Part shown: piece after piece, positions 1 to 54,448 of the stretch
Layout of the letters: the number at the start of each line of letters is the position of its first letter
How positions within the stretch are numbered: position 1 is the stretch's first letter
IMG/VR virus record: IMGVR_UViG_3300045988_021759
Span: 1-54,448 of that record
Reading direction: 5' to 3' (one strand)
Length of the DNA: 54,448 nucleotides
Source: a virus
Position numbers and translations under genes: made by a program
Notes under the pieces: generated by a model
The model's database searches: none
What the model saw: only the letters and a program-made list of their open reading frames with translations
What the model was told of the DNA's origin: nothing

Positions 1-77
1 GCTGTTTCGTTCAAAACGGTTTGTTTTTTATTTTATCAAAAAGGACAACCGTTGTTCGATTCCCATTGCCCGCTCCA
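1..77. repeat. Terminal direct repeat, exact copy of 54372..54448 (circular-assembly overlap)
   Basis: Bases 1-77 (gctgtttcgttcaaaacgg...ttgcccgctcca) equal the last 77 bases of the window. Confidence 0.95.
54..77 (+). other. Candidate attP core: isolated 3' end of a tRNA-Gly-like gene (second copy 54425..54448)
   Basis: GTTCGATT-CCCAT-TGCCCGC-T-CCA parses as T-loop, 3' T-stem, 3' acceptor strand, U73 and CCA. The 5 nt upstream (cgttg) cannot pair with CCCAT, so no 5' half is present. It lies about 150 nt downstream of int. Confidence 0.6.
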
Positions 78-86
78 CCATTTTTA

Positions 87-120
87 GACGCTGATTCGTT
101 AAGAATCGGCGTCTTTCTTT
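87..120 (+). terminator. Intrinsic terminator directly after the tRNA-like fragment
   Basis: 11-bp stem gacgctgattc/gaatcggcgtc, loop gttaa, followed by tttcttt. Confidence 0.75.
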
Positions 121-126
121 ATGCTC

Positions 127-150
127 TGACCCAGTTTTTGACCCAGTTTT
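127..150. repeat. Tandem TGACCCAGTTTT x2; candidate integrase arm-type sites (P' arm)
   Basis: tgacccagtttt tgacccagtttt. The same motif occurs twice at 54289..54310 on the other side of the tRNA-like core. Confidence 0.5.
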
Positions 151-183
151 TTATTTTTGGCCCCGAAAAGAGCTTTATCTCAG

Positions 184-231
184 CGCAAAGAAAAAAGGCT
201 CCCTCTGGCCGTTGCTGGTCAAAGGGAGCCT
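184..231 (-). terminator. Intrinsic terminator ending the late (lysis) operon
   Basis: 9-bp stem aggctccct/agggagcct (197..231). On the minus strand it is followed by TTTTTTCTTTGCGC. Confidence 0.75.
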
Positions 232-295
232 TGCTCATGCTATGGATTCAGAAAAAATTTTTGTTGCAGCCATTTTCGTGAAGTCACGAAAATGG

Positions 296-562
296 TCACA
301 TCTCTTTGATACACCGGTTGGTCAGTTTGCCGTATACGTCCTCATACAGCTCTTGCTTGTCGCCGTTGTAGGTGTACTCAGCATAGACGCCATCCCCTGC
401 CACGGTGGTGGACAGCAGGGCCTTGTAGTTCTGGAGCGTCTTGCAAGCCCACACCACAAAGACGTTTTCGAGGGTGATTTTGGTTTCGCGGTTCTTATTG
501 TACCACTCAACCAGCGCGTTTTTGCACACGCTCTCGTATTTGGCCATGCCTGTGATAATCAT
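296..562 (-). CDS. Hypothetical small protein, last gene of the late operon
   Basis: ATG at 562 preceded by AAGGAGG. The ORF-track start at 640 lacks an SD. Confidence 0.6.
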   Translation of the reverse strand: MIITGMAKYESVCKNALVEWYNKNRETKITLENVFVVWACKTLQNYKALLSTTVAGDGVYAEYTYNGDKQELYEDVYGKLTNRCIKEM

Positions 563-602
563 ACAGATACCTCCTTGATGTTTGCGTGACGCCACGAAAA
601 CG

Positions 603-983
603 TCACATATAGACTTTCTGGCTGCGAACCTGAGCCTCAATCATCGGCTTCAGATAGCTGTCGAGGTCGCCGAAAGTTTCCTTGATGAACGTGACGGTCT
701 CCTGTGTCAGAGCTTTCTTCGCTGCGGCCAGTGCGCGGTTGTAGGCGACGCGCTGCGCGTCCTCGTCGAACTTGTCTGCCTCTTTGAGCGCGTCAACGTA
801 GGTCTGGTTGACGTACTGGACGGCATTGAACACGGCGTTTGCCGCATTCTGGAGGCAGCTCTGCGCGAACTTGTTGCTGATATAGCCGTTTGCGATGCTG
901 ACAGCCTTGTTCAAGGCCCAGCCAAAAGCCACGGTCAGAGCGGGGATGCAGGCGGTCAAAACGGTTTTCATGAGTTCGTCCAT
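603..983 (-). CDS. Putative holin, LL-H-like (N-terminal TM helix plus long helical tail)
   Basis: MDELMKTVLTACIPALTVAFGWAL... has one N-terminal hydrophobic helix. Located next to the endolysin. Confidence 0.6.
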   Translation of the reverse strand: MDELMKTVLTACIPALTVAFGWALNKAVSIANGYISNKFAQSCLQNAANAVFNAVQYVNQTYVDALKEADKFDEDAQRVAYNRALAAAKKALTQETVTFIKETFGDLDSYLKPMIEAQVRSQKVYM

Positions 984-985
984 AA

Positions 986-1276
986 TTATTCTCCTTCGTT
1001 TTCAGTGTTGTTGTCGGTGGTGGTGTTCTTCGGCTTTTTGTTCTTGATGGACGCCATCGCGCCAAACTCGACCATCCACGGCGCAGCCATGGCCGCAATA
1101 GCCAGACTGTCCGGGGCCGTGACGCTGTGCCAGTACAGCGCCAAAACAGCCGCGTCAAGCACAGTACACATGAACAGGCAATAGATTACTGCTTTATCCA
1201 TGAAACCGCGCTGTGACCGCTGTTTCTTGCGCTTATGGCGTCCATCAGCCTTGACATTGATGTGAAGTTCCTGCAT
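986..1276 (-). CDS. Small two-TM membrane protein (holin/antiholin candidate)
   Basis: ATG at 1276 with GAGGTG SD. Two hydrophobic segments (AVIYCLFMCTVLDAAVLALYW, LAIAAMAAPWMVEFGAMASI) and a charged C-tail. Confidence 0.55.
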   Translation of the reverse strand: MQELHINVKADGRHKRKKQRSQRGFMDKAVIYCLFMCTVLDAAVLALYWHSVTAPDSLAIAAMAAPWMVEFGAMASIKNKKPKNTTTDNNTENEGE

Positions 1277-1286
1277 AGATGTCACC

Positions 1287-1949
1287 TCACAGCTTTGCAA
1301 GGTACTTGTCCGCGCCGGACAGTGCCCGCCACGATGCAGGACCGCAGATGCCATCCACGGCCAGCTTGTGCTTCTCCTGCGCTTTCCGCAGGGCAGTTTC
1401 GGTCTTTTCACCGAAGATACCGTCCGGGGTCAGCTCCAACAGGCGCTGGAGCATCTTCGTCGCTGCCCGGTTTGCATCACCGGTGCAGCCCCGGCGAATG
1501 GTCGGCAGGATGAACTTCAGGTAGGTGGTGGACGGATAGTGCAGCGCCGCGTCGCACAGCCACGTTGCCTTAGCCCCGCGGGTGTCTGCATGACAGAACG
1601 CGTTCCCGCCGTACCAGTAGATGCCGACGCCGCCGAAACCGACCGCCTGAGCGATGATGCCCAGCGCGACCGGGTTCACGCTGCGGTCTTTGAGCCGCCA
1701 GTCAGCGGCCATGCCGTACCGGTGGCGGCTGTTCGTGCCGCCTTTCGCGTCCTGATTATGCTTCAGACAGCGGTAGCCGCTGGTGATCTTGATAGGCTTG
1801 CCCAACACAGTGCGGATGCGCTGGAGCTTTTCTGCCAGCTCAGGGTCTACCATCTGGGTGCTGCACCCACAGGGGCAGTCGAACTCAGACCGGACAAAAT
1901 CTTTGGTCAGCGCTGTTCCGTCGCCGCGCTTATAGGTGATAACGCTCAC
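1287..1949 (-). CDS. Endolysin: M15-type zinc peptidase domain plus C-terminal peptidoglycan-binding repeat
   Basis: SGYRC..HN...GG..SRH..G.AADW zinc-peptidase pattern. C-terminal LQRLL..PDGIFG..T..AL...Q......DGICGPASWRAL resembles a PG_binding_1 motif. Confidence 0.8.
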   Translation of the reverse strand: MSVITYKRGDGTALTKDFVRSEFDCPCGCSTQMVDPELAEKLQRIRTVLGKPIKITSGYRCLKHNQDAKGGTNSRHRYGMAADWRLKDRSVNPVALGIIAQAVGFGGVGIYWYGGNAFCHADTRGAKATWLCDAALHYPSTTYLKFILPTIRRGCTGDANRAATKMLQRLLELTPDGIFGEKTETALRKAQEKHKLAVDGICGPASWRALSGADKYLAKL

Positions 1950-1962
1950 GCCTCATACCTCC

Positions 1963-2394
1963 TTATAAAAAATCGTGCTTCTGCAATCTTTCGTCATACA
2001 CCCTGCTGATGTTCGCCACCGCGTGGGTACAGCGGTTGTTCTTGTAATCCGGGTGGTCGCGGCAGTAGTCCTCGTAATCGTCGATGATGGCAAGGACTTC
2101 AATGAAATGTTCTTTGGTGTGCTTTCGGTCGTCGATCAATTCATCGTTGAACCTCAAAATCTGGGTACGGAGCAGGTTGGCGTTCCGCTCGTCGTCAACT
2201 TTGATGTGTTCGTCGAGCTTCTGCTGTGTCTGCTTCTGCTGTTCCAACACCTCAGCGTTCAGAGCGTGGCCAATGAGCTGGGCCAGCTTGCTCCACGGAT
2301 TCAGCTTGATGGGCGAAATCTGCACGAGGGTCAGGAGGACCACGAGCGCCCCGCCCCCGGCTGTAAAAAGTTCCTTGATGTCGTCGATGTTCAA
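1963..2394 (-). CDS. Hypothetical protein with N-terminal TM helix (lysis-cassette associated)
   Basis: TTG start at 2394 with GGAGGA SD. GGGALVVLLTLVQISPI hydrophobic segment. Confidence 0.55.
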   Translation of the reverse strand: MNIDDIKELFTAGGGALVVLLTLVQISPIKLNPWSKLAQLIGHALNAEVLEQQKQTQQKLDEHIKVDDERNANLLRTQILRFNDELIDDRKHTKEHFIEVLAIIDDYEDYCRDHPDYKNNRCTHAVANISRVYDERLQKHDFL

Positions 2395-2406
2395 TGTCAG
2401 TCCTCC

Positions 2407-2447
2407 ATAATAAAAAGGCGGCCGCGTACCTCTACGCAGTCGCCTTT
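2407..2447 (-). terminator. Intrinsic terminator/attenuator upstream of the lysis cassette
   Basis: Outer stem aaaggcg/cgccttt with inner stem gcgta/tacgc. Minus strand continues TTTTTATTAT. Confidence 0.55.
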
Positions 2448-2463
2448 CCTGTTTTCTCCCTGC

Positions 2464-2670
2464 TTAGTCCTCGGTGATAAGGTCTTCGCAGCCGGAATCA
2501 ATGAGCAGCTCCCGAACCTTGCTCTTCAGCTTGGCAGGAACCTCAGCAAAAGTCTTTTTGCCGAACATAATCTGCTGTGCCCACAGCATTGCCATCATGA
2601 ACGTACCCTCCTTTCCGAATAAAATTTTGCAAAGAAAATGAGCAAGAATGTCCACGGCCAACTTAGCCAT
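2464..2670 (-). CDS. Hypothetical small protein (XkdX-like position after the tail fibre)
   Basis: 68-aa ORF in the operon, overlapping the upstream gene by 8 nt. Confidence 0.5.
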   Translation of the reverse strand: MAKLAVDILAHFLCKILFGKEGTFMMAMLWAQQIMFGKKTFAEVPAKLKSKVRELLIDSGCEDLITED

Positions 2671-3133
2671 AAACTTCCTCGCTCATCTCTAACAAGCAGT
2701 CCGTCAGCATCTGTACCTGCTTCTGCAAGCCAGCGCAGGTGTCAACCAACTGCTTTATATCTGCAACGGCGGGCTTTTGCTGCCCGCCGTTGTCACTTGT
2801 GTTATCGCCGCCGGAGCCGGTATCCTCGCCGCCAGTGCCGCCGGGGTCGGGCTCCGGGTTGTCCACCGTTCCGCCCGCCTCCAACTGCTCCAGCAGCGCT
2901 CTGTATTCTGCCTCTGTGATTTCCTCAGCGTCAACCTCGCCGTCGTATACAGCAGCCTCCGGCGGCGTATTGAGCCACGACGGGTGATAGTACCCGCTGC
3001 AATCCCGCGGACAGATGAACTCTGCCTTTGCAGGGTCGCAGACAAGCATCACGCCATGCTTGGGCTGCCAGCGCAGAAACACGTCATTGACGTCCAGTAC
3101 CTTGCCATCTGCAAGGATTTTATAAAAAATCAT
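2663..3133 (-). CDS. Hypothetical protein with Gly/Asp-rich linker
   Basis: ATG at 3133 overlaps the RT stop (ATGA). MIFYKILADGKVLDV... Confidence 0.6.
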   Translation of the reverse strand: MIFYKILADGKVLDVNDVFLRWQPKHGVMLVCDPAKAEFICPRDCSGYYHPSWLNTPPEAAVYDGEVDAEEITEAEYRALLEQLEAGGTVDNPEPDPGGTGGEDTGSGGDNTSDNGGQQKPAVADIKQLVDTCAGLQKQVQMLTDCLLEMSEEVYG

Positions 3134-4638
3134 GCGTACACTCCTTCCATTCGGTATCCGTGGAACAGCCGCCAGTACAGGGACAGCATTCCTTTTCTGG
3201 TCCGGTATGCGTCGGCGTGATAGGAGTTGCCAAACCACGCAGAGAACGACGCGAAAGCATCGTCCAGCCGCATGACGCCGCGCTGAACCATCCTTGCGAA
3301 CTTCTTCAGTTTGCGCCGCATTCGGACGATGCCGGCCCGCACGAGGTTCTTCACCAGATGTCCAGTGTCCGTCACCTTATAATAGATTTGCAGGAACTTC
3401 ATACCCTTGGAGGCTTTTGTGATCGCCGTTTTCTTGGCGTTCATCGAAAGCCCAACCTCGGCCGCCTCGCTCTGGATAGTCTGACCAACGTGCTTCAGCT
3501 CCTCTTTCGAGGGGCCAGCAGCCATGGTGTCGTCCATATACCGCTCGTAGGCCCGGACGCCCAGCTTGTCCTTGACGGCATGGTCAATCCCATTCGGGAT
3601 AACCAGCGCCATGGTCTGCGATTCTTGGCTGCCCAGCGTCAGACCAACGCCTTTATGCCGGCGCAGCTGCTCCGCTTTTGCCGCTCGTTCCGCTTCATCG
3701 GCAATTTCATGCAACTCGTTTTCCTGATACATCCGGGCGATCTTCATGCCAAGGCCCTGAAGCATCCGGTCAAGCCGGATTTCTCGGAATCTTTTCAGGC
3801 AATCGCTGTGCCGGAGGTGGTCAAAGAACTTTGTGAAGTCGCCGGTCATAATGAAAAAGCCGTTGCCGTATTTCGCGGCCAGCTCTTTCAGGAACATTGC
3901 CAGCCGGTTCCGGGCATCTGTGACGCCCTTTCCCTTAACGCTGGCCGGGTTATCTCGAATCAGGGTGCGCTCTGTCAGCGGCACAAGGCAGCTGTCACAA
4001 TAGCAGCCCTGCACAACGCGGCAGTCAATCATGACTGCATGGATCTCGCGCAGCTTGCCGCGCTCATGTAGCATGATTCGTCGGATTGTGGCATCGACGT
4101 TCAGTTTACCCTCCAGCAGCGAATCTTTCAGCCGTTTCAGCTTCAGGATTGCGTGGAAGATGAAGCGCTGCACATTGCCCTTCCACTCCACGCCCTTCCG
4201 GCGCTTCTGCAAGGACTTCATCAGATTTTGGATGGTGAACACGCTGCGAAAATCGCCCAGCGGGGTCACATCCTGCAACCGCTGTTCCCGGCTCTTTACC
4301 CGGTCCAGAGCTTTGATACGCAGCTCCGCATAGGGAGTGCGCGGCTCCAGCGCGGTTTCTATCTGCTCCCGGACAGGTTTCCCATGCCAGCAGCAGCGGC
4401 GGGCTGCATCGTTGGCGGCCTTGGTCAGCAGTTCCAGATCAATGCTGCCGTTCTCTCGCCACGTTCCGCGCGCCCGCGCTTCTCGTTTTGCGGCTTTCCG
4501 AGCTTTACTTCGCTCTATCCTAGCCATGATTTGTTCTCGATTGGTCAAAGAATCTACGCCCTTCCTGCTACTTATAGTGTGCATTCTAAACAGGTTTGCG
4601 AAGCGGTGATGAAACAGGCCCAGCACATGACCTGCCAT
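3130..4638 (-). CDS. DGR-type reverse transcriptase (exact start uncertain: 4638, 4584 or 4527)
   Basis: RYMDDTMAAG (YxDD) motif. LTLGSQESQ resembles the DGR-RT GxxxSQ motif. Sits 160 nt downstream of TR. Confidence 0.85.
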   Translation of the reverse strand: MAGHVLGLFHHRFANLFRMHTISSRKGVDSLTNREQIMARIERSKARKAAKREARARGTWRENGSIDLELLTKAANDAARRCCWHGKPVREQIETALEPRTPYAELRIKALDRVKSREQRLQDVTPLGDFRSVFTIQNLMKSLQKRRKGVEWKGNVQRFIFHAILKLKRLKDSLLEGKLNVDATIRRIMLHERGKLREIHAVMIDCRVVQGCYCDSCLVPLTERTLIRDNPASVKGKGVTDARNRLAMFLKELAAKYGNGFFIMTGDFTKFFDHLRHSDCLKRFREIRLDRMLQGLGMKIARMYQENELHEIADEAERAAKAEQLRRHKGVGLTLGSQESQTMALVIPNGIDHAVKDKLGVRAYERYMDDTMAAGPSKEELKHVGQTIQSEAAEVGLSMNAKKTAITKASKGMKFLQIYYKVTDTGHLVKNLVRAGIVRMRRKLKKFARMVQRGVMRLDDAFASFSAWFGNSYHADAYRTRKGMLSLYWRLFHGYRMEGVYA

Positions 4639-4797
4639 GAAAGAATCGTCCCGCCGCCCCGCTCAGGGACACCGATACGGTGCGCCAGCCTTAAAACAGG
4701 CCAGCCATCAATTTACCGCCGTTTCAGACGGAAGGTTGCACGTTCCTTCAATATTCTCTGGATATTTTCACCCTTATACATGGTTACTTTCAAACAT

Positions 4798-4922
4798 TGA
4801 ATCCGGGGCAGAACGCCGTTATTGTTCGTTGCGTTGTTGTTGTTGCCCACATTACCGTTGTTGTTCACATTGTTGAAGTTGGTAGAGTTGGACACCGAAG
4901 CATCGCGAAGCCAATACCACCG
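4798..4922 (-). repeat. DGR template repeat (TR)
   Basis: 125 bp collinear with VR (offset +1121). On the coding strand it is AAY-rich (translates ...NSTNFNNVNNNGNVGNNNNATNNNG...). Confidence 0.9.
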
Positions 4923-4957
4923 GCAAAGCCTAAAACAACGTGCCACCATTGGAACCA

Positions 4958-5788
4958 TCATTTCAGCTTCCCGAAGCGCTTCTTGTCAGAGCTGCGCAGA
5001 CCGGAAAGGAGCTTGATGCACTCATTGATCTGCCCCGCCCACTCGTCCATCGTATTTTCGCTGTAACACATGACGTTCCACAGCGCATACAATGGCCGCT
5101 GCAATCCGTTCAGATTGTCGATTGCGCGTTTGAGGTACTTATCCCGCGCCTCATACTGCTTTCGCGTCGTGGGGAAATTGTCGTTGCCCTGCAATGTGCA
5201 GTACAGCGCATCGTCCACAAACTGCAAAATCTGGTCGGACAGGTGGTCCTTATATTCCAAAGGTACGGTGCAGATTTTGGAGTAGGTGTATTTGTGCAGC
5301 TCTCGCATTTTGTTCAGAAACATCCGGTCTTCCGAATATTTCAGGTCAAACGTCTTTATCATGGGAACCTCTCGATCGTCCTCAAAGTGTGCAGCGCCGT
5401 GGAGCAGGGCCAGCTCCTTGTTCACAAGGTCTGCCCACTCCCGGATGCCGCCCTCTTTGGAATCGAACAGGCTCCAGTATACGACGAGCGGTTTCTGAAG
5501 CGCAACCAGACATCGGATGGAGCGCTCAAAGAGCTTCCGCCGGTCTGCTCGACCGGTCTCCGTCCTACTGTCGGCCTCATTCGCCATGATGGCCGAGTGG
5601 TATGCGCTGGTGGTCAGCTCCATCAACCGAGGCCGGACAAATTTCTTGTACCGGGCCGGAATATGGTCTGCCCGCTGCGCGGTCAGCTGCACCAGCCTTG
5701 CGCAGTTCATTTCAAACTCCATCGTTGACAGTCTGCGATTTCGTGCGAGAACCGACACATTATCACCTCCTCCACGATAAAATATCAT
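4958..5788 (-). CDS. avd: Avd-like DGR accessory protein, about twice the usual length (start possibly GTG at 5758)
   Basis: Located between VR and TR. Two successive helical halves each carry an Avd-like pattern (IPARYKKFVRPRLMELTTSAYHSAIMAN... and VPLEYKDHLSDQILQFVDDALYCTLQGN...). Confidence 0.6.
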   Translation of the reverse strand: MIFYRGGGDNVSVLARNRRLSTMEFEMNCARLVQLTAQRADHIPARYKKFVRPRLMELTTSAYHSAIMANEADSRTETGRADRRKLFERSIRCLVALQKPLVVYWSLFDSKEGGIREWADLVNKELALLHGAAHFEDDREVPMIKTFDLKYSEDRMFLNKMRELHKYTYSKICTVPLEYKDHLSDQILQFVDDALYCTLQGNDNFPTTRKQYEARDKYLKRAIDNLNGLQRPLYALWNVMCYSENTMDEWAGQINECIKLLSGLRSSDKKRFGKLK

Positions 5789-5830
5789 AAAATCCGGTAA
5801 AATGGAACCTATTTTAGAGAATTTACCGCG

Positions 5831-5898
5831 AGGCGGCTTCGCCGCCTAAGGATTATTCTCGTAAACGGCATCTAGTCTGGGCGGACTACGCCGCCCAG
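5831..5898 (-). other. Two GC-rich hairpins immediately downstream of VR (DGR target-recognition hairpin and/or terminator)
   Basis: ctgggcgg-actacg-ccgcccag (5877..5898) and aggcggc-ttc-gccgcct (5831..5847). Confidence 0.6.
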
Positions 5899-5911
5899 AT
5901 TTTTCCAGATT

Positions 5912-8900
5912 TTATAGATGAAGCCGGGGCAGAACGCCGCTATAGTTCGCCGCGTTGGAGTCGTAGCCCACAAAACCGCCGTTGCCCACATTGACGAAGC
6001 CGGTAGAGTAGGACACCGAAGCATCGCGAAGCCAATACCACCGCGCCCTTACCCATGCGTGTCCATTCCAGAGATATCCCACATTACTATCAGCAGAACA
6101 AATCCATACATCGCCCTTCTGGGGGTTCTTGGGCGCGGTGCTGGATACAGTGAAATTCACGCTCTGCGCCAGCGTATAGCCCGCAAACTTGATGCGGACA
6201 CGGTCAGATGTGAACCACGGAATCTGCTCGCCACAGTACACAAACGGCTCCGTATTGGTTCCGTTCATCTCGCGCATGGAGGGCAGATAGACCTTATCCT
6301 CGGATTCCAGAATACCAGCCGTGCCCGCGCCGTAATCCACGGACGATATATGAACGGAAACCAGCATCCGGCGCAGAGCCGAAGGCAAACCGGCCAGATA
6401 GCGCTTCTGGAGCCAGCTGCGCATCTCGGATGCGGGCCAGCCTCCAGCGTTGCTGTTGGTCGGGTTCATGCGGTGGTAGCCGTTCAGCAGACCCGCGTGA
6501 ATCAGGTCGATGGAGGTCGTACCGCCGCCGGTCTTGGTTGCGCCGCCGGTGCCGATGACCTCCAGATAGCTTTCCTCACGCGGCCATGCTGCCATCTTCA
6601 GGCACTCAGTCTCACCGAGGTCGTCTTTCCAGAGCTTGCACCGGTACAGGAAGCCGGTCGCAAAGTTCTTGCCGTCATTGTCGCAACCCAGCATGAGGGT
6701 CGCGTCAGATGCCGTGTCGATGGTCTTGGTCAGCTCGCGGGAAATGATGTCGTCGCCGTTCGGGTTTGCGAAATAGACGAACAGGTTCCGGCTGCCCTTG
6801 GCATGGCGCAGAACCACCAGCTCGCGGTACTGGTCGGACACATACTGTGTGCCAATGCCGGAGATGGTAGACAGGCCCGTGCCGCGACCATTGTTCACGG
6901 TGTTGGTGGACCACTGGACGGCCGTGCCGCCGCTGTATTTAACCTTGAAGCCGTGATAGCCAGTCTTGGTAAAGCAAGCCGCCACACACGACTCTGCCGT
7001 CGGCTGGTCGAATACGCAGTCCACAACCAGCGTCCAGCCGGCGTCCTTGTCCATGATCTTCACACCGGTGTCTTTGGAGGTCTTGCCGTCCAGCTCCATA
7101 TTTTCAGCCAGCAGCACAGATTCCACGTTGTCGAACTCCGGCTCATAGCCCATGGTGAACGGAACGCGGGTCTTGATGTTGTCCTCTGTGAAATAGAGGG
7201 CAGACCGTCCAGACTGCCGGATGCCGTACAGCTGCGCAAAATTCAGGTTGGAGAGATCATCACCGAAGTTCGGCAAGGATCCTTCAATCCAACGCGCATA
7301 GACGTCCATATTCTCCCGGACGTGCGCTGTGGACTTGTCCCAGCCGTTGAACAGACGATAAATGAAGTTTCCTTCCTCGTCCGTGCGCTCCGGGTCGTCG
7401 GGCGGTACTGCCTCGGTGTCATAGTCTACGGTCTTTGTGCCTACAACTACGCCGGTCTGCGAGTACCAGCGCACCGTATAGCGCTGCGGAACGCTGGTAT
7501 AGGCGGCCTTGACGGTCAGCTCGGACAGCACCTGCGTCAGAACAGTATCCCATCCAGAATAGGTGAACACTTCCGCCTGAGTTGCTTCTCTGGTCGGAGT
7601 ATCCATCAGCCCGGTTGCCACCGGGTCAGGGCAGGTCGCGCCGCGGTCAACGAGGATTTCTGCCGGGGAGCCATCTTTGAAGGTCAGCTTTGTCCCGTCA
7701 TAATCGCAGAACGTCACCTTGTACTGCTGCACGGTCCCGCCATAGGTCAGGGCCAAATCGGGCCACGCTGCGGTGTACTTTTCCACCTCAGCCTGACGAA
7801 TGACGGAGGTATAGACTTTGCCAGACAGCGAGGACTGCTGGACTTCCAGACCGTTTTCGTCGTAGCCGCCCATGCCCAGCAAACGATTCATCAGGTCTGT
7901 GCCGGTAAGCTGCCAGTCGATGCCCACAAGGCGTACCGTGTAGAGCTTGGCCGCTGCGTTGACAATATCAAGCGCAGCCGGGAACGGCGTGTTCTCGTGG
8001 CGCAGACCGGTCAGGTTTGCGTAACCGTCCGCCACCTCAAAGGTCTTGATGTTCTGCATATTGCGCAGCGTCAGGCTGACCGGGCGCTCCAGATAGCAGG
8101 TTTCCAGCGCAGAGCCAGCAGCAAAATTGACCGCGCTGACCGGCGTTCCCTTGAAGCTGGCGACTTTCAGGGCCACACAGCCGGACACGTCCACCGGTGC
8201 GGTCAAATTCGGGCAATGGTCGATTCGCAGCTCTTCCAGCACGGCCAGCGCCGAGAAATCCAGCTTGATAGAGGACGTCAGGTTGACGTTGGAATAGCCG
8301 TCCGCGTCGCTGCCAATGACGATGGAACGCAGCTTGGTGGCTGCCGAGAAGTCAGCCTGATTGGTGTAAACGCTGGCGATGCCCTCCACAGCTTCCAGCA
8401 TGGATGCCGAATAGATGTAGATTTCGGTATCATTCAGCGCCGTGTCCTTGCTCATGCTCAACGTCACCGGCTCGCCGCGCTTGCAACGCTGCTGCTTCAG
8501 GATGGAGCCGAACAGGATAGACACATACAGGTCAGAGTACGGCGTGATGGTGATAGCGGCAATCTCGCCGGTGGGACTTGCGAAGCCGCGCAGGGTGATC
8601 TTGTCGTTCCGGGCCGCCGCCGTATTCCATTTGGAGGCGAAGTAGATACTGTTGTACTTCAGGAAATAGTGACGCTGAAGCTCTTTCGTGCCGTTCATCA
8701 TGGGGATAAACATGGTGATGGCCGTGCCGCCCTCTTTCAGATCCTCATAAGGGCGGATATACTTGCGCCGCGCATCTGCAACCAGCAGACGTGCCGGGCG
8801 GAGCTTCTGGTAGGTGTCAAAGGCAGCGTTCAGGCGGTCGGCGTCGAACAGCTCCGTCAGGGTGGCAACCATCGTGTTCAGGCGGTCGGTCAGCAGGTCT

Positions 8901-11900
8901 CGGACGTTGGCCCACAGAACAGAATCCTGTGCGTTGAAGACGTTGCCGCCGTTCAGCTGGTCGGTGTCCTCCATGCCATAGTCCAGCGCGAGGTCGCCCT
9001 CGTTGTTGTTGCCCATGGCAGTGTCCATATCGTAACCGAAGCAGTAGTCCCAGATGGGATGCTCTGCCGTCACGTCATGGCAATGCGGGAACGTGTTTTT
9101 TGCGCGGTTGTCCGGCATAGTGAAGAACGAGGTGAACAGGTAGTGGTACAGGGTGGACTTGCTCTCAAAGTGCAGGTCGAACTCGTTCACGAACTTGGCA
9201 GCGCGGTATTCTGCCGTATCATTGGAATAGGTCACGCCTCCGTACACCACCGGGCTGCTCAGGGCTTCGCCGGTCGCCGCGCTGCGGTCGGTGGAATACA
9301 CCCACTTGATAACATCGCTCCACGCCTTCCGGGCCACGGCCTCGTCACAGCCATCCGCGATGTAGCGGAAAGACAGCGGCGCATTGGGGTTGTCGTCGCT
9401 CTCCCAGCTGGAGGCGTCTTCTGCACCTTCATAGCCCTTGAAACGGTTGTAGACGTGGGTGTTATTGCACAGCTCCACGATGCACTCATTGGGGCGCTGG
9501 GTGCTGTCAAGACCCTGCGCCTTTTTGTCTTTCTTCGAGTTGCCGAAATCGCCAACGCCGTAGAAAATCCACTGACCCTGCGTGAAGCCCTCTTCCGCGC
9601 TCTCGTTATACACGAAGATAACGCAGGGGTGGAACTCCATCGTGTCGCGCACCTTGGGATTCGCTGCGCGAGCCGCCCGGATATACGGCTGGTACTTGTT
9701 GAACAGCTCCGCCAGCATGGCGTTGTTCATATTCTCCGAAGAGGCAATGTTCAGCTTGACGTTGAAGTAGGTTTCGCCCATGGAACCGTCCGTCATGTCA
9801 TAGCTGTCGGCTTCAACCGTCAGGCCGTGTTCATCCGTATAGACGAACTTGCCCTTGCAGTCAAAGTCCATGTTGCGGCCCGCCTTGCCGTAGGCATTGG
9901 AGCTGGTGCCCTGCCCGCGGTGAACGACGCTTTCGTTCTTCCAGCAGTCTTTTGCCCGCGCACCATACAGCAGGTGTTCGACGCTGGATCCGGAGACCTT
10001 ATCGTTTTTGTCGGTGGTGAAGCGCGGAACCCGCAGTTTGATGACGCGGAGACCGGGATTTTTCTTCGCCAGATTGTTGATATACGCCTCGTCAATGGAT
10101 GCTGCATTCCAGTCGGTGATAATGTTGCCCGCGCCGTCGTCCACGCTGTTGCCCTCATAGCGGGCAATCATCTCGTCCGGGTCGGGCGCATCTGCGATGT
10201 AGTTGTCCATCATGTCCGCGTCGCCGAGGCTGATGTCGTAATACTTGCAGCGGTACAGCCAGACATCACAATCCGGGCTGCCGATGGTCAGCGGCACCGG
10301 GGTGCGCTGGGTCAGGCGGTCGCCCTCCGAATAGGTGGCAAACCGGGACGGAATGCCCTGCAAATTCAGGAACAGCTCGCTATTCTTCGTCCGGCTGGTG
10401 ATGTTGTAGCACAGCTCAGTGTACTCGCCCTCGCAAACGAACTGGCTGATGCTGGTCTGCTCGGTGGAGAGGGTCACTTCCTTGGCGTTCACATCCAGAC
10501 CGATACCGTCCGAAAGACACTGTGCAATCACAGCGTCAAACTTGCGCGCGTTCTTGGCCGTGTAGATCATCTTGAAAGATGCGCCGTATGCCTGAATATT
10601 GGACGAGCCGAACAGATTAAAGTTGATGGTTGCCGTATGGCCCGCGCGGACAACAAAGGCCGTGTTGCCGTCGCTGTCCTGCTGAAAGCCGCCGTTGGTC
10701 CAGTCGAAATCTTTATCCACGGTCAGAGATACGCCGTTGGATTCCCATGTGTCGCGGTCTGCTGCGGAGTTGGAGCGGCCCGACGGGTCAAAGTCAAACT
10801 TCGCGTCCACGTTGGCCGGATGGATGTCATAGCCCAGCGCGGTGGCCGTGTAGGTCATGGTGACGGTCGTTTCGCCGCAGGTCAGCGTCAGGGTATGCTC
10901 GCCCTCAGAGCGGGGCTTGTATGCCCACGACTGCAAGCTGCGGCCAACGGTCAGCGTAGTTTCCACGCCGTCAATGGACTGCTTTACAGTCGCGCTTTCA
11001 GTGGAAGGGTCATAGACCATATACTGAAGTGCAGCAGTCATATACACGCTGCCAGAAGGCTTCTTATCCTTGACCGTAATGATAGGGACATTGCTGGAGC
11101 TGTCCACGACCGCAATGCAGAAGTGGATGGTCGGGCTTTTGATTGTGTTCCCGCTGGCGGTCGTAGTCGTATAGATGTCGATGTCGTGAGCGCCGTGGGA
11201 ATTGATGGTCAAGCTCTGCACGAGCTGGCGGCCAGAGTATGTGGTGGATGCTTCCGCCACCTGCTTGCCATCCACGAGGAAGTGCGTGGTCTTGCTCATG
11301 CCGGAGCCGACCGGAGTGTAGGTGATGCGGAACGCCGTGCCCACGGTGTACAGGGTAGACTCCGACAGCGTAGCAGTCACAGAAACAGTCAGAACAGAGA
11401 TATTCCATGTCTTGGAACCGGTCGCGCCGTTCTCGTCGGTGACGACGACGCGCACCTTGTTATCACCGGCCACCAGCCACGCGCTGGGGTCAAAAGTGAT
11501 TTTCTTGTTCTGCACGATGTTGGCCGTGGCCACCTGCTCGCCGTTGACATAGTATGCAGCAGCGCCTCCAAAGTCAGGGTCAGTGTCGGTAAAGGTGTAG
11601 GACACCTCCACGCCCTGTCCCTGTGCGACGGCAAAAGACAGCGCCTTTTCACCGTTGACGTAGGTTTCGTTGGTCAGGGTGACACCGGAGGAGCCACCAG
11701 AACCACTTCCACCGCCGCCGGGGATGTACACCGGGTCAATGACGTCTTTCTCGTTCTCGTCGTACAGATGCAGGTAGTAGGTTTCCGTGTCGTAGTACAT
11801 AGAGCTGAACGCCAGCCCGCCGGAAGCCTTGATGGGCAGCATGATGGTGCCGCCGTTGGTGTAGGTGATCTTCAGGCCATCATCCACGGACTGCACGTCC

Positions 11901-12598
11901 TGAACAACGCCGTTCTCGATGATTTCCTGAAACTGGGCCAGTGTATTTGCTGCTGCGGTCGCCTGAAGCTCTGCGGTCTTTGCAGATGCAGCGGACTTCG
12001 TGGCCGCGTCGGTTGCGGTTTTGACATTTGCAGCAGCATCGGCAGCGTCAGACGTTGCCTGTTCAGCTGCGCTCTTGGCCTCGTTTGCCGTCGTCTTGGC
12101 CTCACCAGCCGTGGTGGTTGCGGTGTTTGCAGCTTCGACGGCCTTGTTGGAAGCGTCCGCTGCTTTTCCTGCCGCCTCCTGTGCAGCACTCGCAGAGGTG
12201 GAGGCTTTAGATGCTTCGTCCTCAGCCTTGGCCGCCGCCGTGCTGGCCTGAGATGCAGCAGTTTGGGCCGTGGAGACCATGCCCTCCGCGCTAGAGGCCG
12301 CTTTCTTCGCGTCGGCGGCATCCTGCACGGCGGTCTTTGCAGCGGACTCGGCGGATGCGGCTTTTACTTCAGCGGATGTTGCCCGCTCTTCGATATTGCC
12401 AACAGATTCCGAGACCTGCTTTGCTGTCGCCGCCGCTTCTTTTGCAGCAGCTTCGGCGCGGTCTGCGTCACCCTGAACAGCGTCTTTCAGGGTTTTGACC
12501 TTCATGTTGTACGTTTCGCCATCCGAAGAGATCAACAGCAGGTCATCGTCCAGAGCTTCCGTCGCAGTAGCGAAGTCCTGAATACGTTTTTCAGCCAT
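5912..12598 (-). CDS. Giant tail fibre / receptor-binding protein, DGR target (2,228 aa)
   Basis: Follows the tail-tip gene (TAAATG junction). Ala-rich coiled-coil N-terminus. C-terminus ...WYWLRDASVSYSTGFVNVGNGGFVGYDSNAANYSGVLPRLHL contains VR. Confidence 0.85.
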   Translation of the reverse strand: MAEKRIQDFATATEALDDDLLLISSDGETYNMKVKTLKDAVQGDADRAEAAAKEAAATAKQVSESVGNIEERATSAEVKAASAESAAKTAVQDAADAKKAASSAEGMVSTAQTAASQASTAAAKAEDEASKASTSASAAQEAAGKAADASNKAVEAANTATTTAGEAKTTANEAKSAAEQATSDAADAAANVKTATDAATKSAASAKTAELQATAAANTLAQFQEIIENGVVQDVQSVDDGLKITYTNGGTIMLPIKASGGLAFSSMYYDTETYYLHLYDENEKDVIDPVYIPGGGGSGSGGSSGVTLTNETYVNGEKALSFAVAQGQGVEVSYTFTDTDPDFGGAAAYYVNGEQVATANIVQNKKITFDPSAWLVAGDNKVRVVVTDENGATGSKTWNISVLTVSVTATLSESTLYTVGTAFRITYTPVGSGMSKTTHFLVDGKQVAEASTTYSGRQLVQSLTINSHGAHDIDIYTTTTASGNTIKSPTIHFCIAVVDSSSNVPIITVKDKKPSGSVYMTAALQYMVYDPSTESATVKQSIDGVETTLTVGRSLQSWAYKPRSEGEHTLTLTCGETTVTMTYTATALGYDIHPANVDAKFDFDPSGRSNSAADRDTWESNGVSLTVDKDFDWTNGGFQQDSDGNTAFVVRAGHTATINFNLFGSSNIQAYGASFKMIYTAKNARKFDAVIAQCLSDGIGLDVNAKEVTLSTEQTSISQFVCEGEYTELCYNITSRTKNSELFLNLQGIPSRFATYSEGDRLTQRTPVPLTIGSPDCDVWLYRCKYYDISLGDADMMDNYIADAPDPDEMIARYEGNSVDDGAGNIITDWNAASIDEAYINNLAKKNPGLRVIKLRVPRFTTDKNDKVSGSSVEHLLYGARAKDCWKNESVVHRGQGTSSNAYGKAGRNMDFDCKGKFVYTDEHGLTVEADSYDMTDGSMGETYFNVKLNIASSENMNNAMLAELFNKYQPYIRAARAANPKVRDTMEFHPCVIFVYNESAEEGFTQGQWIFYGVGDFGNSKKDKKAQGLDSTQRPNECIVELCNNTHVYNRFKGYEGAEDASSWESDDNPNAPLSFRYIADGCDEAVARKAWSDVIKWVYSTDRSAATGEALSSPVVYGGVTYSNDTAEYRAAKFVNEFDLHFESKSTLYHYLFTSFFTMPDNRAKNTFPHCHDVTAEHPIWDYCFGYDMDTAMGNNNEGDLALDYGMEDTDQLNGGNVFNAQDSVLWANVRDLLTDRLNTMVATLTELFDADRLNAAFDTYQKLRPARLLVADARRKYIRPYEDLKEGGTAITMFIPMMNGTKELQRHYFLKYNSIYFASKWNTAAARNDKITLRGFASPTGEIAAITITPYSDLYVSILFGSILKQQRCKRGEPVTLSMSKDTALNDTEIYIYSASMLEAVEGIASVYTNQADFSAATKLRSIVIGSDADGYSNVNLTSSIKLDFSALAVLEELRIDHCPNLTAPVDVSGCVALKVASFKGTPVSAVNFAAGSALETCYLERPVSLTLRNMQNIKTFEVADGYANLTGLRHENTPFPAALDIVNAAAKLYTVRLVGIDWQLTGTDLMNRLLGMGGYDENGLEVQQSSLSGKVYTSVIRQAEVEKYTAAWPDLALTYGGTVQQYKVTFCDYDGTKLTFKDGSPAEILVDRGATCPDPVATGLMDTPTREATQAEVFTYSGWDTVLTQVLSELTVKAAYTSVPQRYTVRWYSQTGVVVGTKTVDYDTEAVPPDDPERTDEEGNFIYRLFNGWDKSTAHVRENMDVYARWIEGSLPNFGDDLSNLNFAQLYGIRQSGRSALYFTEDNIKTRVPFTMGYEPEFDNVESVLLAENMELDGKTSKDTGVKIMDKDAGWTLVVDCVFDQPTAESCVAACFTKTGYHGFKVKYSGGTAVQWSTNTVNNGRGTGLSTISGIGTQYVSDQYRELVVLRHAKGSRNLFVYFANPNGDDIISRELTKTIDTASDATLMLGCDNDGKNFATGFLYRCKLWKDDLGETECLKMAAWPREESYLEVIGTGGATKTGGGTTSIDLIHAGLLNGYHRMNPTNSNAGGWPASEMRSWLQKRYLAGLPSALRRMLVSVHISSVDYGAGTAGILESEDKVYLPSMREMNGTNTEPFVYCGEQIPWFTSDRVRIKFAGYTLAQSVNFTVSSTAPKNPQKGDVWICSADSNVGYLWNGHAWVRARWYWLRDASVSYSTGFVNVGNGGFVGYDSNAANYSGVLPRLHL
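5919..6043 (-). repeat. DGR variable repeat (VR), covering roughly the last 43 codons of the tail-fibre gene
   Basis: 20 mismatches to TR, all at positions where TR has A on the coding strand. The 3' end cggcgttctgccccgg is invariant (IMH-like). Confidence 0.9.
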
Positions 12599-14758
12599 TT
12601 AAGAATTGCCCTCCTTTTCGGTTTCGGTCGTTTTATCATCCGTCCCAGTGTCCGGGTCGGTTTCGGTGTCCTTGTCGCCAGACATTCCTTTCAGCAGAGA
12701 GAGGATGCTGTCCAGCGTTCCCTGTGCGGCTGTCAGCTTTTCGTCCATTGCGGCCAGCGAGGTGGTGTGTCCATCCACCGTGGCGTGAACTTCGGCCATC
12801 TCCGCGGACTGGTCTGCGATGGCCTGTTTCAGCGCCGTCACATCGGTCTGCATTGCAGCCAAACCAGCCGACTGGTCAGCGGCAGATTTCTTCAGCGCTG
12901 TTGTGTCAGCCTGAACATTGTCCAGAACTTTCCGGTCTGCCGTCTGCACATCCTGCACAGCTGTCAGCTTTTCGTCCATTGCGGCCAGCGCAGCAGCATT
13001 TTTGTCTACCACAGACCGAATACCAGCCGCAGCGGCCTTGATATCCGAAAGGGCCGTCTGCACATTAGCCAACGTCGTTTTGATATCCGCTGCCGATGTT
13101 TCCAGCCCCTCCAATGTAGTGCGCTGTTCTGTGAGAGCCGCCTGAACATCTTTGACAGACTGAAGCAGCTGCGGGAGGTTTACGGCATCTTCACCTTCGC
13201 CGCCCTCCATGGACTTCAGTTCTTCCGCCAATCTGTTCACCTCCGTGGCAATTTCATCCGCCTGTTCAATGAGGACGGTTTTCTTGATGCGGTATTTCTC
13301 CACCTCATCGTCATAGAAGATGGCATCTTCCATGTGGCCGGTTTCAGGGTCACGCGCCCGCATGGCGATATAATCATCGGAATACTGCACCTCTGCGCGG
13401 GACACCGGGGCACTCCGCGCACCGGTCATCGACTGCGTTGCAACGCCGCTGGTGGAGTTGCCGGTCTTTGCGACCAGCAGACCATCATCGGCAGACATCG
13501 TAACGCCGCCATAGTCAGCGCTTGCCTCCAGAAATACCTTATCGCGGTTTTTATCGCGCTCTGTCAGATACGGATACTGCCGCGTCGCTTCGGTGTTCGT
13601 CGGGGCACTGATGGTGTTGGAATATCCAATGCCCAGCAGCGCGTCCATAGAATAGATAGAGCTGTGAACCTTGTCGCCGATTTTGACTTGATCTCCCAGT
13701 TCTGTGGCCGGGTCAAACACCGCGTCCGGGGCCGTGAACGGCTCATACTCGATGCCGTGCAGCATCGAATACAGGTCATTGCAAATGCCCTGACAGGAAT
13801 AGGGGCAGTTGTCTACGGTGATTTCAAACCCGCTGTCGTCGCCCCGCGAGTAGGCGTTTCCGTCCTCGTCCGTCATGGTGACTTTGGACACCACAAGCCG
13901 TTTTCCAGTCTCGACATCTCCCCCCACAAACGGAACATGAATAAGGCCCTGTTCAGCTTCTACCGCGCCGGTCTTGTCATAGACCAGCAAAAAGCCATCC
14001 GCCGTGACAATGCGGTTGAACTCGTGGTCCACGACTGGATAGACCTTCGGAACCAGAGAGCCGACGCCGCTGCCGATTTCCGGGGTCTGAATCTCGCTGT
14101 TGCCGGTGGTCAGCTTCCACGCAAGCGTGGAGCCGTCGCCGGTGATGATGTCGTTGAACTTCTCGTCCACGACGTGGTAGTTTTCAGCCGGCGGCGCTGT
14201 CAGTGTCACCAGCCGGAGTTCGCCCTCGTCGGTGATGGTCCAGTTGCCGCCGTTGCAAGCGCCAATCCAGCCCAACACCTGCTGCATGGTATATCCTTTC
14301 GGGAAAGGGACCATGTAGTTCATGCCGCGGTTGATGCGGGTGCGCGGGTCAATCGGAACGCCGATGCGATACGCAATTTCCTGCACAACAACCGCCATAG
14401 ATTTGGGCCAGTCACTTTCGCGGTCCGAATCGTCAACCATCGCTTGCGAGGTCTTCAGCATCGAATCATAGCAGGAGAGCGTATACAGGTTTCCGACGTT
14501 CTTGCAGGTATCGACCCAGAACTCACCGAATGGAAGAACTTCTGTTCGATTTGTGACGTCCAAATCCGTGAGCTGCGCGATGATGCGGACCGATGCAGCT
14601 TCCGGGATTTCCTCGCCGTCCTCCAGCAGCACATCCAGTTTCAAAGACGCTGCATTGCAGTTGCCAATACTGAGCGGTTCCGTTGCAAGGCTGTGACTGA
14701 TTTGTGGCGCAGAAATACGGTAGTATTCTTTGCCCGCAATGACGGCGCGGGCGTTCAT
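12599..14758 (-). CDS. Tail tip/baseplate protein (Dit/Tal-like) with C-terminal coiled-coil repeats
   Basis: 719-aa ORF between the TMP region and the fibre. Repeated AAMDEKLTA.Q... segments. ATG has no adjacent SD. Confidence 0.7.
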   Translation of the reverse strand: MNARAVIAGKEYYRISAPQISHSLATEPLSIGNCNAASLKLDVLLEDGEEIPEAASVRIIAQLTDLDVTNRTEVLPFGEFWVDTCKNVGNLYTLSCYDSMLKTSQAMVDDSDRESDWPKSMAVVVQEIAYRIGVPIDPRTRINRGMNYMVPFPKGYTMQQVLGWIGACNGGNWTITDEGELRLVTLTAPPAENYHVVDEKFNDIITGDGSTLAWKLTTGNSEIQTPEIGSGVGSLVPKVYPVVDHEFNRIVTADGFLLVYDKTGAVEAEQGLIHVPFVGGDVETGKRLVVSKVTMTDEDGNAYSRGDDSGFEITVDNCPYSCQGICNDLYSMLHGIEYEPFTAPDAVFDPATELGDQVKIGDKVHSSIYSMDALLGIGYSNTISAPTNTEATRQYPYLTERDKNRDKVFLEASADYGGVTMSADDGLLVAKTGNSTSGVATQSMTGARSAPVSRAEVQYSDDYIAMRARDPETGHMEDAIFYDDEVEKYRIKKTVLIEQADEIATEVNRLAEELKSMEGGEGEDAVNLPQLLQSVKDVQAALTEQRTTLEGLETSAADIKTTLANVQTALSDIKAAAAGIRSVVDKNAAALAAMDEKLTAVQDVQTADRKVLDNVQADTTALKKSAADQSAGLAAMQTDVTALKQAIADQSAEMAEVHATVDGHTTSLAAMDEKLTAAQGTLDSILSLLKGMSGDKDTETDPDTGTDDKTTETEKEGNS

Positions 14759-14826
14759 GCTGAAGCGTCCGCGAGCTGCAAGCTCTGTCCAGTTGTTCGT
14801 TCTGTGCCTCGTGACAGCTCACCTCC

Positions 14827-15204
14827 TTACTGTTCTGTCATGTTGAATGCCATGCCCACATAGTAGGTTTTGCCGGTTGCCTTGTCGTACCGCTGCGCAC
14901 CAAAGGGGCGGTTTGCGCAGTAGTACGTTTTGGTCAGGTAACGGCCGGCATCCGGGTCCAGCAGCGTGGCCTCGAAAAAGGTCTGCTTCAGGTCTTTCGA
15001 CAGCTGGGCAGCAACCTCTTCCGGGATGTCCATTAAGGTCACGCTCCACTTCATCTTCGCGCCGATTTTGTTTCGCACCATCAGCGCATCCAAAGTGTTG
15101 CGGCCAGACTTCGAGGAATCAACGTCGCTGTCTGTTGGGGTCAGCCCGCCCTCTGCCACCCACTTTGTATAATCATGGCCCCCGATTTTGAGCATCGGTT
15201 TCAT
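14827..15204 (-). CDS. Small tail component (function unknown)
   Basis: 125-aa ORF directly after the tape measure gene. Confidence 0.55.
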   Translation of the reverse strand: MKPMLKIGGHDYTKWVAEGGLTPTDSDVDSSKSGRNTLDALMVRNKIGAKMKWSVTLMDIPEEVAAQLSKDLKQTFFEATLLDPDAGRYLTKTYYCANRPFGAQRYDKATGKTYYVGMAFNMTEQ

Positions 15205-15219
15205 AGGGTCTGCACCTCC

Positions 15220-18200
15220 TTATACTTCCGCAGGTGTCAGCAGCGGCGACGTGCCAAACATCCGGGTCTTGCGGTTGATATAGTCCACGGTGTGCTGTGC
15301 GAGACCGTCTGCATCGACGTTGACCTCCGCTCCGCTGTACTGCTCAACAGCTGCGCAGATGCTATTCGTCGCGCTGCCAATGGCCTGAACGATGGTGCGG
15401 GTCGTCTCGTCGTTCGACGCCTGAATTTTTTCCAGCACACCACCGGAAGAGCTGTTCTTTCCGCCCTCCACGCTGTACGGTGTGACCGTGCCAGTCGCCA
15501 GCGCCGGGATGGAGAATCCTGCGTTCTGCGTGATTTCCGTCAGGCGGTCCAGCAGGTTGGTAAAGCTGTCGGCCACCTTGTCGGAAAACTGCGTCAAAAC
15601 ATTGTCCATGCCCTCAACGATGTCTACTTTGCCAGAAACCTCGGACAGCAGCGGAGTGTCGCTGTCAGCCAGTGTTCCGTCTGCTTCCGCAGTTCCGGCC
15701 TTTACGGTGTCCACCAAATCGCCCATCTGGTCCTTTGCACTGGACAGCAGCGCGGGCATAGCATCTTTCATGCCCTCGTCAATGCCAGCGGGCAGGTATG
15801 CGCCGATTTCGTCTGCCATCAAGGTGGACGGAGAGTGAATACCGAAGAACTTTTTGAAGCCGCTGACAATGCCGCTGCCGACCTTTTTCACGCCGTTCCA
15901 AACGCCGGAAGCCACATTCTTGATGCCGTTTCCGATGCCGCTCACAATGTTTTTGCCGACCTCGACAGCTCCAGACACAGCACTCTTCGCACCGTTCCAG
16001 ATGTTTTTCACAGCATTGCCGACGCCCTGACACACATTGGAGACAGTGTTTTTGATGGCGTTGAACGCATTGTTCACGCCATCTCTAAACCAATCGCATT
16101 TTTTATATGCGACCGTCAGGCCAGCGCCCAACGCGCCGACAGCAGCTACCGCGATTCCGATGGGGCCACCAGCGGTCGCCAGACCAGCCAGCGTAGTGCC
16201 AAGGCCGCCCAGCGCGGAGCCAGCGGCGGCAGCAGCACCGGAAAGGGCCGTACCGACAGAACCGGCAACGCCAGCAGCGCCGGATGCCAGCGCACCCAGA
16301 CCACCGCTCACGACAGAGCCGATGGAACCGACGCCTGCACCAATCGTGGAGATCAGCCCGGATAGGCCGCCGCCCACAGTCGAAGCGATACCGCCGACCG
16401 TAGAGCCAACAGAACCGAGGATGCCGGACAAGCCGCTGCCGACGGTCGAGGCGATGCCCGACAACCCGCCGCTGAAAATAGAGCCAAGGTTCGAGAACAG
16501 GCCCGACGCACCAGACGCAATGCCGGAAAATCCTTTGCTGAAGATGGAGCCGATGTTGGAGATCATCGACCCTGCATTGGACGCAATGCCCGACAATCCG
16601 TTGCTGAAGAAGCCCTTGACAGAGTTCCACAGGCCAGATGCGCCGGAGGAAATGTTCTTAAACCCTCCGCTGAACAGATTTTTGATGCTGCCCAGCAGCC
16701 CGGAGGTATTGTTCTTGATTCCAGACAGACCGTTTTTGAACAGGTCGCCCAGATTCGACATGAACGAGTTGCCTTCGTCGGTCGTGCCGGAGAACATCTT
16801 CTTAAAAGCGTTGCCTACATTCTGGAGGAAACTATTTGCAGTCTTCTGGATGTCACCAGACCCGCCACCAAACAGCTTTTTCAGCCAGTCAATGAGGCCG
16901 CTGCCCCATTTTTTCAGTTCATCAAAGCCGCCGGACAGAAGCTCCAGAATCTTTCCGGGGATGCTCGAAACAAGCGTCCAGAGGTCAGGCAAACCGCCCT
17001 CCATGCCTGTTTTGATGCTCCCGGCCAAGCCCTTGCCAGCATTCTTCAGAATGGTGGTGTTGCTCGCAGAGGACAGATTGCTTTTCAGGCCGGTGACGAT
17101 GTTCACCGCGGCTTTTGCCATGCCTAAGAAGCCCTGCTCGTCGTATCCGGCGTTCAGCGCGTCCAGAGAGTCCGCCACAAAACCGGTGACGTTGGTTCTG
17201 AAGTTCTTGTCGAGGGAGTTGAACAGACCAAGGGCCACGTTTTTGGTCACGGTTGCCCAGTCGCCGCTCTTCACCGCTTCGACAATGCCCTTGATGTTGG
17301 AGATGCCCTTGCCGGAAGAAAGTGCGTCGGAAATACGGTTCATGTTGCTGGTCAGTGCGTCAACCGTTTCATCAACGAAGCCCTCTCCCAGCAGTTCGCC
17401 CTTGCCGTCCAGCGCATCATCTGCGCCATTGTACACAGCCAGACCCAAATCACCAGCTGCATCCACGGCCATATCCGCATTGCCGGTAATACCTCCTGCA
17501 ACACCGGCGTCAAAATAATAGCCCAGTTTTTCGCCCTCAACGGAGGGAGAATGGATGCCCAGTGCATCCTTAAAGGCGTTAATCAGCCAGTTGGATGCCT
17601 GTCCAGCAGCTTCAGACAGCTTTTTCAGCGTATTCTTGATGCCGTTGTAGATACCGAGGATGACGTTTTTGCCGACGCCCAGCCAGTCGATGTCCGTGAA
17701 TTTTTTCTTTGCCGTGTCTCCGATAGACTTCAACGCAAGTGGAAGTTTCGTCTGCAAGGCCACGAAGCCGTTGTAGATAAACCCGATAACATTTTTGCCT
17801 GCTGCTGCCCAGTCGATAGAGGACAGCTTCTTTTTCGCTGCGTCGCCAATGGATTTTAAGGCAGTCGGGAGTTTGGTTTGCAGCGTGACAAATCCGTTAT
17901 AGATAGCGCCAATGACGTTCTTGCCCGCGGTCAGCCAGTCGATGTCGGACAGCTTTTTCTTGATGGCCGCACCAATGGTCTGCATCGCAGCCGGGAGCTT
18001 AGTCTGCAAGGCCACGAAGCCATTGTAGATGGCCCCGATGATGTCTTTGCCGACCTGTACCCAGTTCGTCGCCTTGAGCTTCGCCACGATCTGACCGGGC
18101 AGTTCTTTCACGGCACTCACCACGGTGGAAATGGCCCCGGTGATACCGTTCTTCAGGCCCTCCATGATGAACTTGCCGACCTCGGCCATCTTCTTGGATG

Positions 18201-20274
18201 GCGAGTGAATCTCGAACGCATCACAGATGCCGTTCCAGAACGGCTTGAAAATGTTATCTACAATCCATGCACCAACGCCAAAGATAGCGTCCTTGATGCC
18301 GAGGAAGAAGCCCGCAACAGCGTCGCCTCCAGCTTCCTGCGTTTTCTCTTTGAAGTAGTTGCCCACATCCGCCAGAGAACCGGCCAGAATCTGAATGACT
18401 GCATCAACGGATTCACCGATAAGGCGGCCCAGCGCCTCCGTCAGCTCGTCCCAGCTCACACCAGACACAGCCCGGACAAGCATTTCAACGAGGTCCTTTG
18501 CCACCTGATAGAAGTCGATGCCATCCATCAAGTCGGCCAGCGAGTTGATAGCCTCCGTGAAAGCGTCGAAGAAACTCTTGACTGCACCCTCCACGTTGCC
18601 GTTACGCAGCGCGTCGGACAGCTTGGCGGTGATGATCTCGCCAATCCGATACCAGTCTTTGCTCTCCAGCCACTCCTGCAACTCGTTATAGAAGCCAGAG
18701 AAGCCGCTGGTGAACGCCTGAAGCACAGCCGTCCAGTCCAGCTCTTTCAGGAAACCACCGGCCAAATCCAGCGCCACGGTAAACTTCTTCGCCAGCAGCC
18801 GCCCGAAGATGTCCCAGTCAACCTCATTGATGATACTGTTGACCGCCTCGGCCAAATGCTTGCCGATATTCACCCAGTCCACCGTGTCCACGGTGTAGTA
18901 CAGCGTCTGGATGGCTGCATTCATGCCCTTGCCGATTTTTGTTCCCCAGCCGGACCAATCAATGCTGTCCACCAGCTCATTGATTTTGTTGCCCAGCAGT
19001 GTGCCCAGCTCTTTCCAGTCAGCTTCCTCAAATGCCTTTTTCAGCTTGTCCGCAAAGTCCAGCACGGCGCTGTCAATGGGGACCTGCTCAAACATCTTGG
19101 AGGGGTCAACGGAACCATCGTCTTTCGTGTTGTCCGTGTCCTTATCGTCCAGAATGTTCAGTTCATCGAAGCTGGCCAGAGCCGCCTTTGCCTTTTTTGC
19201 AGACTGCGACGTTTTGTCGAGGCTCTTGGCGTAGTCCTCCTGAATGGTCGTTGCCTTAGTGTAGGTTTTTGAGCCAGTCAGGGCCGCCGTCAACATCCCG
19301 ATGCGGGAAACCGCCTCGGAGATAAGGTTGATAAGCGATACCAGCGCCGGGGCTGCTGCCCGCAGGATGGGGTCAAATGCGCTTGCAAAGCTGTTCTTCA
19401 GCCTATCCAGCGCAGACATCAGGGACGAGATTGCGGCGTTTGTCCGGCTGGAATACCGGGCAAGATTTTTGTAGCCGTCCACCAACGCGCTGCGCAGCTT
19501 GCTCATGAGGGTGAACAAGCTGCGAACGCCCAGTCCGTACCGCAGCAGCGTTCCGATGCCGCTGTTGAAGCTGGAGTGCGTTTTCTTTGCCCGCAGGGAC
19601 AATTTCAGCATGGCTGCCGCGCCCTTACCCAGCATGGAAACCATGCCCTTCAGGCCGCCGACAACGCCCTTGCCGATAATGCTGCCGAACTTTGCAAAAG
19701 CAGATGTGCCGCGCTCCACTTTCTGCACCATACCGTCGAGCTTTTCTTTCACGGCGTCGAGAGCCGTACTCAGCTGGTCATACTCCGCAGAATCTGCGCC
19801 AGACGTGTGAGAGGTTCCATTCTCCTCCATCTGCGCCGCCTCGGCCCGGTATTCTTCCAGCTTTCGTTCGGTCTGCTCGATGCTGTATTGCAGCGTTTTC
19901 CACTTCTGCGAGGACTTGTTCACGTCCATGTCCTCGTACATGGCCTCTTTGTTGAGCAGCTTGTCCAGCTCTTTTTCTGCCTTCGCGATTTCCGTCTGAA
20001 GCCACGAATAGTCGTCAGTCGGAATGCGCATCTTGCCCAGCTGGCCCATCTTATCTTCCAGAGCTGCAATCGTCTCTTGCAGCGGGCCAACCTTGGTATC
20101 AAAAGATTCTAAGGCGCTGGCGCTGCCGCGCATTGCTTTTTTCATGGTCGGCGCGAGGCCGTCAACCTTGGATTGCAGGGAGTTGACTGCCCGCTGCATG
20201 TTCTTGCTCCCTTTGTCAAACCCTTCGGTCTGAAGCTCAGTGTCAACGACAATGGAGCCGTCTGCCTGTGCCAT
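15220..20274 (-). CDS. Tail tape measure protein (1,684 aa)
   Basis: Size, position after the chaperone pair, coiled-coil N-terminus, Gly/Ser/Ala-rich hydrophobic block, internal repeats. AAGGAGG SD. Confidence 0.9.
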   Translation of the reverse strand: MAQADGSIVVDTELQTEGFDKGSKNMQRAVNSLQSKVDGLAPTMKKAMRGSASALESFDTKVGPLQETIAALEDKMGQLGKMRIPTDDYSWLQTEIAKAEKELDKLLNKEAMYEDMDVNKSSQKWKTLQYSIEQTERKLEEYRAEAAQMEENGTSHTSGADSAEYDQLSTALDAVKEKLDGMVQKVERGTSAFAKFGSIIGKGVVGGLKGMVSMLGKGAAAMLKLSLRAKKTHSSFNSGIGTLLRYGLGVRSLFTLMSKLRSALVDGYKNLARYSSRTNAAISSLMSALDRLKNSFASAFDPILRAAAPALVSLINLISEAVSRIGMLTAALTGSKTYTKATTIQEDYAKSLDKTSQSAKKAKAALASFDELNILDDKDTDNTKDDGSVDPSKMFEQVPIDSAVLDFADKLKKAFEEADWKELGTLLGNKINELVDSIDWSGWGTKIGKGMNAAIQTLYYTVDTVDWVNIGKHLAEAVNSIINEVDWDIFGRLLAKKFTVALDLAGGFLKELDWTAVLQAFTSGFSGFYNELQEWLESKDWYRIGEIITAKLSDALRNGNVEGAVKSFFDAFTEAINSLADLMDGIDFYQVAKDLVEMLVRAVSGVSWDELTEALGRLIGESVDAVIQILAGSLADVGNYFKEKTQEAGGDAVAGFFLGIKDAIFGVGAWIVDNIFKPFWNGICDAFEIHSPSKKMAEVGKFIMEGLKNGITGAISTVVSAVKELPGQIVAKLKATNWVQVGKDIIGAIYNGFVALQTKLPAAMQTIGAAIKKKLSDIDWLTAGKNVIGAIYNGFVTLQTKLPTALKSIGDAAKKKLSSIDWAAAGKNVIGFIYNGFVALQTKLPLALKSIGDTAKKKFTDIDWLGVGKNVILGIYNGIKNTLKKLSEAAGQASNWLINAFKDALGIHSPSVEGEKLGYYFDAGVAGGITGNADMAVDAAGDLGLAVYNGADDALDGKGELLGEGFVDETVDALTSNMNRISDALSSGKGISNIKGIVEAVKSGDWATVTKNVALGLFNSLDKNFRTNVTGFVADSLDALNAGYDEQGFLGMAKAAVNIVTGLKSNLSSASNTTILKNAGKGLAGSIKTGMEGGLPDLWTLVSSIPGKILELLSGGFDELKKWGSGLIDWLKKLFGGGSGDIQKTANSFLQNVGNAFKKMFSGTTDEGNSFMSNLGDLFKNGLSGIKNNTSGLLGSIKNLFSGGFKNISSGASGLWNSVKGFFSNGLSGIASNAGSMISNIGSIFSKGFSGIASGASGLFSNLGSIFSGGLSGIASTVGSGLSGILGSVGSTVGGIASTVGGGLSGLISTIGAGVGSIGSVVSGGLGALASGAAGVAGSVGTALSGAAAAAGSALGGLGTTLAGLATAGGPIGIAVAAVGALGAGLTVAYKKCDWFRDGVNNAFNAIKNTVSNVCQGVGNAVKNIWNGAKSAVSGAVEVGKNIVSGIGNGIKNVASGVWNGVKKVGSGIVSGFKKFFGIHSPSTLMADEIGAYLPAGIDEGMKDAMPALLSSAKDQMGDLVDTVKAGTAEADGTLADSDTPLLSEVSGKVDIVEGMDNVLTQFSDKVADSFTNLLDRLTEITQNAGFSIPALATGTVTPYSVEGGKNSSSGGVLEKIQASNDETTRTIVQAIGSATNSICAAVEQYSGAEVNVDADGLAQHTVDYINRKTRMFGTSPLLTPAEV
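17575..18078 (-). repeat. About four tandem 126-bp (42-aa) coding repeats inside the tape measure gene
   Basis: The motif cagtcgat recurs at 17684, 17810 and 17936, with a diverged copy at 18062. Protein repeat: DW..GKNVIGAIYNGFV.LQTKLP.A..SIG.AAKKKL..I. Confidence 0.7.
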
Positions 20275-20289
20275 ATCAGTGCCACCTCC

Positions 20290-20856
20290 TTACTCCAGTA
20301 ATTTGTTGAGCCGGTCTATTTCGGCCTGTTCCTCTGCGCTCCTTCTCACTTTCAAAGTGCACAGGTCTTTGTTTGCGGCCCAGAACTCGCGTTCCCACTT
20401 TTCCAGCTTTTTGCCCTTGGCCTTTTTGCTGCGCAAGGCCATGACCTGAGCAAATGTGCCGTCATGGATCTCCATGAAGTAGCCCATAAACGTCCACCAG
20501 TGCAGATGCGGGATACTGCGCACCTCACAGCCTGCCACCCGGTTGATGGCCGGGAACAGAATCGGTGCATCCTGCTCCCAGTCCATTGTCCGGGGTGTCG
20601 GTCGTCCCTTGTCTGCGCCAGAATGGAGGCCGCAGTCTATGAACTCCGCAGCCGCCTTGTATGCGGCCTCGTAGTCAGATTGCGGCATCTCGTCGAAGTC
20701 CCGGTAGAGAATGACAAGGCAGATATAGACCTTTTCCTCGTCTTTCAGCTCCGGGTCTCCAAACGCTTGCAGGATTTTCAGCACGTCTTTCATGTCCGTG
20801 CGGATGGCGTAGCTTTTACCGTTGACATCCAGCCGGGTGGGAAGCTCGCCGATCAC
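20290..20856 (-). CDS. Tail assembly chaperone-region protein (Gp15-like)
   Basis: Immediately upstream of the TMP. GTG start overlapping the upstream stop (GTGA). Confidence 0.6.
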   Translation of the reverse strand: MIGELPTRLDVNGKSYAIRTDMKDVLKILQAFGDPELKDEEKVYICLVILYRDFDEMPQSDYEAAYKAAAEFIDCGLHSGADKGRPTPRTMDWEQDAPILFPAINRVAGCEVRSIPHLHWWTFMGYFMEIHDGTFAQVMALRSKKAKGKKLEKWEREFWAANKDLCTLKVRRSAEEQAEIDRLNKLLE

Positions 20857-21392
20857 TGCTGCGGCCCTCTGCCGCGCCGTTTGCCGCCGTTCCGGTGCTT
20901 GCCGGTGCGGTAGCCGTGGGTGTACTTATCCACACGGTTCTGCGCGAGGCTCATCTCGCTGTCAAAGCGCTTCTGGATATATGCGCCGACGGCCTCAATG
21001 GCGATTTCGCAGTAGAAACGGCCACCGACGATGGAGAAAGGATTCATCTTGCCGAAGAACGCCTCGGCGAAGTTGCCATCAAACAGGGTGTTCAGCGCGT
21101 CGGACAGACGCTTTTCAGCTTCGCGCAGCGCGTTGATGGTACGGTCGTCGCCATCCTTTGCGGAGCCGTCGCTGTTGAGGTTGACCTGCTGCACCGGCTC
21201 CAGAACACCGTTGAACTTCTTCACGAAGTCGTTATACCGATGTACGATGCCGATATCGGTCGGGCGCACATAGAACACGCCGACGCGCTGGCCGCGCAGG
21301 TTCGTGATGGGCACTTCCTCGGTGCCATCGTCGATGACGATGCCGACATTCTTCTCAGGTTCCGGGAAATTCAGGGTCTTTTCGTTTTCCAT
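20853..21392 (-). CDS. Tail assembly chaperone candidate
   Basis: Position between the major tail protein and the TMP. Basic C-terminal tail. Confidence 0.55.
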   Translation of the reverse strand: MENEKTLNFPEPEKNVGIVIDDGTEEVPITNLRGQRVGVFYVRPTDIGIVHRYNDFVKKFNGVLEPVQQVNLNSDGSAKDGDDRTINALREAEKRLSDALNTLFDGNFAEAFFGKMNPFSIVGGRFYCEIAIEAVGAYIQKRFDSEMSLAQNRVDKYTHGYRTGKHRNGGKRRGRGPQQ

Positions 21393-21411
21393 TTTGTCCT
21401 CCTAAAGATAA

Positions 21412-21439
21412 AGGGCGGCCAACCCACGCTGACCGCCCT
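21412..21439 (-). terminator. Attenuating hairpin after the major tail protein gene
   Basis: Stem agggcgg/ccgccct, followed on the minus strand by TTATCTTT. Confidence 0.5.
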
Positions 21440-21460
21440 GTTCTCATGCTTTATTGTCGA

Positions 21461-21961
21461 TTATTCGCTATCGCTGCCGGGCAGCTCGGTGAATGCCTTG
21501 GTCGTGGTGTCCCAGTTGCCCTTGACGCGCTCGCCTGCGTTGTAAATGGTGAACGGAATCTGCACACCGCTGGTGTCACCGCCCACGGAGGTAGGCACGA
21601 CCATAACCTTCTCGCGGTATGCCCATGCCACCTTGCCCTTGCTGTCAACCAGCACATCCACAGTGGTGGTCAGGCAGTCGTTGCCGGTCAGGCGACCATT
21701 TGCGATAGCTTCCAGCTTCTCATACAGCGGGTCGCCCTCCACTGCATAGTAGGGGTCCACCTCGCTCTGCGGCTCGTAGCCGTTGTGCTTGATGGTGCTT
21801 TCACCCCAAATGTTTTTCGACACCTCAACGTCCGGGTTCAGTTCGAGGTTGTACTCCTCGAGGTCCTTACCCAGACGGACATACTTCGGGGTGTTCCCGG
21901 TGGTGTCAAAGCTGGCATCGATATAGTGAGCCAGCAGCTTACGTTCGATTTTCTCTGCCAT
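21461..21961 (-). CDS. Major tail protein
   Basis: 166-aa ORF with strong SD, upstream of the chaperone pair, followed by an attenuator. Confidence 0.7.
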   Translation of the reverse strand: MAEKIERKLLAHYIDASFDTTGNTPKYVRLGKDLEEYNLELNPDVEVSKNIWGESTIKHNGYEPQSEVDPYYAVEGDPLYEKLEAIANGRLTGNDCLTTTVDVLVDSKGKVAWAYREKVMVVPTSVGGDTSGVQIPFTIYNAGERVKGNWDTTTKAFTELPGSDSE

Positions 21962-21973
21962 GTTGTTCTCTCC

Positions 21974-22480
21974 TTATCTGCAAAAATTGTTTTCGTATCT
22001 CAGGCTGCCGGAGAACAGCCAGTCCTCAACGCCGTTCTGGTACACAGCATTCAGGTGCGAGGGGCTTGTGCGGGAAATGGCCCTGATTTTGCGGTTTCCC
22101 TCCGTCAGAGCCGGGTATGCGTCCATAGTGTGCATCTCACCGTTCACCGTGACCGGCTGGCGTTCCAGCCACCGCCCGATAGCGTCCAGCAGCTCTTTGC
22201 TCCGCATCCTTGCAGCTTCCGTCTTGGGAGCGCAGCGCAGCACGATGTCAAACGGATAAGCGCAGACCTGATTGACGTGTCCGGTGATGCTTTCTTTCTC
22301 GGACGTGATAGCCGCACCCACAGAAGGGAAGAATGCAAGGCCGTCGTCCTCGCCCAGCGTGGAGAATGCGATTCTCCTGCCGCACAGTGCGGGGCAGGTG
22401 TTGAGCAGCTCCATCAGCACCTTGCTCATGATTTCAGAACCGTCAACATCAAACTTGACGGCGGTATTTGCTTTAGGCAT
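21974..22480 (-). CDS. Head-tail joining / tail terminator-region protein
   Basis: Synteny only. Confidence 0.5.
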   Translation of the reverse strand: MPKANTAVKFDVDGSEIMSKVLMELLNTCPALCGRRIAFSTLGEDDGLAFFPSVGAAITSEKESITGHVNQVCAYPFDIVLRCAPKTEAARMRSKELLDAIGRWLERQPVTVNGEMHTMDAYPALTEGNRKIRAISRTSPSHLNAVYQNGVEDWLFSGSLRYENNFCR

Positions 22481-22958
22481 CTTCGCCTCTACCTCCTATG
22501 CGTTTTACTCCGTTCAGCCAGCGTTCTTCGTTCGCCGCCTTCGCGGCATCGAACCAGTGGTCGGTAGCCTGTGGGTTCGCAGTCGTCGAATAGGTCAGCG
22601 GTCTACTGGTCGGAACGAGCGTCGCCCCCTTGCGGAACCGGAGTAGATATCCGCCGGAGCCGTCCGGTATCTTCATGGGACCTTTGCCGGTCTCGGAATC
22701 GACCATGACCTTGCCCTCATACAGATACCGCGCATAGGGGCCGGGGAATACGACCCGCTTGCCGCCCTCGTCCACATACGAGCGCTGAACCTGACTTCCG
22801 GTTTCCATTGGCATGAACGGTTTGCAGTCTGCAAGCACCTGTTCTGCCAACCATTCCTGAGCAGCGGCAAACTGCCGGGAAAAACGGTCGAAATGGATTT
22901 CCGCACAAAAATTACCATGGACACAGGAAAAGCCCTGAAAATGCTCCGTATCGCTCAT
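22473..22958 (-). CDS. Head-tail adaptor / minor capsid-type protein (HK97 gp10-like region)
   Basis: PFMPMETG...FPGPYARYLYEGKV...NPQATDHWFDAAK pattern, plus synteny. Confidence 0.55.
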   Translation of the reverse strand: MSDTEHFQGFSCVHGNFCAEIHFDRFSRQFAAAQEWLAEQVLADCKPFMPMETGSQVQRSYVDEGGKRVVFPGPYARYLYEGKVMVDSETGKGPMKIPDGSGGYLLRFRKGATLVPTSRPLTYSTTANPQATDHWFDAAKAANEERWLNGVKRIGGRGEDA

Positions 22959-23384
22959 TTAGCGTCCCTCCACTTCAAAATGTGGAATGAGTCCGTAGAA
23001 CGAGGCCGAAGTAATCATGTAGACTTCATCCTGCCCATGGTTCATCTCGTGGTATAAGCCGTTGTCGTAGTCGTCCTCAGAAACAGGCTGCTTCAGAGGG
23101 CAGCTGCCGACAACGACGAAATCATGCTCCGGCCAGAACGTGAAGCACTCGCCGGGTGCGTCTCGCGCTGCATAGGCTTTCGGGCCGATGTACTGCCGTG
23201 CGCCGGCCGTTTTGTCTGCTGCTGCCGGGATGATGATGCTCACCGAATCGCTGCCGTTGTTGCCGTGCGTCGTCGCGCTGCTCGCGTTGGCCGCGGCAAG
23301 CTGCACATGGTCAAACACGGTCGTATACCAAAGGCCAGACGGCTCGTGGTAGTTGTACAGCGTAATGGTCTGGTCGTGCATCAT
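22959..23384 (-). CDS. Head-tail joining region protein
   Basis: Synteny. ATGA overlap with the upstream gene. Confidence 0.5.
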   Translation of the reverse strand: MMHDQTITLYNYHEPSGLWYTTVFDHVQLAAANASSATTHGNNGSDSVSIIIPAAADKTAGARQYIGPKAYAARDAPGECFTFWPEHDFVVVGSCPLKQPVSEDDYDNGLYHEMNHGQDEVYMITSASFYGLIPHFEVEGR

Positions 23385-23836
23385 CTCACCCCCGCATACA
23401 GCAGGTTCACGCCGTCCGGGCCGGGGACGTTTGCGAGATACCGTTCAGCTTCAGATTGCAGCAGGGAGTTCAGCGCTGCGCTGTCGGATGCAGCCTTTGC
23501 GTACACGGACGCCTCCGCAGACTGCACATAGGACACAGATTCCTTGCCGGAGGTCATAGAGGCCACGGCGGGCCGGAGATTGCCCTGTGCATCTTTGCTG
23601 GCCGCCGTTACCGTGCGCTGCTGCTCCACGCGGAAGAGAATGTCTGCCAGAGCGCACACGGCTTTCTTCACCCGGACAACATGAGCGTCATCTTCGGGCA
23701 TACCCTGCGCCAGCCGGTAGAAGGTAATGGTATCAACAGCATCACTCGCACGTTCCAGCCATTTCGGCGCGGTCGCCTTGGTCAGCTCATCGCCGAAATA
23801 CCGGGCGGTGTAGAACTCATAATCCGCATACGCCAT
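23381..23836 (-). CDS. Head-tail connector (gp6-like) protein
   Basis: MAYADYEFYTARYFGD... N-terminus and position after the capsid gene. Confidence 0.55.
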   Translation of the reverse strand: MAYADYEFYTARYFGDELTKATAPKWLERASDAVDTITFYRLAQGMPEDDAHVVRVKKAVCALADILFRVEQQRTVTAASKDAQGNLRPAVASMTSGKESVSYVQSAEASVYAKAASDSAALNSLLQSEAERYLANVPGPDGVNLLYAGVR

Positions 23837-23851
23837 GGTTTACACCTCCGC

Positions 23852-24034
23852 TCAGGCGTCCTCTGCGGGCGCTGCTGCGGCCTTTGCCTTGCTGGACTTC
23901 TTGGCGGGTACAGCCGCCTCGACGGCAGGTGCGTCCATAGCTTCATAGCGGTCGCTGTTCTCCATCAGCTCGATGGTCAGCGGGTTGTCAGTCTCCAGCA
24001 CATTGCCGGTGACGATGTTCTTGAACTTTGCCAT
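23852..24034 (-). CDS. Small head-associated protein
   Basis: 60-aa ORF with AAGGAG SD directly after the capsid gene. Confidence 0.55.
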   Translation of the reverse strand: MAKFKNIVTGNVLETDNPLTIELMENSDRYEAMDAPAVEAAVPAKKSSKAKAAAAPAEDA

Positions 24035-24050
24035 TGTGATAGCTCCTTTC

Positions 24051-24893
24051 TTACTCCGCGCCCTTCTTCTTGAAAATCAGGTCAGGGGTGACGACCTTGG
24101 TGCCGTAGTGATAGAACAGGCTGACGGCGGTCGCCTCGGACAGCGGAATCTTTTCAGCGGTATAGGGGTTGGCCATGACAGGCTGGGCCACAGAGCCGTC
24201 AACCATCAGGATATAGTCACAGCCAGCGGGCAGGTGGGTGCAGCTCTTGACCTCGACACCGTGCCATGCGTAGAACTCCTCAGCAGCAGTATCCACGTTC
24301 GCGCGAGACATCTTGTCGAGGTTGTTGCGGATCTTGCCATAGTAGGCGGTGGACGTTACCAGACACATCATCTCGCGGGGTACGCCATCCACAAAATCGT
24401 TGGCAGTGTTTTCGGCCTCCTGAATGACCTGCTCCAGTTCATCTTCGACGCTGGTGCCAGCGGCGACAGTCACCTTAACGGCTTCACCGTCTGCGGCCTT
24501 GAAGAAGTCTTTGTCCAGTTCTGCAGCCATGCGCAGAACATGGTTTGCAGCGCGACGGTCCAGAACGCCATCGACGCCGTACAGCTTAACGTCCTTTTCC
24601 TCCATCTCCTCCACGATTTCGCGGTCAGTGTCGATAGCCACGGTCACGGACTTCGCCTTGATCTGGCTGCCCTTGCCAGCAGTGCGGGCAGTGCCATAGG
24701 CTGCGGAGGTGGCGTTTGCGAAGCGCTTTGCCTCCACAGTGCCAGCGGTCGGGTCGCCGGACAGGTCGGTGTTCTTCATACCAGCAGAAACGAGCGCTTT
24801 CTGCACGTTCTGGATGACTTTGCCGTACAGCTCGGCGAGATACTCTTTGCCGCTGTCGGTGTTGAGAATGCCCAGAGATTCAATTCTTGCCAT
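24051..24893 (-). CDS. Major capsid protein
   Basis: 280-aa ORF following the scaffold gene, with good SD. Confidence 0.7.
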   Translation of the reverse strand: MARIESLGILNTDSGKEYLAELYGKVIQNVQKALVSAGMKNTDLSGDPTAGTVEAKRFANATSAAYGTARTAGKGSQIKAKSVTVAIDTDREIVEEMEEKDVKLYGVDGVLDRRAANHVLRMAAELDKDFFKAADGEAVKVTVAAGTSVEDELEQVIQEAENTANDFVDGVPREMMCLVTSTAYYGKIRNNLDKMSRANVDTAAEEFYAWHGVEVKSCTHLPAGCDYILMVDGSVAQPVMANPYTAEKIPLSEATAVSLFYHYGTKVVTPDLIFKKKGAE

Positions 24894-24915
24894 AGTGGTT
24901 TACCTTCCTTTCGGG

Positions 24916-25497
24916 TTAGAAAATTTTGGGCGGGGTGTACTTGGTTTCCGTCGGAGTGGTGTTGCCGGTGGGGCCGACAATCTTCGGCGCTTTCTTTTCA
25001 AGCTGCGCCTGTTTTTCAGCCTCTGCCTTTTCCTCGGCAGTCTGGTACAGGCCGGAATCCTTTTCCTTTGCAGTTTTCATGAAGTCGTCGAAGCCCTGAA
25101 ATGCGCCGTTCTTCCATTTCAGGCCGTCCTTTTCGTCCATCACGTCAGCGGTAAGCTGGCGGCGGGCGTAGGGAGAGGAAACGCCGTACTTGTCCAGCTG
25201 ACCCTTGACCCAATCGCGCTGGTCACGCTGGGTCAGTTCGGTCTGCCGGTTCTTTTCGGCATCTTCGGCCTGCTTCTTGTACTGGGCGATTTCCGCCTTG
25301 ACTTCATCGGCAGACTTGCCATCGAAGCCTTTCAGGGTGTCCTCTGCGGTTGCCAAGCGGGCTTTCAGGTCGTCACGTTCCGCCGTCAGCGTGGCGATGG
25401 GGGCCTTGGCGTTTTCCACGTCGAGGCCGTTGAGCTTAAAGACCGCGTCGATCTGTTCCTGATTCAGTCCAAGGTCTTTCAGTTCATTGGTTTTCAT
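24916..25497 (-). CDS. Scaffolding protein
   Basis: Charged, coiled-coil, Lys/Glu/Ala-rich. ATG at 25497 with GGAGG SD. Precedes the capsid gene. Confidence 0.7.
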   Translation of the reverse strand: MKTNELKDLGLNQEQIDAVFKLNGLDVENAKAPIATLTAERDDLKARLATAEDTLKGFDGKSADEVKAEIAQYKKQAEDAEKNRQTELTQRDQRDWVKGQLDKYGVSSPYARRQLTADVMDEKDGLKWKNGAFQGFDDFMKTAKEKDSGLYQTAEEKAEAEKQAQLEKKAPKIVGPTGNTTPTETKYTPPKIF

Positions 25498-25620
25498 AGG
25501 ATGCCTCCGGTTCAGCAACTAAGCGTTTTAAGTCGTCGCTCTGACTTGTTGCCCCTGCCTTGTTAAGTCCGCAGGTAGACTGATATTGCGCCCTCTTTGG
25601 CCTCATGCGGCCGCAGCGGG

Positions 25621-25653
25621 CATAAAAATAGCACGGTGCAAGTGCATCGTGCT
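25621..25653 (-). terminator. Intrinsic terminator between the moron block and the scaffold gene
   Basis: Stem agcacg/cgtgct, then ATTTTTATG on the minus strand. Confidence 0.5.
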
Positions 25654-25669
25654 AAAAAAACTCAGGGGT

Positions 25670-25858
25670 TTATCTAAAGAGCAGGAGCGCCCATTTCATC
25701 CATTCGGGAATATCGGATGCGAACAAGCCGCTGTAAAGAAAAATCGAAATCGCAACAGAGCCAAAAGCAGTGACCACAACGAGAACAGATGCCACAGCTC
25801 CAAGAATTTCAGTTCGTCTGCGGCTCCGCCTCATTCGTTTATCGAAGTCATTCATCAT
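25670..25858 (-). CDS. Small single-TM membrane protein (moron)
   Basis: ILGAVASVLVVVTAFGSVAISIFLY hydrophobic segment. Start overlaps the upstream stop. Confidence 0.5.
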   Translation of the reverse strand: MMNDFDKRMRRSRRRTEILGAVASVLVVVTAFGSVAISIFLYSGLFASDIPEWMKWALLLFR

Positions 25859-26111
25859 CGTCCACATCCTCTTCATCATCGGCTTCCCACGCCTCCTGAA
25901 TGCGGCGGCCATTGGCACAGACTGCATCCAGCGTGGCATCTGCCTGAATGTTCGTTACGACCACAGCCTTGTCCATCATGTCCATGTGGTAGTAACCGGT
26001 GAACACTTCGCCGCCGGGGAGCGGGGCTGCAACGCAAATGCGGTCGATTTTGTTTTCCTCCAGCATTGCCAGAACGTCAGAGAGCCACGGCGCATAGGGT
26101 GCATCAGACAT
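25848..26111 (-). CDS. Small acidic hypothetical protein (moron)
   Basis: ATG at 26111 overlaps the upstream stop (ATGTCTGA). Asp/Glu-rich C-tail. Confidence 0.5.
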   Translation of the reverse strand: MSDAPYAPWLSDVLAMLEENKIDRICVAAPLPGGEVFTGYYHMDMMDKAVVVTNIQADATLDAVCANGRRIQEAWEADDEEDVDDDE

Positions 26112-26433
26112 TAAGCAGCTCGCCATAGGTCGATACCTCCATGATGTGGATGCCATAGTCAGCAGCGCACTGATGCTCAATGCGGCAGCCGCGGGCACCC
26201 TGCCAGCCGGGTGCGAACACGGCCACGTCAGCCTTAGCCAGAAATTCGATGCTGCGGGCCAGATAGTCCAGCGGTTTTGCCGCGGGGCCGAAATCGTCAA
26301 AGAACGTCTCCAGCGGGTCCACATCGTCGCCGAGCTTTTTCTTTGCCCAGTGAATCAGAGCTTTGCGTTCCTGCAAAACCTGTTCGTCCGTTCTGCCGTT
26401 CATGGGCTGGCTGATAAAGATTTTCTTGCTCAT
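26104..26433 (-). CDS. DUF4406 / nucleoside 2-deoxyribosyltransferase-like protein
   Basis: MSKKIFISQPMNGRTDEQ... N-terminal pattern is typical of that fold. Inserted between head-morphogenesis and scaffold genes. Confidence 0.5.
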   Translation of the reverse strand: MSKKIFISQPMNGRTDEQVLQERKALIHWAKKKLGDDVDPLETFFDDFGPAAKPLDYLARSIEFLAKADVAVFAPGWQGARGCRIEHQCAADYGIHIMEVSTYGELLNV

Positions 26434-27644
26434 TCGTTTTGTCCTCCAATGGGCGATTTGTGCGCAGCCTCGCGGGCGGCTGCTTGTGAACGTCGTGCAA
26501 CATACAGCCGGTCATTCAGCGGCTTCAGGCTGTTTTCCCGGCAGAACCGCTCATAGTCCGCCGTATGCTTTTTCAGCCTTGCCGATGCTCTGGCCGCTTT
26601 ATCCTCCAGAGCCGCCCGCAGAGCGTCGTCTGTGGAGTTTTCGGCTGCTGCCTGATAACCTGCCATCTCGACCTTTTCACGCCGGATTCGGGCTTCTTTG
26701 GCTCGCTGCTCCTGCGTGAGGTCGTAGACCCTGCGGTTCTCTTCCTCGTCGAAGTTCTGAAAAGGGTTGTGGTTTGGGTCGCCGGGGCCGAAGCTGTGGC
26801 GGCAGTTGTAGCCGCCCAAACCCTCGTCGGTTCCATAGCCGGTCGCCTCAACGAAGAGCGGGAGGCCCGGTGTGCGCCCGGTGCGGCTATACAACTTACC
26901 CTGCCACCAGAAGTGGTTGCCGGGGTTGTGTCCGCCGTCTCCGTAACGTGCGCCACGATGGGCAGATACACGGATGGGGTCCCAATCGTGGTCTATCATG
27001 CCCTGCATGGTCATGTTGCCGGTGGCCTGACTGATACCAGTGCGGACAGCTCGCAGAACTGCCGTTTCGATGGTGTCACGATGGCCGGTCGGATAGACAA
27101 CGTGCGTCTGGTGTTTCGCCAGCTCGTCCACGCCCTCCTGTACTGCCGCCGTGTAGGACTGAGCGCCGGTAATGACCTTGAAATGCGCTTCATCCAGTAC
27201 CTTGAAAAGCCGCTTCTGCGACGCACTGGCCGTTGTGCGGGTGAAGTTGTGCGCTTCGCCCTGTGTCCGTGTGTAGGCGTCTTGCAAGATGCTCACCATG
27301 CGGCTGGACAGAGCCAAAGGCTGCACGTCGTGACCGGCTGCTGCATAGACAGCACAGTCGGCAGCCCACGCCTTGACCGCCGCATCCTCAAAGATGGCCG
27401 CGATTTCGGCGTCAGACTGCTTCGTGAACAGTTTCAGCTTCTTTTGCAGTTCCTCCAGATGGCCGCCCGCTGCTTGGTATACCTCGGTCTGCCACCGGTC
27501 TGTCCCAGACAGTACAGCGTCCTCTCCGCGGCCCAGACGTGCCATGAAGCGCCGTATCATGTCCAGCGTTATCCACCGGTTGAGGTCGTCCAGCGCCGGA
27601 TACAGCGTTTCCGCAAGCTCTGTGATCTGCTGCGGTGTCAGCAT
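26430..27644 (-). CDS. Head morphogenesis / minor capsid protein (SPP1 gp7 / Mu F-like)
   Basis: Directly follows the portal gene. VSAHRGARYGDGGH...GYNCRHSFGPG region. Confidence 0.7.
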   Translation of the reverse strand: MLTPQQITELAETLYPALDDLNRWITLDMIRRFMARLGRGEDAVLSGTDRWQTEVYQAAGGHLEELQKKLKLFTKQSDAEIAAIFEDAAVKAWAADCAVYAAAGHDVQPLALSSRMVSILQDAYTRTQGEAHNFTRTTASASQKRLFKVLDEAHFKVITGAQSYTAAVQEGVDELAKHQTHVVYPTGHRDTIETAVLRAVRTGISQATGNMTMQGMIDHDWDPIRVSAHRGARYGDGGHNPGNHFWWQGKLYSRTGRTPGLPLFVEATGYGTDEGLGGYNCRHSFGPGDPNHNPFQNFDEEENRRVYDLTQEQRAKEARIRREKVEMAGYQAAAENSTDDALRAALEDKAARASARLKKHTADYERFCRENSLKPLNDRLYVARRSQAAAREAAHKSPIGGQNE

Positions 27645-27663
27645 GGAGCAGCCCCCCTTCCGG

Positions 27664-29058
27664 TTATTCCTCGTCGAACAGGCCCTTTTCCTTTTCGGCT
27701 GCTTTGGCTTCTGCGACCACCTTTTTTGCCTCTTCCTCGCTCATACCCTCGAACTTGGTGAAGTACAGCCAGAGTGGAATCCAGCCCTGCGAGGCGTAAT
27801 TTTTCCAGCTGGCCTTGTCCTCTTCGTAGTTATAGGTGATGTCGCCGAAGTTGTAGGTGGTTTCGTACTCGCCAATCGGTGCAGCTCCCAGCAGGGTTGT
27901 AAGAGCGTCTGCGCCCTTGATGGCCTGTTCGATTGCGCTACGCAGAGCGTCGCGGTCTGCCTTGATGGTCTGGATGGTGTCGCGGTCGTCGCTTTCCACC
28001 TGTGTGGCCGTAATCATGCCGGTCTGGCCGTCCATGACAAAGACGCCCTCGCTGAAGCCGCATTTGACACCGGCCATGGACAGGTCGAAGTTGATGTCCT
28101 TGATGCGGGCATCGGTCAGCATGGTGGGGACGTGTTCGGTGACGGCCTTTCCGTCGTCGTTCACGCCAGCGCCCAGCGCCTTGATAAAGCGCGGCAGCTG
28201 CACGTTTCGGTTCTTGGCGTACTGGACAGCCGCCTGACCAACAAACGTGATGTGCTTGCTGTCTGCGACCTCCCCGTTCTTTCTGCTGAGGGCAACATCC
28301 AGCGCCTCCAGCTCCGGCAGCGCATTTGCAAAGGCAGACACACCCAGCGGGGAAGAAGGGTCGATGGTGTTTGCGCCGGGCAGCCGGAAGAATGCGAACA
28401 GCGGAGCTTCCAGCTGCTCGATCTGTGTCTCAGGCTGCATCTCCGCCCACTCGTCAACCTCTGTCAGTGGGATTTCAGTGCCAAGGGTATACTGGCCGTT
28501 GCTCATTGAACGATTGAGGAACGCCTTGTTCGTAATCAGATACAGCCCATCTTTGAACCGGTGGTACTCCAGCCGGGTGTAATGGTCGAAGCCGTGCGTG
28601 ATGTACTCAGCGAAGATTGCGCCCACGATGTTGCCGTTGCCGTCCTGTTTGGTGATGCCAAACTCTCCCGGCAGGTGGAAGTCCCAGCTGGAGCCGTTCC
28701 ACTTGATGGCGATACCGCCCATGCGCTCGGCGTCTGCTACCTTATCGGGCAGCCGCTTGATAAGATCATCGCAAATGCCCTGCAAGTAGTCGGCCCGGGG
28801 CGAGCCGGACAGCGCAACACCGAGGTCGAGGCAGACAAGCCGCGCCCGGTAGTCGCTGATGTGCTTTCCCATGTTGTAGGTGCGGATGTCGTCGTCCGGG
28901 TTGCGCCACGGCGGGCGCTCAGACGAAACATTGTCCCACAGCTCCAGCGCTGCGTTCATCTCGGAGGACTGAATCAGCTCCACGCCGAAGGTCTTTCCGA
29001 TGTCGGTACGAATAAACATAGATTTTATCCTCCCCCATAAGCGGGAAATGAAACTCAC
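27664..29058 (-). CDS. Portal protein (SPP1 gp6-like)
   Basis: 464 aa, follows terL. GTG start with AAGGGGGTG SD. Confidence 0.8.
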   Translation of the reverse strand: MSFISRLWGRIKSMFIRTDIGKTFGVELIQSSEMNAALELWDNVSSERPPWRNPDDDIRTYNMGKHISDYRARLVCLDLGVALSGSPRADYLQGICDDLIKRLPDKVADAERMGGIAIKWNGSSWDFHLPGEFGITKQDGNGNIVGAIFAEYITHGFDHYTRLEYHRFKDGLYLITNKAFLNRSMSNGQYTLGTEIPLTEVDEWAEMQPETQIEQLEAPLFAFFRLPGANTIDPSSPLGVSAFANALPELEALDVALSRKNGEVADSKHITFVGQAAVQYAKNRNVQLPRFIKALGAGVNDDGKAVTEHVPTMLTDARIKDINFDLSMAGVKCGFSEGVFVMDGQTGMITATQVESDDRDTIQTIKADRDALRSAIEQAIKGADALTTLLGAAPIGEYETTYNFGDITYNYEEDKASWKNYASQGWIPLWLYFTKFEGMSEEEAKKVVAEAKAAEKEKGLFDEE

Positions 29059-29078
29059 AGCAGTTCACCCCCTTTCCA

Positions 29079-30341
29079 TCATGCAATGTACTTCAGCTCT
29101 GCGCGGAGGGCCGTGCGGCAGAAGTAGCGTATCATATCCATGCTGTGGTCGAACTCTTTGATAACAGCATCCTCGCCAGATTCTTCGTCCCACGAATACT
29201 GGTCAAATTCTTTGAACGTCTCCTTGCAGCTCTCATGGAACAGCAAAAGGCCCATGTTTAGGTACTTCGTCACGTCCTGAATGCCGTTCAGAACGTCGTT
29301 GTCAGCCCTCACCACAAGCCATTCTGCATACTTTTCAATGGTTTCTATCATGGACGACGCCGAAGGGTCGATGATGATATACTCGATTTTGATGTCGCCA
29401 ATCAGCTTCTTCAGCAGCCTGTAATAGCCCTCGTTGTCAGTACGGTTTGCGCTGCCTCCACGGTAGTACAGCTCGCGTATCATGATAGCCTTATGGCTCA
29501 CCGGGTCGAAATCCCATAGGCCAGCAGCAAACGGATTGACCGTGCCGTAGTCGATGGAAACATAGTACCGGTGGCGGGAGCTGTACGGAATGACGCCTTT
29601 GACGACGTGCTTTTCCATCGAGAACATGGGATAGACAAGGCCCTCGGCCATTTTGCGTTGGCCCAGAATGTCGCGGGCATACCAGACACTTTTCCGGTCA
29701 TACGTTGACAGCACAGCCCGGAGCTGGTCGTCCGATATGCTCATATTGTCCGCGATGGTGAAATGGCCGTAGTTCAAGCCGTACTTCGGGTTCGCTTTGA
29801 GCTTTTCTTCGTGGAAGTTCAAGACATCCTGATAGTACCAGTGAGCCTCGGCTTTCGGGTTCAGGTCGTGAAATATCTTTCGGTCGGGGCTGGACAGGGT
29901 ACGGTCGAAAACCTCTTGGATGAAGATTTTGCTGCACTCGTTGGCCTCGGTGATGTAGGCCGTGCCGTAGGTGTTGCCCTTAATGAGCTTTTCATCGCCA
30001 GCCTTGCCGCCGCCGGAGATCAGCACGACCTTTTCACCGGTCGCCGTCTGGATATACAGGCAATCGCGGTTCTGGTACACGCCCTCCCGGCAGCGTCCTT
30101 CAAAGTAGTTTTTCAGGCCGAAGCCGTCACAGTCCAGAATGTTCAGCCGCGCCGTGGCCGTGGACACGCCCGCAATCAGGTGTATTCTGCTTGGATGCTT
30201 CTCCAGAATGGTGCAATACGCCATGGTGATAAGGACGTTCTTACCGCCACGCTTGCCGCCCTCTGCCACGTTGAACCAGTGGTCGAAGCAGTCCCAGAAG
30301 AAACGCATCTGGTTTTCAGAAAAAGGTGCGGGAATGTTCAT
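29079..30341 (-). CDS. terL: Terminase large subunit (PBSX/Terminase_3-like)
   Basis: Walker A-like AEGGKRGGKN, size 420 aa, ATGA overlap with terS. Confidence 0.85.
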   Translation of the reverse strand: MNIPAPFSENQMRFFWDCFDHWFNVAEGGKRGGKNVLITMAYCTILEKHPSRIHLIAGVSTATARLNILDCDGFGLKNYFEGRCREGVYQNRDCLYIQTATGEKVVLISGGGKAGDEKLIKGNTYGTAYITEANECSKIFIQEVFDRTLSSPDRKIFHDLNPKAEAHWYYQDVLNFHEEKLKANPKYGLNYGHFTIADNMSISDDQLRAVLSTYDRKSVWYARDILGQRKMAEGLVYPMFSMEKHVVKGVIPYSSRHRYYVSIDYGTVNPFAAGLWDFDPVSHKAIMIRELYYRGGSANRTDNEGYYRLLKKLIGDIKIEYIIIDPSASSMIETIEKYAEWLVVRADNDVLNGIQDVTKYLNMGLLLFHESCKETFKEFDQYSWDEESGEDAVIKEFDHSMDMIRYFCRTALRAELKYIA

Positions 30342-30850
30342 TCTTCAAAGTCCTTGATGTCGCGGTTGGGTAACGGATGCTGCAACAGGTCTGCGAGGGT
30401 CTGCATATCGGTGTTCTGGGCCTCGGTCGTGTTCTCTTGCGGTTTGTCTTTCCACTTCTCTGGCCGCCGGTTCTTCAGGTAGAAAATCTGGGCCGTCACG
30501 TTGGCCGGGACGACGACCTGCTCTTCCGCGTACTCGATACGCTCTTCCTCCAGTCTCTTTTTGCCGTCCACTTTGACGGTTTTCAGTTTGAAAGGCTTCT
30601 TGACGGTCACGGTGCGGGTCTTGCAGCTCTCGAACAGCTCATTCTCCACAATGTAGTCCGCGACGTCCTTGCCCTTTTTTAGTGCTTCCGAAAATTCGGG
30701 AAATTTGTTTTTCCATTCGCAGAGGGTCGATACTGAGCAGCCTATATTCGCGGCAATCTGCTTGTCTTTGAGGCCATCTCTTGCCCATCCACGAAGCAGC
30801 GTCAGCCCTTCAGGCTCTAGCCACTGCTCATACTTACCTTTGCGGCCAAT
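30338..30850 (-). CDS. terS: Terminase small subunit, proposed non-canonical AUU start (canonical GTG at 30649 would delete the HTH)
   Basis: In-frame codons upstream of 30649 encode IGRKGKYEQWLEPEGLTLLRGWARDGLKDKQIAANIGCSVSTLCEWKNKFPEFSEALKKGKD, a terS-type HTH. GGAGGTG sits 7 nt before ATT at 30850. Confidence 0.6.
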   Translation of the reverse strand: MGRKGKYEQWLEPEGLTLLRGWARDGLKDKQIAANIGCSVSTLCEWKNKFPEFSEALKKGKDVADYIVENELFESCKTRTVTVKKPFKLKTVKVDGKKRLEEERIEYAEEQVVVPANVTAQIFYLKNRRPEKWKDKPQENTTEAQNTDMQTLADLLQHPLPNRDIKDFEE

Positions 30851-30856
30851 CGGAAC

Positions 30857-31321
30857 TCACCTCCAGATACTTTCGATGCGCTTGCCAACCAGCTTATACA
30901 GCACAGCGCCAAGCAGAAGAGAAATGCCCTCGCCAGCTGCGACGCACACAGCGTTCAGCAGGAACGGAGAGCCGTACACGATGGACAGTTCTGCGCCGAC
31001 CACAATGCCGTTGAACACGGTGCCGAACAGGATAGTCGGGACAACCTTGCCGCTCCTGCGGGCGAACGTGCCAACAATGAGGTTCGCAAGGGAGCCGACG
31101 ATCACGTCCAGAATGCCCAGCGGAGAGGTCAGGTTTGCCAGTGCGCAGCCGAGGGTATAGCCGTAGACGGCAAAGGTGTTGTGCATACAGAACAGCAGGA
31201 TAACCTCCGAAATGCGGCACTGTACCTGCCCATAACTCAGCGGGGCGATTGCCACGCAGAGAACATAATAAATGGCCGCAGTCATGGCGGCATAAGCGAG
31301 GGACTTCATATTACTGCGCAT
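30857..31321 (-). CDS. queT: QueT-family queuosine-precursor transporter (ECF S-component-like membrane protein)
   Basis: AIAPLSYGQVQCRISEVILLF and GCALANLTSPLGILDVIVGSLANLI match QueT signature regions. Multi-TM, 154 aa. Confidence 0.75.
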   Translation of the reverse strand: MRSNMKSLAYAAMTAAIYYVLCVAIAPLSYGQVQCRISEVILLFCMHNTFAVYGYTLGCALANLTSPLGILDVIVGSLANLIVGTFARRSGKVVPTILFGTVFNGIVVGAELSIVYGSPFLLNAVCVAAGEGISLLLGAVLYKLVGKRIESIWR

Positions 31322-31323
31322 AA

Positions 31324-32100
31324 TCAGTACCCCCCCCCCAGAGATTTTTTCAGTCTGGCGGTCGTGGTGAACCAGTAGTTTTCATAGTATTCCTGCATCT
31401 TCATTGCCTCCTTGTATGCAGCTTCCCACTGGCGTTGGCGCATGACAGCGCGTTCCGCAGTGGTCTTTTCGTTTTTTAGCTTTCGGCCTCCCAAACGGCC
31501 ATATAGGACACCCTGTGTCCACGAAGAGCTGTCCACATAGTCAAAGGGAACTTTCTTCAGCACATCCTGCCGTGTCATGCCCAGACAATGAACGCGGCAG
31601 CTGTGCTGCCACGCTATCTTTAGGAATTGTGCATATTGGTGGTCCTTGATGTCCTCGTTCTTGAAACCGGTGATAGCAACGACCTTGCCGCTGTACTCTT
31701 CGCACATCCGGTAGAAGTCCTCAATTCCGCGTCCCTTGTGCCAGACAGGAATAATCTTGTCTGTTTCCTGTTCAAGCCGTCTGCGCAGTTTTATGACGCG
31801 CTCAAGCCCTATCACCTTGTCCACGTCCATCTCGAAATAGCCCACTATCTTGTCGCAGTCGTTTTCCCGGATGAAACGCGCATAGGATTCGGTGTATTCC
31901 TCCCAGTCCAGTTTTGTCTTACCCTTCTGGAAGGTATGAGCGCCGGAATCTATCATGATGCGCTCGCTTTGCTCAATAATGCCCTGCGCTCTTTTGGGGT
32001 TCTTCGGGATGTAGTAGTAGGACATCAGGTTGTAGTGCATCGAGCCGAGTTCATCCAGACGAGCGTTGTTGTTCTCCAGCGCACTGAGGAAAATTTTCAC
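31324..32100 (-). CDS. dpdA: DpdA-like DNA (7-deaza)guanine transglycosylase (TGT superfamily)
   Basis: IMIDSGAHTFQ (compare TGT DSGGFQ) and PFDYVDSSSW (second catalytic Asp region). 258 aa. GTG start overlapping the ParB-like stop. Confidence 0.6.
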   Translation of the reverse strand: MKIFLSALENNNARLDELGSMHYNLMSYYYIPKNPKRAQGIIEQSERIMIDSGAHTFQKGKTKLDWEEYTESYARFIRENDCDKIVGYFEMDVDKVIGLERVIKLRRRLEQETDKIIPVWHKGRGIEDFYRMCEEYSGKVVAITGFKNEDIKDHQYAQFLKIAWQHSCRVHCLGMTRQDVLKKVPFDYVDSSSWTQGVLYGRLGGRKLKNEKTTAERAVMRQRQWEAAYKEAMKMQEYYENYWFTTTARLKKSLGGGY

Positions 32101-32630
32101 TCATTGCCGTTTTGTGCATCGCCAGTGACTCCTTCAAATTTTTTGAATTTTGCTTTGAGGTCGATGTGGCCGCAGCAGGGGCAAATCAGCCTTTCGTCAT
32201 GCGGTTCATCGTACTCACTGCGCAGGTCGGTGGAATCATCAAAGATGTCCTCCGGGGCCTCACTGTCGAAGTTGAAGTCGAAGTCTCCGAAATCCACCTC
32301 CGCGAGTTCCTGCTCCAGCTTGGAGAAATCCCAGCCGGTCATCTCGCCGGTCTTGTTGGCGAGGATGCGGTATTTCTGCTTCTGCTCTTCCGTCAGGCCG
32401 GTGTAGCGCACCACGTCGGCCATGTCCACATGGAGCTGCATCAGAGCGAGGCGGCGGGTATGGCCGCTCAGAATGACGTTGTTTTCGTCCACCTCGATGG
32501 GGTCAAGTGCGCTGCACTGGCGCATACTTTCCGCGCAGGCGTTCACGGCTTCCGGGGAGATCACGCGCGGGTTGTTCTCATACGGCACAAGGTCCGCGAC
32601 CGGCAGTTTCATCAATTCCTTGGTAATCAT
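32097..32630 (-). CDS. ParB N-terminal-domain (ParB-like nuclease/NTPase) protein with C-terminal CxxC..H tail
   Basis: YENNPRVISPE and ILSGHTRRLA motifs. AAGGAGGG SD. First gene of the late operon. Confidence 0.75.
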   Translation of the reverse strand: MITKELMKLPVADLVPYENNPRVISPEAVNACAESMRQCSALDPIEVDENNVILSGHTRRLALMQLHVDMADVVRYTGLTEEQKQKYRILANKTGEMTGWDFSKLEQELAEVDFGDFDFNFDSEAPEDIFDDSTDLRSEYDEPHDERLICPCCGHIDLKAKFKKFEGVTGDAQNGNE

Positions 32631-32660
32631 GCTACCCTCCTTAGAAAATTTCGGATGACC

Positions 32661-32713
32661 ACAAAATGAAACAGAGGGTTGTCCGTTGCTGGACAGCCCT
32701 CTGTTTTTGTTTT
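32661..32713. terminator. Very strong (14-bp stem) bidirectional intrinsic terminator between tRNA-Lys and the late operon
   Basis: Stem acagagggttgtcc/ggacagccctctgt, with T-runs on both strands. Confidence 0.8.
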
Positions 32714-32788
32714 GGTGCGCCCGGTGGGACTTGGACCCACGGCTTCAGGATTAAAAGTCCTGTACTCTACCAACTGAGCTACGAGCGC
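32713..32788 (-). tRNA. tRNA-Lys (anticodon UUU), 76 nt with encoded CCA; T-loop has C at position 55
   Basis: GCGCTCG-TA-GCTC-AGTTGGTA-GAGT-A-CAGGA-CTTTTAA-TCCTG-AAGCC-GTGGG-TCCAAGT-CCCAC-CGGGCGC-A-CCA folds as a cloverleaf. Confidence 0.8.
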
Positions 32789-32793
32789 ATGAT

Positions 32794-32862
32794 AGCCGCC
32801 TTTCGGAATCTAACCCTCCGTGGCTACTCCCACGAATGCGCTCCACGTTGCGCTAGGGCGGC
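32794..32862 (-). ncRNA. Degenerate tRNA-like element (69 nt; GUA in a 6- or 8-nt anticodon loop)
   Basis: Acceptor GCCGCC/GGCGGC and a good D-arm GCGC-AACGTGGA-GCGC. Stem CGTGG/CCACG has loop GAGTAG. The T-arm is poor (GGTTAGATTCC). Confidence 0.35.
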
Positions 32863-32869
32863 ATATAAT

Positions 32870-33002
32870 AGCCGATGGCTGGACTTGAACCAGCACCACA
32901 AGAGTTTCAATCCATCCGGGGACAGGCCGGACAGGGCCGCTCTTGCGTATCGTCAATGTGACCCGCCTTAACTGGGCGGCGCTCTGCTTGAGCTACAACG
33001 GC
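32870..33002 (-). ncRNA. Aberrant 133-nt tRNA-like gene (anticodon loop CAGUUAA, about 66-nt insertion before a canonical T-arm)
   Basis: GCCGTTG...CATCGGC acceptor (one T-T mismatch). CCGCC-CAGTTAA-GGCGG arm. Insertion closed by CAAGAG/CTCTTG. T-arm GCTGG-TTCAAGT-CCAGC. No encoded CCA. Confidence 0.4.
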
Positions 33003-33149
33003 ATATAAAAGGCCCCTTGCTGCGATGGTCGGTCGCAGTTCAGGGCGCAGGGGTTGGACGCACACACCAGCGGAATACACGCGCACCGCCTAAGCGTTCC
33101 GGGGCCTCCGGGCAGCTGTTATAGGAGGAAAATCATGTCGGATGGTATG

Positions 33150-33205
33150 CAAAGCCGTCAAAAGAGAAAAAGAAAGGAAAATGCGCTGCGCTTGGGAAAC
33201 GCAGC
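33150..33205 (-). terminator. Intrinsic terminator upstream of the tRNA-like array
   Basis: Stem gctgcg/cgcagc (33185..33205), followed on the minus strand by GCATTTTCCTTTCTTTTTCTCTTTTG. Confidence 0.65.
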
Positions 33206-33334
33206 AGCTCCCGGTGACTGATTAGATCATGCGTCCACTTCCGCCGACGGGGTGGCGGGTATTGGTGCAGATGGGCGGAATCAGACCGCCACGGCGTTCA
33301 CCTGCTGTTCGCACCGTCATTTCCTGCATCCACA

Positions 33335-33379
33335 CATAAAAGCGAAGAAGCAGCGGGGAGTGACGTGCTGCTCTGCTTC
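33335..33379 (-). terminator. Candidate intrinsic terminator downstream of the late-regulator gene
   Basis: Stem gaagcag/ctgcttc, followed on the minus strand by TTCGCTTTTATG. Confidence 0.4.
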
Positions 33380-33503
33380 TCCTCTTGTTAGCGCCGTGCC
33401 GCAATGCGCGGTTGCGCTTGTAATAAGCATACTCGCAAGGCATGGTAACGGCAATGTATGCTCGTGTCGAAAATTCAGTGCTTTGCTTTGTGCATTTTGC
33501 GCA

Positions 33504-34034
33504 TCATGCACTATCCCTCGTAATGTTGGGCCAGATTTCAGCCAGCGCTTCCAGCCCGTTCTTCAGGCCATTGGCAACGGTTTTTACTGACACATCGTAT
33601 TCTTCGGCGACGTTCTCGTAGGTTTTGAGCTTGAAATAGCCGTCCTTGTCCGTGGTCTCGCAGTCGATGTAATAGCTGCGCAGGTAGTCCGCAATGCGGA
33701 TGCTGTACCCATCTTCGGCGTATACGATGCAGAAAACGCGGGAGATGGCCTCCATGCGGCGCTTCACCAGTTCCGTTTCCATGTGGTTCAGCTTGCGGAT
33801 TTCCGCGTCCCTGTCGCACACAACTTCCAGAATCTTATCTCCGTTGCCGGATGCCATCGGCATTCCGTTCAAGTTCTGCGTGATATGCGTTGCAGCGTCC
33901 CGCAGACGGGCGACCTTTTCACGCTGGTTGTGGATGGCTTCAGCCATATTTCGGCAACTCTGAAACCACTTTTTCACTTCTTCTGTATCAAGAATCCCTT
34001 TGGGTTCCCATGCTCTCCATGCCCTAATCTCCAT
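33504..34034 (-). CDS. Putative late-gene transcriptional regulator (sigma-70 region-4-like C-terminal HTH; ArpU/RinA-type position)
   Basis: YENVAEEYDVSVKTVANGLKNGLEAL HTH. Last gene before the packaging module. ATG at 34034 with AAGAGGGG SD. Confidence 0.55.
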   Translation of the reverse strand: MEIRAWRAWEPKGILDTEEVKKWFQSCRNMAEAIHNQREKVARLRDAATHITQNLNGMPMASGNGDKILEVVCDRDAEIRKLNHMETELVKRRMEAISRVFCIVYAEDGYSIRIADYLRSYYIDCETTDKDGYFKLKTYENVAEEYDVSVKTVANGLKNGLEALAEIWPNITRDSA

Positions 34035-34069
34035 ATACACCCCTCTTTCTGTCTCCGGCTGCGGGCCGG

Positions 34070-34333
34070 TCACTTTGCGCCAAAGACTTCCCGCAGCGCG
34101 TCGCTGATTTCCCGCAGCGCGTCGCTGAGGGTTTTGCAGGTCTTTGCGGGCCGCACCTGAACGCTCTTTCCGGCGGACTTACCAATGGCCTCCGCGATGT
34201 CCTGTGCCAGCTTTTCCGGCACGAAGTTCTCCGCGTCAACGCGAATCTGGCAGTCAGGCGCGGGCATATTCTTTTCCAGCTCTGCCACGCGGCGTTCCAG
34301 CTGCCGGATGCGGCGGTTTTCTCTTTTACTCAT
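34070..34333 (-). CDS. Hypothetical coiled-coil protein containing a 21-bp tandem duplication
   Basis: ATG at 34333 with AAGGAG SD. ttcccgcagcgcgtcgctga occurs twice (34088..34128) and encodes SDALREISDALRE. Confidence 0.55.
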   Translation of the reverse strand: MSKRENRRIRQLERRVAELEKNMPAPDCQIRVDAENFVPEKLAQDIAEAIGKSAGKSVQVRPAKTCKTLSDALREISDALREVFGAK

Positions 34334-34349
34334 GTGGTAGCTCCTTTCG

Positions 34350-34694
34350 TCAAACAAATTCTTTCGGCGGGGTCTCGTAGGTCTCGCCGATTTTCTTCCA
34401 CAGGTGGAGGCAGTACGGATGGGTGTCAACGTACTGGCTGCGCGGCGGGTGGAACTGCACCACACATTCTTCCTCGTCCCAGAAGATGTCCTTGATAAGG
34501 CACATCTCGTCCCACGTCGGGCAGCGGCGCGGGAGGCTCACGCTGACGTGTTCCCAGCCGCCGCCCCACGATGCAACAATGCCCACAGTCTGCGGCTTAT
34601 ACTGTGGGTGGACGAGGTAGGCCATGAAGCCGTCCCAGCCCTCCCGCACGATCATCAGGCGATGGCTCTTCTTGATTTCTTCAATCGGGCGCAT
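34350..34694 (-). CDS. Conserved phage hypothetical protein (WEHVSVS...PTWDEM...LHLW)
   Basis: ATG at 34694 with GAAGGAG SD. Confidence 0.55.
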   Translation of the reverse strand: MRPIEEIKKSHRLMIVREGWDGFMAYLVHPQYKPQTVGIVASWGGGWEHVSVSLPRRCPTWDEMCLIKDIFWDEEECVVQFHPPRSQYVDTHPYCLHLWKKIGETYETPPKEFV

Positions 34695-35229
34695 TCGTTT
34701 CAACTCCTTCCAAAAACAGCAGCACTCCGGGCGCTGCAACGCGGATACGGTACTCTGCCAAATCCGCCGGGGTGATGTACTTTCGGCCGAACAGGCGCTT
34801 CATATCGCGCCAGACGGCCCACGGAACGCGGTAGAAGTATCTGCCACTGAAAGAACAGAGGACAAAGGCGATGCCGCCGAGCTTTTCAGTGCGGGTCAAG
34901 CGGGCTGCCTGTTCGGGCGTCACACGGTCGGCAGTCATGCGGTCGCTGTCCGTGTGCTTCGCCTCGAAATTGACTGCCTTGCCACCCCTGAGAACGCCCT
35001 TGTAGTCCGGCTGGGCCTGTTTGGTGTAACAGGCGATAAACCGGCCCGCACGGTCAGGACTTCCAATCGGCTTCATCGGTTCCGGGGTCTTTTCAACGTC
35101 CGCCAGACCGATGGAGCAGTAATACGCGCAAGCGCTGTTGATGATGTTCTCGAAACCTGCGCCCTCTACGCGGCTCCGTGCGCCGATGTAGCTGCGGCGA
35201 ATGCTCGCCGCCGTTCTAGGTCTATTCAT
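34681..35229 (-). CDS. recU: RecU-like Holliday junction resolvase
   Basis: ...PDYKGVLRGGKAVNFEAKHT...GGIAFVLCSF... matches the RecU D/E-x-K core layout. Confidence 0.65.
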   Translation of the reverse strand: MNRPRTAASIRRSYIGARSRVEGAGFENIINSACAYYCSIGLADVEKTPEPMKPIGSPDRAGRFIACYTKQAQPDYKGVLRGGKAVNFEAKHTDSDRMTADRVTPEQAARLTRTEKLGGIAFVLCSFSGRYFYRVPWAVWRDMKRLFGRKYITPADLAEYRIRVAAPGVLLFLEGVETNAPD

Positions 35230-35500
35230 CGTCGTCCTCCCACTTGATAGCCTGTCCGCACTGGCCGCAGAACACGTTCCGGGCCGTGTCGATGTTGTGC
35301 AGGTATTCACCGCTGCCGCAGTTAGGGCAAGCCAGAATACCCTTGTCGCCGTCCGGGTAAGGGCTGCGGGGAATGTGCAGCAGCAGGGCATCCCGGCCCA
35401 TCCTGCAAGCCTCGTTCACCGGCTCAATGCTCTTGTAATCCTCCCGGTGCGCCGGGTCGAGGATTTCCGCCGCGCGCTCAAGGGGCATTTCTTCACTCAT
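35222..35500 (-). CDS. Zinc-ribbon hypothetical protein
   Basis: CPNCGSG...CGQCG motif. Confidence 0.55.
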   Translation of the reverse strand: MSEEMPLERAAEILDPAHREDYKSIEPVNEACRMGRDALLLHIPRSPYPDGDKGILACPNCGSGEYLHNIDTARNVFCGQCGQAIKWEDDDE

Positions 35501-35657
35501 TGTCGCCCCTCCAATACTCCACGAAGTAGATCACGGCGGATTTGCCGTTGCGCTTTTCCTTGCCCATGCGGACGATATAGCCGTTCATCGACAGGACAAC
35601 GACCAGCGCCTTCCGGTCCTCCACCCTGTCGCAGTCGATCTTGTAATGCTGTGCCAT
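35493..35657 (-). CDS. Small hypothetical protein (54 aa, below the ORF-track cutoff)
   Basis: ATG at 35657 preceded by TAAGGAGGAC. Ends in ATGAGTGA, overlapping the next start. Confidence 0.5.
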   Translation of the reverse strand: MAQHYKIDCDRVEDRKALVVVLSMNGYIVRMGKEKRNGKSAVIYFVEYWRGDNE

Positions 35658-35667
35658 CTTGTCCTCC

Positions 35668-35967
35668 TTACTCCTTCAGGCAGCTGGCAGGCTGCTGGAG
35701 CCACTTCAGCGCTTCTTCCTCGGTCGGGACCCCATCCGCGCACATCTGGTTCACGACAATGGGGATAAGGCGCTTGGCCAGCTCTTCATCGTCCATGTCG
35801 CAGATGGCATCCGCAATGGTGTCCTCGTTATGGGGCATGATTTTCAGCGACAGTCTGACCACCGTGCCGTCCCTGCGCGTCCAACTGCTGATGATACCGG
35901 CACAGCCCAGCTTCTCGCAGGCTGTCAGCATGGTATCGCGAGCCTCTTCCAGAATTTTGTTGTCCAT
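35668..35967 (-). CDS. Hypothetical protein
   Basis: ATG at 35967 overlaps the upstream stop (TAATG). Confidence 0.5.
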   Translation of the reverse strand: MDNKILEEARDTMLTACEKLGCAGIISSWTRRDGTVVRLSLKIMPHNEDTIADAICDMDDEELAKRLIPIVVNQMCADGVPTEEEALKWLQQPASCLKE

Positions 35968-36191
35968 TACCGATACTCCTTTCCGGTGACCCTGTCCCGC
36001 AGCGGGATGCGGCCAATGATGTCGAAGCCGGACCACTCTGCGATCTGACGCAGCATCGGCACCAGAATGCTGATTTGCAGCAGCCGGGCGGCCTCTTTCT
36101 GGTATTCTTCCTTGCGGATGTTCCGCATCGCGGTGCCGGGAGTCGGGTCTGCATAGTGCTCGGCGTTCCGGCTCATGTTGTCATTGCTCAT
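35967..36191 (-). CDS. Hypothetical protein
   Basis: 74-aa ORF directly after the helicase-methylase gene. Confidence 0.5.
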   Translation of the reverse strand: MSNDNMSRNAEHYADPTPGTAMRNIRKEEYQKEAARLLQISILVPMLRQIAEWSGFDIIGRIPLRDRVTGKEYR

Positions 36192-36193
36192 GT

Positions 36194-38695
36194 TCAGGCT
36201 CCATTCTCCAGCAGGTCAAACAGGGTGGGTGCGTCCTTTTCGGCGTCTGCGGCCTCCAAATAGCCCACGCCGTCGCGGAAATAGTCAGGGTTCAACTCCA
36301 CGCCCTTTCCCTTACGGTTCATCTTCACCGCCTCATACGGCACCGTGAAAAGCCCTGCAAAGGGGTCAGCAACAAGTTCGCCCTCATTGCTGTACCGCTC
36401 AATCAGGCGCTGCACGATGTCGATCTGAAGCGGGCAGACGTGGAGGTTCTGCCGCCGCTGGCTCTGGGAGGTGTTGAGCGTTTTCATCCGCACAATGTCG
36501 TCCCAGACCGTCATATCCCATGAACCGGGTGCAACGACCATGAAGGTGCTCGGCAGCCGTCCGTCTTTGTCGAGGCTTTCTGCGAGTTTGACGTGCTCGC
36601 CGTAGTCGTAGACGCTGTCGCGGCTGAACTTCCGGTAGACGCTCTGGAGTTTGGAGGTCGGAATCTTCTCCAGCTCCTCCCTAGCAAAAGGCCTGTCGCC
36701 GCTGGAACGCCAAAACGCATGAGCGTCAATCTGCCACTGGGCGCGGGTGTATTCCTCTTTGGACTTCTTCACCGGCGTATCGGCATAGCCACGGCTGCAA
36801 TCGGTGGGCAGCTTGCGGAACAGCAAGATATACTCCGGGCAGCCGACGCCCATCTTGGTGCCGTCCTTGCACTGTTCCGTCCATCCGAGGCGGTAGGTCT
36901 GGTTATTCTCGCGCACAACGTCCGTGACCACGGTAATCATCCCGAAGTACGCGAACCCGTGCTTGCGGAAATGTTCGATGCAGTCCGCATGGAACGGCTC
37001 AATGGTGGGAGCTGCAAGGCCGGTGACGTTGGCGAACTCCACGCGATCTTTGACGTGGATTGCAGCTACTCGGCCGGGCTTCAAGGTGCGCAGCAGCTCC
37101 GGCGTCAGGAAATCCATTTGCTTGAAGAACTCACCGTCATCCGGGTTGTGCCCGAAATCGTTGTACGAGGGCGAATACTCGTAATGGTTGCCGAACGGGA
37201 TACTGGTCACATACAGGTCGATGCTGTCCGTCGGCCAGCTCCTGACCTCTTCTACGCAATCGTTGTTGATTGCTGTGTAGTTGTTACCTTTGACTTCCAC
37301 TCTCTCACATCCTATCGTTCTCTTTAAGACCTCCCGTGCAAGGCTGCCGAGGCCGTATTCTTTGATAATTTCTTCCATCTGCTCGCTGAGGGCATCGTAC
37401 TGTTTCCACTTCCGCTGGAGGGCCAGCAGCACCTCCGTTTCGGTGTCCATGTACAGGATGTCAATCACGCACGGCGACTTCTGGAGAAAGCGGTAAATGC
37501 GGTGAATGGCCTGAATAAAGTCGTTGAACTCATAGTCAATGCCCATGAAGATTGCCCGGTGGCAGAACCGCTGGAAGTTGCAACCAGAGCCGGACAGGCT
37601 TTTCTTCGTGCCGAAGATGCGGGTCTTGCCCTGCGCGAAGTCCATGACGCGCTGTTCGCGGGTTTCGAGATCCATGCTGCCGTAGATGTCCACCATCTCC
37701 GGGACGGCTTTTTTCAGGGCCTTGCGCTCGTCCTCCAAGTCATGCCAGACAACGAAGTGTTCATCCACCGGGGCCTCCGTGATGATGCGGGCCACCTCAG
37801 CGGCGCGGATGTCGATGCTGTCCCGCTTCTCTTTGGCTGCATCCTGCAAGCCCATCGCAGCATCATGGCCGAGCTTCATCTGGCCGTCGGCTTCAAATTC
37901 AGCGGGCCGGTCAAGGCTGGTCAGCTTGTGATACCGGATATCCAGCGGCGGCAGGGCGTAACCATCATCCGAGAATCCGAGGTCGGACGGCTTCTGAAGG
38001 AAAAGCCCCCAGCTGGCGCACCAAATCCAGAACTCCCGCTCGCGGCCCGGATAAAGGGTCAGGTTGTTCGCCTTGGTGCTGTCCCTCTTGAAAAAGCGGG
38101 TCAAACTCTGGCCGGTGTCCATAATTTCGAGGAACCCGGCGTAGTGAATCAGCTCTTTGTACCTGTTCGGGGACGGTGTGGCCGTGTTGGTCAGCTTATA
38201 CTTGACGCCCTTGAACTTCTGCATAAAGCTCTGATAGGTCTTGCTTCCGAAGCTGCGCAGCGTGGCAGCCTCGTCTAAACTGACCGCTGTGAAATGATGC
38301 GGGTCAATGTCGCCGTCTCTGACGCGCTCGTAGTTGGTCAGGACGATGGGGGCCGTGCTGGCCTCCACTTCGGCCATCGTGCGGCAGTATGGCGGCTCGT
38401 CCATGCCAAGCAGGTTCACGGCGTCGGCCTTGAACTCCGGCAGGACGTTCAGCGGCATCACAACGAGCGTCTGGCCGCCCTCGTGCTTCTGGAGCAGCCT
38501 GCACCATTCAAGCTGCATGATGGTCTTTCCCAGACCGAAGCGGGCGAAAATGCCACGGCGGCCCCCGCGCAGCGCCCACAGGACGCTCACGCGCTGGTGA
38601 TCTTTCAGCGCCGGGCTGACCTCGGCGGGGTCAATCTCGATACCGGACAGGGGCGCAATGTCGATTTTGCGCTCCAAAAACTCCTTGTATGTCAT
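36194..38695 (-). CDS. Fusion protein: SNF2/DEAD-like helicase N-terminus plus beta-class DNA (N6-A/N4-C) methyltransferase C-terminus
   Basis: FGLGKT (motif I) and SLDEAA (motif II). Methylase motif IV-like TSIPFGNHYEY precedes motif I-like VADPFAGLFT. Confidence 0.8.
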   Translation of the reverse strand: MTYKEFLERKIDIAPLSGIEIDPAEVSPALKDHQRVSVLWALRGGRRGIFARFGLGKTIMQLEWCRLLQKHEGGQTLVVMPLNVLPEFKADAVNLLGMDEPPYCRTMAEVEASTAPIVLTNYERVRDGDIDPHHFTAVSLDEAATLRSFGSKTYQSFMQKFKGVKYKLTNTATPSPNRYKELIHYAGFLEIMDTGQSLTRFFKRDSTKANNLTLYPGREREFWIWCASWGLFLQKPSDLGFSDDGYALPPLDIRYHKLTSLDRPAEFEADGQMKLGHDAAMGLQDAAKEKRDSIDIRAAEVARIITEAPVDEHFVVWHDLEDERKALKKAVPEMVDIYGSMDLETREQRVMDFAQGKTRIFGTKKSLSGSGCNFQRFCHRAIFMGIDYEFNDFIQAIHRIYRFLQKSPCVIDILYMDTETEVLLALQRKWKQYDALSEQMEEIIKEYGLGSLAREVLKRTIGCERVEVKGNNYTAINNDCVEEVRSWPTDSIDLYVTSIPFGNHYEYSPSYNDFGHNPDDGEFFKQMDFLTPELLRTLKPGRVAAIHVKDRVEFANVTGLAAPTIEPFHADCIEHFRKHGFAYFGMITVVTDVVRENNQTYRLGWTEQCKDGTKMGVGCPEYILLFRKLPTDCSRGYADTPVKKSKEEYTRAQWQIDAHAFWRSSGDRPFAREELEKIPTSKLQSVYRKFSRDSVYDYGEHVKLAESLDKDGRLPSTFMVVAPGSWDMTVWDDIVRMKTLNTSQSQRRQNLHVCPLQIDIVQRLIERYSNEGELVADPFAGLFTVPYEAVKMNRKGKGVELNPDYFRDGVGYLEAADAEKDAPTLFDLLENGA

Positions 38696-38723
38696 TTTGT
38701 GTGTTCATCTCCCATAGTTTCTT

Positions 38724-39068
38724 TTAGCGCGGCTTTTTAGGCAACGGCATCCAGACTGGAAGGTTATCCGGGAAGGCTGCCACCATATTCCACGGCCAAG
38801 CTGTTGTGTTCATGTCGCCGGGGTTTATGTTGATGCTCAGAACGCAGCCGTCCTCGTTTGCATCAGCCTCAGTCGGCGGCTCTTCTGCGGTCTTGCGCCA
38901 GCGCTGGGCATCCGGGACGACTGCCGGGGCATCTTCTACCAGTGCAATCTCGTCCGCAGCGTCGCACCAGCTCTTGCACTTTGCGCGGTCATACCCGCCG
39001 GGGCAGTCCTCGCAGCACTTCGCCTTGAACGCCTCCAGCAGCGGCCCGCGTTCGATGCAATCAGCCAT
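38724..39068 (-). CDS. DUF551-like protein
   Basis: C-terminal ...PVWMPLPKKPR. ATG at 39068 with GGAGGA SD. Confidence 0.5.
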   Translation of the reverse strand: MADCIERGPLLEAFKAKCCEDCPGGYDRAKCKSWCDAADEIALVEDAPAVVPDAQRWRKTAEEPPTEADANEDGCVLSININPGDMNTTAWPWNMVAAFPDNLPVWMPLPKKPR

Positions 39069-39435
39069 TTGTCGCATCCTCCATTTTGAACCCGCAGACC
39101 GGGCAGAAGTTCCAGACCCAGCCGTCGAAATCGCTCTGCGAGATTTTGGCCTTGCAGTTGGTACAGCAGATTGCCGGTTCCTCGTGGCTGTCGTTTTCGC
39201 CATCGACGATGATAAACTTCAGCTCTTTGTCCTTTACCCACTTGGCATGGCCGCGCAAGCTCTCCGGGTCGATGGTCGGCAGGTTGCTCAGGTCGCTCAG
39301 CGTGTCACTGATGCTCCCGCAATACAAGATGTCAGCGGCCTTACCCTTGGCTTCTTCTTCGGCGAGGTCTTGGCGCAGTTCTTCCTCCAGCTGCCCAATG
39401 TCGGCCAGCCGGACGGGCTTCTTGGTGTCACTCAT
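39061..39435 (-). CDS. Zinc-ribbon hypothetical protein
   Basis: CCTNC...CPVCG motif. Confidence 0.55.
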   Translation of the reverse strand: MSDTKKPVRLADIGQLEEELRQDLAEEEAKGKAADILYCGSISDTLSDLSNLPTIDPESLRGHAKWVKDKELKFIIVDGENDSHEEPAICCTNCKAKISQSDFDGWVWNFCPVCGFKMEDATNG

Positions 39436-39598
39436 GGGCGGCCTCCTTGTGGTTTACCTCTTCAGGCTTCAGCGTGGGTGCTGCGAAGATGCAGCTGATG
39501 GGCACGGCGTACACGTTCGCGCCGTTCTCTTCGCGGCAGTAGACAGCCTGTTTCAACAGCTCGTTGGCGTCAACAGGGCGAACGCTATTCTCAGCCAT
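39428..39598 (-). CDS. Small hypothetical protein (56 aa)
   Basis: Fills the gap in the operon. Overlapping start and stop on both sides (ATGAGTGA). Confidence 0.45.
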   Translation of the reverse strand: MAENSVRPVDANELLKQAVYCREENGANVYAVPISCIFAAPTLKPEEVNHKEAAHE

Positions 39599-39836
39599 CT
39601 TCTTTCATCTCCCATCCAATAAAATCGCAAATGCAGAGCTTTTCGGGGTCGCAGCGATGAAGCAGATTCAGACCCTCTCTCATTGCAGAGCCGCCCCGAA
39701 TCGGTGTGTATTCGTCGCCGTCCTTGAACATCTCCCGCAGCATCCATTCTGTCGTGGGCGACATCTTTTCGGCCTTGTCGGTCAGAACGGCCCCGCAGTT
39801 GCGGCACCTGTAAATCCCGGCCAGCTTTTTAGCCAT
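39591..39836 (-). CDS. Small Cys-rich hypothetical protein
   Basis: MAKKLAGIYRCRNCG... Start overlaps the upstream stop (ATGGCTAA). Confidence 0.5.
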   Translation of the reverse strand: MAKKLAGIYRCRNCGAVLTDKAEKMSPTTEWMLREMFKDGDEYTPIRGGSAMREGLNLLHRCDPEKLCICDFIGWEMKEDG

Positions 39837-39987
39837 TCGGCAGCACCTCCGTTTTCTCAATCTCGAACTTCTCCCGCTCCGGGTGGAAGCTCTTTGCAGC
39901 GTTGAGCGCGATGCTCTCCGCCTCTGCCTTGCTCCTTGCCTTGACCTCGTACCAGCCGAGGTCTGCAAAGATCACTTTGTATTTCAT
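39829..39987 (-). CDS. Small hypothetical protein (52 aa)
   Basis: ATG at 39987 preceded by AAGGAG. Confidence 0.45.
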   Translation of the reverse strand: MKYKVIFADLGWYEVKARSKAEAESIALNAAKSFHPEREKFEIEKTEVLPNG

Positions 39988-39989
39988 TG

Positions 39990-40274
39990 TCACTCCTTGT
40001 CCCTCCCGACAAAGACGCCTGAGAACAGGCGTTCTCCTATGGTGTAGTGATAATACCGGTGGCCCGCCGGAACGTCGTCTGCCGTGCCGTCTGCCGGTCT
40101 GAGTACCAGCGAATGGCCCGCGACCTGAACGACATACTCTCCGCCCTGCACAAGATGCTTCATCCAGCTTTCGGCGGGTGCAGCGTCCGCCCGGTTGCCG
40201 TCCATGCAGCAGACCGCCACAGCGGGCAGCGCCGGGGCCAGCATGGTGAAGAGCGAAAGCTGCTCAACGTCCAT
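39990..40274 (-). CDS. Hypothetical protein
   Basis: 94-aa ORF in the operon. Confidence 0.5.
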   Translation of the reverse strand: MDVEQLSLFTMLAPALPAVAVCCMDGNRADAAPAESWMKHLVQGGEYVVQVAGHSLVLRPADGTADDVPAGHRYYHYTIGERLFSGVFVGRDKE

Positions 40275-40461
40275 TGCAGTGGGTCACCTCCACCTTGCGG
40301 ATTTTGCGGACCGTGATAGTCCAAGCATCCGGCCAGCGGTCGCGGGCGTGGTAGATGCCTTGAATCGCTGCATCGCCTTCGTCGTCGGCCTCCAGCTTCA
40401 GCCAGTGGATTTCGTCCCTGCCGGGTGTATGGCACTCGACAGACACCTTGAACTTAGGCAT
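40264..40461 (-). CDS. Hypothetical protein
   Basis: 65-aa ORF. ATGCCTAA overlap with the upstream gene. Confidence 0.5.
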   Translation of the reverse strand: MPKFKVSVECHTPGRDEIHWLKLEADDEGDAAIQGIYHARDRWPDAWTITVRKIRKVEVTHCNGR

Positions 40462-41029
40462 TGGCAGCCTCCAATCTCGCCGGTTCCGGGCCGCAGCGCA
40501 GACGAGCAGCTTCCCGCGGCGCGGTCGTGATGTCCTCCCGCGACTGCTTCAGGAACTCGACCCGGCGATAGGTCAGGTCAGGCATCCGGGCCAGTTCTTC
40601 CAGCCCGCCGACGCTGCCGACATAGGACTTTGCCGCCGGGGGAAGCCCATCGAACAGAGCTTTCAGCTCTCCGGTGCCGTCGCTCCGCAGCAGCCCGCCT
40701 TTCTCGTCGATGCCGGTCACCATTGGGCAGGTGCGCCAGCTGATGTACTTCTGCGCCCTGTGCGCTGCATCCGCCAGCGCCACCCACTCGGCGTCCGGGT
40801 CGATGTTCTGGGACAGCTGCTTGAAGATGTCCGCCACCGTGATAGGATAAACGCACACACGGTTCGCTGCGAAGAACGCGCGTTTGACAACCTCACTGGG
40901 GTAGTCCTTGAACTGATACGCCCAGACGTCGATGGTGGTTTTCATCTCTTCGTCGGTCAGCGGCTTGGTTCCCAGCTTATACAGCGTCGCGTTCATCAAG
41001 ATCAGCTCCGCCGCCTCTTCCTTGGTCAT
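40454..41029 (-). CDS. Replication-associated protein (possible helicase-loader/G39P-like N-terminus)
   Basis: Follows the DnaD-domain gene. MTKEEAAELI... N-terminus. Weak assignment. Confidence 0.4.
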   Translation of the reverse strand: MTKEEAAELILMNATLYKLGTKPLTDEEMKTTIDVWAYQFKDYPSEVVKRAFFAANRVCVYPITVADIFKQLSQNIDPDAEWVALADAAHRAQKYISWRTCPMVTGIDEKGGLLRSDGTGELKALFDGLPPAAKSYVGSVGGLEELARMPDLTYRRVEFLKQSREDITTAPREAARLRCGPEPARLEAANA

Positions 41030-41844
41030 GTCTCAAAACCCCTTTCTTTGTCCATGTTGCCCAGTACGCGGGCCAGCTGGTCTCTCGTGCTTTCTGCGGG
41101 CTGCCGGGGGCTGCTACTCCTGCCGGTCGGCTGCCTGTTCTGCCATTGTTCATCGCTTGCAGCAACTCCCGCAGGGTTTTTGATGCCGTCTCGTTTCCAG
41201 CCTCTTAAAGTGCCGTCTACATACGTCCAGTTTCGTTTCCCGGCCTCAGCAGCTCTATCAATCGCCAGTAGAATCATGTCTGCACTGAACACATCCAGCC
41301 AACTCTTCAGCTTATAGCCAACAGAGGGAGGAAAGTCTCCGAACACCTCTTGGATGTGATTTGCGATTGATGCAAGGTCTTTGTCTACTGGTTCCGGCTT
41401 AACAACAGTAGTAGTAGTAATATCTGATACGTTAGTATCAGTTTGTACTTTGTACTTTGTACTTTGGTTTTTGTGGGTTTCGTTGGGTTCTTCATGGGTT
41501 TCCGTGGGTTTCTCTGAAAACCCATCGGTTTCTTTGGGTTCTTCTGAAAACCCATCGGTTTCTTTTGCTTTTCTAGGTCTGCCACCTTTGCGCCCATTTT
41601 GGCGGTTTGCCTCGATGGTGCGCTGATACGTTTTCGTGTTCTCGTCCAAAAACGGCCGCATAGCCTCGAACGCTATCTGTTCGATGGGTTCAAGTTCTTT
41701 CGGCTCTGTACCGCTTTTGACGTACTCGGCCATCGCAAAAAACACTCTGCGAAAAGCTGCATCATCAAGAACGTTCAGAAGTTTGAGCTTGTCAAACGGT
41801 ATCAGCAATCCTTTGGGGCGGGCAACCTCGATTTCGTCCGCCAT
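41026..41844 (-). CDS. DnaD-domain replication initiation protein
   Basis: C-terminal ...LLAIDRAAEAGKRNWTYVDGTLRGWKRDGI... DnaD-like motif. Internal KETDGFSE repeats. Confidence 0.7.
   Translation of the reverse strand: MADEIEVARPKGLLIPFDKLKLLNVLDDAAFRRVFFAMAEYVKSGTEPKELEPIEQIAFEAMRPFLDENTKTYQRTIEANRQNGRKGGRPRKAKETDGFSEEPKETDGFSEKPTETHEEPNETHKNQSTKYKVQTDTNVSDITTTTVVKPEPVDKDLASIANHIQEVFGDFPPSVGYKLKSWLDVFSADMILLAIDRAAEAGKRNWTYVDGTLRGWKRDGIKNPAGVAASDEQWQNRQPTGRSSSPRQPAESTRDQLARVLGNMDKERGFET
41400..41570. repeat. Iteron-like repeat cluster inside the DnaD-domain gene (candidate origin)
   Basis: (gta)x4; palindrome ctgatac-gtta-gtatcag; (tttgtac)x3; five gggtt(t)c copies; tctgaaaacccatcggtttc x2. 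Confidence 0.5.
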
Positions 41845-41873
41845 CGGCTCACCTCCTTTCTGCGGCAGATGAA

Positions 41874-42431
41874 TCAGAACGGCAGGTCGTCCGCGTCGGT
41901 TTCAATGATGCGGCTGTCGTCGTCATATTCGGGCGCAGCCGCCGGGGCCGGTTGTTTATCCGGTGCGGGTGCGGAAGCATTCTGCGGCGGCTCAGAGCCG
42001 GGGTCAAAGGGCGTTTCGCCGTCCACCGGCTCGAGGCCGTCCGGCTGATAGTGACCGGCATAGGCTGGCATGGTGGGAGCTTGCATCATGTCAATTGCTG
42101 TCTGAATCCATCGGGCAGTCACTGAGCCGTCCGGGAAGATGCCGTCGGCATCAAGATTCCAGTAGGTCTTGTCGCCGGATTCGTGGCTTTTCAGCTCCCG
42201 GCCAAAGGCCATGATGGCGTCGCCTTTCTGCAAAAGGCCGTCCCACTGCTCCAGATTGCGCCAGATGCAGCACTCAACAAAGAGGCTGTTCCACTTGCCG
42301 GATTCATCTTTGGTGCTGCTCGCCTTGACGCTGAGGCTCAAAAACCGGCTCCCTGACCGGGTTTCCTTGATTTCAGGCTCGCGGGACAGGGTGCCTAAAA
42401 CCTGCGTTCCTGTCTTGGTCTGGATAATCAT
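41874..42431 (-). CDS. ssb: Single-stranded DNA-binding protein
   Basis: OB-fold-like N-terminus, Pro/Ala-rich linker, acidic C-terminal tip ...DADDLPF. Confidence 0.8.
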   Translation of the reverse strand: MIIQTKTGTQVLGTLSREPEIKETRSGSRFLSLSVKASSTKDESGKWNSLFVECCIWRNLEQWDGLLQKGDAIMAFGRELKSHESGDKTYWNLDADGIFPDGSVTARWIQTAIDMMQAPTMPAYAGHYQPDGLEPVDGETPFDPGSEPPQNASAPAPDKQPAPAAAPEYDDDSRIIETDADDLPF

Positions 42432-43261
42432 TCGCCATCACCCTCAAACGGATCTTTGTCACTCTCGGTGACCTCAACGGCCAGCGGCGCGGGTTCTTCC
42501 TTGGGGGCCTTGTTGAGTTTGCGGCGGCGCATAGAGCCGTCAGGCTGCTCGCCGCCGTCCTCGACCTCGCGGAAATCGGCCTCCACGTCTGCGTTGACCT
42601 CGCTGACGTCGTACAGGCCACCAAAGGTAGAGGGGAACGCCTCGCGCAGAGCGTGGACAAGCGCCACCTTGCGAATCATAGTTGCCTTTTTGCCGCTCCA
42701 GAGGGACTTGCCGGTGTCGTACTCGGAGAGTTTGACTTCCTCATAGCTGGGATGGCTGCGGTCCTTGCGGTAGACTTTGGCCCAACCGCCCAGCAGCTCC
42801 TCGTCCTGATAGACGATGGAGCCTTCACGGTGTACCAGCTCGCCAACGTCTTTGATGAACACGATAACGCCAGCCTCGAAGCCATCATACTGAGGATGAT
42901 TTTCAGCCATCTTCAGGTAACAGGTCTTGCCCAGCACGATGGTGGAGGACGAATCGCTGTTCTTGTTGTCGTAGTGGATAAGGTACGCCTCGCGGGTAAA
43001 GGGGTTGAGGTGGTACTGACGGCAGGTTTCGAGGAAGATGCGGCATTCAGTCGGCGTTGCATCTTTGCAGATGAAGTTCTTCACATCGTCAAAGCTGACG
43101 ATAAGGTGCTGGCCGTCCATGCTGTCGATCTCGACCGGGGCCGATTCGGCGGCGGGCTGCATGGCCGTGTTCTGCTGCTGAACCTGAGCGGCGAAAGAAC
43201 GGCCCTGCGTGGTAGGGGTAGTGGTGGGTGCTGCTGCACCAGCGCGTGAAGTGAATCCCAT
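42428..43261 (-). CDS. recT: RecT/Bet-family single-strand annealing protein
   Basis: ...HLNPFTREAYLI...GKKATMIRKVALVHALREAFP... pattern. Adjacent to ssb. Confidence 0.7.
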   Translation of the reverse strand: MGFTSRAGAAAPTTTPTTQGRSFAAQVQQQNTAMQPAAESAPVEIDSMDGQHLIVSFDDVKNFICKDATPTECRIFLETCRQYHLNPFTREAYLIHYDNKNSDSSSTIVLGKTCYLKMAENHPQYDGFEAGVIVFIKDVGELVHREGSIVYQDEELLGGWAKVYRKDRSHPSYEEVKLSEYDTGKSLWSGKKATMIRKVALVHALREAFPSTFGGLYDVSEVNADVEADFREVEDGGEQPDGSMRRRKLNKAPKEEPAPLAVEVTESDKDPFEGDGE

Positions 43262-43284
43262 AATTGACCTCCTGATGATGTAAA

Positions 43285-44211
43285 TTATTCAATGCTGCCG
43301 AAGCGGAAGCCCCGCTCCTTGGCAGCCTGACGGAACCATTTGATATCTTCCGAGCTGAACTCAACCCAGAAATAATACTTCTTGCGGGCCGGGGTGCTGG
43401 GCTGTGCAGCGGCCATCGTCTGCATTGCCTCGACGTCCAAACGGCCATCCGGCGTGATGAATGCGGCGGCCTGCGTTGCTGCGGCAGCTTGCGCCCGCAT
43501 CTCGCGTTCTTCTGCGGTCGGGGGAACAATTACCGGAGCAGCCCTCCGCGCCCTCTCTGCCGCTTCTCTGGCAGCCTCCGCCTCCCTCTGTGCTGCGCGG
43601 GACTTCTCGCGGCGGGTATGCTCGCGGACAGCCTCGTTGACACTCAGGTTGTGCAGGTATTCGGTGGTGCAGGGTTCAGCGTCCTCTCCGCAGTTTTCGC
43701 GGATAAAGTCGAGGTCGCTGCGGATGCCCTCGATGGCTTTGCACAGCGCCTTTTTCGCTTCCGCAAGGTCAAAGGTCTTGTTCAGCCAGTGGGTGTCCAG
43801 CAGACGTTCAAAGGGAATCATCGGCTCCAGCTCGCCGATGCAGTCCCGATAGACCAGCTTCAGGGTGGACGCCTTTTCATCCTTTTCGGCCTGCTCGACG
43901 GCCTTGACCTGTTCATCAATCGCACCGGAGACCTTTTTGCACTGCTCCCGCATCACCTTGATGTCCGCCTGAAAGTCCTCCAGTGGCTTCAAGTAGATTT
44001 TCTTTGCAGCGGTGACAGCTGCACCCAGCTGCTTGTCCCAGTTGTTGATCTTGGCCCTGTCGTCTTTGGCTCTCTTGATGCTCTCCGGGGTGTAGACGAG
44101 GCCTGTGTAGGCTGCAAGCATCTCGTCGAGGTTCTGCTGCACCTCGTCTTTATTCCAGCTCATGGCCGGAATCACCGGGTTCTGCGCCCGGACAGTGAGT
44201 TCATTCGTCAT
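43285..44211 (-). CDS. DUF1351-like protein (commonly upstream of recT in Firmicutes phages)
   Basis: ATG at 44211 with AGGAGG SD. Coiled-coil. Assigned by synteny. Confidence 0.5.
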   Translation of the reverse strand: MTNELTVRAQNPVIPAMSWNKDEVQQNLDEMLAAYTGLVYTPESIKRAKDDRAKINNWDKQLGAAVTAAKKIYLKPLEDFQADIKVMREQCKKVSGAIDEQVKAVEQAEKDEKASTLKLVYRDCIGELEPMIPFERLLDTHWLNKTFDLAEAKKALCKAIEGIRSDLDFIRENCGEDAEPCTTEYLHNLSVNEAVREHTRREKSRAAQREAEAAREAAERARRAAPVIVPPTAEEREMRAQAAAATQAAAFITPDGRLDVEAMQTMAAAQPSTPARKKYYFWVEFSSEDIKWFRQAAKERGFRFGSIE

Positions 44212-44323
44212 TGTCGTTCTCGTCCTCCTGCTCCGCGTCACGCGGCAGAAAATAATAGTCGTCGGGCGGCTCCAGCGGCGGGCCGTAACCGTCAAGTGCG
44301 AGATCATACATCGGGTTCACCGG

Positions 44324-44620
44324 TCAGCCCGCCTTTCGGTTGTTGCTGTTCTGGGCACTCCGCGCCTCGGTGCGCTCAACGCGCCCATAAGGGCTGCTCC
44401 GCTTATACTGCTGGTTTTCCTCGTACATACCGTACAGGGACATTGCTAGCCCGCTTGCCAGTGCGAACAGAATCCACGGTGCCGACTTTGCAGCCGCTTC
44501 CGGTTCCCAGCTTCCACACACGACCAGCGCGTGAGCCATGAGCCGATTTGCCCAGCAAACCACCTGCGCAGCGCCAACCATTGCCAGACCGGCGACGGCC
44601 ATCTTCCCAATCATTCGCAT
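44324..44620 (-). CDS. Small two-TM membrane protein
   Basis: AGGAGG SD. MAVAGLAMVGAAQVV and WILFALASGLAMSLY hydrophobic segments. Confidence 0.6.
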   Translation of the reverse strand: MRMIGKMAVAGLAMVGAAQVVCWANRLMAHALVVCGSWEPEAAAKSAPWILFALASGLAMSLYGMYEENQQYKRSSPYGRVERTEARSAQNSNNRKAG

Positions 44621-44637
44621 TTTGCTTTCCTCCTGCT

Positions 44638-44898
44638 TTATTTCTTCGGCGCTTTCTTGCGCTGCTTCTTCGCTGCGCTGACCGGGGCCAGCGGCTTCAT
44701 CAGCTTCGGCGGCTTCGGGTCGTTGCGATGGAGCTTGTAATTCTCCACGTCCTCTGCCTTAAAAAAGAACTTGCTCCTGCTGCCTTTCTCTCCGTGCGAG
44801 TATGCAACGAGCTTTCCTTCCAGTCTCATCTGGAGGACACGCTGACGGCAAACACCAAGGGCCTCTGCGGTTTCCTGCGTGGTGTAGTATTCAGGCAC
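44638..44898 (-). CDS. HTH (excisionase/MerR-type) DNA-binding protein
   Basis: YTTQETAEALGVCRQRVLQMRLEGKL motif. GTG start with AGGAGG SD. Immediately downstream of a hammerhead candidate. Confidence 0.6.
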   Translation of the reverse strand: MPEYYTTQETAEALGVCRQRVLQMRLEGKLVAYSHGEKGSRSKFFFKAEDVENYKLHRNDPKPPKLMKPLAPVSAAKKQRKKAPKK

Positions 44899-44920
44899 GT
44901 TCTATGCCTCCTTTCTGCGG

Positions 44921-44986
44921 TTGGCTCCCGCGACACCCTTTCGGGTGTTTCGGCTGCTGCCGTGCAGCCATCATCAGGCGGGTTCA
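44921..44986 (-). ncRNA. Type I hammerhead ribozyme candidate (copy 2)
   Basis: Minus strand: CCCGC-CUGAUGA-U-GGCUGC(ACGGCA)GCAGCC-GAA-ACACCC(GAAA)GGGUGU-C|GCGGG. Predicted cleavage after C17 (complement of 44932). Confidence 0.75.
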
Positions 44987-45160
44987 GTCTTTGATTTCAT
45001 GCACATCGGTGATTTCGTTGATGTCCAAGCCGTGACCTGTTTCGTCAATCAACCGCTGAACAACTACGTTGCGAGCATCTATCGGGTCAGTGGCGTTGAC
45101 TTGGTACGAATCCCAGAACCGGTCAGCCGTGTTGAAAATCGAAACTTCATAACATTTCAT
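44984..45160 (-). CDS. Small hypothetical protein (58 aa)
   Basis: ATG at 45160 preceded by GGAGGA. MKCYEVSIFNTADRFWDS... Confidence 0.5.
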   Translation of the reverse strand: MKCYEVSIFNTADRFWDSYQVNATDPIDARNVVVQRLIDETGHGLDINEITDVHEIKD

Positions 45161-45163
45161 CGT

Positions 45164-45325
45164 TCAGTCCTCCACATTGATCATCGAGGTCAGGTTGTAC
45201 AGCGTTTCGTGGTCGTCCCACGAGATTTTCTCTTCCTCGAACGCCCGGTCGATCTGCGCCCAGCAGTCGTCCCTGTCGTTCTCCGTCTTGATAGCAGCGA
45301 TGGCTTTGACCAGCTTCTTGAACAT
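45164..45325 (-). CDS. Small hypothetical protein (53 aa), first gene of early operon 2
   Basis: ATG at 45325 preceded by AAAGGAAAA. MFKKLVKAIAAIKTENDRDDCW... Confidence 0.5.
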   Translation of the reverse strand: MFKKLVKAIAAIKTENDRDDCWAQIDRAFEEEKISWDDHETLYNLTSMINVED

Positions 45326-45362
45326 ATTGCATTTTCCTTTCTGTTTTGGCGTGGCTGGTTTT

Positions 45363-45417
45363 CGCTAGTTATTATACTAGCTTTGAGCTAGTTTGTAAAT
45401 AGCTTTTCGCTAATTTT
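45363..45417 (-). promoter_or_regulatory. Promoter/operator cassette A (early promoter 2): -35 TTTACA (45394..45399), -10 TATAAT (45371..45376), GCTA/TAGC inverted repeats
   Basis: TTTACA-N17-TATAAT on the minus strand. About 50/55 identical to 52246..52300. GCTAG-N8-CTAGC overlaps the -10. Confidence 0.65.
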
Positions 45418-45583
45418 TGAAAATATTTTAGCCAGCAGCTAATTGTCAACTGATAAAAAATAGGCGCTCCGCCCATTTGCCATATCAAAACAGTGTCATT
45501 TGCCCAGCATCCTCCGGGGTATCGGCTGGAGGCTTTGCAGCTCTGGGCTTGTAGGTGCGGGTCTGGGTCAAAACGTCGATCTC

Positions 45584-45718
45584 TCAGAACTCGAAGCCTT
45601 TGCAGTGGTTCAGCCGCCGCAGGGTAGGGCCATCCAGCATCTTGTCCTTATAGCTGCAATAGGCCAGCTCGTCATCGTTCAGACAGGCGTTGCAACAGTA
45701 CCGGCAGTATTGCTTCAT
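45584..45718 (-). CDS. Small Cys-rich (zinc-binding?) protein, 44 aa
   Basis: MKQYCRYCCNACLNDDELAYCSYK...HCKGFEF. ATGA overlap with the upstream gene. Confidence 0.45.
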   Translation of the reverse strand: MKQYCRYCCNACLNDDELAYCSYKDKMLDGPTLRRLNHCKGFEF

Positions 45719-46245
45719 CGCGGTTCCTCCCAGAATCCAAAGGTAGCCGGAAGCTCCATCCAGTGCGTGACGCGGCTGCCAGTCCTTCCGTCGGTGTCTT
45801 CCGGGTCAAGCAGGGCGTTCATTGTCGTCCCGCCGCCATCCCAGCCAACGGAGAAAATTTTCTGCTCTGTATCGTACATAGCAGGTGAAACATACTCCCC
45901 GTAGCTTTCATCTGGATAAAATGGGGAGCACTCCAAATCCCAAGTTATGACATTCACAAGGCATGGCACGAATATTTCATCTTCCTTGTCAGATTCGGGA
46001 AGGCGCGTCTTGATGCTGACCCACTGTCCAGCAAACTGCCCCTCTTCGTCACCGGCTAAAAGGCCAACAGGGACTTTCAGCCCAGTTGCGAACTTAGCCA
46101 GCATCTTGGCCGTCGGGTTGACCCCGCCGTTTTCATATAGGCTCACCGTCTGCTTGGTCACGCCCATTCTTTGGGCGAGCTGTATCTGCGTAAGGTGAGC
46201 TTCTTTCCGCGCTGCACGAATTTTCTCTCCGATAGGCTCAGACAT
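45715..46245 (-). CDS. XRE-family HTH protein with DUF551-like C-terminal domain
   Basis: IRAARKEAHLTQIQLAQRMGVTKQTVSLYENG HTH. C-terminal ...VTHWMELP. Confidence 0.75.
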   Translation of the reverse strand: MSEPIGEKIRAARKEAHLTQIQLAQRMGVTKQTVSLYENGGVNPTAKMLAKFATGLKVPVGLLAGDEEGQFAGQWVSIKTRLPESDKEDEIFVPCLVNVITWDLECSPFYPDESYGEYVSPAMYDTEQKIFSVGWDGGGTTMNALLDPEDTDGRTGSRVTHWMELPATFGFWEEPR

Positions 46246-46732
46246 CTTTCAGTTCCTCCACATAGCACCAGCTTTGAGGCGGGCGAGTAACCTCCACAGA
46301 CCGCATACCGAACCGTGTGCTCTGCAATCCTGTAAATTCTTCCAATTTGCGCGGAATGCCATAAATCTTCAAGTCGGAGATATGCCACGCCCATCCGCGG
46401 CACTTGCTCAGGTAGCGGACAATGCGGTCTCGGTCCATGCAAGCCATTTCTTCGACATCATCCGGGGCGCGGCATATCGGTGCAAGCTCCCAAATCTTGT
46501 CGCAGACGAACTCGCCAATGACCGTACCATCCAACCGCTGCCAGCCTTTGCCGGGGACAATTCGCAGCCAGCCCATCTTCGACCGCTCTTTCGTACAGTA
46601 GATGTAGCACTTAAATGGAGTCTTTACGCCCTCCGGCTTCGTCTTGCGCACCTCCACGGTCTTTTCTTTCAGGACGATCTTGCTGCACCATACCGGCTGG
46701 ATGCTCAACAGAACTGCTTTATTGTTGGGCAT
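46238..46732 (-). CDS. ASCH-domain protein
   Basis: AVLLSIQPVWCSKIVLKEKTVEVRKT N-terminal ASCH-like pattern. AAGGAGG SD. Confidence 0.55.
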   Translation of the reverse strand: MPNNKAVLLSIQPVWCSKIVLKEKTVEVRKTKPEGVKTPFKCYIYCTKERSKMGWLRIVPGKGWQRLDGTVIGEFVCDKIWELAPICRAPDDVEEMACMDRDRIVRYLSKCRGWAWHISDLKIYGIPRKLEEFTGLQSTRFGMRSVEVTRPPQSWCYVEELKDV

Positions 46733-47003
46733 TTTCTTCGCCTCCTTGATGTCGGTGGAGCCGCTCGTCTACCTCGCTGAGAGCCAGGATGTCCACGCTG
46801 TCAAGGCCACCATGCTGCACAAGAGCGTTCAGTAAGATTGAGGATTTCGCCATCTCCAGAGATGCAGATTTGCCCTCTTGCTCCTTTGTGGCTTTCCTGA
46901 TGATGTTGTTCAGGGTAACGATTTCCTCGCCGGTCAACTCGACGATGGCGGAACCGGGTTCATTCTTCGCATGGTCCCGATAAATTAACGAACGGATTCT
47001 CAT
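46719..47003 (-). CDS. Hypothetical protein
   Basis: 94-aa ORF with GGAGGG SD. Confidence 0.5.
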   Translation of the reverse strand: MRIRSLIYRDHAKNEPGSAIVELTGEEIVTLNNIIRKATKEQEGKSASLEMAKSSILLNALVQHGGLDSVDILALSEVDERLHRHQGGEENAQQ

Positions 47004-47020
47004 ATTTTCCAGCCCTCCCC

Positions 47021-47347
47021 TCAGTAATACTCGATTTCAACCAGAGATGTGGAAACCAACTCAAAGCGGCCATCTGACCGAGGGATACGGAGCAGCTGAT
47101 ATTCACGCTCAGCAGATAGCTTCGGGTCAGGCAGCAGCTCGCCGAAGTCCTCCACGGTGATGGTATACTTCGGATACCGCCGGGCTGCGTATGTTCCATC
47201 TTCAATGGCAGGAGAATAGACGGTGACGTGGTAACAGGGGTGGTCAGCAGTTCCAGCCTCAGCAGATGTAGAACCGCAGGCGGCAAACCAGAGCGTCAGG
47301 GTCAGCAGCAGAGCCGCGACAACAAAACAGGAAATTCGATTTTTCAT
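47021..47347 (-). CDS. Lipoprotein (signal peptide plus lipobox), superinfection-exclusion candidate
   Basis: MKNRISCFVVAALLLTLTLWFAAC|GSTS. ATGA overlap with the upstream gene. Confidence 0.65.
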   Translation of the reverse strand: MKNRISCFVVAALLLTLTLWFAACGSTSAEAGTADHPCYHVTVYSPAIEDGTYAARRYPKYTITVEDFGELLPDPKLSAEREYQLLRIPRSDGRFELVSTSLVEIEYY

Positions 47348-48015
47348 TCTTCCGCACGTCCTTTCAGGTATTCTTTGGCAGTTTCTTTGATGGCCGTATC
47401 CCGGAGGAACGTCCACGAATCATCGTCGTCAATGAGCTTCCGCATCTTGGCCGCAGCAGTTTGAACCAGTTTGCAAAGGGCTTTGCGCTCCATCCGGTAC
47501 TCCTGCCGGATTTCATCATCTGTGAGCTGGTCAATGTACGACTGAACATCCTCTATGTCGTTCTGTTTCTGGATGTCCCAGACGATTTCGCACCGGCGGC
47601 CATCAGCCTGAATGCCGTACAGCAGGAACGAAACTCCTTTGCTGTAACGATCATCGAACCAGTGCCAGACCTCCAGCCGGTTTGTGCCAGCCGGGAAATG
47701 TAGGAATGCAGCTTCTAGCTCTTCCGTTTCGGGGTTCATCGGAACATCGTCAAGCTGCTTCCACAGCGCTTCCAGAACAGCATCGCGCTTCTGCAAGGTT
47801 GCCATGCCCGCGCCGTTCACGGCCCGCTCGTTCCAGAGCTTCGCGGCCTGACCCTGCGCAATGAACTTCGTACTGTGCCACTGCTTGACCCATACAGCGC
47901 CGCCGGTAGCACCACAGCCGGAACAGGAAACGCGGTACCTGCCGCCAAAGTCCCGAATGTGCGCCGTGCCGCCGCAGAACGGGCAGGGCTTCAAATCAAA
48001 ATTCGCCATCTTCAT
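47344..48015 (-). CDS. Lar-like restriction-alleviation zinc-ribbon N-domain plus unknown C-domain (start 48015 or 48009)
   Basis: LKPCPFCGGTA...VSCSGCG...AAKLWNERA pattern. Confidence 0.55.
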   Translation of the reverse strand: MKMANFDLKPCPFCGGTAHIRDFGGRYRVSCSGCGATGGAVWVKQWHSTKFIAQGQAAKLWNERAVNGAGMATLQKRDAVLEALWKQLDDVPMNPETEELEAAFLHFPAGTNRLEVWHWFDDRYSKGVSFLLYGIQADGRRCEIVWDIQKQNDIEDVQSYIDQLTDDEIRQEYRMERKALCKLVQTAAAKMRKLIDDDDSWTFLRDTAIKETAKEYLKGRAEE

Positions 48016-48018
48016 TCC

Positions 48019-48540
48019 TCACTTTCTGGAAATCAGTTCCATGCACAGCTCTTTGTAGGTGTCACGCTGCACACAGACCTTGATAAATTCGGCGTCCTCG
48101 TGCGAGTGCCCCCCCTCAGAGGGCTTTGCAGGTGCCGCCGGGACAGCAGCGGGAGCGGGTGCAGCAGCCACGACCGGCACGGGCTGAGGCTTGGACAAGT
48201 AGTTGTCGAGGCCGAGGCTGGCCATTATGGCGACTTCCACCGCCTCCATTTCGCCCTGCGTCAGCTTGCCGTAATAATCGTTCAGGCGGGTCTTGTCCAC
48301 GGTGGTGATTTGCTCACAGATTGCGGTAGAGGGGCGCTGTGCGCTGTCAATAAAGACGTGCGTAATCAGCGGCCTCTTCTCTTTTGTGGTCAAGTAGACC
48401 ACCTCGACCGTGGCAGCGTTCTTGTTGTTCAGGTTGTTGCTGACGACGATACCGGGCCGCCCGCTGCGCTGCTCGCAGCCGACCTCGTTGCCCTCCGGCA
48501 GCACATAATAGATTTCACCGCGATAAACCATTCCGTTCAT
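48019..48540 (-). CDS. MazF/PemK-like toxin-fold protein with a roughly 60-aa C-terminal extension
   Basis: RGEIYYV....G.EQRSGRPGIVVSNN...VEVVYLTT....P.THV.I......SAICEQITTVDKTRL matches the PemK/MazF layout. Confidence 0.6.
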   Translation of the reverse strand: MNGMVYRGEIYYVLPEGNEVGCEQRSGRPGIVVSNNLNNKNAATVEVVYLTTKEKRPLITHVFIDSAQRPSTAICEQITTVDKTRLNDYYGKLTQGEMEAVEVAIMASLGLDNYLSKPQPVPVVAAAPAPAAVPAAPAKPSEGGHSHEDAEFIKVCVQRDTYKELCMELISRK

Positions 48541-48553
48541 GATAAAGCTCCTT

Positions 48554-48973
48554 TCAGTTTTCAGAAATCCAATTTTTCAGCCACTTCATGCTCATGTCGT
48601 GGTCGATAAAGGCCATCATCAAGCCGTGCTTGATGCCGCAGCCCATATAGGTATAAATCAGCTCCATATCCTCTTCCGAGAAGTCTGTGTCCAGAAAAGC
48701 ATTGACACCGGCCAGCATAAGCTCGTGGAACCTCCTGTTCCTCCACTCCTGCGAATACGGCTGCGTCTTGAACGCGGGCCGCGAAAGGTATTCCAGCATC
48801 TTTGCCTCGACCGCTTCAACGGTCTTACAGTCCCGCAGGATAAAATACTGGTTCGTGCGCGGGTGAGCAATAAACTCGTCCCGGTCATTGATAAAGCTGC
48901 CGGGGAAGCATTCAAGGAGTTTTGCGCGGGCTTCCTCCATGTCAGCTGCGCTCTGACGTTCTTTGTCATTCAT
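48554..48973 (-). CDS. Hypothetical protein
   Basis: 139-aa ORF with AAGGAGG SD. Confidence 0.55.
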   Translation of the reverse strand: MNDKERQSAADMEEARAKLLECFPGSFINDRDEFIAHPRTNQYFILRDCKTVEAVEAKMLEYLSRPAFKTQPYSQEWRNRRFHELMLAGVNAFLDTDFSEEDMELIYTYMGCGIKHGLMMAFIDHDMSMKWLKNWISEN

Positions 48974-48985
48974 GAGAGTGCCTCC

Positions 48986-49813
48986 TTATACAAGAATCGT
49001 GTCTTTCGTTACCTGCGCATTGTCGCTGATTTCTATGACGGAATCCTCGGTGACCTCAATTTTGGCGGTCATTTTTCCGCCGTCGAAAGGTCTGAATGCT
49101 GTGCGGTAATCGTCGAAAATGGCATACTTGCCATCAAAGAAGAATGTCCCGTAGTTCTTGGAGCGATATTCACAGTTCGTTTTGAGCGTGAGCAGCTTCG
49201 CTCGCTTTCCAACAAAATTCGGGGTCTTTTCGCCCTGCTTAGGGTCAGCTTCAACCACCGCCTCGTACAGTTCCGGGAACAGGGCGCGGAGCCTCAGAAG
49301 AAAGAATGGAACTTCATCGGCCTGATATTCTCCGACTTCGCCATATCCAAAAAGCGTATGGGGATGCGCATTGCAGATTGTCAAGATGTTTTCTGCCGTG
49401 AAATACTTCTCCGGGATATAGGTCATCTCTTTCATCCCGAAACTGAGGCCGTCGTCAATCAGCTTTCCGTTTTCGTTGAGCTTCAGGCTGACATACCGCA
49501 GCACAACAAGTGCGTCATTCCCGATTCTGACGAGTTTTTCATTAAAGGGAAAATTCAGGACAGAGTAATTCGGGTGTGCCTTTGCTGCATCCCGAATCTT
49601 GTTGTACATCTTGGAACGCTTCGTGCCTCCGTCAACCCGGCTCACGCTCCCGACCATGCAATGCCTCGAAAGAGGCACCGTCACAGCAAAGCAGGTTCCT
49701 TGTTTGTATGCAGAGCATTCATTCGCCCGGTCGCAGAAAATATACTCCGCCCGCAGACGGCAGTCCCTTGAACCGCTGCCGTAAAGGTTCACGTTGATGG
49801 CTTCTTCATTCAT
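48986..49813 (-). CDS. Hypothetical protein (Cys-rich N-terminus)
   Basis: ATG at 49813 overlaps the upstream stop (ATGAATGA). Confidence 0.55.
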   Translation of the reverse strand: MNEEAINVNLYGSGSRDCRLRAEYIFCDRANECSAYKQGTCFAVTVPLSRHCMVGSVSRVDGGTKRSKMYNKIRDAAKAHPNYSVLNFPFNEKLVRIGNDALVVLRYVSLKLNENGKLIDDGLSFGMKEMTYIPEKYFTAENILTICNAHPHTLFGYGEVGEYQADEVPFFLLRLRALFPELYEAVVEADPKQGEKTPNFVGKRAKLLTLKTNCEYRSKNYGTFFFDGKYAIFDDYRTAFRPFDGGKMTAKIEVTEDSVIEISDNAQVTKDTILV

Positions 49814-50732
49814 CGTTTTGTCCTCCCTGAAGCAACTTGATTTCTTCCAGCGCCGCGCGGGCCGCCCGCTTGCCATTCTCATTGAGGATGCGCTGCCATG
49901 CGCCCTGAGAGGGCGACCAGCGGAAAGCATGGCTCTTCAAGATGGCCCGGATATCCGGCTCAGGCTTGCCGTCAAAAATGAGCTGCACCCGCATCTGAGC
50001 GCTGTTTTCGTGGTAGGTAACGCCGGGCAGCTCCACGACCTCCACCGGTTGGGCGTTGGCCGTCGCGGCGGCCTCAACTTCCTTGATACGGTCTTCCAGC
50101 CGGTGAATGCGGGCCGTCGAATTGCTCAACTGCCACGGCAGGAACGGCGCACGGTCGCCCCACTGTTTCATCCGGGCCTCAATCATGGCCTGTTCGCAAG
50201 GGCCAACGCCCTCACAGCCCTCCACTGTGCCGAACTGGCGGAAATGCTTATTGACGACGATCATGTGTTCGTGCTTCTTCTTTTCGTCCTCCAGTTTCTT
50301 ATTCAGAGCTGCAAGCACTTCAGGGTCGCGGCTCGTGACCGGTGCGTTGAGTGCATAGCTGCGGATGCGCTCCAGCAGCTCAGCAGCCTTATTGTAGTTG
50401 GCGAGATTCGCCTCCCAAGCATCTGTCTGCCGTTCCTTCTTCTTCACAGGGAAATTGGCGCCGCCGACAATCAGGACGCTCGGACACCATGTCCCAACCT
50501 CGTTCTCCCGGTTGATTGCAAAGGCCAACGTCCGCTCGTACTTATCGAGCATCCCATCCACCCGGTTGCGCTGTGCAGTGGTCTTGCAGCGGGACTTTGC
50601 TTGCTCTGCAATCTCCCGCGCATTGGCGACCTGCTTCTGATAGTCCGCCGTGGCCTTGCCCGGAACGTAGTCCCGGAACGAGCGCATCTCGTGGGCCTTG
50701 CGGGCCATCTCTTCGTTGATTTCGTACCCCAT
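49806..50732 (-). CDS. DUF3560-like domain protein
   Basis: C-terminal FDGKPEPDIRAILKSHAFRWSPSQGAWQR pattern. Confidence 0.5.
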   Translation of the reverse strand: MGYEINEEMARKAHEMRSFRDYVPGKATADYQKQVANAREIAEQAKSRCKTTAQRNRVDGMLDKYERTLAFAINRENEVGTWCPSVLIVGGANFPVKKKERQTDAWEANLANYNKAAELLERIRSYALNAPVTSRDPEVLAALNKKLEDEKKKHEHMIVVNKHFRQFGTVEGCEGVGPCEQAMIEARMKQWGDRAPFLPWQLSNSTARIHRLEDRIKEVEAAATANAQPVEVVELPGVTYHENSAQMRVQLIFDGKPEPDIRAILKSHAFRWSPSQGAWQRILNENGKRAARAALEEIKLLQGGQNDE

Positions 50733-50735
50733 TGT

Positions 50736-51005
50736 TTAGGCTCCTTTCTGCATCTGGGGGAAGAAAAACTTCCCGACGTCCTTTTGCGAAATCTCCAGCA
50801 GCTCGCAGATGGCTTCAATCTCGCTGCTGCTCCATTCTGCATGGCCGCCCATCTTCCGGGAAAGCGTGGGCGGCTTCATGCCCAGTGCTTCGGCAACCTC
50901 TTGGTCGCGGTATCCGCGCTGGCGGAAAACGCCCCTCAGCGCAAAATACGGAATGTTGCGGTAGCTGCCCACCGGGGGCGTTGCCGGGGCTATGCGTTTT
51001 CTCAT
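50736..51005 (-). CDS. Small HTH DNA-binding protein (Cro/antirepressor-class candidate)
   Basis: YRDQEVAEALGMKPPTLSRKMGG HTH-like segment. AAGGAGG SD. Confidence 0.55.
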   Translation of the reverse strand: MRKRIAPATPPVGSYRNIPYFALRGVFRQRGYRDQEVAEALGMKPPTLSRKMGGHAEWSSSEIEAICELLEISQKDVGKFFFPQMQKGA

Positions 51006-51021
51006 GACCTGTGACCTCCTT

Positions 51022-51420
51022 TCAAACGTCGATGCTCACCGAATGATATGCGAACCAGTGGCCGCGACGGCGGAACAACTTAAACCAGTTCGTGAACTTC
51101 TGGCCGGAGCAGTCGTAGGGCGTCGGATAGAACTCTAAGTAGCGATTCGCCCGGAACCAGTCAGCGGCAATCTCTTTGTGAGCCTTGTCCAGCTCCTCCG
51201 GGAGCTGCACCAGCTCGATATAGCCGTTAGAGCCGCGCTCCTCAATGATGTGGCTATCCGATGCCGGACGGCGGTTGAACTCCCGAATCTCCATCTTGAC
51301 GGTTGCGGCCAAGTTTTTCACGGCGGCTTTCTTTTCGGAAGAGGCAGGAACATCACTCTGCATAAACATCAGGAGCGCATAAGCGTCCCGCAGCCTCTCG
51401 TTGTCGGTAATGTTGAACAC
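51022..51420 (-). CDS. Hypothetical protein
   Basis: GTG start with AAGGAGGTG SD. Confidence 0.5.
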   Translation of the reverse strand: MFNITDNERLRDAYALLMFMQSDVPASSEKKAAVKNLAATVKMEIREFNRRPASDSHIIEERGSNGYIELVQLPEELDKAHKEIAADWFRANRYLEFYPTPYDCSGQKFTNWFKLFRRRGHWFAYHSVSIDV

Positions 51421-51423
51421 TGT

Positions 51424-51663
51424 TCACACCTCCTTGATTTCTTCCCAGTCCGTGACCAGCCGGACACGGATGCGGCTTTCAATGACTTTCTGCTGCGGGT
51501 CGTCCGGGTAGCGGCCCGCAAGGGTCTGGATTGCGTTCTGCGCTTCCTCCAGCGTCCCGGCGTACCGCTTGGCGGCGGGCGACGTGTGCCAGATGGCATT
51601 CGCCCAGCGCGTCGGAGCGAATGCGAACTTGACCTGCGCAAGATACTCTTCGTGCATGGACAT
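51424..51663 (-). CDS. Hypothetical protein (immediately downstream of a hammerhead candidate)
   Basis: ATG with GGGAGG SD. Confidence 0.55.
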   Translation of the reverse strand: MSMHEEYLAQVKFAFAPTRWANAIWHTSPAAKRYAGTLEEAQNAIQTLAGRYPDDPQQKVIESRIRVRLVTDWEEIKEV

Positions 51664-51690
51664 CTAAAATCCTCCCAAAATCTAAATTGT

Positions 51691-51760
51691 GCGATGGCTC
51701 CCGCGACGCCCTTTCGGACGTTTCGACCTGTGCCGGAGGTCATCGTCAGGCGGGAAAAGC
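51691..51760 (-). ncRNA. Type I hammerhead ribozyme candidate (copy 1)
   Basis: Minus strand: UUUUCCCGC-CUGACGA-U-GACCU(CCGGCAC)AGGUC-GAA-ACGUCC(GAAA)GGGCGU-C|GCGGGAG. Predicted cleavage after the complement of 51705. The upstream ORF's stop codon is the UGA of the CUGA box. Confidence 0.75.
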
Positions 51761-51997
51761 GGGGCACACAGCGCCGCGAAAGTGCGTGAGCCGGATTGCG
51801 TGTTTCAGCTCCTTGTCGCTCATGCAAGCGGTTTGGAGCTGGCGGACAAATCCGATTGCCCACCAGAGGCCCTGCACCGTCTGGTGGTCGAGGATAGCCC
51901 GACGCTCTGCGTCGGTCTGGGCGGCGAAATACCGGCGGAGCGTTGCCTCGCAAGTCGAGACGAAGTTCACCGGAATGTTGATGGATGCAGTGTTCAT
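51746..51997 (-). CDS. Hypothetical protein
   Basis: ATG with AAGGAGG SD. Confidence 0.55.
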   Translation of the reverse strand: MNTASINIPVNFVSTCEATLRRYFAAQTDAERRAILDHQTVQGLWWAIGFVRQLQTACMSDKELKHAIRLTHFRGAVCPAFPA

Positions 51998-52010
51998 TGT
52001 GTTGTCCTCC

Positions 52011-52172
52011 TTACAGGTCGAGATAGATTGAAAGAGCGGTCAATGCGCTCTCCATGCCGAAGCCGTGACGGCGTTCTTCTGGCTCGTCGGAATCCTCCAT
52101 CTTGCGGGCCTGCTTCAGAACGGCGTTCATCGCTTCTTCGAGTTCTTTGGTGGTGATGTTCAGCTTTTTCAT
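52011..52172 (-). CDS. Small hypothetical protein (53 aa), first gene of early operon 1
   Basis: ATG at 52172 preceded by AGAGAGG. MKKLNITTKELEEAMNAVLKQARK... Confidence 0.5.
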   Translation of the reverse strand: MKKLNITTKELEEAMNAVLKQARKMEDSDEPEERRHGFGMESALTALSIYLDL

Positions 52173-52190
52173 TTTTCTTTACCTCTCTTG

Positions 52191-52320
52191 TTGATTTTCT
52201 AGCTTGTGAGTGTTATTATTTAGCTAGTATCTAATTTATCTCTGCGCTAGTTATTATACTAGCTTTTCGCTAATTTGTAAATAGCTTTGCGCTAATTTTT
52301 TTGAAAAAATTTAGCTAACT
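52191..52320. promoter_or_regulatory. Divergent immunity-region promoters and operators (cassette B at 52246..52300)
   Basis: Minus strand: TTTACA (52276..52281)-N17-TATAAT (52253..52258). Plus strand: TTGATT (52191..52196)-N17-TATTAT (52214..52219). Multiple GCTA(R)-N8-9-(Y)TAGC inverted repeats. Confidence 0.65.
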
Positions 52321-52341
52321 GTGAGTTTTGGAGGTTATCCC

Positions 52342-52743
52342 ATGGGCGCTTTTATGTTTGATCGACTTGACTTCTTGCTAAAAAGAAACGGAATGACGAG
52401 AAAAGCGCTGTGCGCAGCATCTGGCCATGCGGACAATTATATTCGGATGTTCGAGAAGCGAAACACGGAGCCTCCGAGAGAATTTGTAAATTTCTGCGCT
52501 CAGAAGCTAGACACAACTAGCGCATACCTATTTGGCGAAACCGACGACCCGGCAGCGCCCAGCGCTCAGGTTGTGCAGCCGGAAAAAGAAAAAGGCCCCG
52601 CAGCTGAAAGCCACGGGGTCACAGATGAAGATTTGAAATTTGCACTCTTTGGGGGCGGGGACGTGACCGACGCTCAATTTGAAGAGGTCAAGTCCTTCGC
52701 TCGTTTCGTAAGGGAGCGAGATGCGAATGGACAGAGTAAATGA
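52342..52743 (+). CDS. XRE-family HTH repressor (cI-like)
   Basis: ATG at 52342 with GGAGG SD. LLKRNGMTRKALCAASGHADNYIRMFEKRN HTH. Divergent from the early operon. Confidence 0.75.
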   Translation: MGAFMFDRLDFLLKRNGMTRKALCAASGHADNYIRMFEKRNTEPPREFVNFCAQKLDTTSAYLFGETDDPAAPSAQVVQPEKEKGPAAESHGVTDEDLKFALFGGGDVTDAQFEEVKSFARFVRERDANGQSK

Positions 52744-53146
52744 ATTATATAGTATTGCAGAAGAAAACGGTGTGGAGGTCTATAACTTCCCGCTGCCGCT
52801 CACTGGCAGCCTGAGCGAAGAAATAGACGGACGCTGCTGCATCGGCATGGACAGCACTCGGCGCTTCACGCGAGCCGAGGAAGCTGCGCGGCTTGGGCAT
52901 GAGCTGGGCCATTGTCTCTATGGAGGCTTCTACACCAAGTTGACGCCCTTTGACATCAAGGAGCGCCACGAGGCCAGAGCCGACCGGTGGTACATCCGGC
53001 ACTTCATCCCAGAGGACAAGCTGATGTCCATGCTGGAAGCCGGGATGGATGCTTGCGAGATAGCGGAAGAGCTGGACACCACGGAAGAGTATGTCCGGCG
53101 GGCCTACTACTATTACAAAGACGTGAGAGGGGGTGTCTTTCATTGA
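52721..53146 (+). CDS. ImmA/IrrE-family zinc metalloprotease
   Basis: HELGHCLYG (HExxH) motif. Directly downstream of the XRE repressor. Confidence 0.8.
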   Translation: MRMDRVNELYSIAEENGVEVYNFPLPLTGSLSEEIDGRCCIGMDSTRRFTRAEEAARLGHELGHCLYGGFYTKLTPFDIKERHEARADRWYIRHFIPEDKLMSMLEAGMDACEIAEELDTTEEYVRRAYYYYKDVRGGVFH

Positions 53147-54279
53147 AAAAGAGAACGACAACGGCGGAATGGCAGGAATGCACGAAGCGCTGGAGAATCC
53201 GGGTGCAGAAGAACGGTGTTATGAAGAGCTTTTACAGCAGCACACCGGGCAGAACCGGCCAGCGTGAAGCGAATGCCAAGGCGGACGCATGGCTTGACGA
53301 CAGTGTCCGGGACGGCAGGAAGAAGATTTCCGTTCTCTATGCTGAATGGGTCGAAGAAAAGGGTCTGACCTGCGGCACATCCTACAAAGAGCAATGTGAG
53401 AAGTACGGCAACTACTACATTCTTCCGGTGATTGGGAACCTTAGAATCGAGGACTTGACAGAGGGCGATCTGCAAAAAGCAATTGACACCTCTTTCAAAA
53501 AGCGCTGCCTGTGCAAGCGTAAGGTCATGAAGAACAGTGATAAACCGTTGAGCAAAAAGACGCTCATGACCATCCGTTCCGTTGAGAACAGCTTCGTCAA
53601 GTGGTGCAGGAAGAATAAATACACCACGCTGATGCCAGAGCTGACGATTCCTAAAAACGCCCGCATTGGAGAGAAGAAGATTCTCCAGCCGGAGGCTCTG
53701 CGCATCTTGTTTTCGGTCGATACGCGGAGGTGGTACGCGAAGAACGTCTTCGACGAATACATCTACGCCTATCGTTTCGCCGTATCTACCGGTGTTCGTC
53801 CCGGTGAGCTGGTCGGCCTCTGGTACGGCGATATCAAGGGTAACACGGTCAACCTCCGGCGCAGCATCAACACGCTGGACGAGGAAACCACCGGCAAGAA
53901 CGAGAACAGCATCCGCTCTTTCGATATGTGCGAACAGGCGCGGGAAGCCTATGAAGCGCAGGTGCAGCTCTTAAAAGATTCTGGCATACAGCTCAACTAT
54001 AATACCCCGCTGTTTCAAATCCCTTGCCAGCGCTCCCTCAAACGCCGGTGGGAGAAGTATCAGGATGGAAACGGTATCAGCCCGCGCATCACTCTGTACG
54101 AGCTGCGTCACACCTTTGTCAGCATGGAGGCCGGGGAACTGACGGACGGCCAACTGAAGATGCTTGTCGGCCACAGCAGGAACATGGACACCTTCGGCGT
54201 ATACCGGCACGAGATCAAAGGCCAGCGCGAGGCGCTTGCAGCAGCCACGACGGCTGCCATCAACAAGGCGCACGGCTGA
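53143..54279 (+). CDS. int: Tyrosine integrase (TTG start)
   Basis: TTG at 53143 with GAGAGGGGG SD. N-terminal arm-binding-like WRIRVQKNGV...ANAKADAWL. Catalytic LYELRHTFVS and GHSRNMDTFGVYRH motifs. Confidence 0.85.
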   Translation: MKKRTTTAEWQECTKRWRIRVQKNGVMKSFYSSTPGRTGQREANAKADAWLDDSVRDGRKKISVLYAEWVEEKGLTCGTSYKEQCEKYGNYYILPVIGNLRIEDLTEGDLQKAIDTSFKKRCLCKRKVMKNSDKPLSKKTLMTIRSVENSFVKWCRKNKYTTLMPELTIPKNARIGEKKILQPEALRILFSVDTRRWYAKNVFDEYIYAYRFAVSTGVRPGELVGLWYGDIKGNTVNLRRSINTLDEETTGKNENSIRSFDMCEQAREAYEAQVQLLKDSGIQLNYNTPLFQIPCQRSLKRRWEKYQDGNGISPRITLYELRHTFVSMEAGELTDGQLKMLVGHSRNMDTFGVYRHEIKGQREALAAATTAAINKAHG

Positions 54280-54288
54280 CCGCCTATT

Positions 54289-54310
54289 TGACCCAGTTTT
54301 TGACCCAGTA
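54289..54310. repeat. TGACCCAGT(T/A) motif x2; candidate integrase arm-type sites (P arm)
   Basis: tgacccagtttt tgacccagta, starting 10 nt after the int stop. Same motif as 127..150. Confidence 0.5.
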
Positions 54311-54328
54311 AATTTTCCTAAAGCACAA

Positions 54329-54368
54329 AAAGGGCTTGCCATCACCGGCAAGCCCTTTGTCATTTTAT
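54329..54368 (+). terminator. Intrinsic terminator of the lysogeny operon
   Basis: 12-bp stem aaagggcttgcc/ggcaagcccttt, loop atcacc, then gtcatttt. Confidence 0.8.
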
Positions 54369-54371
54369 GAT

Positions 54372-54448
54372 GCTGTTTCGTTCAAAACGGTTTGTTTTTT
54401 ATTTTATCAAAAAGGACAACCGTTGTTCGATTCCCATTGCCCGCTCCA
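54372..54448. repeat. Terminal direct repeat, exact copy of 1..77
   Basis: Identical 77 nt. Confidence 0.95.

Follow-up and report, generated by a model that had tools for sequence, protein, structure and literature searches.

A diversity-generating retroelement with a fused double Avd in the tail module of a temperate phage of gut Clostridia

Organization of the locus

The stretch of viral DNA analysed here, 54,448 nucleotides long and hereafter called the window, belongs to a temperate, siphovirus-like phage of about 54 kb from gut Clostridia, whose gene context comprises terminase, portal, head, tape measure and tail genes, a diversity-generating retroelement (DGR), lysis genes, an integrase and RecT. 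The DGR cassette spans positions 3130-6043 on the minus strand and is laid out as target gene with variable repeat (VR), avd, template repeat (TR), spacer and reverse transcriptase (RT) gene, as in the mtd-avd-TR-brt cassette of BPP-1. This canonical order, put forward when the DNA was first read (the original prediction), is borne out.

Template and variable repeats

The TR (4798..4922, minus strand) and the VR (5919..6043, minus strand) were recovered by a repeat finder as a single family of ungapped 125-nt repeats, 84% identical, whose homology ends sharply at both flanks. A pairwise tabulation reproduced the collinear pair and the 20 mismatches counted earlier, 20/20 of which fall on a T of the plus strand, that is on an A of the coding minus strand; mismatches at non-adenine TR positions, proposed beforehand as a sign against a DGR, number zero. 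With adenines at 37 of the 125 TR positions, the probability that all 20 mismatches would fall there by chance is 2.2e-13. From TR to VR, on the plus strand, T is replaced by C in 11 cases, by A in 7 and by G in 2. The TR, which contains NSTNFNNVNNNGNVGNNNNATNNNG, is as AAY-rich as had been stated (15 AAY codons), and 35 of its 36 in-frame adenines occupy codon positions 1 and 2, no stop codon being attainable by their substitution. Since no further copy of the invariant 5' 33-mer or of the invariant 3' 19-mer exists anywhere in the 54-kb window, a single TR and a single VR are present in it. As anticipated, the VR lies at the C-terminal end of the target: it encodes residues 2186-2227, with the variable codons at residues 2197-2220, and ends two codons ahead of the stop of the 2,228-aa ORF (5912-12598, minus strand).

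The 3' 20 nt of the VR (5919..5938, minus strand; GGCGTTCTGCCCCGGCTTCA) are invariant in 18 related VRs and form an IMH-like end, the corresponding IMH*-like end of the TR being found at 4798..4817 (minus strand). A single fixed difference separates the two ends, namely an A in the TR (GGATTC) and a C in the VR (GGCTTC), and almost every tandem-Avd lineage keeps GCTTC in the VR versus GATTC in the TR, even where Avd identity is as low as 29%. While all 20 mismatches indeed lie at a TR adenine, this one, being fixed across the clade, looks like an IMH*/IMH marker rather than a product of mutagenesis. Beyond the VR, the two GC hairpins noticed originally were located on the minus strand at 5876..5899 (TCTGGGCGG / CGTAGT / CCGCCCAGA; DNA fold of the region, z = -4.0) and at 5831..5847 (AGGCGGC / GAA / GCCGCCT), the latter being conserved in close relatives only. 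Hairpin 1 begins 12 nt 3' of the target stop codon and, since no T-run follows it, is not of the terminator type; no T-run follows hairpin 2 either. In 16/20 lineages a hairpin is found 20-55 nt 3' of the VR, and compensatory change is indicated because stem sequences differ between lineages while loops stay similar. Hairpin 1 is thereby regarded as a candidate target-recognition hairpin.

Reverse transcriptase and spacer RNA

The RT ORF (3130-4638, minus strand) carries both predicted motifs, YMDD and LGSQESQ, matches Pfam RVT_1 (59 bits) and phrog_1423 (E 9e-49), and has the bRT of the Bordetella phage (8ub7) as best PDB match (E 1e-11). As NCBIfam models for group II, retron and Drt RTs match it weakly, it could also be taken for the RT of a group II intron, a retron or a defence system, next to which TR and VR would be an unrelated duplication. 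However, these matches reach 21-51 bits against cut-offs of 200-550 (51 versus 300, 26 versus 235, and 21-28 versus 200-550), an Rfam scan of the window at gathering scores detected no RNA family of group II introns or retrons, an RT-2 RNA adjoins the TR, and neither the adenine-only mismatches nor the population behaviour described below would be explained outside a DGR. With models so far below their cut-offs, the RT-2 RNA and the adenine-only pattern, a non-DGR RT is effectively refuted, and the grouping with group II intron or retron RTs that had been named as counter-evidence was not observed.

The gene for this DGR RT probably starts at the conserved TTG 4548 (3130..4548, minus strand), as judged from the sequence, which would yield 472 aa instead of the 502 aa first proposed for the frame open to ATG 4638. 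TTG 4548 is favoured because the structured RNA lying between TR and RT gene (4536..4801, minus strand) would overlap a coding sequence beginning at 4638; besides, the N-terminus MTNREQIMARIERxK is conserved and lines up with the starts of homologues. Counted from TTG 4548, and therefore depending on the RT start chosen, the spacer measures about 250 nt, and not 160 nt as formerly given. Its RNA belongs to the RT-2 family (Rfam RF03077), matching the full model (1-222) with 67 bits (gathering score 40; E 4e-13). This family is found at the same position in loci L005, L006 and L044 and in Roseburia phage Shimadzu (145 bits). In this context, RT-10 is the spacer of BPP-1, and other RT motifs have been predicted to serve other DGRs (Weinberg 2017, PMC5737381). 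The spacer motif AAGTAACCATG.TATAAGGGTGAAAA is conserved between lineages; no consistent TR:spacer priming duplex was predicted across lineages.

A tandem Avd

Between TR and target lies the ORF originally described as avd-like. Its assignment to the Avd family holds, but rather than a single Avd it encodes a fused tandem of two Avd domains, 266 aa long from GTG 5758 (4958..5758, minus strand; frame open to ATG 5788), a start supported by homologues of 264-277 aa. The N-domain (residues 1-122; 5393..5758, minus strand) and the C-domain (residues 146-266; 4958..5323, minus strand) are both basic, with pI 9.3 and 8.8, respectively. They are 26% identical (E 2e-13), and their profiles align in HHalign with a probability of 99.4% (E 6e-22). 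The C-half matches the PHROG 'Avd protein of DGR' (E 1.5e-9), and the single protein annotated as Avd in Roseburia phage Shimadzu is matched by each of the two half-profiles with an E of about 1e-10. The AF2 model shows two helical bundles (pLDDT 89, pTM 0.85), for which Foldseek returned the 23S-rRNA-IVS/Avd-fold pentamers 2rld and 2gsc (TM 0.82-0.86) and the BPP-1 Avd 4dwl (TM 0.70, probability 0.98).

One could also consider two genes, in which case translation from the internal ATG 5362 would give a C-half that alone is functional as Avd, and the N-half would be a decaying or regulatory in-frame copy, as that ATG is preceded by a plausible GAGAGG Shine-Dalgarno, the PHROG Avd model is matched by the C-half only, and a few database proteins of 133-137 aa match one half alone. 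This is nevertheless highly improbable, given that the double frame is uninterrupted in about 90 protein clusters at 50% identity (also counted as at least 93), remaining intact down to 29-31% identity, that the internal Met is absent as a conserved residue in P0022 and P0026-P0031, that the N-half equals the C-half in conservation, basicity and match to a bona fide single Avd, and that the AF2 model is a confident single two-domain one. The double Avd is an ancient duplication of a four-helix-bundle domain kept as one frame in a large clade, the examined members of which have targets of 2,000-2,900 aa. Such a fused double-copy Avd is unreported, and tblastn of the tandem protein against 50,697 GenBank phage records gave no match.

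The target protein

The target gene (5912..12598, minus strand) encodes, by translation of its ORF, 2,228 aa that start with an Ala-rich coiled coil and end with a DUF6273 domain (residues 2049-2225; Pfam 47.6 bits versus a cut-off of 23.5), for which a role as DGR target and a predicted C-type-lectin-like fold have been published (PMC10743442, PMC11792537). For the C-terminal 269 aa, the AF2 model (pLDDT 42) does not confirm a lectin fold, which is suggested here by the Pfam match, together with the published models of other DUF6273 proteins. By tblastn, the large body of the protein (residues 320-1770) is homologous, at 24-32% identity, to giant proteins encoded in the tail modules of phage NatCom_3357 and of Hankyphage-like Bacteroides phages. 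Its size, at first deemed unusually large, has precedents, as DGR targets of up to 2,697 aa are known (Wu 2018, PMC5758913) and the Hankyphage VR covers residues 2188-2225 (Benler 2018, PMC6199706), compared to 2186-2227 here.

The label 'tail fibre' derives from gene order only: a tape-measure gene (15220-20274) and a gene for a tail protein (12599-14758) precede that of the target. On the other hand, a fibre identity of the target emerges neither from solved structures nor from annotated phage proteins, all its homologues being annotated 'hypothetical protein'. That annotation, the Ig-like stretches behind a weak Big_9 match, and the Hankyphage target, which has no assigned function and for which mucus adherence has been proposed (Benler 2018, PMC6199706), would also agree with another virion-surface adhesin, directed for instance at mucus or glycans, whose DGR would tune environmental adherence and not host range. 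Such an adhesin appears rather unlikely in the light of the succession of tape measure, tail protein, giant protein and lysis genes, of the similar arrangement in NatCom_3357 (TMP-Dit-800 aa-giant protein-holin-endolysin), of the fusion of the homologous target to Prophage_tail (Tal) domains in L005, and of its position downstream of Baseplate_J and gp48-like genes in L006. The target probably forms a distal tail fibre or receptor-binding structure.

Diversity of the VR among related phages

The population comparison relied on 18 related phage genomes with both repeats, or 19 loci once L005 is added. All 18 VRs are distinct (18/18), and the 19 loci hold 19 distinct VRs versus 11 distinct TRs. 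The VR heterogeneity expected from the original prediction, sought here in related genomes, was found at TR-adenine positions, where mean VR entropy amounts to 1.24 bits versus 0.16 elsewhere. Non-A variation was traced to TR polymorphisms copied by the own VR (positions 15, 34-36, 42, 69, 72, 74, 90, 95, 96 and 102), to a one-codon deletion in L041 and to four singletons (L019 position 2, L022 position 3, L020 position 111 and L029 position 42). Because VRs thus track private non-A changes of their own TR, a recent TR-to-VR transfer in each lineage is indicated. The mean pairwise difference is 20% for the VR and 6.8% for the TR, with a median of 13% for the 300 nt upstream. More broadly, A-specific TR/VR pairs occur in 25 loci (Avd identity 29-99%), with target frames of 2,046-2,896 codons on complete contigs; an RT frame is present in 24/25 of them and was not found in L017.

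Activity in this genome is deduced from VR differences between related genomes, and the same comparison might be read as that of an intact-looking but silent DGR, its VR differences stemming from past activity or from recombination of existing alleles. Decay does occur in relatives: besides the L041 deletion, the VR of L027 is truncated, and in L024 the TR is overwritten, equalling the VR except for the end marker, so that either TR protection can fail or the assembly is wrong there. Silence is nonetheless very unlikely here, since this genome retains an intact RT, Avd, TR, RT-2 RNA, IMH-like end and hairpin, since the related VRs all differ whereas their flanks are much more alike and their TRs nearly identical, and since each VR follows its own TR. 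We thus hold it very probable, from sequence comparison, that the tail module of this gut Clostridia phage houses a complete DGR which is active now or was so until very recently. Its completeness, as originally claimed, is upheld by the adenine-only mismatches, the bRT-like RT, the Avd-family protein, the IMH-like end with hairpin and the RT-2 spacer RNA.

Comparison with known systems

The DGR class itself is well known, and only in its accessory protein does this cassette depart from the canonical one. In addition to gene order and adenine-only mismatches, BPP-1 shares a VR at the very 3' end of a gene of the tail module, a GC-rich IMH-like end, a downstream GC hairpin, an accessory protein with the Avd fold and the RT most similar in the PDB. 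Its target, by contrast, is Mtd, which is much smaller than the 2,228-aa, DUF6273-ended protein, and its IMH and IMH* differ at several bases, compared to one fixed base here. Moreover, its Avd, of 128 aa, forms a homopentamer in a 1:5:1 bRT:Avd:RNA complex (10.1101/2023.10.23.563531) whereas a 266-aa fused double is found here, and its RT-10 spacer is 140 nt long (PMC5737381), against about 250 nt of RT-2 type.

Bacteroides Hankyphage (Benler 2018, PMC6199706) and relatives such as BT-TP2 likewise have a giant target, homologous in its body (24% identity over ~1,270 aa), with the VR at the extreme C-terminus and the RT directly downstream, and both phages are temperate and from the gut. Hankyphage differs in being a Mu-like transposable phage of Bacteroidota rather than Clostridia, in having just one small Avd-like ORF, located close to the RT, and in a C-terminal domain and an RT that are not close relatives of those described here, no Hankyphage RT appearing among the RT matches listed. 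The closest annotated RT (34% identity) is that of Roseburia phage Shimadzu (LR596903), a phage of a gut Clostridia host which also has an RT-2 spacer and the order tail fibre-Avd-TR-RT-lysis, but whose Avd is single (136 aa), with a target of 431 aa and an RT of 379 aa. Finally, in the Faecalibacterium prophages Lelie, Roos, Pioen and CP11 (PMC11792537) and the tentaclin phages nd4/nd12 (PMC10743442), all from gut Firmicutes, the VR equally lies in the C-terminal part of DUF6273, and their RTs are distant relatives (28-31% identity). Their targets, however, are much smaller or, as in nd4/nd12 target1, carry the VR towards the N-terminus; in Lelie and CP11 a large target is paired with a small one, whereas the window has a single VR; and no double Avd is reported for any of them.

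Proposed mechanism and implications

By analogy with BPP-1, and with RNP composition, priming mechanism and oligomeric state of the double Avd all being presumed, the RT and the Avd-type protein would bind a transcript comprising the avd 3' end, the TR and the RT-2 spacer RNA. The RT would then make a cDNA of the TR that is accurate at every base but adenine, opposite which any base might be inserted, and this cDNA would take the place of the VR in the 3'-terminal part of the target gene. Guidance for this replacement may come from the GC-rich IMH-like end and from the GC hairpin downstream, while the fixed A/C difference between the ends would stop the TR from becoming a target itself. In this way, 18 codons with 33 adenines could be recoded within the C-terminal DUF6273 domain, giving access to about 7e18 peptides with zero stops.

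The repeat pair and the organization of the cassette

A repeat finder run on the window returned a single strong direct repeat, 125 nt long and without gaps, which pairs positions 4798-4922 (minus strand), the template repeat (TR), with positions 5919-6043 (minus strand), the variable repeat (VR). In a base-by-base table, the two copies differ at 20 sites, and all of them (20/20) correspond to a plus-strand T in the TR, i.e. to an A on the minus strand; as adenine-type positions represent 37 of the 125 TR nucleotides, the probability of such a distribution by chance is 2.2e-13. The collinear pair with its 20 mismatches confined to coding-strand A was therefore confirmed as originally predicted, and mismatches at non-adenine TR positions, which would speak against a diversity-generating retroelement (DGR), amount to 0/20 in the window. 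The similarity between TR and VR stops sharply at both ends, and no second or remote VR was found in the window, where neither repeat end recurs elsewhere. In 25 related loci, 267 of the 296 TR/VR mismatches are located at a TR adenine, the remainder being indels or anchor divergence.

The coding properties of the TR follow the same line. It contains 15 AAY codons, 35 of its 36 in-frame adenines occupy codon position 1 or 2, and none of these adenines can be mutated into a stop codon. With 33 adenines in 18 codons, the diversity capacity reaches about 7e18 peptides, a count that excludes the two 5' adenines and the 3'-terminal adenine, none of which is ever variable. All genes of the cassette lie on the minus strand, in the order target gene (5912-12598), two hairpins (5876-5899 and 5831-5847), a 266-aa ORF of the accessory variability determinant (Avd) family (4958-5758), TR, non-coding interval, and reverse transcriptase (RT) ORF. 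The VR encodes residues 2186-2227 of the 2,228-aa target, within the last 43 codons of its ORF. Besides, an 82-aa ORF lies over the TR (4713-4961, minus strand), its ATGA start overlapping the avd stop, and is annotated by gene callers in close relatives. It was rejected as a gene, being the TR read in the VR frame (with a weak DUF6273 match), and it is either 53 aa long or uncalled in distant lineages.

Taken together, adenine-only mismatches, a DGR-type RT, an Avd-type accessory protein, and an asymmetric repeat end (IMH*/IMH, for the TR and VR 3' ends) followed by a hairpin are all present, so that the finding is real and its reading as a DGR is right. The class itself is well known, and this cassette departs from described DGRs by its conserved tandem Avd; the RT-2 RNA is in addition assigned here as its spacer.

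The reverse transcriptase and the spacer RNA

The RT scores 59 bits with Pfam RVT_1 and matches the PHROG family 'Reverse transcriptase' (E 9e-49). RTs of the DGR clade are marked by a motif 4 of the form [I/L/V]GxxxSQ and by YxDD, and the window RT carries the DGR-type LGSQESQ together with the catalytic YMDD. [quoted passage not shown] An origin from a group II intron or a retron was considered and rejected: the NCBIfam group II, retron, and Drt RT models stay at 21-51 bits, far below their cut-offs of 200-550 (51 versus 300 for TIGR04416, 26 versus 235 for retron_St85), and no intron or retron RNA family was detected in the window at Rfam gathering scores. On the basis of its motifs, the bRT match, and the low scores of the other RT models, the protein is assigned to the DGR clade, as had been anticipated from YMDD and LGSQESQ.

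The gene start, by contrast with the original prediction of a 502-aa protein beginning at ATG 4638, had to be moved. Alignment with the RTs of related cassettes indicates that the conserved N-terminus MTNREQIMARIERxK begins at TTG 4548, which gives an RT of 472 aa and lengthens the TR-RT interval from the predicted 160 nt to about 250 nt. An insertion of about 70 aa (residues ~55-130, window ~4250-4475, minus strand) is common to this RT and to that of the related prophage locus L005; it separates the conserved basic N-terminal helix from the RT core, and neither the other tandem-Avd lineages nor the Roseburia phage Shimadzu have it. Downstream, a 156-aa acidic, Gly-rich ORF (2663-3133, minus strand) shares 4 nt (ATGA) with the RT stop, and the same overlap is seen with ORFs of 146-156 aa in L001, L002, L005, and L006. 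No PHROG family matched the 156-aa product, which could be a further DGR-associated or lysis-module gene.

The interval between TR and RT matches the RT-2 RNA of Rfam (RF03077) at 4536-4801 (minus strand), over the whole model (1-222) and at 67 bits (gathering score 40), thereby spanning the last bases of the TR to the RT start. The same RNA is found in the matching position in the related cassettes L005, L006, and L044, and scores 145 bits in phage Shimadzu. The motifs RT-1 to RT-19 were described as orphans located close to RT genes (Weinberg et al. 2017, PMC5737381); RT-10 was shown to be the BPP-1 spacer, and other RT motifs were speculated to serve other DGRs (PMC5737381). From its position and conservation, RT-2 is here assigned as the TR-RT spacer of this DGR clade, which bears out the expectation raised by the match of RT-10 to BPP-1 (PMC5737381). 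The RNAalifold consensus of five spacers is weak (covariation term +1.36), and the spacer structure consequently relies on the Rfam RT-2 model. As for a priming duplex between the TR 3' end and the spacer, the positions returned by RNAduplex differ per lineage, and no consistent site was found across lineages.

Variation of the VR among related genomes

To follow the activity of the element, a comparison between genomes gathered by exact-protein and pattern searches stands in for the read mapping that had been proposed. Heterogeneity of the VR had been expected, and the VRs of the 18 close relatives with both repeats are all distinct (18/18); when L005 is added, the 19 loci hold 19 distinct VRs versus 11 distinct TRs. 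Among the 18 close relatives, the VR entropy is 1.24 bits at TR-adenine positions versus 0.16 elsewhere, and the non-adenine variation is almost entirely TR polymorphism copied by the cognate VR. Examples are AAC versus GCG at TR positions 34-36 and the TR variant ACCGGCTGGGCGGGC present in six genomes; private non-A changes of a genome's own TR are copied as well. The rest consists of a one-codon deletion in one VR and of four singletons (in relatives L019, L022, L020, and L029). In terms of mean pairwise difference, VRs diverge by 20% and TRs by 6.8%, the median for the 300 nt upstream being 13%. Such hypervariability of the VR combined with stability of the TR is what unidirectional, adenine-mutagenic transfer from TR to VR predicts and, as read between genomes, argues for ongoing transfer. 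The 18 relatives with different VRs thus form a natural series, whose assemblies directly show activity, how far transfer extends at the 3' end, and the co-variation of VR with TR.

A few loci deviate from this pattern. On the related contig L024 (IMGVR_UViG_3300045988_016921), the TR is identical to its own VR except for a terminal GGATTC/GGCTTC marker, so that 17 positions of the TR that were once adenines show A-to-N substitutions. Homing of a mutagenised cDNA into the TR, VR-to-TR gene conversion, or mis-assembly are possible causes; if the arrangement is real, most of the template has been destroyed by the DGR itself. In addition, the VR of L027 (3309-3433) is truncated after about 66 nt and runs directly into the downstream hairpin, while that of L041 is one codon short relative to its TR, both cases representing VR decay or indels within the same phage group.

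The IMH-like end and the hairpins

The invariant, GC-rich 20-nt end of the repeats differs between TR and VR by one fixed base, A in the TR and C in the VR. This final mismatch (TR ...CCCCGGATTC versus VR ...CCCCGGCTTC) is the same in all 18 relatives, and GATTC in the TR versus GCTTC in the VR recurs in almost every lineage, even where Avd identity falls to 29%. Being clade-wide, it is best seen as a fixed TR/VR marker of IMH*/IMH type rather than as a product of mutagenesis. The count of 20 mismatches and their adenine-only pattern hence stand, but they split into 19 mutagenic differences and 1 structural one.

The two GC hairpins noticed behind the VR are both present, at 5876-5899 and 5831-5847 (minus strand), with a DNA fold z of -4.0. 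A GC-rich hairpin occurs 20-55 nt past the VR in 16 of 20 lineages; its stem varies (GGGCGG, GCCCCG, GTCCGG, GGCTGG, GGTCGG) while the loops remain similar (CGTAGT, CGTAAGT), which points to compensatory change. Neither hairpin was retained as an intrinsic terminator, a T-run being absent from both. By analogy with BPP-1, the first one is likely to act as a target-recognition element.

The target protein

Pfam recognizes DUF6273 in residues 2049-2225 of the target (47.6 bits versus a cut-off of 23.5). DUF6273 is a published DGR target domain with a predicted C-type-lectin-like fold and the VR in its C-terminal part (PMC10743442, PMC11792537). An AF2 model of the last 269 aa, built on a 36-sequence alignment dominated by distant Adlercreutzia-type zinc-ribbon DUF6273 proteins, reached a pLDDT of 42, too poor to judge the fold, and PDB sequence searches with the whole target and with a profile of its DUF6273 end returned nothing meaningful.

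Residues 320-1770 share 24-32% identity with giant 'hypothetical' proteins of Hankyphage-like Bacteroides phages and of NatCom_3357. In the Hankyphage-like BT-TP2, the 2,262-aa homologue lies directly upstream of the DGR RT, and in NatCom_3357 the 1,673-aa homologue comes after the TMP, Dit, and an 800-aa protein, and before holin and endolysin. In the same line, the homologue in L005 is fused to Prophage_tail domains and that in L006 follows baseplate genes. The designation of the target as a tail fibre is thus backed by tail-module gene order and is a putative assignment by synteny. Regarding its size, described at first as unusual, DGR targets of up to 2,697 aa have been listed (Wu 2018, PMC5758913) and the Hankyphage VR occupies residues 2188-2225 of a large ORF (Benler 2018, PMC6199706), so that the target is large but has precedent.

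Two further observations concern this gene. P0032, a stand-alone protein of 294 aa on a 37-kb Logan contig, matches the C-terminal 269 aa of the giant target at 58% identity over their full length, and may be a 'small' DUF6273 target like those paired with large ones in the Faecalibacterium phages Lelie and CP11. Moreover, a 2,981-codon open frame (5918-14863, plus strand) runs antisense to the target and to the upstream tail gene, codon-for-codon aligned. It was dismissed as a codon-bias artefact, since sense TTA, CTA, and TCA are nearly absent (1 in 2,947 codons, versus about 0.3% in the tape-measure gene).

The phage and its host

The window is a temperate, siphovirus-like genome encoding an integrase, an HTH regulator, RecT, a DnaB_2-type replication protein, RecU, and a helicase-methylase, together with a large terminase, portal and head proteins, a 1,684-aa tape measure, a tail protein, the DGR, and an endolysin. 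Close relatives are prophages adjoining SCIFF/radical-SAM genes, MAG matches fall in Eubacteriales, Clostridia, and Ruminococcus, and the phage probably infects a gut member of the Clostridia. The tmRNA gene is a classic prophage attachment site, and the related prophage L005 in GCA_965298765.1 adjoins one (L005:20051-20398). Among RNA features, a second tRNA-like Rfam match (32870-33002, minus strand; 39 bits, 133 nt, possibly interrupted) lies just upstream of tRNA-Lys(UUU) (32713-32788, minus strand), ARAGORN finding only tRNA-Lys in this stretch. The cis-regulatory motif GP20-b RNA is matched in the head-gene region (25520-25581, minus strand; 39.8 bits versus a gathering score of 36.2).

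A fused double Avd

The canonical BPP-1-type Avd is a single four-helix bundle, about 110-140 aa long, and forms C5 homopentamers. The 'avd-like' ORF of the original prediction does belong to the Avd family and provides the accessory gene beside the TR; its 266-aa product is, however, a fused tandem of two homologous Avd domains per chain rather than the single-domain form. The two halves align with each other by BLASTP (26% identity, E 2e-13) and, as profiles, by HHalign (probability 99.4%, E 6e-22, 117 columns); both are basic (pI 9.3 and 8.8). The C-terminal half matches the PHROG family 'Avd protein of DGR' (E 1.5e-9), and each half-profile matches the annotated single 136-aa Avd of phage Shimadzu (about E 1e-10). 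PDB sequence searches with the Avd and the Avd family profile gave nothing meaningful. At the structural level, an AF2 model built on 21 sequences (pLDDT 89, pTM 0.85) predicts two helical bundles with a linker of about 23 residues between them. The structurally meaningful Foldseek matches of this model are the Avd of BPP-1 (4dwl, TM 0.70, probability 0.98) and, over about 112 residues, the Avd-fold pentamers 2rld and 2gsc (TM 0.82-0.86).

The fusion is conserved. The fused frame recurs in 31 clusters (90% identity), the most distant being 31% identical to the query; complete members are 264-279 aa long, and the internal Met is not conserved. All 25 loci analysed (25/25) have adenine-specific TR/VR pairs and 24 of the 25 have an RT frame, the search in L017 yielding none; on complete contigs, the target frame measures 2,046-2,896 codons. 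Whereas phage Shimadzu, the nearest annotated RT relative, combines a single 136-aa Avd with a 431-aa target, the window combines the double 266-aa Avd with a 2,228-aa one. Neither tblastn with the double Avd nor blastn with the cassette found a match in 50,697 GenBank phage records, and no mention of a fused Avd was found in the DGR literature searched. Of 1.8 billion library representatives (clustering at 50% identity), 93 score E <= 1e-30, and nearly all of these cover the full profile in one stretch. The covalently duplicated Avd hence marks a large clade that had not been described before, with at least 93 clusters at 50% identity and 41 IMG/VR contigs.

Among DGR particles, only that of BPP-1 has been solved; in it Avd is a homopentamer, with a 1:5:1 stoichiometry, and two Avd protomers touch the N-terminal extension of the RT, while all five touch a stem-loop of the spacer (10.1101/2023.10.23.563531). 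Two-domain chains in a homo-oligomer cannot place an odd number of identical bundles, such as five, in one ring, which would imply a different assembly. The double Avd could form a pseudo-hexameric or pseudo-decameric ring or, alternatively, act as a specialised heterodimer-like pair with one domain on the RT N-terminal extension and the other on the RT-2 RNA. We tentatively propose, at slightly less than an even chance, that DGRs with the fused double Avd constitute a separate lineage, which co-evolved with giant (>2,000 aa) tail-module targets and in which the particle has an architecture other than the C5 homopentamer of BPP-1.

As a DGR, the cassette is clean but ordinary, one more from a gut phage beside the thousands already catalogued. 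The two-domain Avd provides a natural dissection of the roles of Avd towards the RT and the spacer RNA, which would be of use in engineering DGRs for directed evolution. If the distinct lineage is true, nature would have supplied an experiment on the Avd contacts that adenine-mutagenic reverse transcription really requires.

Follow-up and report, generated by a model that had tools for sequence, protein, structure and literature searches.

A ParB-like, DpdA-type and QueT gene cassette ahead of the phage terminase genes: putative salvage-fed 7-deazaguanine modification of DNA in a temperate gut phage

Organization of the locus

The window analysed here, a stretch of 54,448 nucleotides from IMG/VR virus record IMGVR_UViG_3300045988_021759, carries a cassette of three minus-strand genes (32630..30857) directly upstream of terS and terL. 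Read along the minus strand, the locus comprises the following features:

32713..32788, minus strand: tRNA-Lys, anticodon UUU, upstream of the cassette (ARAGORN; Rfam 71.9 bits)
32668..32707, minus strand: terminator-like hairpin, 18-bp and G+C-rich, then a T-rich tail, between tRNA-Lys and the cassette
32636..32642, minus strand: Shine-Dalgarno sequence AAGGAGG, 5 nt upstream of the ATG of the ParB-like gene (read from the sequence)
32630..32097, minus strand: ParB-like ORF, 177 aa (ORF list and sequence)
32100..31324, minus strand: DpdA-like ORF, 258 aa in this assembly, GTG start
31330..31339, minus strand: hypervariable G10 tract (C10 on the plus strand) in the final Gly codons of dpdA, 8 nt upstream of the queT ATG
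31321..30857, minus strand: QueT ORF, 154 aa, ATG start
30338..30850, minus strand: small terminase subunit gene terS, 170 aa, conserved ATT start
29079..30341, minus strand: large terminase subunit gene terL, 420 aa, overlapping the terS stop

An earlier note on this DNA, made from the sequence alone, had described three translationally coupled genes, and all three ORFs and both junctions were confirmed on the minus strand. The stop of the ParB-like gene and the start of dpdA share GTGA at 32100..32097, and a gap of 2 nt separates the dpdA stop TGA (31326..31324) from the queT ATG at 31321. Codon-usage scores are positive for the cassette genes, dN/dS relative to diverged relatives (dS 0.65-1.5) lies between 0.05 and 0.20 (0.05 for the ParB-like gene, 0.05-0.10 for dpdA and 0.09-0.20 for queT), and the identical three-gene order recurs in 23 independent assemblies. 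The ParB-like gene, dpdA and queT are therefore real genes and not chance ORFs and, judged by their substitution ratios, all three are under purifying selection. An integrase and a repressor-like HTH protein are also encoded in the window, and the single match among genomes is one Clostridia MAG. The source is a temperate tailed gut phage (prophage), with a Clostridia-type Firmicute as its probable host.

The hairpin is terminator-like and forms a boundary ahead of the late operon. It was reported on the plus strand by the hairpin scan; the palindrome is identical on the minus strand, where it is followed by ATTTTGTGG. At the other end of the cassette, the Shine-Dalgarno sequence of terS (GGAGG) lies inside the final queT codons and the queT stop is 6 nt upstream of terS in the same frame, a junction that is identical in 24 of 24 loci. 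A terS start at GTG 30649 was considered and rejected in favour of the conserved ATT at 30850, which follows the queT stop by 6 nt; conservation across the 170-aa region is 84-100%, and DNA similarity to terS of Flavonifractor phage Chenonceau extends over the part upstream of GTG 30649. Relatives of terL are annotated Terminase_3 (L001) or Terminase_6N (L002), and its best DNA match is annotated as a large terminase. Given the placement of terL, the cassette heads the packaging/late operon, coupled to and ahead of terS/terL, as the earlier note had proposed. The same note had regarded a membrane transporter before terS as unusual, a view that does not hold, since a transporter in this position is the rule in this phage family (55 of 59 loci).

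The DpdA-like and ParB-like proteins

The motifs named in the earlier note for the first two genes (NPR and GHTRR in the ParB-like protein, DSGAHTFQ and VDSSSW in the DpdA-like protein) are present and coincide with invariant columns in the alignments of the two families. In the 258-aa protein, DSGAHTFQ occupies residues 51-58 and VDSSSW residues 189-194. The protein matches PHROG 887 (E 2.6e-39). When a 60-sequence family profile was compared with the validated phage 9g DpdA using hhalign, the two aligned over 231 columns with 99.4% probability (E 3.3e-21), bringing the DSGA, PxxH, HGLG and DSSSW motifs into register. The corresponding comparison with DpdA1 of Cellulophaga phage phiSM gave 99.0% probability (E 2.8e-18), and tblastn of the DpdA-like protein to phiSM gave E 6e-7. 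In alignments of 60 and 52 sequences, D51-S52-G53 and D190-S191 do not vary, and W194 varies little or not at all. The DSG and D-S-S-S-W positions align with DSGAF and CDSSSW of 9g DpdA, and their acidic residues may well be catalytic.

The AF2 model of the protein (pLDDT 90.9, pTM 0.89) is TIM-barrel-like, and its best structural matches in BFVD are phage proteins named 'queuine tRNA-ribosyltransferase' (E down to 1e-25). The Pfam TGT profile (PF01702) did not match the protein, nor did sequence searches of the PDB (phmmer, profile); because the validated 9g DpdA likewise has no match in either, these tests are low-powered for phage DpdA1. The top 50 Foldseek hits in the PDB were generic TIM barrels only, with E 5e-3 or worse and with neither a TGT nor 7UI4 among them. 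The two hhalign comparisons bear out the suggestion that the protein fits DpdA, and on this homology gene 2 is assigned as a homolog of the phage DpdA1-type DNA-guanine transglycosylases.

The ParB-like protein contains PYENNPR (NPR at residues 20-22) and GHTRR (56-60), the latter within a GxxRxxA box (G56-H-T-R59-R-L-A62) whose G56, R59 and A62 lie in (near-)invariant columns of the family alignment. The protein further has an acidic linker, DFGDFDF, and a C-terminal tail with a CPCCG knuckle. The protein matches PHROG 620 (E 4.6e-42); it has no direct Pfam match at E up to 1, and its homologs at 50-57% identity are annotated PF02195. Its AF2 model (pLDDT 81.7) consists of an N-domain only and a poorly ordered tail. 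Foldseek neighbours of the model are pNOB8 ParB-N (E 4e-7), Noc, PadC, Atu1540 and sulfiredoxin, as well as B. subtilis ParB-CDP (6SDK; rmsd 2.4 Å over 96 columns, 24% identity). Both the fold and the GxxRxxA box are those of the ParB/Srx N-domain (PF02195), which upholds the original call of a ParB N-domain.

Two narrower assignments were rejected. With an N-domain and tail only and no ParA-like gene adjacent, the protein is not a canonical partition ParB. Neither is it a member of the DpdB/DndB group, as it has GHTRRLA and not DGQQR, is 177 aa long and lacks a DndB/SspE-like C-domain. PADLOC, which includes Dpd models (e.g. DpdE), gave no DpdA or DpdB match for either phage protein.

The partnership of DpdA with a ParB-like protein in bacteria, invoked in the earlier note, is real: DpdB of Salmonella Montevideo is a ParB-fold ATPase whose activity is required for preQ0 insertion by DpdA (PMC10164549). 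The bacterial DpdA/DpdB/DpdC system and the cassette have in common a TGT-superfamily DNA transglycosylase paired with a ParB-fold nucleotide-binding protein, and the structural neighbours of DpdB (pNOB8 ParB, Noc, PadC, Atu1540, sulfiredoxin; PMC10164549) are shared by the model of the phage protein. On the other hand, neither DpdC nor the DpdD-K restriction genes accompany the phage pair. By this analogy, the ParB-like protein is presumed to be an NTP-dependent DNA-binding partner of DpdA.

The pairing itself is constant in 59 related loci, with the ParB-like gene directly upstream of dpdA in essentially all those that include upstream sequence. Adjacency with a 4-nt overlap is kept down to 28-50% ParB identity. 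In phiSM, a ParB-like gene adjoins DpdA1 within the que cluster, while Fusobacterium phage phiFN37 (OR492271) has the order ParB, DpdA, a DUF6884 protein (weakly DpdC-like) and Vut_1, and resembles the present cassette in its 4-nt ParB-DpdA overlap and its downstream transporter. A pairing of ParB with DpdA in phages was not found in the literature searched.

The ParB-like N-domain also occurs with other enzymes. Residues 1 to about 120 are 93-96% identical in 194-aa proteins that precede a radical-SAM protein and in fusions of ParB-N to an N6_N4 methyltransferase, which occupy the same slot before terS in other phages, and PADLOC and PHROG methyltransferases match the protein at their N-terminus. 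ParBc domains adjoin or are fused to many phage DNA-modifying enzymes, in a role left unexplained (PMC12783734). The modules beside or fused to DNA methyltransferases thus have the same N-domain and slot as here, whereas the enzyme paired with it here is a transglycosylase that exchanges bases, and the ParB protein bears a tail of its own that contains CPxCG.

Since the N-domain is shared with radical-SAM and methyltransferase partners, the protein is possibly a generic accessory, not specific to DpdA: a packaging-site or DNA-loading factor, a nuclease or an anti-defence protein that travels with any DNA-modifying enzyme before terS. The activity of 9g DpdA in E. coli without a phage ParB points the same way. 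Against this reading, the C-terminal tail varies along with the enzyme partner, which suggests partner-specific contacts; the overlapping arrangement persists at low ParB identity and the pairing recurs in phiFN37 and phiSM; and bacterial DpdA strictly requires a ParB-fold NTPase. We therefore hold a generic module that is no cofactor of DpdA to be rather doubtful, though with an appreciable chance of being correct. A general role as helper of base-flipping enzymes is compatible with a DpdA partner as well. If it is such a partner, this small ParB-fold protein is nominated as a missing cofactor, which may explain phage DpdAs that are inactive alone, such as phiSM DpdA1.

QueT and the supply of 7-deazaguanine precursors

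The product of the third gene matches Pfam PF06177 over profile positions 1-140 of 141 (E 2.5e-31, 109.3 bits against a cut-off of 33.7), supporting the claim of a QueT-type transporter. Hydropathy indicates a protein that is hydrophobic throughout, with about six helices and basic N- and C-termini. A six-helix topology with both ends inside would fit the basic N-terminus, the 88-92 loop and the C-terminus. Its PHROG (27044) is annotated 'unknown function'. On the Pfam match, gene 3 is assigned as QueT, the substrate-binding (S) component of a queuosine-precursor ECF transporter. QueT/QrtT transporters carry preQ1, queuine or queuosine, and many gut bacteria are queuosine-precursor auxotrophs (PMC11130926).

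Consistent with the earlier report of no queC, queD, queE or folE, neither these genes nor queF were detected in the window, either as Pfam matches among the 20 largest non-structural ORFs or by six-frame tblastn with QueF, QueC, QueD, QueE and FolE from a relative (L051) that carries them. The window also lacks ecf genes, and no preQ1 riboswitch was found in it.

The position following dpdA proved informative across the 59 related loci. It is taken by QueT in 27, by Vut_1/YhhQ in 28 and by QueF-QueC-QueD-QueE-FolE in two, so that 7-deazaguanine supply genes lie directly downstream of dpdA in 57 of the 59. As the slot is filled by two unrelated transporter families or by a full pathway, its function appears to be precursor supply and not anchoring. 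This "make-or-take" pattern strongly supports a salvage-fed 7-deazaguanine modification of phage DNA. Together with the absence of biosynthesis genes from the window, the occurrence of a YhhQ-type transporter or a complete preQ1 pathway in the orthologous slot also favours salvage over synthesis, as had been suggested.

It is improbable that DpdA uses preQ0 or preQ1 made by the host, with QueT adding little to the supply and chiefly anchoring the modification or packaging machinery in the membrane, or being an unrelated membrane protein. The hosts of many DpdA-only phages do encode the full queuosine pathway (PMC6884629), and the recurrent DpdA fusion described below would tether the enzyme to the membrane. 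This account is at odds, however, with the interchangeable occupants of the slot and with a QueT that is full-length, well-scoring and under purifying selection.

With the phage DpdA1 systems of Enterobacteria phage 9g, Escherichia phage CAjan and Cellulophaga phage phiSM (PMC6884629, PMC10516641), the cassette shares a homologous transglycosylase and presumably also the purpose, namely post-replicative replacement of G by 7-deazaguanine to evade restriction; modifying DNA with 7-deazaguanine is an established means by which phages counter host defences. DNA base exchange by 9g DpdA has been shown experimentally and works in E. coli without a phage ParB (PMC6884629). DNA of phiSM contains dPreQ1 and mdPreQ1, while its DpdA1 was inactive on expression in E. 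coli (PMC10516641). These systems carry FolE, QueD, QueE and QueC, with or without QueF or Gat-QueC, whereas the window has none and the supply would be imported via the QueT S-component. They also differ from the present cassette in that the latter heads the packaging operon of a temperate phage and its dpdA stop falls within a hypervariable G tract.

The 'DpdA-only' phages (group 3 of Hutinet 2019) resemble the present case in having DpdA without biosynthesis genes, some with a precursor transporter. For these phages, a supply of precursors from the host or from outside was proposed, in some cases through a phage YhhQ, and Clostridium hosts do not synthesise preQ0 (PMC6884629). Enterobacter phage EC151 (PMC8310023) is cited among the cases of DpdA-only phages or of phage YhhQ/QPTR preQ0 transporters. 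Both phage DpdA "singletons" and phage transporters of the YhhQ type have been published before; QueT, in contrast, belongs to the unrelated ECF family PF06177, and its presence alongside a phage DpdA was not found in the literature searched. In addition, YhhQ was uncorrelated with any phage group in Hutinet 2019 (PMC6884629), whereas the linkage of this DpdA clade to a transporter is near-universal.

We consider it probable that the cassette provides a late-expressed, salvage-fed 7-deazaguanine modification of the phage's own DNA, in which an imported base is swapped for guanine. QueT, inserted in the host membrane, would use the shared EcfAA'T module of the host to take up a free queuosine-precursor base, most plausibly preQ1 or preQ0, with queuine as a further candidate. 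The DpdA1-type enzyme would then exchange guanines in replicated phage DNA for this base, a step proposed because of its homology to 9g DpdA, which was shown to do so. The ParB/Srx-fold protein, with its intact GxxRxxA box, would bind DNA and support DpdA in a DpdB-like role, as suggested by the analogy to DpdB, the conserved adjacency and the translational coupling. Because the cassette opens the packaging operon, modification may take place just before or during encapsidation, and the modified DNA would resist host restriction at the next infection.

Alternatively, the cassette could serve translation or the lysogen, with QueT as a lysogenic conversion gene and the TGT-like enzyme acting on tRNA to raise queuosine-tRNA during late protein synthesis. 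The phage is temperate (integrase, repressor-like HTH) and has its own tRNA-Lys just upstream, phages with preQ0 genes and no DpdA were proposed to boost tRNA queuosine (PMC6884629), and the queuosine-precursor auxotrophy common in gut bacteria would give such a function a use. We think this quite unlikely nevertheless, as the enzyme groups with the DNA-acting phage DpdA1 (9g) and not with tRNA TGTs, its gene is coupled in translation to that of a ParB-fold protein that binds DNA, and the genes lie, unlike a typical moron, in the late packaging operon, preceded by a terminator-like hairpin and lacking a promoter of their own. Should virion DNA be unmodified, the cassette would point instead to phage manipulation of host queuosine salvage.

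Under the favoured reading, DNA modification, the locus and its relatives bear on the source of the base in many "DpdA-only" phages and on the need of phage DpdA for a DpdB-like helper. They define a widespread gut-phage unit of a ParB-fold protein and DpdA with a swappable supply module (QueT, YhhQ or the full preQ1 pathway), and predict that the DNA modification of gut phages depends on a pool of queuosine precursors that members of the microbial community share.

The G tract at the dpdA-queT junction

The G tract at the end of dpdA is the sole homopolymer of at least 8 bases in the 54 kb, in which 0.08-0.18 runs of at least 10 bases are expected. Neither the hypervariable tract nor the fusions that it creates figured in the earlier note, and the tract was not found in the literature searched.

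Across 24 assemblies, the tract varies from 6 to 11 G, and its length differs among genomes that are 96-99% identical in the flanks. With G8 or G11, DpdA is fused in frame to QueT; G7 and G10 end the protein in '..GGY*', and G6 and G9 in '..GGTDYAQ*'. The three frames are about equally frequent (9, 8 and 7 assemblies, respectively). Products of 257/258, 261-263 and 413-415 aa, the last being the fusion, are found on hundreds of contigs, the exact 258-aa form on 34. Both the DpdA and the QueT domain are intact in all three reading frames. The run remains uninterrupted across lineages at dS 0.65-1.5, and GGG is the rarest Gly codon (8.9% of Gly codons). At 56% identity, there is a further DpdA-QueT fusion that has no G tract (P0124). 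An apparent DpdA-Vut_1 fusion (P0200) contains an out-of-frame-looking stretch and covers the transporter profile in part.

Poly-G contingency tracts are described for Campylobacter and its phages. The tract at this locus has the same features: a long coding G run, length differences among near-identical genomes and the resulting frame shifts. It departs from an ON/OFF contingency locus in that no frame abolishes either protein, the outcome being separate or fused polypeptides. A hypermutable tract of this kind would yield a mixed phage population, with DpdA and QueT either separate or joined in one membrane-anchored polypeptide. More speculatively, and in our estimate unlikely, the tract acts as a contingency switch between free DpdA plus free QueT and a membrane-anchored fusion that hands the imported base from transporter to transglycosylase. 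The density or timing of modification would then be diversified within a burst, some progeny escaping classical restriction and others modification-dependent (type IV-like) restriction. If this were so, phage DNA modification would gain a new principle, in which a transporter physically joined to the modifying enzyme is subject to hypermutable control. The hypervariable tract that links enzyme and transporter could be a rare instance of nucleic-acid modification coupled to transport.

The length differences and fusions might also be sequencing or assembly artefacts of one fixed state, the tract merely encoding Gly-Gly-Gly. Homopolymers of at least 8 bases are error-prone in short- and long-read data, the P0200 'fusion' has the look of a frame error, and with both proteins intact in every frame nothing is obviously length-dependent. 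Yet the lengths span 6 to 11 and not plus or minus 1 between nearly identical flanks, each product length occurs on many independent contigs from different pipelines, the run is unbroken over long divergence despite its rare codon, no other long homopolymer occurs in the window, and the P0124 fusion arises without a G tract. Assembly error could partly account for the length differences; that artefact explains the whole pattern is a minority possibility, one we would not dismiss lightly. In addition, the run of G is similar to a Shine-Dalgarno sequence for queT.

Layout and identity of the cassette genes

Three minus-strand genes, coupled as the earlier note had described by a GTGA overlap and a 2-nt gap, were recovered from the ORF listing and by reading the sequence:

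32630..32097, minus strand, ParB-like ORF, 177 aa
32100..31324, minus strand, DpdA-like ORF, 258 aa, with a GTG start overlapping the upstream stop as GTGA
31321..30857, minus strand, QueT ORF, 154 aa, with its ATG 2 nt past the upstream TGA

Ahead of the ParB-like gene stands a strong Shine-Dalgarno sequence (AAGGAGG), with a terminator-like hairpin and a tRNA-Lys further upstream; terS and then terL lie downstream of the cassette. The three ORFs are real genes, since their codon usage is of the coding type, dN/dS against diverged relatives is low (0.05-0.20 at dS 0.65-1.5) and the arrangement recurs in 23 other assemblies. Between a sigma-like gene (34073..33504) and the cassette lies an 870-nt non-coding stretch, which contains one further match:

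32870..33002, minus strand, weak second tRNA match (Rfam, 39.3 bits; 133 nt; no ARAGORN call)

Given its span of 133 nt, an insertion or intron would be needed.

At the downstream edge, none of the usual start codons (ATG, GTG, TTG) opens terS (30338..30859, minus strand). The conserved HTH region at its N-terminus starts at an ATT (30850..30848), in frame with the queT stop and 6 nt after it, and its Shine-Dalgarno sequence GGAGG sits within the final queT codons. This junction is unchanged across all the related loci compared (24 of 24). With an ATT start only, terS is therefore shortened by ORF callers to 103-112 aa.

The assignment of gene 3 as a QueT-type transporter was borne out by profile search: PF06177 (QueT) is matched over the full length (E 2.5e-31, 109 bits against a cut-off of 33.7 bits). 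The match identifies the gene 3 product as a complete QueT ECF S-component. The protein is hydrophobic along its whole length, and its N-terminus, the 88-92 loop and the C-terminus are basic; the predicted topology is N-in/C-in with six helices.

For the 258-aa product of gene 2, scans of Pfam, NCBIfam and PADLOC returned nothing relevant, and searches of PDB sequences, with phmmer and with a 60-sequence profile, gave chance matches only. The experimentally validated DpdA of Enterobacteria phage 9g is likewise without a Pfam or PDB sequence match, so such failure says little. The protein does match PHROG 887 ('queuine tRNA-ribosyltransferase') at E 2.6e-39. Moreover, in hhalign comparisons the 60-sequence DpdA-family profile aligned to 9g DpdA with 99.4% probability (E 3.3e-21), with the DSGA, PxxH, HGLG and DSSSW motifs in register, and to DpdA1 of Cellulophaga phage phiSM with 99.0% probability, in keeping with the proposal that the protein fits DpdA. 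Phage 9g DpdA inserts preQ0 into DNA (PMC6884629), and phiSM DNA contains dPreQ1 and mdPreQ1 (PMC10516641). An AF2 model of the 258-aa protein is confident and TIM-barrel-like (pLDDT 90.9, pTM 0.89). Among predicted viral structures (BFVD) it lies closest to phage proteins labelled 'queuine tRNA-ribosyltransferase' (E down to 1e-25). From the PDB, Foldseek retrieved only generic TIM barrels at E 5e-3 or worse, with neither TGT nor DpdA 7UI4 in the top 50, so the link to the TGT fold is at most indirect. The putative DpdA identity is thus supported by the alignments to the 9g and phiSM enzymes together with the BFVD neighbours.

Gene context and precursor supply

The absence of queC, queD, queE and folE from the window, likewise reported in the earlier note, was confirmed by two approaches. 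In the 20 largest non-structural ORFs the domains identified concern replication, recombination, methylase, Lar, MazF, HTH, integrase and reverse-transcriptase functions, and none of these ORFs encodes QueC, PTPS, a QueE-type radical SAM protein, GTP cyclohydrolase I or QueF. A six-frame tblastn of the window with the QueF, QueC, QueD, QueE and FolE proteins of a related locus gave no match. No preQ1 riboswitch was found in the window.

Comparative gene context provides the strongest evidence for our interpretation. With DpdA as bait, 59 loci were collected, one from a Clostridia MAG and 58 from viral or metagenomic sequences. A ParB-like homologue, at identities down to 28-50%, lies directly upstream of DpdA in essentially all loci with upstream sequence. 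The slot directly downstream of DpdA is occupied by QueT in 27 of the 59 loci, which split into two clades, the second just 35% identical to the window's QueT; by a Vut_1/YhhQ (QPTR) queuosine-precursor transporter in 28/59; by a complete QueF-QueC-QueD-QueE-FolE operon in two; and by a glycosyltransferase in one, the remaining locus ending there at a contig edge. This interchangeability indicates a conserved ParB-DpdA core served by 'make' or 'take' modules, a pattern that ties the DpdA-like enzyme to 7-deazaguanines and QueT to precursor supply. Two isolated phages, phiFN37 and phiSM (the latter described below), follow this logic. In the Fusobacterium phage phiFN37 (locus L060; OR492271, 4519..6828), the order is ParB, DpdA (with a 4-nt overlap), a DUF6884 protein weakly similar to the DpdC family PF03883, and Vut_1; the ParB is 31% identical to that of the window over its full length, CPxCG tail included. 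Being culturable, phage phiFN37 offers a candidate for a salvage-fed system of the dADG type. The Clostridia MAG (57% identity) was the only match in a scan of GTDB genomes, and blastn of the window against phages gave short terminase and tRNA matches only, one of them to a Flavonifractor phage.

We consider it fairly probable that the cassette serves salvage-fed 7-deazaguanine modification of phage DNA. QueT, together with a host ECF module, would import preQ1 or preQ0; the DpdA-like enzyme would exchange G for the 7-deazaguanine in phage DNA, presumably before packaging, helped by the ParB-fold protein; and the modified DNA would be protected from restriction. Gene identities, coupling, missing biosynthesis genes, conserved context, purifying selection and tract polymorphism (described below) are the computed elements of this scheme. 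As imported base we lean towards preQ1 rather than preQ0, because QueF occurs in the de novo versions and because the substrates of characterised QrtT transporters are preQ1, queuine or queuosine (PMC11130926).

Phage DpdA systems, DpdA-only phages (PMC6884629) and phage YhhQ-type preQ0 transporters have already been published, and precursor uptake by phages was explicitly proposed in 2016 and 2019 (the latter in PMC6884629). The core interpretation extends this known biology in an expected way. In the searchable literature, one relevant review lying outside that scope, we found neither a phage DpdA cassette with a QueT-type transporter nor the near-universal ParB-DpdA-supply architecture in gut phages. 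For specialists, concrete new experiments follow from this modular layout, from the candidate cofactor and from the fusion of enzyme and transporter discussed below.

The ParB-like protein and its N-terminal domain

That gene 1 encodes a ParB N-domain is upheld by its match to PHROG 620 ('ParB-like', E 4.6e-42), by PF02195 annotations on homologues at 50-57% identity and by its structural neighbours. An invariant G56-H-T-R59-R-L-A62 corresponds to the classical GxxRxxA box. The AF2 model (pLDDT 81.7) is closest to pNOB8 ParB-N, Noc, B. subtilis ParB-CDP (rmsd 2.4 Å), PadC, Atu1540 and sulfiredoxin. These are also the structural neighbours published for DpdB (PMC10164549), the ParB-fold ATPase that bacterial DpdA requires (PMC10164549). 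Hutinet 2019 (PMC6884629) and Cui 2023 (PMC10516641) make no mention of ParB or DpdB in phages. Two family assignments were rejected: membership of the DpdB family, given the lack of a PADLOC match, a DGQQR motif and a large C-domain, and a role as partition ParB, given the lack of an HTH, a dimerisation domain and a ParA partner. In phiSM a ParB-like gene adjoins DpdA1 within the que cluster; BLASTP detects no similarity between its product and the window's protein, so the neighbour of DpdA1 there is a ParB-fold protein of distant kinship.

The N-domain of the window's protein (residues 1 to about 120) recurs at 93-96% identity in proteins with other C-terminal tails (L064, 4001..5597, also L065 and L066; proteins P0405 and P0413). 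In some cases a 339-aa radical-SAM protein comes next, in the corresponding slot before terS, and in other phages the N-domain is joined directly to an N6_N4 DNA methyltransferase. With its radical-SAM partner, the N-domain may point to a further phage DNA modification, as yet uncharacterised. The pattern agrees with a published remark that ParBc domains are found with many DNA-modifying enzymes of phages, for reasons left unexplained (PMC12783734). The ParB-like protein may play no part in DpdA catalysis, but its adjacency to DpdA across the compared loci and the bacterial precedent of DpdB weigh against this. We read the N-domain as a putative helper of general use that engages DNA in a nucleotide-dependent manner, and the tail as specific to the partner.

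In protein P0459 (197 aa, from one 1069-bp ENA contig), ParB residues 1-88 run directly into the C-terminal two-thirds of QueT, with no DpdA between them; the cause is either a deletion or chimeric assembly.

The G tract at the dpdA/queT junction and other window features

The end of dpdA contains a homopolymer:

31339..31330, minus strand, G10 tract across the final Gly codons of dpdA

The first homologue search returned, besides DpdA forms of 257/258 aa and 261-263 aa, proteins of 413-415 aa with PF06177 that are 80-99% identical and represent DpdA-QueT fusions. Inspection of the DNA identified tract length as the only cause of these differing products: G8 or G11 yields '..LGG(G)VLIM..QueT' (fused), G7 or G10 '..GGY*', and G6 or G9 '..GGTDYAQ*'. 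Among 24 assemblies the tract ranges from 6 to 11 G's, 9 being in the fused frame and 8 and 7 in the others.

Each of the three product length classes is found on many contigs, assembled by different pipelines (34 contigs for the exact 258-aa form), and between genomes 96-99% identical in the tract flanks the tract varies by as many as 4 G's. We conclude that the tract is truly hypermutable, though sequencing error may account for part of the length differences. It is the sole homopolymer of at least 8 bases in 54 kb (expected number of runs of at least 10, 0.08-0.18), and GGG is the rarest Gly codon of this genome (8.9%), yet the run is unbroken in lineages separated by dS 0.65-1.5. The tract is probably maintained by selection, and may be a slippage site; it is also placed as a Shine-Dalgarno sequence would be, 8 nt before the queT ATG. 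Since both proteins are intact in every frame, the presumed switch would be 'separate versus fused' rather than ON/OFF, and a cytoplasmic QueT N-terminus would make the fusion topologically plausible. No G-tract-driven DpdA-QueT fusion was found in the searchable literature. A member of the cluster was placed on a contig of 826 kb, and the element is therefore a prophage; a 197-kb contig carries it as well.

Independent fusions were also sought among the homologues. P0200 (DpdA-Vut_1) was rejected as a likely frameshift artefact: its linker resembles nonsense sequence, and the transporter is matched only in part. P0124 (DpdA-QueT, 56% identity, on a single 1.8-kb contig) reads through a spacer that retains an RBS and ATG, and is weak evidence.

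In the second QueT clade (loci L027, L031, L039 and L056; about 5738..5790 in L027), the conserved N-terminus INRNKTIAFNAV follows the dpdA stop without a canonical start. The first ATG falls 12 codons inside the Pfam match, and the junction is A-rich (GAATAAATAGAAATAAG). Translation may begin here at a non-canonical codon, or the two genes may be coupled by a further slippage-type mechanism.

Elsewhere in the window, the following features were annotated:

36194..38695, minus strand, helicase-C and N6_N4 DNA methyltransferase protein, 833 aa
47344..48015, minus strand, Lar-like restriction-alleviation protein
48019..48540, minus strand, PemK/MazF-family toxin
3130..6043, minus strand, diversity-generating retroelement (RT with template and variable repeats)
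4638..3130, minus strand, retroelement reverse transcriptase (PF00078, YMDD)
4536..4801, RT-2 RNA (Rfam)
25520..25581, minus strand, GP20-b cis-regulatory RNA motif (Rfam, 39.8 bits against a gathering score of 36.2 bits)

The first three of these are further defence and counter-defence genes, and the phage thus seems to combine several strategies against restriction. In the retroelement, the template repeat (4798..4922), whose translation is Asn-rich, and the variable repeat (5919..6043) share 84% identity; the latter is located at the 3' end of a 2228-aa tail-fibre gene (12598..5912). The GP20-b motif lies upstream of the scaffold and capsid genes.

Follow-up and report, generated by a model that had tools for sequence, protein, structure and literature searches.

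A 56-nt element on the minus strand of a viral DNA (IMG/VR record IMGVR_UViG_3300045988_021759, the whole 54,448-nt stretch of which we refer to as the window) very probably represents a genuine hammerhead ribozyme that cleaves itself; the early operons of the phage contain two such elements. The first, HH1, lies at positions 44927-44982, and the second, HH2, at positions 51700-51756. We consider it likely that both are type I hammerheads which split the early minus-strand mRNA of a temperate phage with a host of the Faecalibacterium/Oscillospiraceae type; that they cleave, what the hairpin behind the cut does and how the phage benefits is what we infer from their sequence and setting. Their most likely function would be the co-transcriptional processing of a polycistronic early mRNA. 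Their family, a large gut-phage subfamily of hammerheads, is represented by over 300 distinct relatives, which come from IMG/VR phage contigs, from prophages and from Faecalibacterium phage FP_Brigit.

HH1 had been proposed as an intercistronic type I hammerhead in an initial annotation of the window, and direct reading of the minus strand finds every core element listed there, complete and in the right type I order: ...GACUGA A CCCGC CUGAUGA U GGCUGC-ACGGCA-GCAGCC GAA ACACCC-GAAA-GGGUGU C GCGGG. Downstream of stem I the same strand continues as GCGGG A GCC AA CCGC AGAAAGGAGGCAUAGAAC GUG. The parts of the element and its surroundings, in the direction of transcription, are as follows.

44984-44986, minus strand: TGA stop codon of the upstream 58-aa ORF (44984-45160), ending 1 nt before stem I of HH1
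44978-44982, minus strand: 5' strand of stem I, CCCGC, with its partner at 44927-44931; from reading, fold and family covariation
44971-44977, minus strand: core positions C3-A9, CUGAUGA; from direct reading
44970, minus strand: extra U ("U10") at the A9/G10.1 junction; from direct reading
44952-44969, minus strand: stem II, GGCUGC/GCAGCC, with loop II, ACGGCA; from reading, fold and covariation
44959-44961, minus strand: 5' strand of the pseudoknot, GGC in loop II, which pairs with the tail GCC
44949-44951, minus strand: core G12 A13 A14 (GAA); from reading, and invariant in the family
44933-44948, minus strand: stem III hairpin, ACACCC-GAAA-GGGUGU, with the closing pair A15.1-U16.1; from reading, fold and covariation
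44932, minus strand: C17, with the predicted cut on its 3' side (44932/44931)
44927-44931, minus strand: 3' strand of stem I, GCGGG, which is also the first 5 nt of the predicted 3' product
44923-44925, minus strand: 3' strand of the pseudoknot, GCC, one spacer A past stem I; partner of GGC in loop II
44917-44920, minus strand: CCGC, which pairs with GCGG (44928-44931) in the putative 5'-terminal hairpin of the 3' product and excludes stem I
44907-44914, minus strand: Shine-Dalgarno (SD) sequence AAAGGAGG of the 86-aa HTH_17 gene (44638-44898)
44896-44898, minus strand: GTG start codon of the 86-aa HTH_17 gene, 33 nt past the predicted cut of HH1

The element had been placed between the stop of the 58-aa ORF and the SD of the next gene, which is correct, and the distance from the predicted cut to the GTG at 44898, given earlier as about 35 nt, measures 33 nt. 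The minimum-free-energy fold of HH1 is the three-way junction (-30.2 kcal/mol, z = -2.95), a stability reached by none of 200 shuffled sequences; with 50 nt of flanking sequence on each side (131-nt context), the hammerhead was still the minimum-energy structure. Loops cap stems II and III, whereas stem I is open and contains both ends of the RNA; this type I topology is the same in all relatives found.

HH2, the second copy, came from a scan of the window with a type I descriptor, which consisted of CUGANGA, an insertion of 0-1 nt, a hairpin, GAA, an A-to-U hairpin, H and stem I. Its parts are the following.

51746-51748, minus strand: UGA of the HH2 core, which is at the same time the stop codon of the upstream 83-aa ORF
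51700-51756, minus strand: HH2, (UU)CCCGC CUGACGA U GACCU-CCGGCAC-AGGUC GAA ACGUCC-GAAA-GGGCGU C GCGGG A GCC, 72.9 bits with the family model
51742, minus strand: extra U of HH2, the same insertion as in HH1
51705, minus strand: C17 of HH2, with the predicted cut on its 3' side
51696-51698, minus strand: pseudoknot strand GCC of HH2
51691-51694, minus strand: UCGC, able to base-pair, one G-U pair included, with the GCGG of the 3' product
51671-51676, minus strand: SD sequence GGGAGG of the 79-aa gene
51661-51663, minus strand: ATG start codon of the 79-aa gene, 41 nt past the predicted cut of HH2

HH2 differs from HH1 at N7 and by compensatory substitutions in stems II and III. When HH2 was folded in a 146-nt context, the lowest-energy structure predicted was something other than the hammerhead, GCGGG being contested by a CCCCGC upstream; this prediction ignores the pseudoknot. 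Chance occurrence was estimated by applying the type I descriptor to both strands of 400 dinucleotide-preserving shuffles of the window. At minimum stem lengths of 3, 4 and 5 bp, a shuffled window contained on average 0.02, 0.0025 and 0 matches, respectively, as compared with exactly two in the real window, both on the minus strand and with every stem at least 5 bp long. With filters off, the family covariance model R1 (see below) found only HH1 (75.6 bits) and HH2 (72.9 bits) in the window, the next best candidate scoring 13.5 bits. Four features had gone unnoticed in the initial annotation: HH2, the loop II-tail pseudoknot, the hairpin at the 5' end of the 3' product and how large the family is.

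Relatives were collected by two pattern scans of IMG/VR, which gave at least 120 matches each. The matches listed from these scans, together with the window, make up a descriptor set of 2.09 Mb, in which loop, tail and presence of the insertion were left unconstrained; it contained at least 292 instances, at least 207 of them unique, often with 2-5 per locus. The prophage hosts of the relatives are Clostridia, Paenibacillaceae, Negativicutes and cyanobacteria. A scan of GTDB representative genomes located copies in metagenome-assembled genomes (MAGs) of Oscillospiraceae and other Clostridia and in Faecalibacterium, Flavonifractor, Oscillibacter and Christensenellales; further copies were present in Paenibacillus, Cohnella, Desulfosporosinus, Selenomonadales and filamentous cyanobacteria. 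About 25 of the 120 GTDB loci listed matched the pattern and failed with the descriptor and R1, and these were taken as chance matches; they lie in Proteobacteria, Mycobacterium, Verrucomicrobiales, Thermoplasmatota and others, and a rough estimate of the number expected by chance is about 40. Single matches in a Saccharibacteria MAG and in a Barnesiella bin are located in sequence of the gut-phage type and may reflect artefacts of binning. In Faecalibacterium phage FP_Brigit, the gp72/gp73 spacer contains a copy that is not annotated and that scored 78.9 bits with R1. A megablast search for annotated phage relatives gave a weak match to Faecalibacterium phage Pioen only, plus a 35-nt match to a Christensenellales phage. 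This 35-nt match falls inside the ribozyme.

The initial annotation had expected a covariance-model match to the Rfam hammerheads, and none was obtained at the gathering score or at E<=10. No hammerhead family was reported for the whole window at the gathering score, nor for slices of 181 nt and 65 nt at E<=10. Weak matches to C/D-box snoRNAs (sR22, SNORD39), mir-4989, CRISPR-DR17 and c-di-GMP-I-GGC were rejected as chance; all were far below their own gathering scores and were fed by UGAUGA and hairpins. On 13 related loci, in which more than 30 family copies are present in total, Rfam gave 0 hammerhead matches, and a member lacking the insertion (L186:3195), with a canonical core and perfect stems, gave no hammerhead match either. 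Since Rfam also misses these >30 copies and the insertion-free canonical member, we do not regard an Rfam match as a valid test of HH1. The silence of Rfam on HH1 is a false negative, and its models do not cover this architecture. HH1 shares ribozyme class and type I topology with Rfam Hammerhead_1 (RF00163), but the subfamily is not represented in the Rfam hammerhead clan, RF00163 included, and the element of the window is left unscored. Because an Rfam score was not reached, we file the element under the ribozyme class only, with no Rfam family, and because the models miss the subfamily, annotation pipelines for genomes and viromes leave its elements unmarked.

An alignment of 41 diverse members (A2) was used to build the covariance model R1. 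A search with R1 returned 133 matches at E<1e-4 from 100 sources, and the 104 distinct sequences among them were fitted to the R1 structure to give a second alignment (A3). C3, G5, A6, G8, A9, G12, A13, A14, A15.1, U16.1 and C17 are invariant in A3 (104/104), and N7 is the sole freely varying core position (U 52, C 50, A 2). U4 is present in 101/104 sequences, C11.1 in 104/104 and G10.1 in 96/104, and the cleavage triplet is GUC. Core invariance combined with a free N7 is the sequence signature expected of a functional hammerhead. In the helices of A3, 92.7% of the cells were paired, compared with 73.7% after column shuffling and 25-41% in controls with slid partners, and 15 of the 21 pairs had changed on both sides. 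The corresponding values for A2 were 95.9% paired cells, 77.4% after shuffling and two-sided changes in 16 of 21 pairs, the slid-partner controls over both alignments giving 25-42%. Pairs changing on both sides numbered 2-3 in stem I, 6 in stem II and 4 in stem III. The descriptor favours perfect stems by its design, but neither the two-sided changes nor the slid controls depend on descriptor selection or on the fitting of A3 to the model. The earlier type I reading is therefore backed by a second copy, hundreds of relatives, an invariant core and three covarying helices.

The extra U that had been reported between A9 and G10.1 was confirmed at 44970, and one extra nucleotide at this junction is a documented natural variation of hammerheads (PMC1636495, PMC3705267, PMC4209133). 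Among the unique descriptor members listed (at least 207), the position is occupied by U in 194, by G in 5 and by another base in 2 and is empty in 6; in A3 it holds U in 87 sequences and G in 10 and is empty in 7. About 85-95% of the family carry the extra U. The CChMVd (+) hammerhead has an extra A10 (PMC1636495), and changing this A10 to U increased the cleavage rate 3-4-fold according to PMC3705267, which cites De la Pena & Flores (2001) for it. As natural hammerheads tolerate an extra nucleotide, the U insertion is no argument against activity, and as it is conserved we argue that it is probably useful. CChMVd (+) with its A10, natural hammerheads with U10 and those of Penelope-like elements all have the extra nucleotide at the same core position, where it is compatible with activity and U is favourable. 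They differ from the elements described here in their origin from viroids, satellites and eukaryotic retroelements and in being mostly type III or minimal type I, and they process replicating or retrotransposing RNAs, whereas the phage elements lie between the cistrons of an mRNA.

That the elements are non-catalytic hammerhead-like repeats of RNA or DNA, or relics disabled by the inserted U, seems scarcely credible to us. Rfam hammerhead models are indeed silent, but they miss the insertion-free member too; there is an insertion in the core, but this U is itself conserved (87/104), which is unexpected in decay, and an extra U at the same site raises activity in tested hammerheads (PMC3705267). 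Published activity or transcript-end mapping for members of the subfamily was not found in the literature, yet the constrained core is invariant in more than 100 distinct sequences whose helices covary, and the chance expectation for such an element is at most 0.0025 per window.

Almost every loop II has a GGN triplet, in which N is variable, and the complement of this triplet is present in the tail, 1-2 nt past stem I; the descriptor never demanded such a pseudoknot. Among the matches listed, loop GGC occurs with tail GCC 133 times as opposed to 7 times with tail ACC, and loop GGU occurs with tail ACC 27 times as opposed to once with tail GCC. Other loop:tail pairings are GGGG:CCC, GGUU:AACC, GGGA:UCCC and GCGG:CCGC and, in cyanobacteria, GACUC:GAGUC. 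Of the central pseudoknot pairs in A3, one is G-C in 101/103 cells and the next is G-C in 44, C-G in 36 and U-A in 16. A pseudoknot of at least 4 bp is available to 65% of 337 elements, whereas 200 permutations of loops against tails gave 50% on average and at most 55%; in HH1 and HH2 it has just 3 bp, GGC:GCC. A tertiary contact is needed because stem I is short (5 bp) and open, and the pseudoknot appears to supply the contact that such a stem would otherwise lack. Pseudoknots are used by about 40% of hammerheads across all three types, according to PMC3088659. The structure PDB 8YDC (PMC11300833) likewise combines a hammerhead core with a stabilising pseudoknot. We rejected its architecture as a match because the pseudoknot replaces helix II there, in a pistol-like manner; unlike in 8YDC, helix II of the phage elements is an ordinary hairpin and the pseudoknot is formed by its loop only.

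For hammerhead helices, stem I and its flanks, CCCGCCUGAYGAUGG ... GUCGCGGGA, vary unusually little. Together with the pattern of gene neighbours, in which one upstream gene end is joined via the element to up to 7 downstream genes and one downstream gene is preceded by up to 5 upstream ends, with stems II and III re-assorted, this could indicate that the chief role of the hammerhead is to mark junctions at which modules of phage genes recombine, or to promote such junctions. The shared boundary sequence would then be spread by homologous exchange, and RNA cleavage would be secondary or neutral for the phage. We regard this as quite improbable, since a role as DNA leaves unexplained both the strand-specific RNA covariation in four helices and the invariance of the catalytic nucleotides with a free N7, and since phage mosaic junctions are commonly found at gene boundaries anyway.

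The position of the elements relative to genes is stereotyped. Of the 206 unique viral elements listed, 195 are followed within 150 nt of the predicted cut by an SD and an ORF with its start codon, and the median distance from cut to start is 42 nt (interquartile range 34-48). In 64 of these 206 elements, at most 1 nt separates the upstream stop codon from stem I, and in about 65-77 the stop is the UGA of the CUGA core itself. In the window, a promoter-like site that matches the consensus precedes each ribozyme.

45371-45399, minus strand: promoter-like site TTTACA-17-TATAAT, a consensus match of 11/12, about 390 nt upstream of HH1
52253-52281, minus strand: promoter-like site TTTACA-17-TATAAT, a consensus match of 11/12, about 500 nt upstream of HH2

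For HH1 as well as HH2, two small ORFs are located between the promoter-like site and the ribozyme. No terminator-like site was found at HH1 or HH2 on the minus strand, and a reading of the elements as terminators was dropped for this reason. The two operons run away from a plus-strand lysogeny module, which has an XRE-type HTH gene. Judging by their sequences, we read an ORF with a HELGH motif in this module as metallopeptidase-like and its 430-aa ORF as an integrase.

The 3' strand of stem I, GCGGG, can pair not only within the ribozyme but also with a (C)CCGC just past the pseudoknot strand, as in GCGG-GAGCCAA-CCGC of HH1, and the predicted 3' product of HH1 folds into a 5' hairpin. A second class of members forms GGGAGC-CACA-GCUUCC instead. 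Hairpins of at least 4 bp that begin among the first four nucleotides of the product are possible in 98% of elements versus 52% with shuffled downstream sequence. The mean pairing probability of product nucleotides 1-4 is 0.78 versus 0.65 with shuffled downstream sequence, a modest signal; an end rich in GC readily finds some pairing partner. Better evidence for the hairpin than thermodynamics comes from covariation: stem I variants with GUGGG have CCCAC or CCAC downstream in 10/11 cases, GCAGG is accompanied by CUGC, and GGAAGC by GCUUUC. This covariation between stem I and the product hairpin appears to rest on perhaps 3-4 independent lineages.

As the downstream CCGC excludes stem I and covaries with it, the ribozyme could be active and yet be a conditional switch and not a constitutive processing site. 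CCGC, or ribosomes terminating at the abutting or core stop codon, would compete with stem I; folding kinetics, or translation of the upstream small ORF, would then set the fraction of transcripts cut and hence how strongly the downstream gene is expressed. We consider such a switch rather unlikely. In most members the upstream stop codon adjoins stem I (0-1 nt apart) or coincides with the UGA of the core, where a terminating ribosome would unfold stem I and the core, but a ligand-binding or sensor domain is absent. HH2 has an additional upstream competitor, CCCCGC, whereas in HH1 the hammerhead is the minimum-energy structure even with 50-nt flanks. The downstream competitor, finally, is transcribed only after the ribozyme is complete, and its local hairpin of 4 bp is, before cleavage, weaker than the 5-bp stem I plus pseudoknot.

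Processing of the early mRNA, the function that we favour, would proceed as follows. Stems II and III would fold first during transcription of the operon, and stem I (5 bp, CCCGC/GCGGG) would then close the three-way junction. The pseudoknot of 3-5 bp between loop II (GGC) and tail (GCC) would hold stems I and II parallel and so replace the loop-loop contact of classical hammerheads, and the RNA would cut itself after C17, at 44932 in HH1 and at 51705 in HH2. The type I topology suits a site between cistrons: the stop codon and almost all of the compact ribozyme would stay with the upstream cistron, which would thus end in a structured 3' terminus with a 2',3'-cyclic phosphate. The downstream cistron would begin with a 5'-OH at G1.1, and the released GCGG would re-pair with the CCGC a few nucleotides downstream into a 5'-terminal hairpin about 10-25 nt before the SD. 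This hairpin may help to free the 5' fragment and prevent religation, which would render the cut irreversible, and it may hide the 5'-OH end and so block 5'-end-dependent decay of the RNase J type. In Bacillota, RNase J1 attacks ribozyme products with a 5'-OH, as is the case for glmS. The net outcome would be a polycistronic early mRNA split into units with uncoupled stability and translation, those downstream having standard, protected 5' ends.

The function of bacterial and phage hammerheads is still listed as unknown in reviews (PMC6765202). We tentatively put forward the possibility that the subfamily is a natural "ribozyme insulator cassette" composed of stop codon, type I hammerhead with U10 and pseudoknot, hairpin and SD, which would provide irreversible single-gene cuts, shielding from RNase J and swapping of modules. 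Since each gene would carry its own standard 5' end, gene modules could be exchanged between phages at the ribozyme. Such a cassette, if true, would fit the position of the elements at mosaic junctions and would give bacterial and phage hammerheads a concrete, testable function. The stereotyped layout, in which a stop codon abuts or lies inside the core of a type I ribozyme with covarying pseudoknot and product hairpin, followed by an SD at a fixed distance, turns the question of what these hammerheads are for into specific experiments, and a cultured phage-host pair carrying the element exists in FP_Brigit and F. prausnitzii.

The RiboJ-type insulator attributed to Lou et al. in 2012 is reportedly an engineered device, in which the sTRSV hammerhead, a type III viroid-satellite ribozyme, is followed by a separate hairpin ahead of the ribosome-binding site (RBS). 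The order of ribozyme, cut, short 5' hairpin and RBS is the same in the phage elements, and so is the logic, namely removal of the upstream context from the 5' UTR. Unlike in RiboJ, the hairpin of the phage elements reuses the 3' strand of stem I and could form only after, or instead of, stem I.

Clusters of hammerheads between prophage genes are reported by Perreault et al. (2011, PMC3088659). As described there, these prophage hammerheads have the same catalytic core as the elements of the window, occupy intergenic prophage sites, often with several per operon, use a pseudoknot in place of the loop-loop tertiary contact and are proposed to convert polycistronic phage RNA into gene-length mRNAs, the role favoured here. 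The best-described bacterial examples are type II and form their pseudoknot from loop I and the tail past stem II, whereas the subfamily reported here is type I and forms it from loop II and the tail past stem I. A near-universal extra U, an almost invariant stem I and the product hairpin further distinguish it from the hammerheads of Perreault et al. as described, and members of the subfamily may already be present in that data set. The inactive hammerhead-like RNA designated "Faecalibacterium prausnitzii M21/2" (Perreault et al., Fig. S7) was rejected as a relative, its primer being AT-rich and unrelated to the family, and is therefore not evidence against activity of the elements studied here. 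The class and its context, a pseudoknotted hammerhead in a prophage operon, have been known since 2011; the present comparison exposes within it a large subfamily with hundreds of distinct members that current Rfam hammerhead models miss completely.

The flagged type I candidate (HH1) has a companion from its own subfamily, a second hammerhead (HH2) at 51700-51756 on the minus strand of the window, which had been missed in the initial annotation. The UGA of the HH2 core (51746-51748, minus strand) is also where the 83-aa ORF upstream terminates. The order of promoter-like site, two tiny genes and ribozyme occurs twice in the window, once in each of the two ribozyme-bearing operons:

52253-52281, minus strand: near-consensus promoter-like site TTTACA-17-TATAAT, then two small ORFs (53 and 83 aa), then HH2
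45371-45399, minus strand: near-consensus promoter-like site TTTACA-17-TATAAT, then two small ORFs (53 and 58 aa), then HH1

Downstream of HH1, the predicted fold of the 3' cleavage product contains a second hairpin, AGGCAU-AGAAC-GUGCCU (44896-44911, minus strand), in which the HTH gene's GTG start codon is paired with the 3' end of the SD. Translation of this gene might be limited by such a hairpin.

Several loci carry multiple ribozymes of the subfamily. Seven members were found within about 3 kb on the minus strand of L336, a locus from the genome-contig scan (descriptor offsets 370-3327), where nearly all small genes have a flanking ribozyme and where C17 is replaced by U in one of the seven. 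Four to five copies each are also present in L252, L238/L239, L320/L338 and L186. Directly after the ribozyme, many loci (e.g. L336, L252 and L238) show the motif GCU(C/U)(C/U)CAAAUC(A/G)A, which there is part of the class-2 product hairpin, the 5'-terminal hairpin of the 3' product. The motif is also found downstream of class-2 elements and, in other copies, inside a stem III loop that is enlarged, e.g. ACCGGACAGCUCUCAAAUCGAGCGCCGGU. Nested or recombined elements may account for its recurrence.

Among the matches listed for IMG/VR loci L001-L227, the ribozymes are located where mosaic segments join. Seven different sequences occur downstream of a single upstream gene end (12 instances), five different upstream ends occur ahead of a single downstream gene (13 instances), and stems II and III are re-assorted among these combinations.

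Divergent from the ribozyme-bearing operon is a lysogeny-type module (52321-54279, plus strand), whose 430-aa ORF reads like a tyrosine integrase:

52321-52743, plus strand: XRE/HTH_3 gene, weak (Pfam search)
52721-53146, plus strand: ORF with a metallopeptidase-like HELGH motif (read from sequence)
52987-54279, plus strand: 430-aa ORF, tyrosine integrase-like (read from sequence)

Elsewhere in the window, Rfam matched other RNA elements, including the RT-2 motif, which is associated with reverse transcriptase genes:

4536-4801, minus strand: RT-2 RNA (RF03077), 67 bits, full length
25520-25581, minus strand: GP20-b RNA (RF03003), 39.8 bits, barely exceeding the gathering score of 36.2

Two tRNA matches share one strand (32713-32788 and 32870-33002, both minus). 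Rfam and ARAGORN agree on a tRNA-Lys(UUU); the second match (Rfam, 39.3 bits), about 85 nt upstream, was not called by ARAGORN. About 60 nt are inserted behind its anticodon arm, and it may represent a tRNA that is interrupted or has degenerated.

The subfamily extends to a cultured phage: a copy (L348) that is unannotated in record NC_047909.1 is located at 52972-53041, between gp72 and gp73 of Faecalibacterium phage FP_Brigit.

Follow-up and report, generated by a model that had tools for sequence, protein, structure and literature searches.

Copy B and its operon setting

The window, that is, the whole 54,448-nt stretch of viral DNA analysed (IMG/VR record IMGVR_UViG_3300045988_021759), includes a leftward early operon of a temperate gut phage, adjoining the lysogeny switch. 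Between two small genes of this operon lies a minus-strand sequence with the layout of a hammerhead ribozyme (copy B), and a second such sequence (copy A) occurs elsewhere in the window (Table 1). Neither gene flanking copy B, of 83 and 79 aa, was matched in Pfam or PHROG. In transcriptional order the operon would start with a promoter-like site (52281-52253) and a 53-aa ORF; the ribozyme would come between the 83-aa and 79-aa genes, and beyond these would lie an HTH regulator, a primase and other genes. Both hammerhead copies come after two small ORFs, some 400-500 nt past a near-consensus promoter, and the two promoters are paralogous. Searches of GenBank phages with megablast and blastn found no close relative of the window phage; besides protein-coding matches, Christensenellales phages gave the single match, to the 60-nt ribozyme itself. 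No hammerhead was found in the 5.4 kb examined of the Faecalibacterium phages Taranis and Pioen, although both have the neighbouring 132-aa gene.

Table 1. Positions of the hammerhead copies, their parts and the surrounding features in the window
Feature	Position	Strand	Evidence or remark
Copy B, full extent (66 bases)	51691..51756	minus	Type I topology (stem I open) plus 3' tail; custom R1 model
Stem I 5' strand UCCCGC	51750..51755	minus	Pairs with GCGGGA 51704-51699; sequence and family covariation
Conserved core C3-A9, CUGACGA	51743..51749	minus	UGA 51748-51746 is the stop of ORF 51746..51997
Extra unpaired U between A9 and G10.1	51742	minus	Sequence
Stem-loop II: GACCU, loop CCGGCAC, AGGUC	51725..51741	minus	Loop GGC 51734-51732 provides the pseudoknot bases
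Core G12 A13 A14 (51724-51722) and A15.1 (51721)	51721..51724	minus	A15.1 paired with U16.1
Stem-loop III CGUCC-GAAA-GGGCG (51720-51707) and U16.1 (51706)	51706..51720	minus	Sequence, covariation
Predicted cleavage site, after C17 (51705) and before G1.1 (51704)	51704..51705	minus	Predicted from hammerhead consensus (GUC, then cut)
Stem I 3' strand GCGGGA	51699..51704	minus	Would begin the 3' cleavage product
3' tail GCC	51696..51698	minus	Pairs with loop II GGC; family contingency table
Predicted 5'-terminal hairpin of 3' product: GCGG, loop GAGCCA, UCGC	51691..51704	minus	Minimum-energy fold of product
Upstream gene, 83 aa, no known family	51746..51997	minus	62 homologous loci in viral contigs, 70-100% aa identity
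Downstream gene, 79 aa, no known family	51424..51663	minus	Homologues with 81-100% aa identity in 6 loci
Shine-Dalgarno GGGAGG (51676-51671) and ATG (51663-51661) of 79-aa gene	51661..51676	minus	41 nt past the predicted cleavage site
Promoter-like P1, TTTACA-17-TATAAT	52253..52281	minus	Would drive the copy B operon; paralogue of P2 region
Promoter-like P2, TTTACA-17-TATAAT	45371..45399	minus	Upstream of copy A
Copy A with downstream CCGC (44920-44917)	about 44917..44984	minus	R1 77.6 bits, E=2e-18
Copy A predicted cut	between 44932 and 44931	minus	

Copy B has type I topology, with stem I open, loops closing stems II and III and the cleavage site near the 3' end. All 13 of the 13 invariant core positions are present, as are A15.1-U16.1, G10.1-C11.1 and H17=C, and the core-flanking pairs (G10.1-C11.1, C-G at 1.1/2.1 and A-U at 15.1/16.1) are all formed. 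The minus-strand hammerhead that the initial annotation had read here agreed with the sequence in every core base, helix and loop. Its observation that the UGA of the CUGA box doubles as the stop codon of ORF 51746..51997 was also correct, this ORF being a real gene with homologues at 62 loci, and the early-operon setting that it described, with a Shine-Dalgarno sequence just downstream, is borne out by the ribosome-binding site and ATG that follow and by the paralogous promoters upstream. The last two sense codons of the 83-aa gene, CCC GCC (Pro-Ala), lie within the 5' strand of stem I. Roughly half of the family members listed carry the extra U, the rest being without it. The plus-strand hammerhead of CChMVd, reportedly described by De la Pena and Flores in 2001, is said to carry an extra nucleotide between A9 and G10.1 that is compatible with activity. 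One unpaired base would thus occupy the same junction position there as in copy B, with the difference that the CChMVd ribozyme is a viroid type III hammerhead, whereas the extra base of the phage family is a U and is optional.

For a 60-nt segment of copy B the minimum-energy fold is the hammerhead three-way junction, with a z-score of -1.5 for the isolated fold. Within 111 nt of context, an upstream CCCCGC (51766-51761) displaces the true 5' strand of stem I in the minimum-energy fold, and the hammerhead, with the pseudoknot left uncounted, comes out 0.9 kcal/mol less stable. Weak points of copy B are its pseudoknot of just 3 bp and one G.U pair in stem III; in the near-identical phage L098 stem III reads GCCC/GGGC, so that this G.U is a G-C pair there.

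Placement relative to genes is conserved across related phages. Among 62 loci where the 83-aa gene has a homologue, 60 carry a hammerhead downstream, on the same strand and at variable distance; the other two loci are truncated. Of 159 upstream stop codons in the family, 49 (31%) fall within the CUGA box, 73 (46%) at most 5 nt before stem I and 4 deeper inside the ribozyme; that of copy A stands just outside stem I. Stop-codon overlap is a common packing arrangement in the family, not a peculiarity of copy B. On the downstream side, the median distance to the next start codon, which is preceded by a Shine-Dalgarno sequence, is 41 nt.

Model scores, covariation and comparison with copy A

A strict hammerhead pattern was found at two sites in the window, copies A and B, and at none in 100 shuffles. 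We built a covariance model, R1, from 42 other phage hammerheads, leaving out the window, L098 and near-identical copies, and with this model copy B scored 64.5 bits (E=6e-15). Such a match lies well outside what chance would give. Run with filters off, R1 detected no third hammerhead in the window, the next best match reaching 15 bits; candidates at 41502-41561 (15 bits) and 47699-47760 (12 bits) were rejected as their core is missing. The Rfam model RF00163 (Hammerhead_1) was the best Rfam match of copy B and aligned over its full length (positions 1-45) with core and helices correctly assigned, at a score of 18.8 bits (E=0.034 in a 181-nt search) that lies below the gathering score of 34. 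Scanning the whole window at Rfam gathering scores returned no hammerhead; with E-values up to 10 copy A went unreported by RF00163, and the E-value scan there gave spurious snoRNA and miRNA matches.

A covariance score below threshold, which the initial annotation had held would speak against a ribozyme, is formally what RF00163 yields, whereas the family model gives 64.5 bits for copy B and 77.6 for copy A. We judge the sub-threshold score to be a limit of the Rfam model and not evidence against a hammerhead. In the Rfam consensus stem III is short and the extra U absent, so that copies from phages lose score through their long stems II and III. At its curated threshold the Rfam type I model misses an abundant phage subfamily, which is consequently lost to genome annotation pipelines built on that threshold.

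Viral and bacterial contigs supplied over 300 relatives, and arrays reached 6-8 hammerhead copies in other contigs. Across 74 copies sampled without a constraint on stem I, 98.1% of cells were paired versus 74% in shuffles, a level attained by 0 of 500 shuffles, and compensatory double changes were present at 15 of the 17 pairs, spanning all three helices. Shifting the 3' partner in the same alignment lowered pairing to 30-43%. Covariation of the same kind was recovered from 37 distinct copies at loci with the 83-aa gene. Stem I variants in the family include CCCGC/GCGGG, CCCAC/GUGGG and CCCGU/ACGGG, among others, and G12, A13, A14 and A15.1 are invariant in family alignments A1, A2 and A4. 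The pseudoknot follows the same pattern at its third position, which covaries in the family: loop GG-C occurs with tail G-CC in 69 of 70 copies and loop GG-U with tail A-CC in 33 of 34, and in copy B the loop II GGC is complementary to the tail GCC. Pseudoknots of at least 4 bp were found in 58% of copies versus 33% in permutations.

For copy A the minimum-energy fold is the hammerhead (z=-2.7). From the two copies alone the initial annotation had proposed a shared layout with compensatory stem changes, and this was confirmed: stem II differs in sequence and still pairs, and in stem III copy A shows, relative to copy B, the G-C to A-U swap and also a U.G to C-G change. Its description of the cores as identical needs a small correction at the variable position N7, which is C in copy B and U in copy A. 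Covariation as expected of a functional RNA now draws on more than 70 independent phage copies, far stronger than any two-copy comparison. The copies are not products of a recent duplication, each having closer relatives in other phages.

Proposed division of the early transcript and rival readings

Given this sequence, structure and covariation, together with a conserved placement and conservation within the operon across related phages, we put at about 0.85 the probability that 51756..51691 (minus strand) is a type I hammerhead self-cleaving ribozyme of the loop II/3'-tail subfamily that is widespread among phages and prophages, situated in a phage early operon. Cleavage, and effects on mRNA stability and translation, are predicted to proceed as follows. 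After transcription of the stem I 3' strand and the AGCC tail, the RNA would fold into the three-way junction, the GGC/GCC pseudoknot would dock stems I and II, and self-cleavage would follow on the 3' side of C17 (between 51705 and 51704). The upstream mRNA would keep its own stop, the UGA of the CUGA box, and end in the compact stem II/III body with a 2',3'-cyclic phosphate, while the downstream mRNA would begin with a 5'-OH and a short 41-nt leader consisting of a small hairpin (GCGG...UCGC) followed by the Shine-Dalgarno sequence. A polycistronic early transcript may in this way be converted into separately stable and separately translated pieces. Cleavage would have to compete with translation of the 83-aa gene, since a ribosome terminating at the core UGA would open up stem I and the core.

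That same overlap could be read as the basis of a translation-sensitive switch, in which ribosome traffic on the 83-aa gene decides whether the ribozyme folds, so that cleavage and downstream expression report its translation. The stop lies in the CUGA box in copy B and in 31% of the family, a terminating ribosome would, judging by the size of its footprint, extend over stem I and the core into stem II, and pairing with the upstream CCCCGC in the coding region comes close in energy to the hammerhead fold. We nevertheless consider a switch unlikely, since the overlap is optional, with the stop just outside stem I in 46% of the family, copy A included. The end of the gene also speaks for compaction rather than design: homologues of the 83-aa protein finish in ...F(Q/N/K)A-stop, encoded GCY TGA, whereas the window has FPA-stop, encoded CCC GCC TGA, which looks like a fusion at GCCTGA microhomology. 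An inactive hammerhead-like relic, or a pair of hairpins merely stabilising the 3' end of the upstream message with no cut, we regard as very improbable. Copy B does score below the Rfam threshold, its isolated fold has a z-score of only -1.5, it combines a 3-bp pseudoknot with an extra U in the junction, and Perreault et al. (PMC3088659) state that some genomic hammerheads may be non-functional. Against this, no core position is off consensus, the extra U is optional in an otherwise perfectly conserved family, about half of which has it, the change that distinguishes L098 strengthens stem III, and the family model returns an E-value of about 1e-14.

Another possibility concerns the DNA itself, with the core CCCGCCTGAYGA ... 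GTCGCGGGAGCC acting as a homology patch for cassette exchange and RNA cleavage being secondary or leftover. L098 is 98.4-98.8% identical to the window, but the gene body just upstream of copy A has been replaced there, and identity resumes exactly at stem I of copy A. Among 47 ribozyme pairs that are at least 93% identical and located at different loci, 12 have both flanks unrelated, 10 differ upstream only and 8 downstream only, and the position of the hammerhead relative to homologous genes varies among related phages. Compensatory changes, G.U pairs that exist on the sense strand only and the covariation of the pseudoknot nonetheless point to selection on the RNA fold; the invariant bases are those of the catalytic core, and placement and orientation of the hammerheads track genes. 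Mosaic junctions in these phages are moreover also found at plain gene boundaries without a hammerhead. We hold a mainly DNA-level role to be rather improbable, and such a role could coexist with ribozyme function instead of replacing it.

The self-cleaving ribozyme that we favour has known counterparts. Perreault et al. 2011 (PMC3088659) describe clusters of prophage hammerheads flanking genes, several of which cleave in vitro and in vivo (the examples assayed being from Clostridium scindens, Azorhizobium caulinodans and Agrobacterium tumefaciens), and show that pseudoknots are needed for fast cleavage. Copy B resembles the type I prophage hammerheads presented there in its catalytic core, three-helix junction and open stem I; stem I-II pseudoknot contacts appear in all three types (Figure 2B of that paper), the contact in copy B being between loop II and the 3' tail. 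The setting is also alike, with single genes or short gene blocks of phage early regions bordered by several copies, and the segmentation of mRNA is a role already proposed in the same source for hammerhead arrays, as the cutting of long phage transcripts into gene-length mRNAs. What sets the window copies apart is that they are new, in a temperate gut phage not characterised before. For HHphage of haloviruses HF1/HF2, PMC3088659 reports a mapped transcript 5' end near the cleavage site; HHphage differs in having core insertions, salt-dependent activity and archaeal hosts, whereas the core of copy B is canonical. A crystal structure of a pseudoknot hammerhead (PMC11300833) was set aside as a match, its architecture being another one with the pseudoknot in place of helix II. 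At the keyword level ("stop codon" included), PMC3088659 yielded no post-cleavage hairpin or stop-overlap statistics, and our literature search after 2011 found no experimental study on the function of phage type I hammerheads.

Judged by its sequence, copy B is very probably a well-supported but ordinary example of an arrangement known in phages and prophages since 2011. Its value lies in offering a tractable case for what bacterial and phage self-cleaving ribozymes do, a purpose that has been called "largely elusive" (PMC6765202). The early operon is defined, and the preceding gene is conserved in more than 60 gut-phage contigs, with a hammerhead wherever downstream sequence suffices. A stop at or in the CUGA box, a next start about 41 nt away and a covarying post-cleavage hairpin would together give concrete predictions on mRNA stability and translation.

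A predicted hairpin at the start of the 3' product

The hairpin predicted at the 5' end of the 3' product reaches 4 bp in copy B only with one G.U counted, with UCGC at 51694-51691, and would compete with stem I; copy A has a perfect CCGC (44920-44917) opposite GCGG. In the family, the complement of the first four product bases recurs downstream in 58% of cases versus 9% in permutations. Restricting the permutation test to copies with a non-GCGG stem I gave 0.50 against 0.45 expected with G.U allowed, which is not significant, and 0.33 against 0.13 with Watson-Crick matching only, where the maximum in 1000 permutations was 0.26. These values are suggestive of a covarying post-cleavage hairpin, related sequences being non-independent in the permutation tests.

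RiboJ-type insulators, reportedly introduced by Lou et al. in 2012, are said to consist of a hammerhead and then a hairpin ahead of the ribosome-binding site. RiboJ is an engineered version of a type III hammerhead from satellite RNA, with a hairpin that has nothing to do with stem I. By analogy, copy B would present the same order of ribozyme, short hairpin at the new 5' end and Shine-Dalgarno sequence, giving a defined leader independent of what lies upstream. The likeness is functional only, and the copy B hairpin differs by reusing the stem I 3' strand and enclosing the pseudoknot tail.

We tentatively entertain, as a possibility that we would not bet on, that such elements act as punctuation between gene cassettes at two levels, the ribozyme and hairpin forming an RNA insulator and the core patches serving as DNA junctions for cassette swaps. 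If so, at the RNA level the hairpin from the stem I 3' strand would form once the 5' fragment leaves, enclosing the pseudoknot tail; cleavage would be irreversible, the 5' product would be released, and the downstream gene would acquire a uniform, protected 5'-OH leader of about 40 nt, whatever lies upstream. At the DNA level, the conserved core patches of 12-25 nt would be preferred junctions of early-gene cassettes in temperate phages, from which near-identical ribozymes in unrelated flanks and the L098 replacement ending at copy A would follow.

As an observation of our own and not an established criterion, a segment past the tail is complementary to the stem I 3' strand in about 60-70% of members. 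We also considered whether target-site duplication of the 5' strand of stem I might account for the downstream CCGC and dropped the idea, as individual cases, too few for a statistic, argue against it. Stem I of L125 is CCUGC/GCAGG and that of L169 is CCCAU/GUGGG; the downstream copies are CUUGC and CCCAC respectively, each fitting the 3' strand by complementarity and not repeating the 5' strand.

Hammerhead fold, covariation and model scores

On the minus strand, positions 51760 to 51690 read UCCCGC-CUGACGA-U-GACCU(CCGGCAC)AGGUC-GAA-A-CGUCC(GAAA)GGGCG-U-C / GCGGGA-GCC, as the initial annotation had it, and the layout is that of a type I ribozyme, with stem I open and loops capping stems II and III. 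The analysis confirmed the observation and supports its interpretation, that this element (copy B) is a canonical type I hammerhead of the known phage and prophage kind. Stem I, the extra U and the GAAA loop are the same in the sister hammerhead (copy A), but the cores, also described as identical, differ at the variable position N7 (C in copy B, U in copy A). Stem II differs between the copies yet pairs in each (GGCUGC/GCAGCC in copy A, GACCU/AGGUC in copy B), and the reported stem III swap from G-C to A-U in copy A is accompanied by a second changed pair, U.G to C-G. A strict pattern matched only these two copies in the window, with 0 matches in 100 shuffles.

Features of the two hammerheads and their surroundings, in window coordinates
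Feature	Position	Strand	Remark
Copy B	51756-51691	-	hammerhead under study
Copy B core C3-A9	51749-51743	-	hammerhead numbering
Copy B core G12-A14	51724-51722	-	hammerhead numbering
Copy B A15.1:U16.1 pair	51721:51706	-	hammerhead numbering
Copy B C17	51705	-	predicted cleavage between 51705 and 51704
Copy A	44983-44917	-	sister hammerhead
83-aa gene	51746-51997	-	upstream of copy B
79-aa gene	51424-51663	-	downstream of copy B
Promoter-like site TTTACA-17-TATAAT	52281-52253	-	near-consensus; directed away from lysogeny module
Second promoter region TTTACA-17-TATAAT	45399-45371	-	consensus match; paralogue of first
CI-like HTH protein	52321-52743	+	lysogeny module, right end of window
ImmA-like metalloprotease	52721-53146	+	lysogeny module
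Integrase	52987-54279	+	lysogeny module

No hammerhead was returned when the whole window was scanned at Rfam gathering thresholds. With an E-value threshold, RF00163 (type I) aligned copy B end to end, with core and helices correct, at 18.8 bits against a cut-off of 34, and left copy A unreported. Since stem III is very short in the RF00163 consensus and the extra U is missing from it, an independent covariance model (R1) was built from 42 of the copies found by an IMG/VR pattern scan in which only stem I and the core were fixed (at least 120 loci), leaving out the window, the 98%-identical viral locus L098 and near-identical alleles. With filters off, R1 scored copy B at 64.5 bits (E=6e-15) and copy A at 77.6 bits (E=2e-18), whilst its next match in the window reached 15 bits and had no core; exactly two copies are therefore present in the window, and Rfam's miss reflects a limit of its model. 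Low covariance scores had been named in advance as evidence against the ribozyme, and taken at face value the RF00163 score of copy B is such a result. That the Rfam threshold overlooks this phage subfamily is part of the main added value of the analysis.

A second IMG/VR scan, with the base of stem II fixed and stem I and the tail free, revealed covariation in stem I (CCCGC/GCGGG 51 times, CCCAC/GUGGG 12, CCCGU/ACGGG 5, CCCAU/AUGGG 3, CCUGC/GCAGG 3 and many singletons). Among the 74 copies that R1 found in these loci, aligned by fitting to R1 and so biased toward the structure, standard pairs filled 98.1% of cells compared with 73.9% in shuffles, both sides changed in 15 of 17 pairs, and compensatory changes filled 272 cells where 73 were expected; a shift of the 3' partner by 1-3 columns brought pairing down to 30-43%. 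Despite the fitted alignment, the size of these effects and the raw sequence lists leave little doubt that the RNA structure is real. The helices covary again among hammerheads of loci carrying homologues of the 83-aa gene, and covariation, originally claimed from two copies, is borne out at the family level. Loop II also pairs with the 3' tail after stem I, loop GG-C occurring with tail G-CC (69/70), GG-U with A-CC (33/34) and GG-A with U-CC (6/8). This pseudoknot spans at least 4 bp in 58% of copies versus 33% in permutations; in copy B it has 3 bp only, GGC (51734-51732) with GCC (51698-51696). In the work of Perreault et al., pseudoknots linked stems I and II in all three hammerhead types and proved necessary for fast cleavage (PMC3088659).

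Placement within the early operons

From the site at 52281-52253, the gene order is a 53-aa ORF, the 83-aa gene, copy B, the 79-aa gene, a 132-aa gene and an HTH/DUF739 protein, continuing with a primase, MazF-like and Lar-like genes and another HTH regulator. The order after 45399-45371 is a 61-aa ORF, a 58-aa ORF, copy A, an HTH_17/excisionase-like gene, a DUF1351 protein and RecT, so that both ribozymes come after two small ORFs behind paralogous promoters. The two promoter/operator regions (52180-52330 and 45300-45450, minus strand) are about 90% identical and share palindrome-like TTAGCG.AAAGCTA repeats flanking the promoter motif, probable operator sites of a common repressor. The proposal of two consecutive early operons is a reasonable reading of these paralogous regions, with promoters called as consensus matches only. 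Between the hammerheads, the early operon carries a growth inhibitor resembling MazF and a restriction-alleviation protein resembling Lar (48019-48540 and 47344-48015, minus strand), host-takeover or anti-defence gene types of the sort that Perreault et al. describe beside hammerheads (ardA; PMC3088659).

The UGA at 51748-51746 is, as first annotated, the stop codon of the 83-aa gene. Placement was surveyed in 172 unique copies passing a descriptor scan, and in 159 of these an ORF of 50 codons or more ended nearby upstream on the same strand. For 49 of the 159 (31%) the upstream stop coincided with the UGA in the CUGA box, for 73 (46%) it lay at most 5 nt ahead of stem I, and in only 4 was it found deeper inside the ribozyme; by these counts the stop-codon overlap is one of two standard packings and no peculiarity of copy B. 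In 139 of the 172 copies a start codon with a Shine-Dalgarno-like motif before it came next, its median distance from the cleavage site being 41 nt (interquartile range 34-51). The Shine-Dalgarno sequence noted after copy B (GGGAGG, 51676-51671) precedes an ATG at 51663 that lies 41 nt from the predicted cleavage site, the family median.

Conservation and exchange among phages

Homologues of the 83-aa gene were found at 62 loci (70-100% amino-acid identity), and for 60 of these R1 detected a same-strand hammerhead further downstream, the two exceptions being truncated loci. Conservation confined to the protein level, named in advance as evidence against the ribozyme, is not what these loci show: the hammerhead is itself conserved in related phages, although its exact position varies, from 15 nt to about 1.2 kb after the stop with 0-3 differing small genes between. 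The homologues end in ...VCPAF(Q/N/K)A-stop (GCY TGA), whereas the window and L098 end in ...VCPAFPA-stop (UUU CCC GCC UGA); given these differing C-terminal codons, the overlap looks like a ribozyme fused to the gene end at a GCCTGA microhomology, the penultimate codon becoming CCC. For the 79-aa gene, a hammerhead lies immediately upstream in L185 (on the same contig as L098), 335 nt upstream with another directly downstream in L186, and downstream only in L187-L190.

Recent internal duplication of the two copies was rejected, each being nearer to hammerheads of other phages than to its sister. Among the matches listed, the ribozyme sequence of copy A recurs exactly in L008 and with one loop II change in L030, and stem II of copy B is shared by the Christensenellales phage PV036454 and L047, which each have another stem III. 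Over window positions 40504-51974, L098 is 98.4-98.8% identical except that unrelated sequence replaces the body of the gene immediately preceding copy A (window 44984-45144, L098 4479-4643); the match is regained precisely at stem I at one end and at codon 6 at the other, and the CUGA box supplies the UGA on which the replacement ORF terminates. For ribozymes that share at least 93% identity but come from different loci (47 pairs), the 80-nt flanks were unrelated on both sides in 12, upstream only in 10 and downstream only in 8. These patterns fit hammerheads acting as recombination junctions or independently moving modules, although mosaic joints in these phages also fall at plain gene boundaries.

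Bacterial genomes matching the fixed-stem-I pattern, among the matches listed, included Clostridia, Christensenellales, Paenibacillus, Desulfosporosinus, many Cyanobacteria, Acetobacteraceae, Betaproteobacteria, Actinobacteria, Planctomycetes and other groups, as many as 6 copies lying in a stretch of 8 kb; in the viral contigs listed, arrays reached 6-8 copies. The viral and bacterial contigs L036, L040, L058, L075, L085, L204, L209 and L210 each hold 5-8 subfamily hammerheads in 4-8 kb, about one per small gene. This taxonomic spread and the arrays agree with the survey as described by Perreault et al., and the 5-8-copy arrays are denser than tandem and triple hammerheads described in the 2011 paper (PMC3088659).

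Proposed transcript processing and further RNA elements

Perreault et al. describe hundreds of bacterial hammerheads, many near prophage integrases and often several flanking single genes, report cleavage of multi-hammerhead transcripts of C. scindens, A. caulinodans and A. tumefaciens, and suggest that long phage transcripts are processed into gene-length mRNAs (PMC3088659). A 2019 review repeats this polycistronic-processing idea and calls the roles of bacterial hammerheads largely elusive (PMC6765202). The added value of the analysis also includes the well-defined operon context and the family-level regularities, the latter making that function testable. For copy B the analysis shows the sequence, fold, covariation, placement and operon conservation. 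Its RNA would fold co-transcriptionally, dock through the GGC/GCC pseudoknot and cleave after C51705, parting the operon's first two small genes from the 79-aa gene and beyond. Since a type I cut falls 3' of the stop codon, the upstream message would stay translatable with the folded ribozyme body at its 3' end, and the downstream message would inherit just GCGGG and the tail. The former would end in a 2',3'-cyclic phosphate and a structured 3' end, the latter would begin with a 5'-OH and a small hairpin, and these different ends would confer different stability and translation.

Confidence in this behaviour is lowered for copy B by its 3-bp pseudoknot, by a G.U pair in stem III (G-C in L098), by a competing fold and by ribosome cover. 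In a 111-nt context, an upstream CCCCGC in the 83-aa coding region (51766-51761, minus strand) replaces the 5' strand of stem I, giving a fold 0.9 kcal/mol more stable than the hammerhead with the pseudoknot uncounted, and a ribosome terminating at the UGA would cover the core. For copy A, the hammerhead is the minimum-energy structure (z=-2.7).

The putative hairpin on the 3' product derives from a short segment, 4-13 nt past stem I in most copies, complementary to the first 4-5 bases of that product. Of 136 copies, 96 had CCGC in the next 20 nt downstream, versus 24-30 of 136 in control windows. It followed 80 of 114 GCGG products, but GUGG products had CCAC in 12/18 and CCGC in only 3/18, and ACGG products CCGU in 3/7 and CCGC in 0/7. 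With Watson-Crick matching the complement was present at 0.58 versus 0.09 in permutations, and at 0.33 versus 0.13 (permutation maximum 0.26 in 1000) in non-GCGG copies; a test allowing G.U pairs was not significant for these minority classes. In L125, CUUGC pairs with GCAGG through a G.U, and both this locus and L169 speak for pairing in the RNA and against a direct repeat in the DNA. Copy A has a perfect version (44931-44917, minus strand) and copy B a weaker one (51691-51704, minus strand; GCGG/UCGC with a G.U pair). Taken over related, non-independent family loci (L003-L182), the evidence is suggestive of a covarying 5'-terminal element. The pseudoknot tail would lie within such a hairpin, which would compete with stem I and could serve as a device that frees the 5' fragment, prevents religation and caps the new 5' end.

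Other RNA elements in the window include an RT-2 RNA (RF03077; 4536-4801, minus strand) at 67 bits, over its Rfam threshold, which from its name we take to be a reverse-transcriptase-associated motif, and a GP20-b RNA (RF03003; 25520-25581, minus strand) at 39.8 bits against a threshold of 36.2. About 80 nt from a tRNA-Lys(UUU) (32713-32788, minus strand) lies a tRNA-like sequence (32870-33002, minus strand; Rfam 39.3 bits) with about 60 nt inserted after the anticodon arm; ARAGORN makes no call for this sequence, which could be a pseudo-tRNA or else a tRNA that is interrupted or carries an intron. Short tandem repeats at 41442-41565 (a 7-nt unit in 3.6 copies, 10-nt in 3.8 and 30-nt in 2.4), inside or adjoining ORF 41026-41844 in the replication/recombination region, may represent origin iterons.
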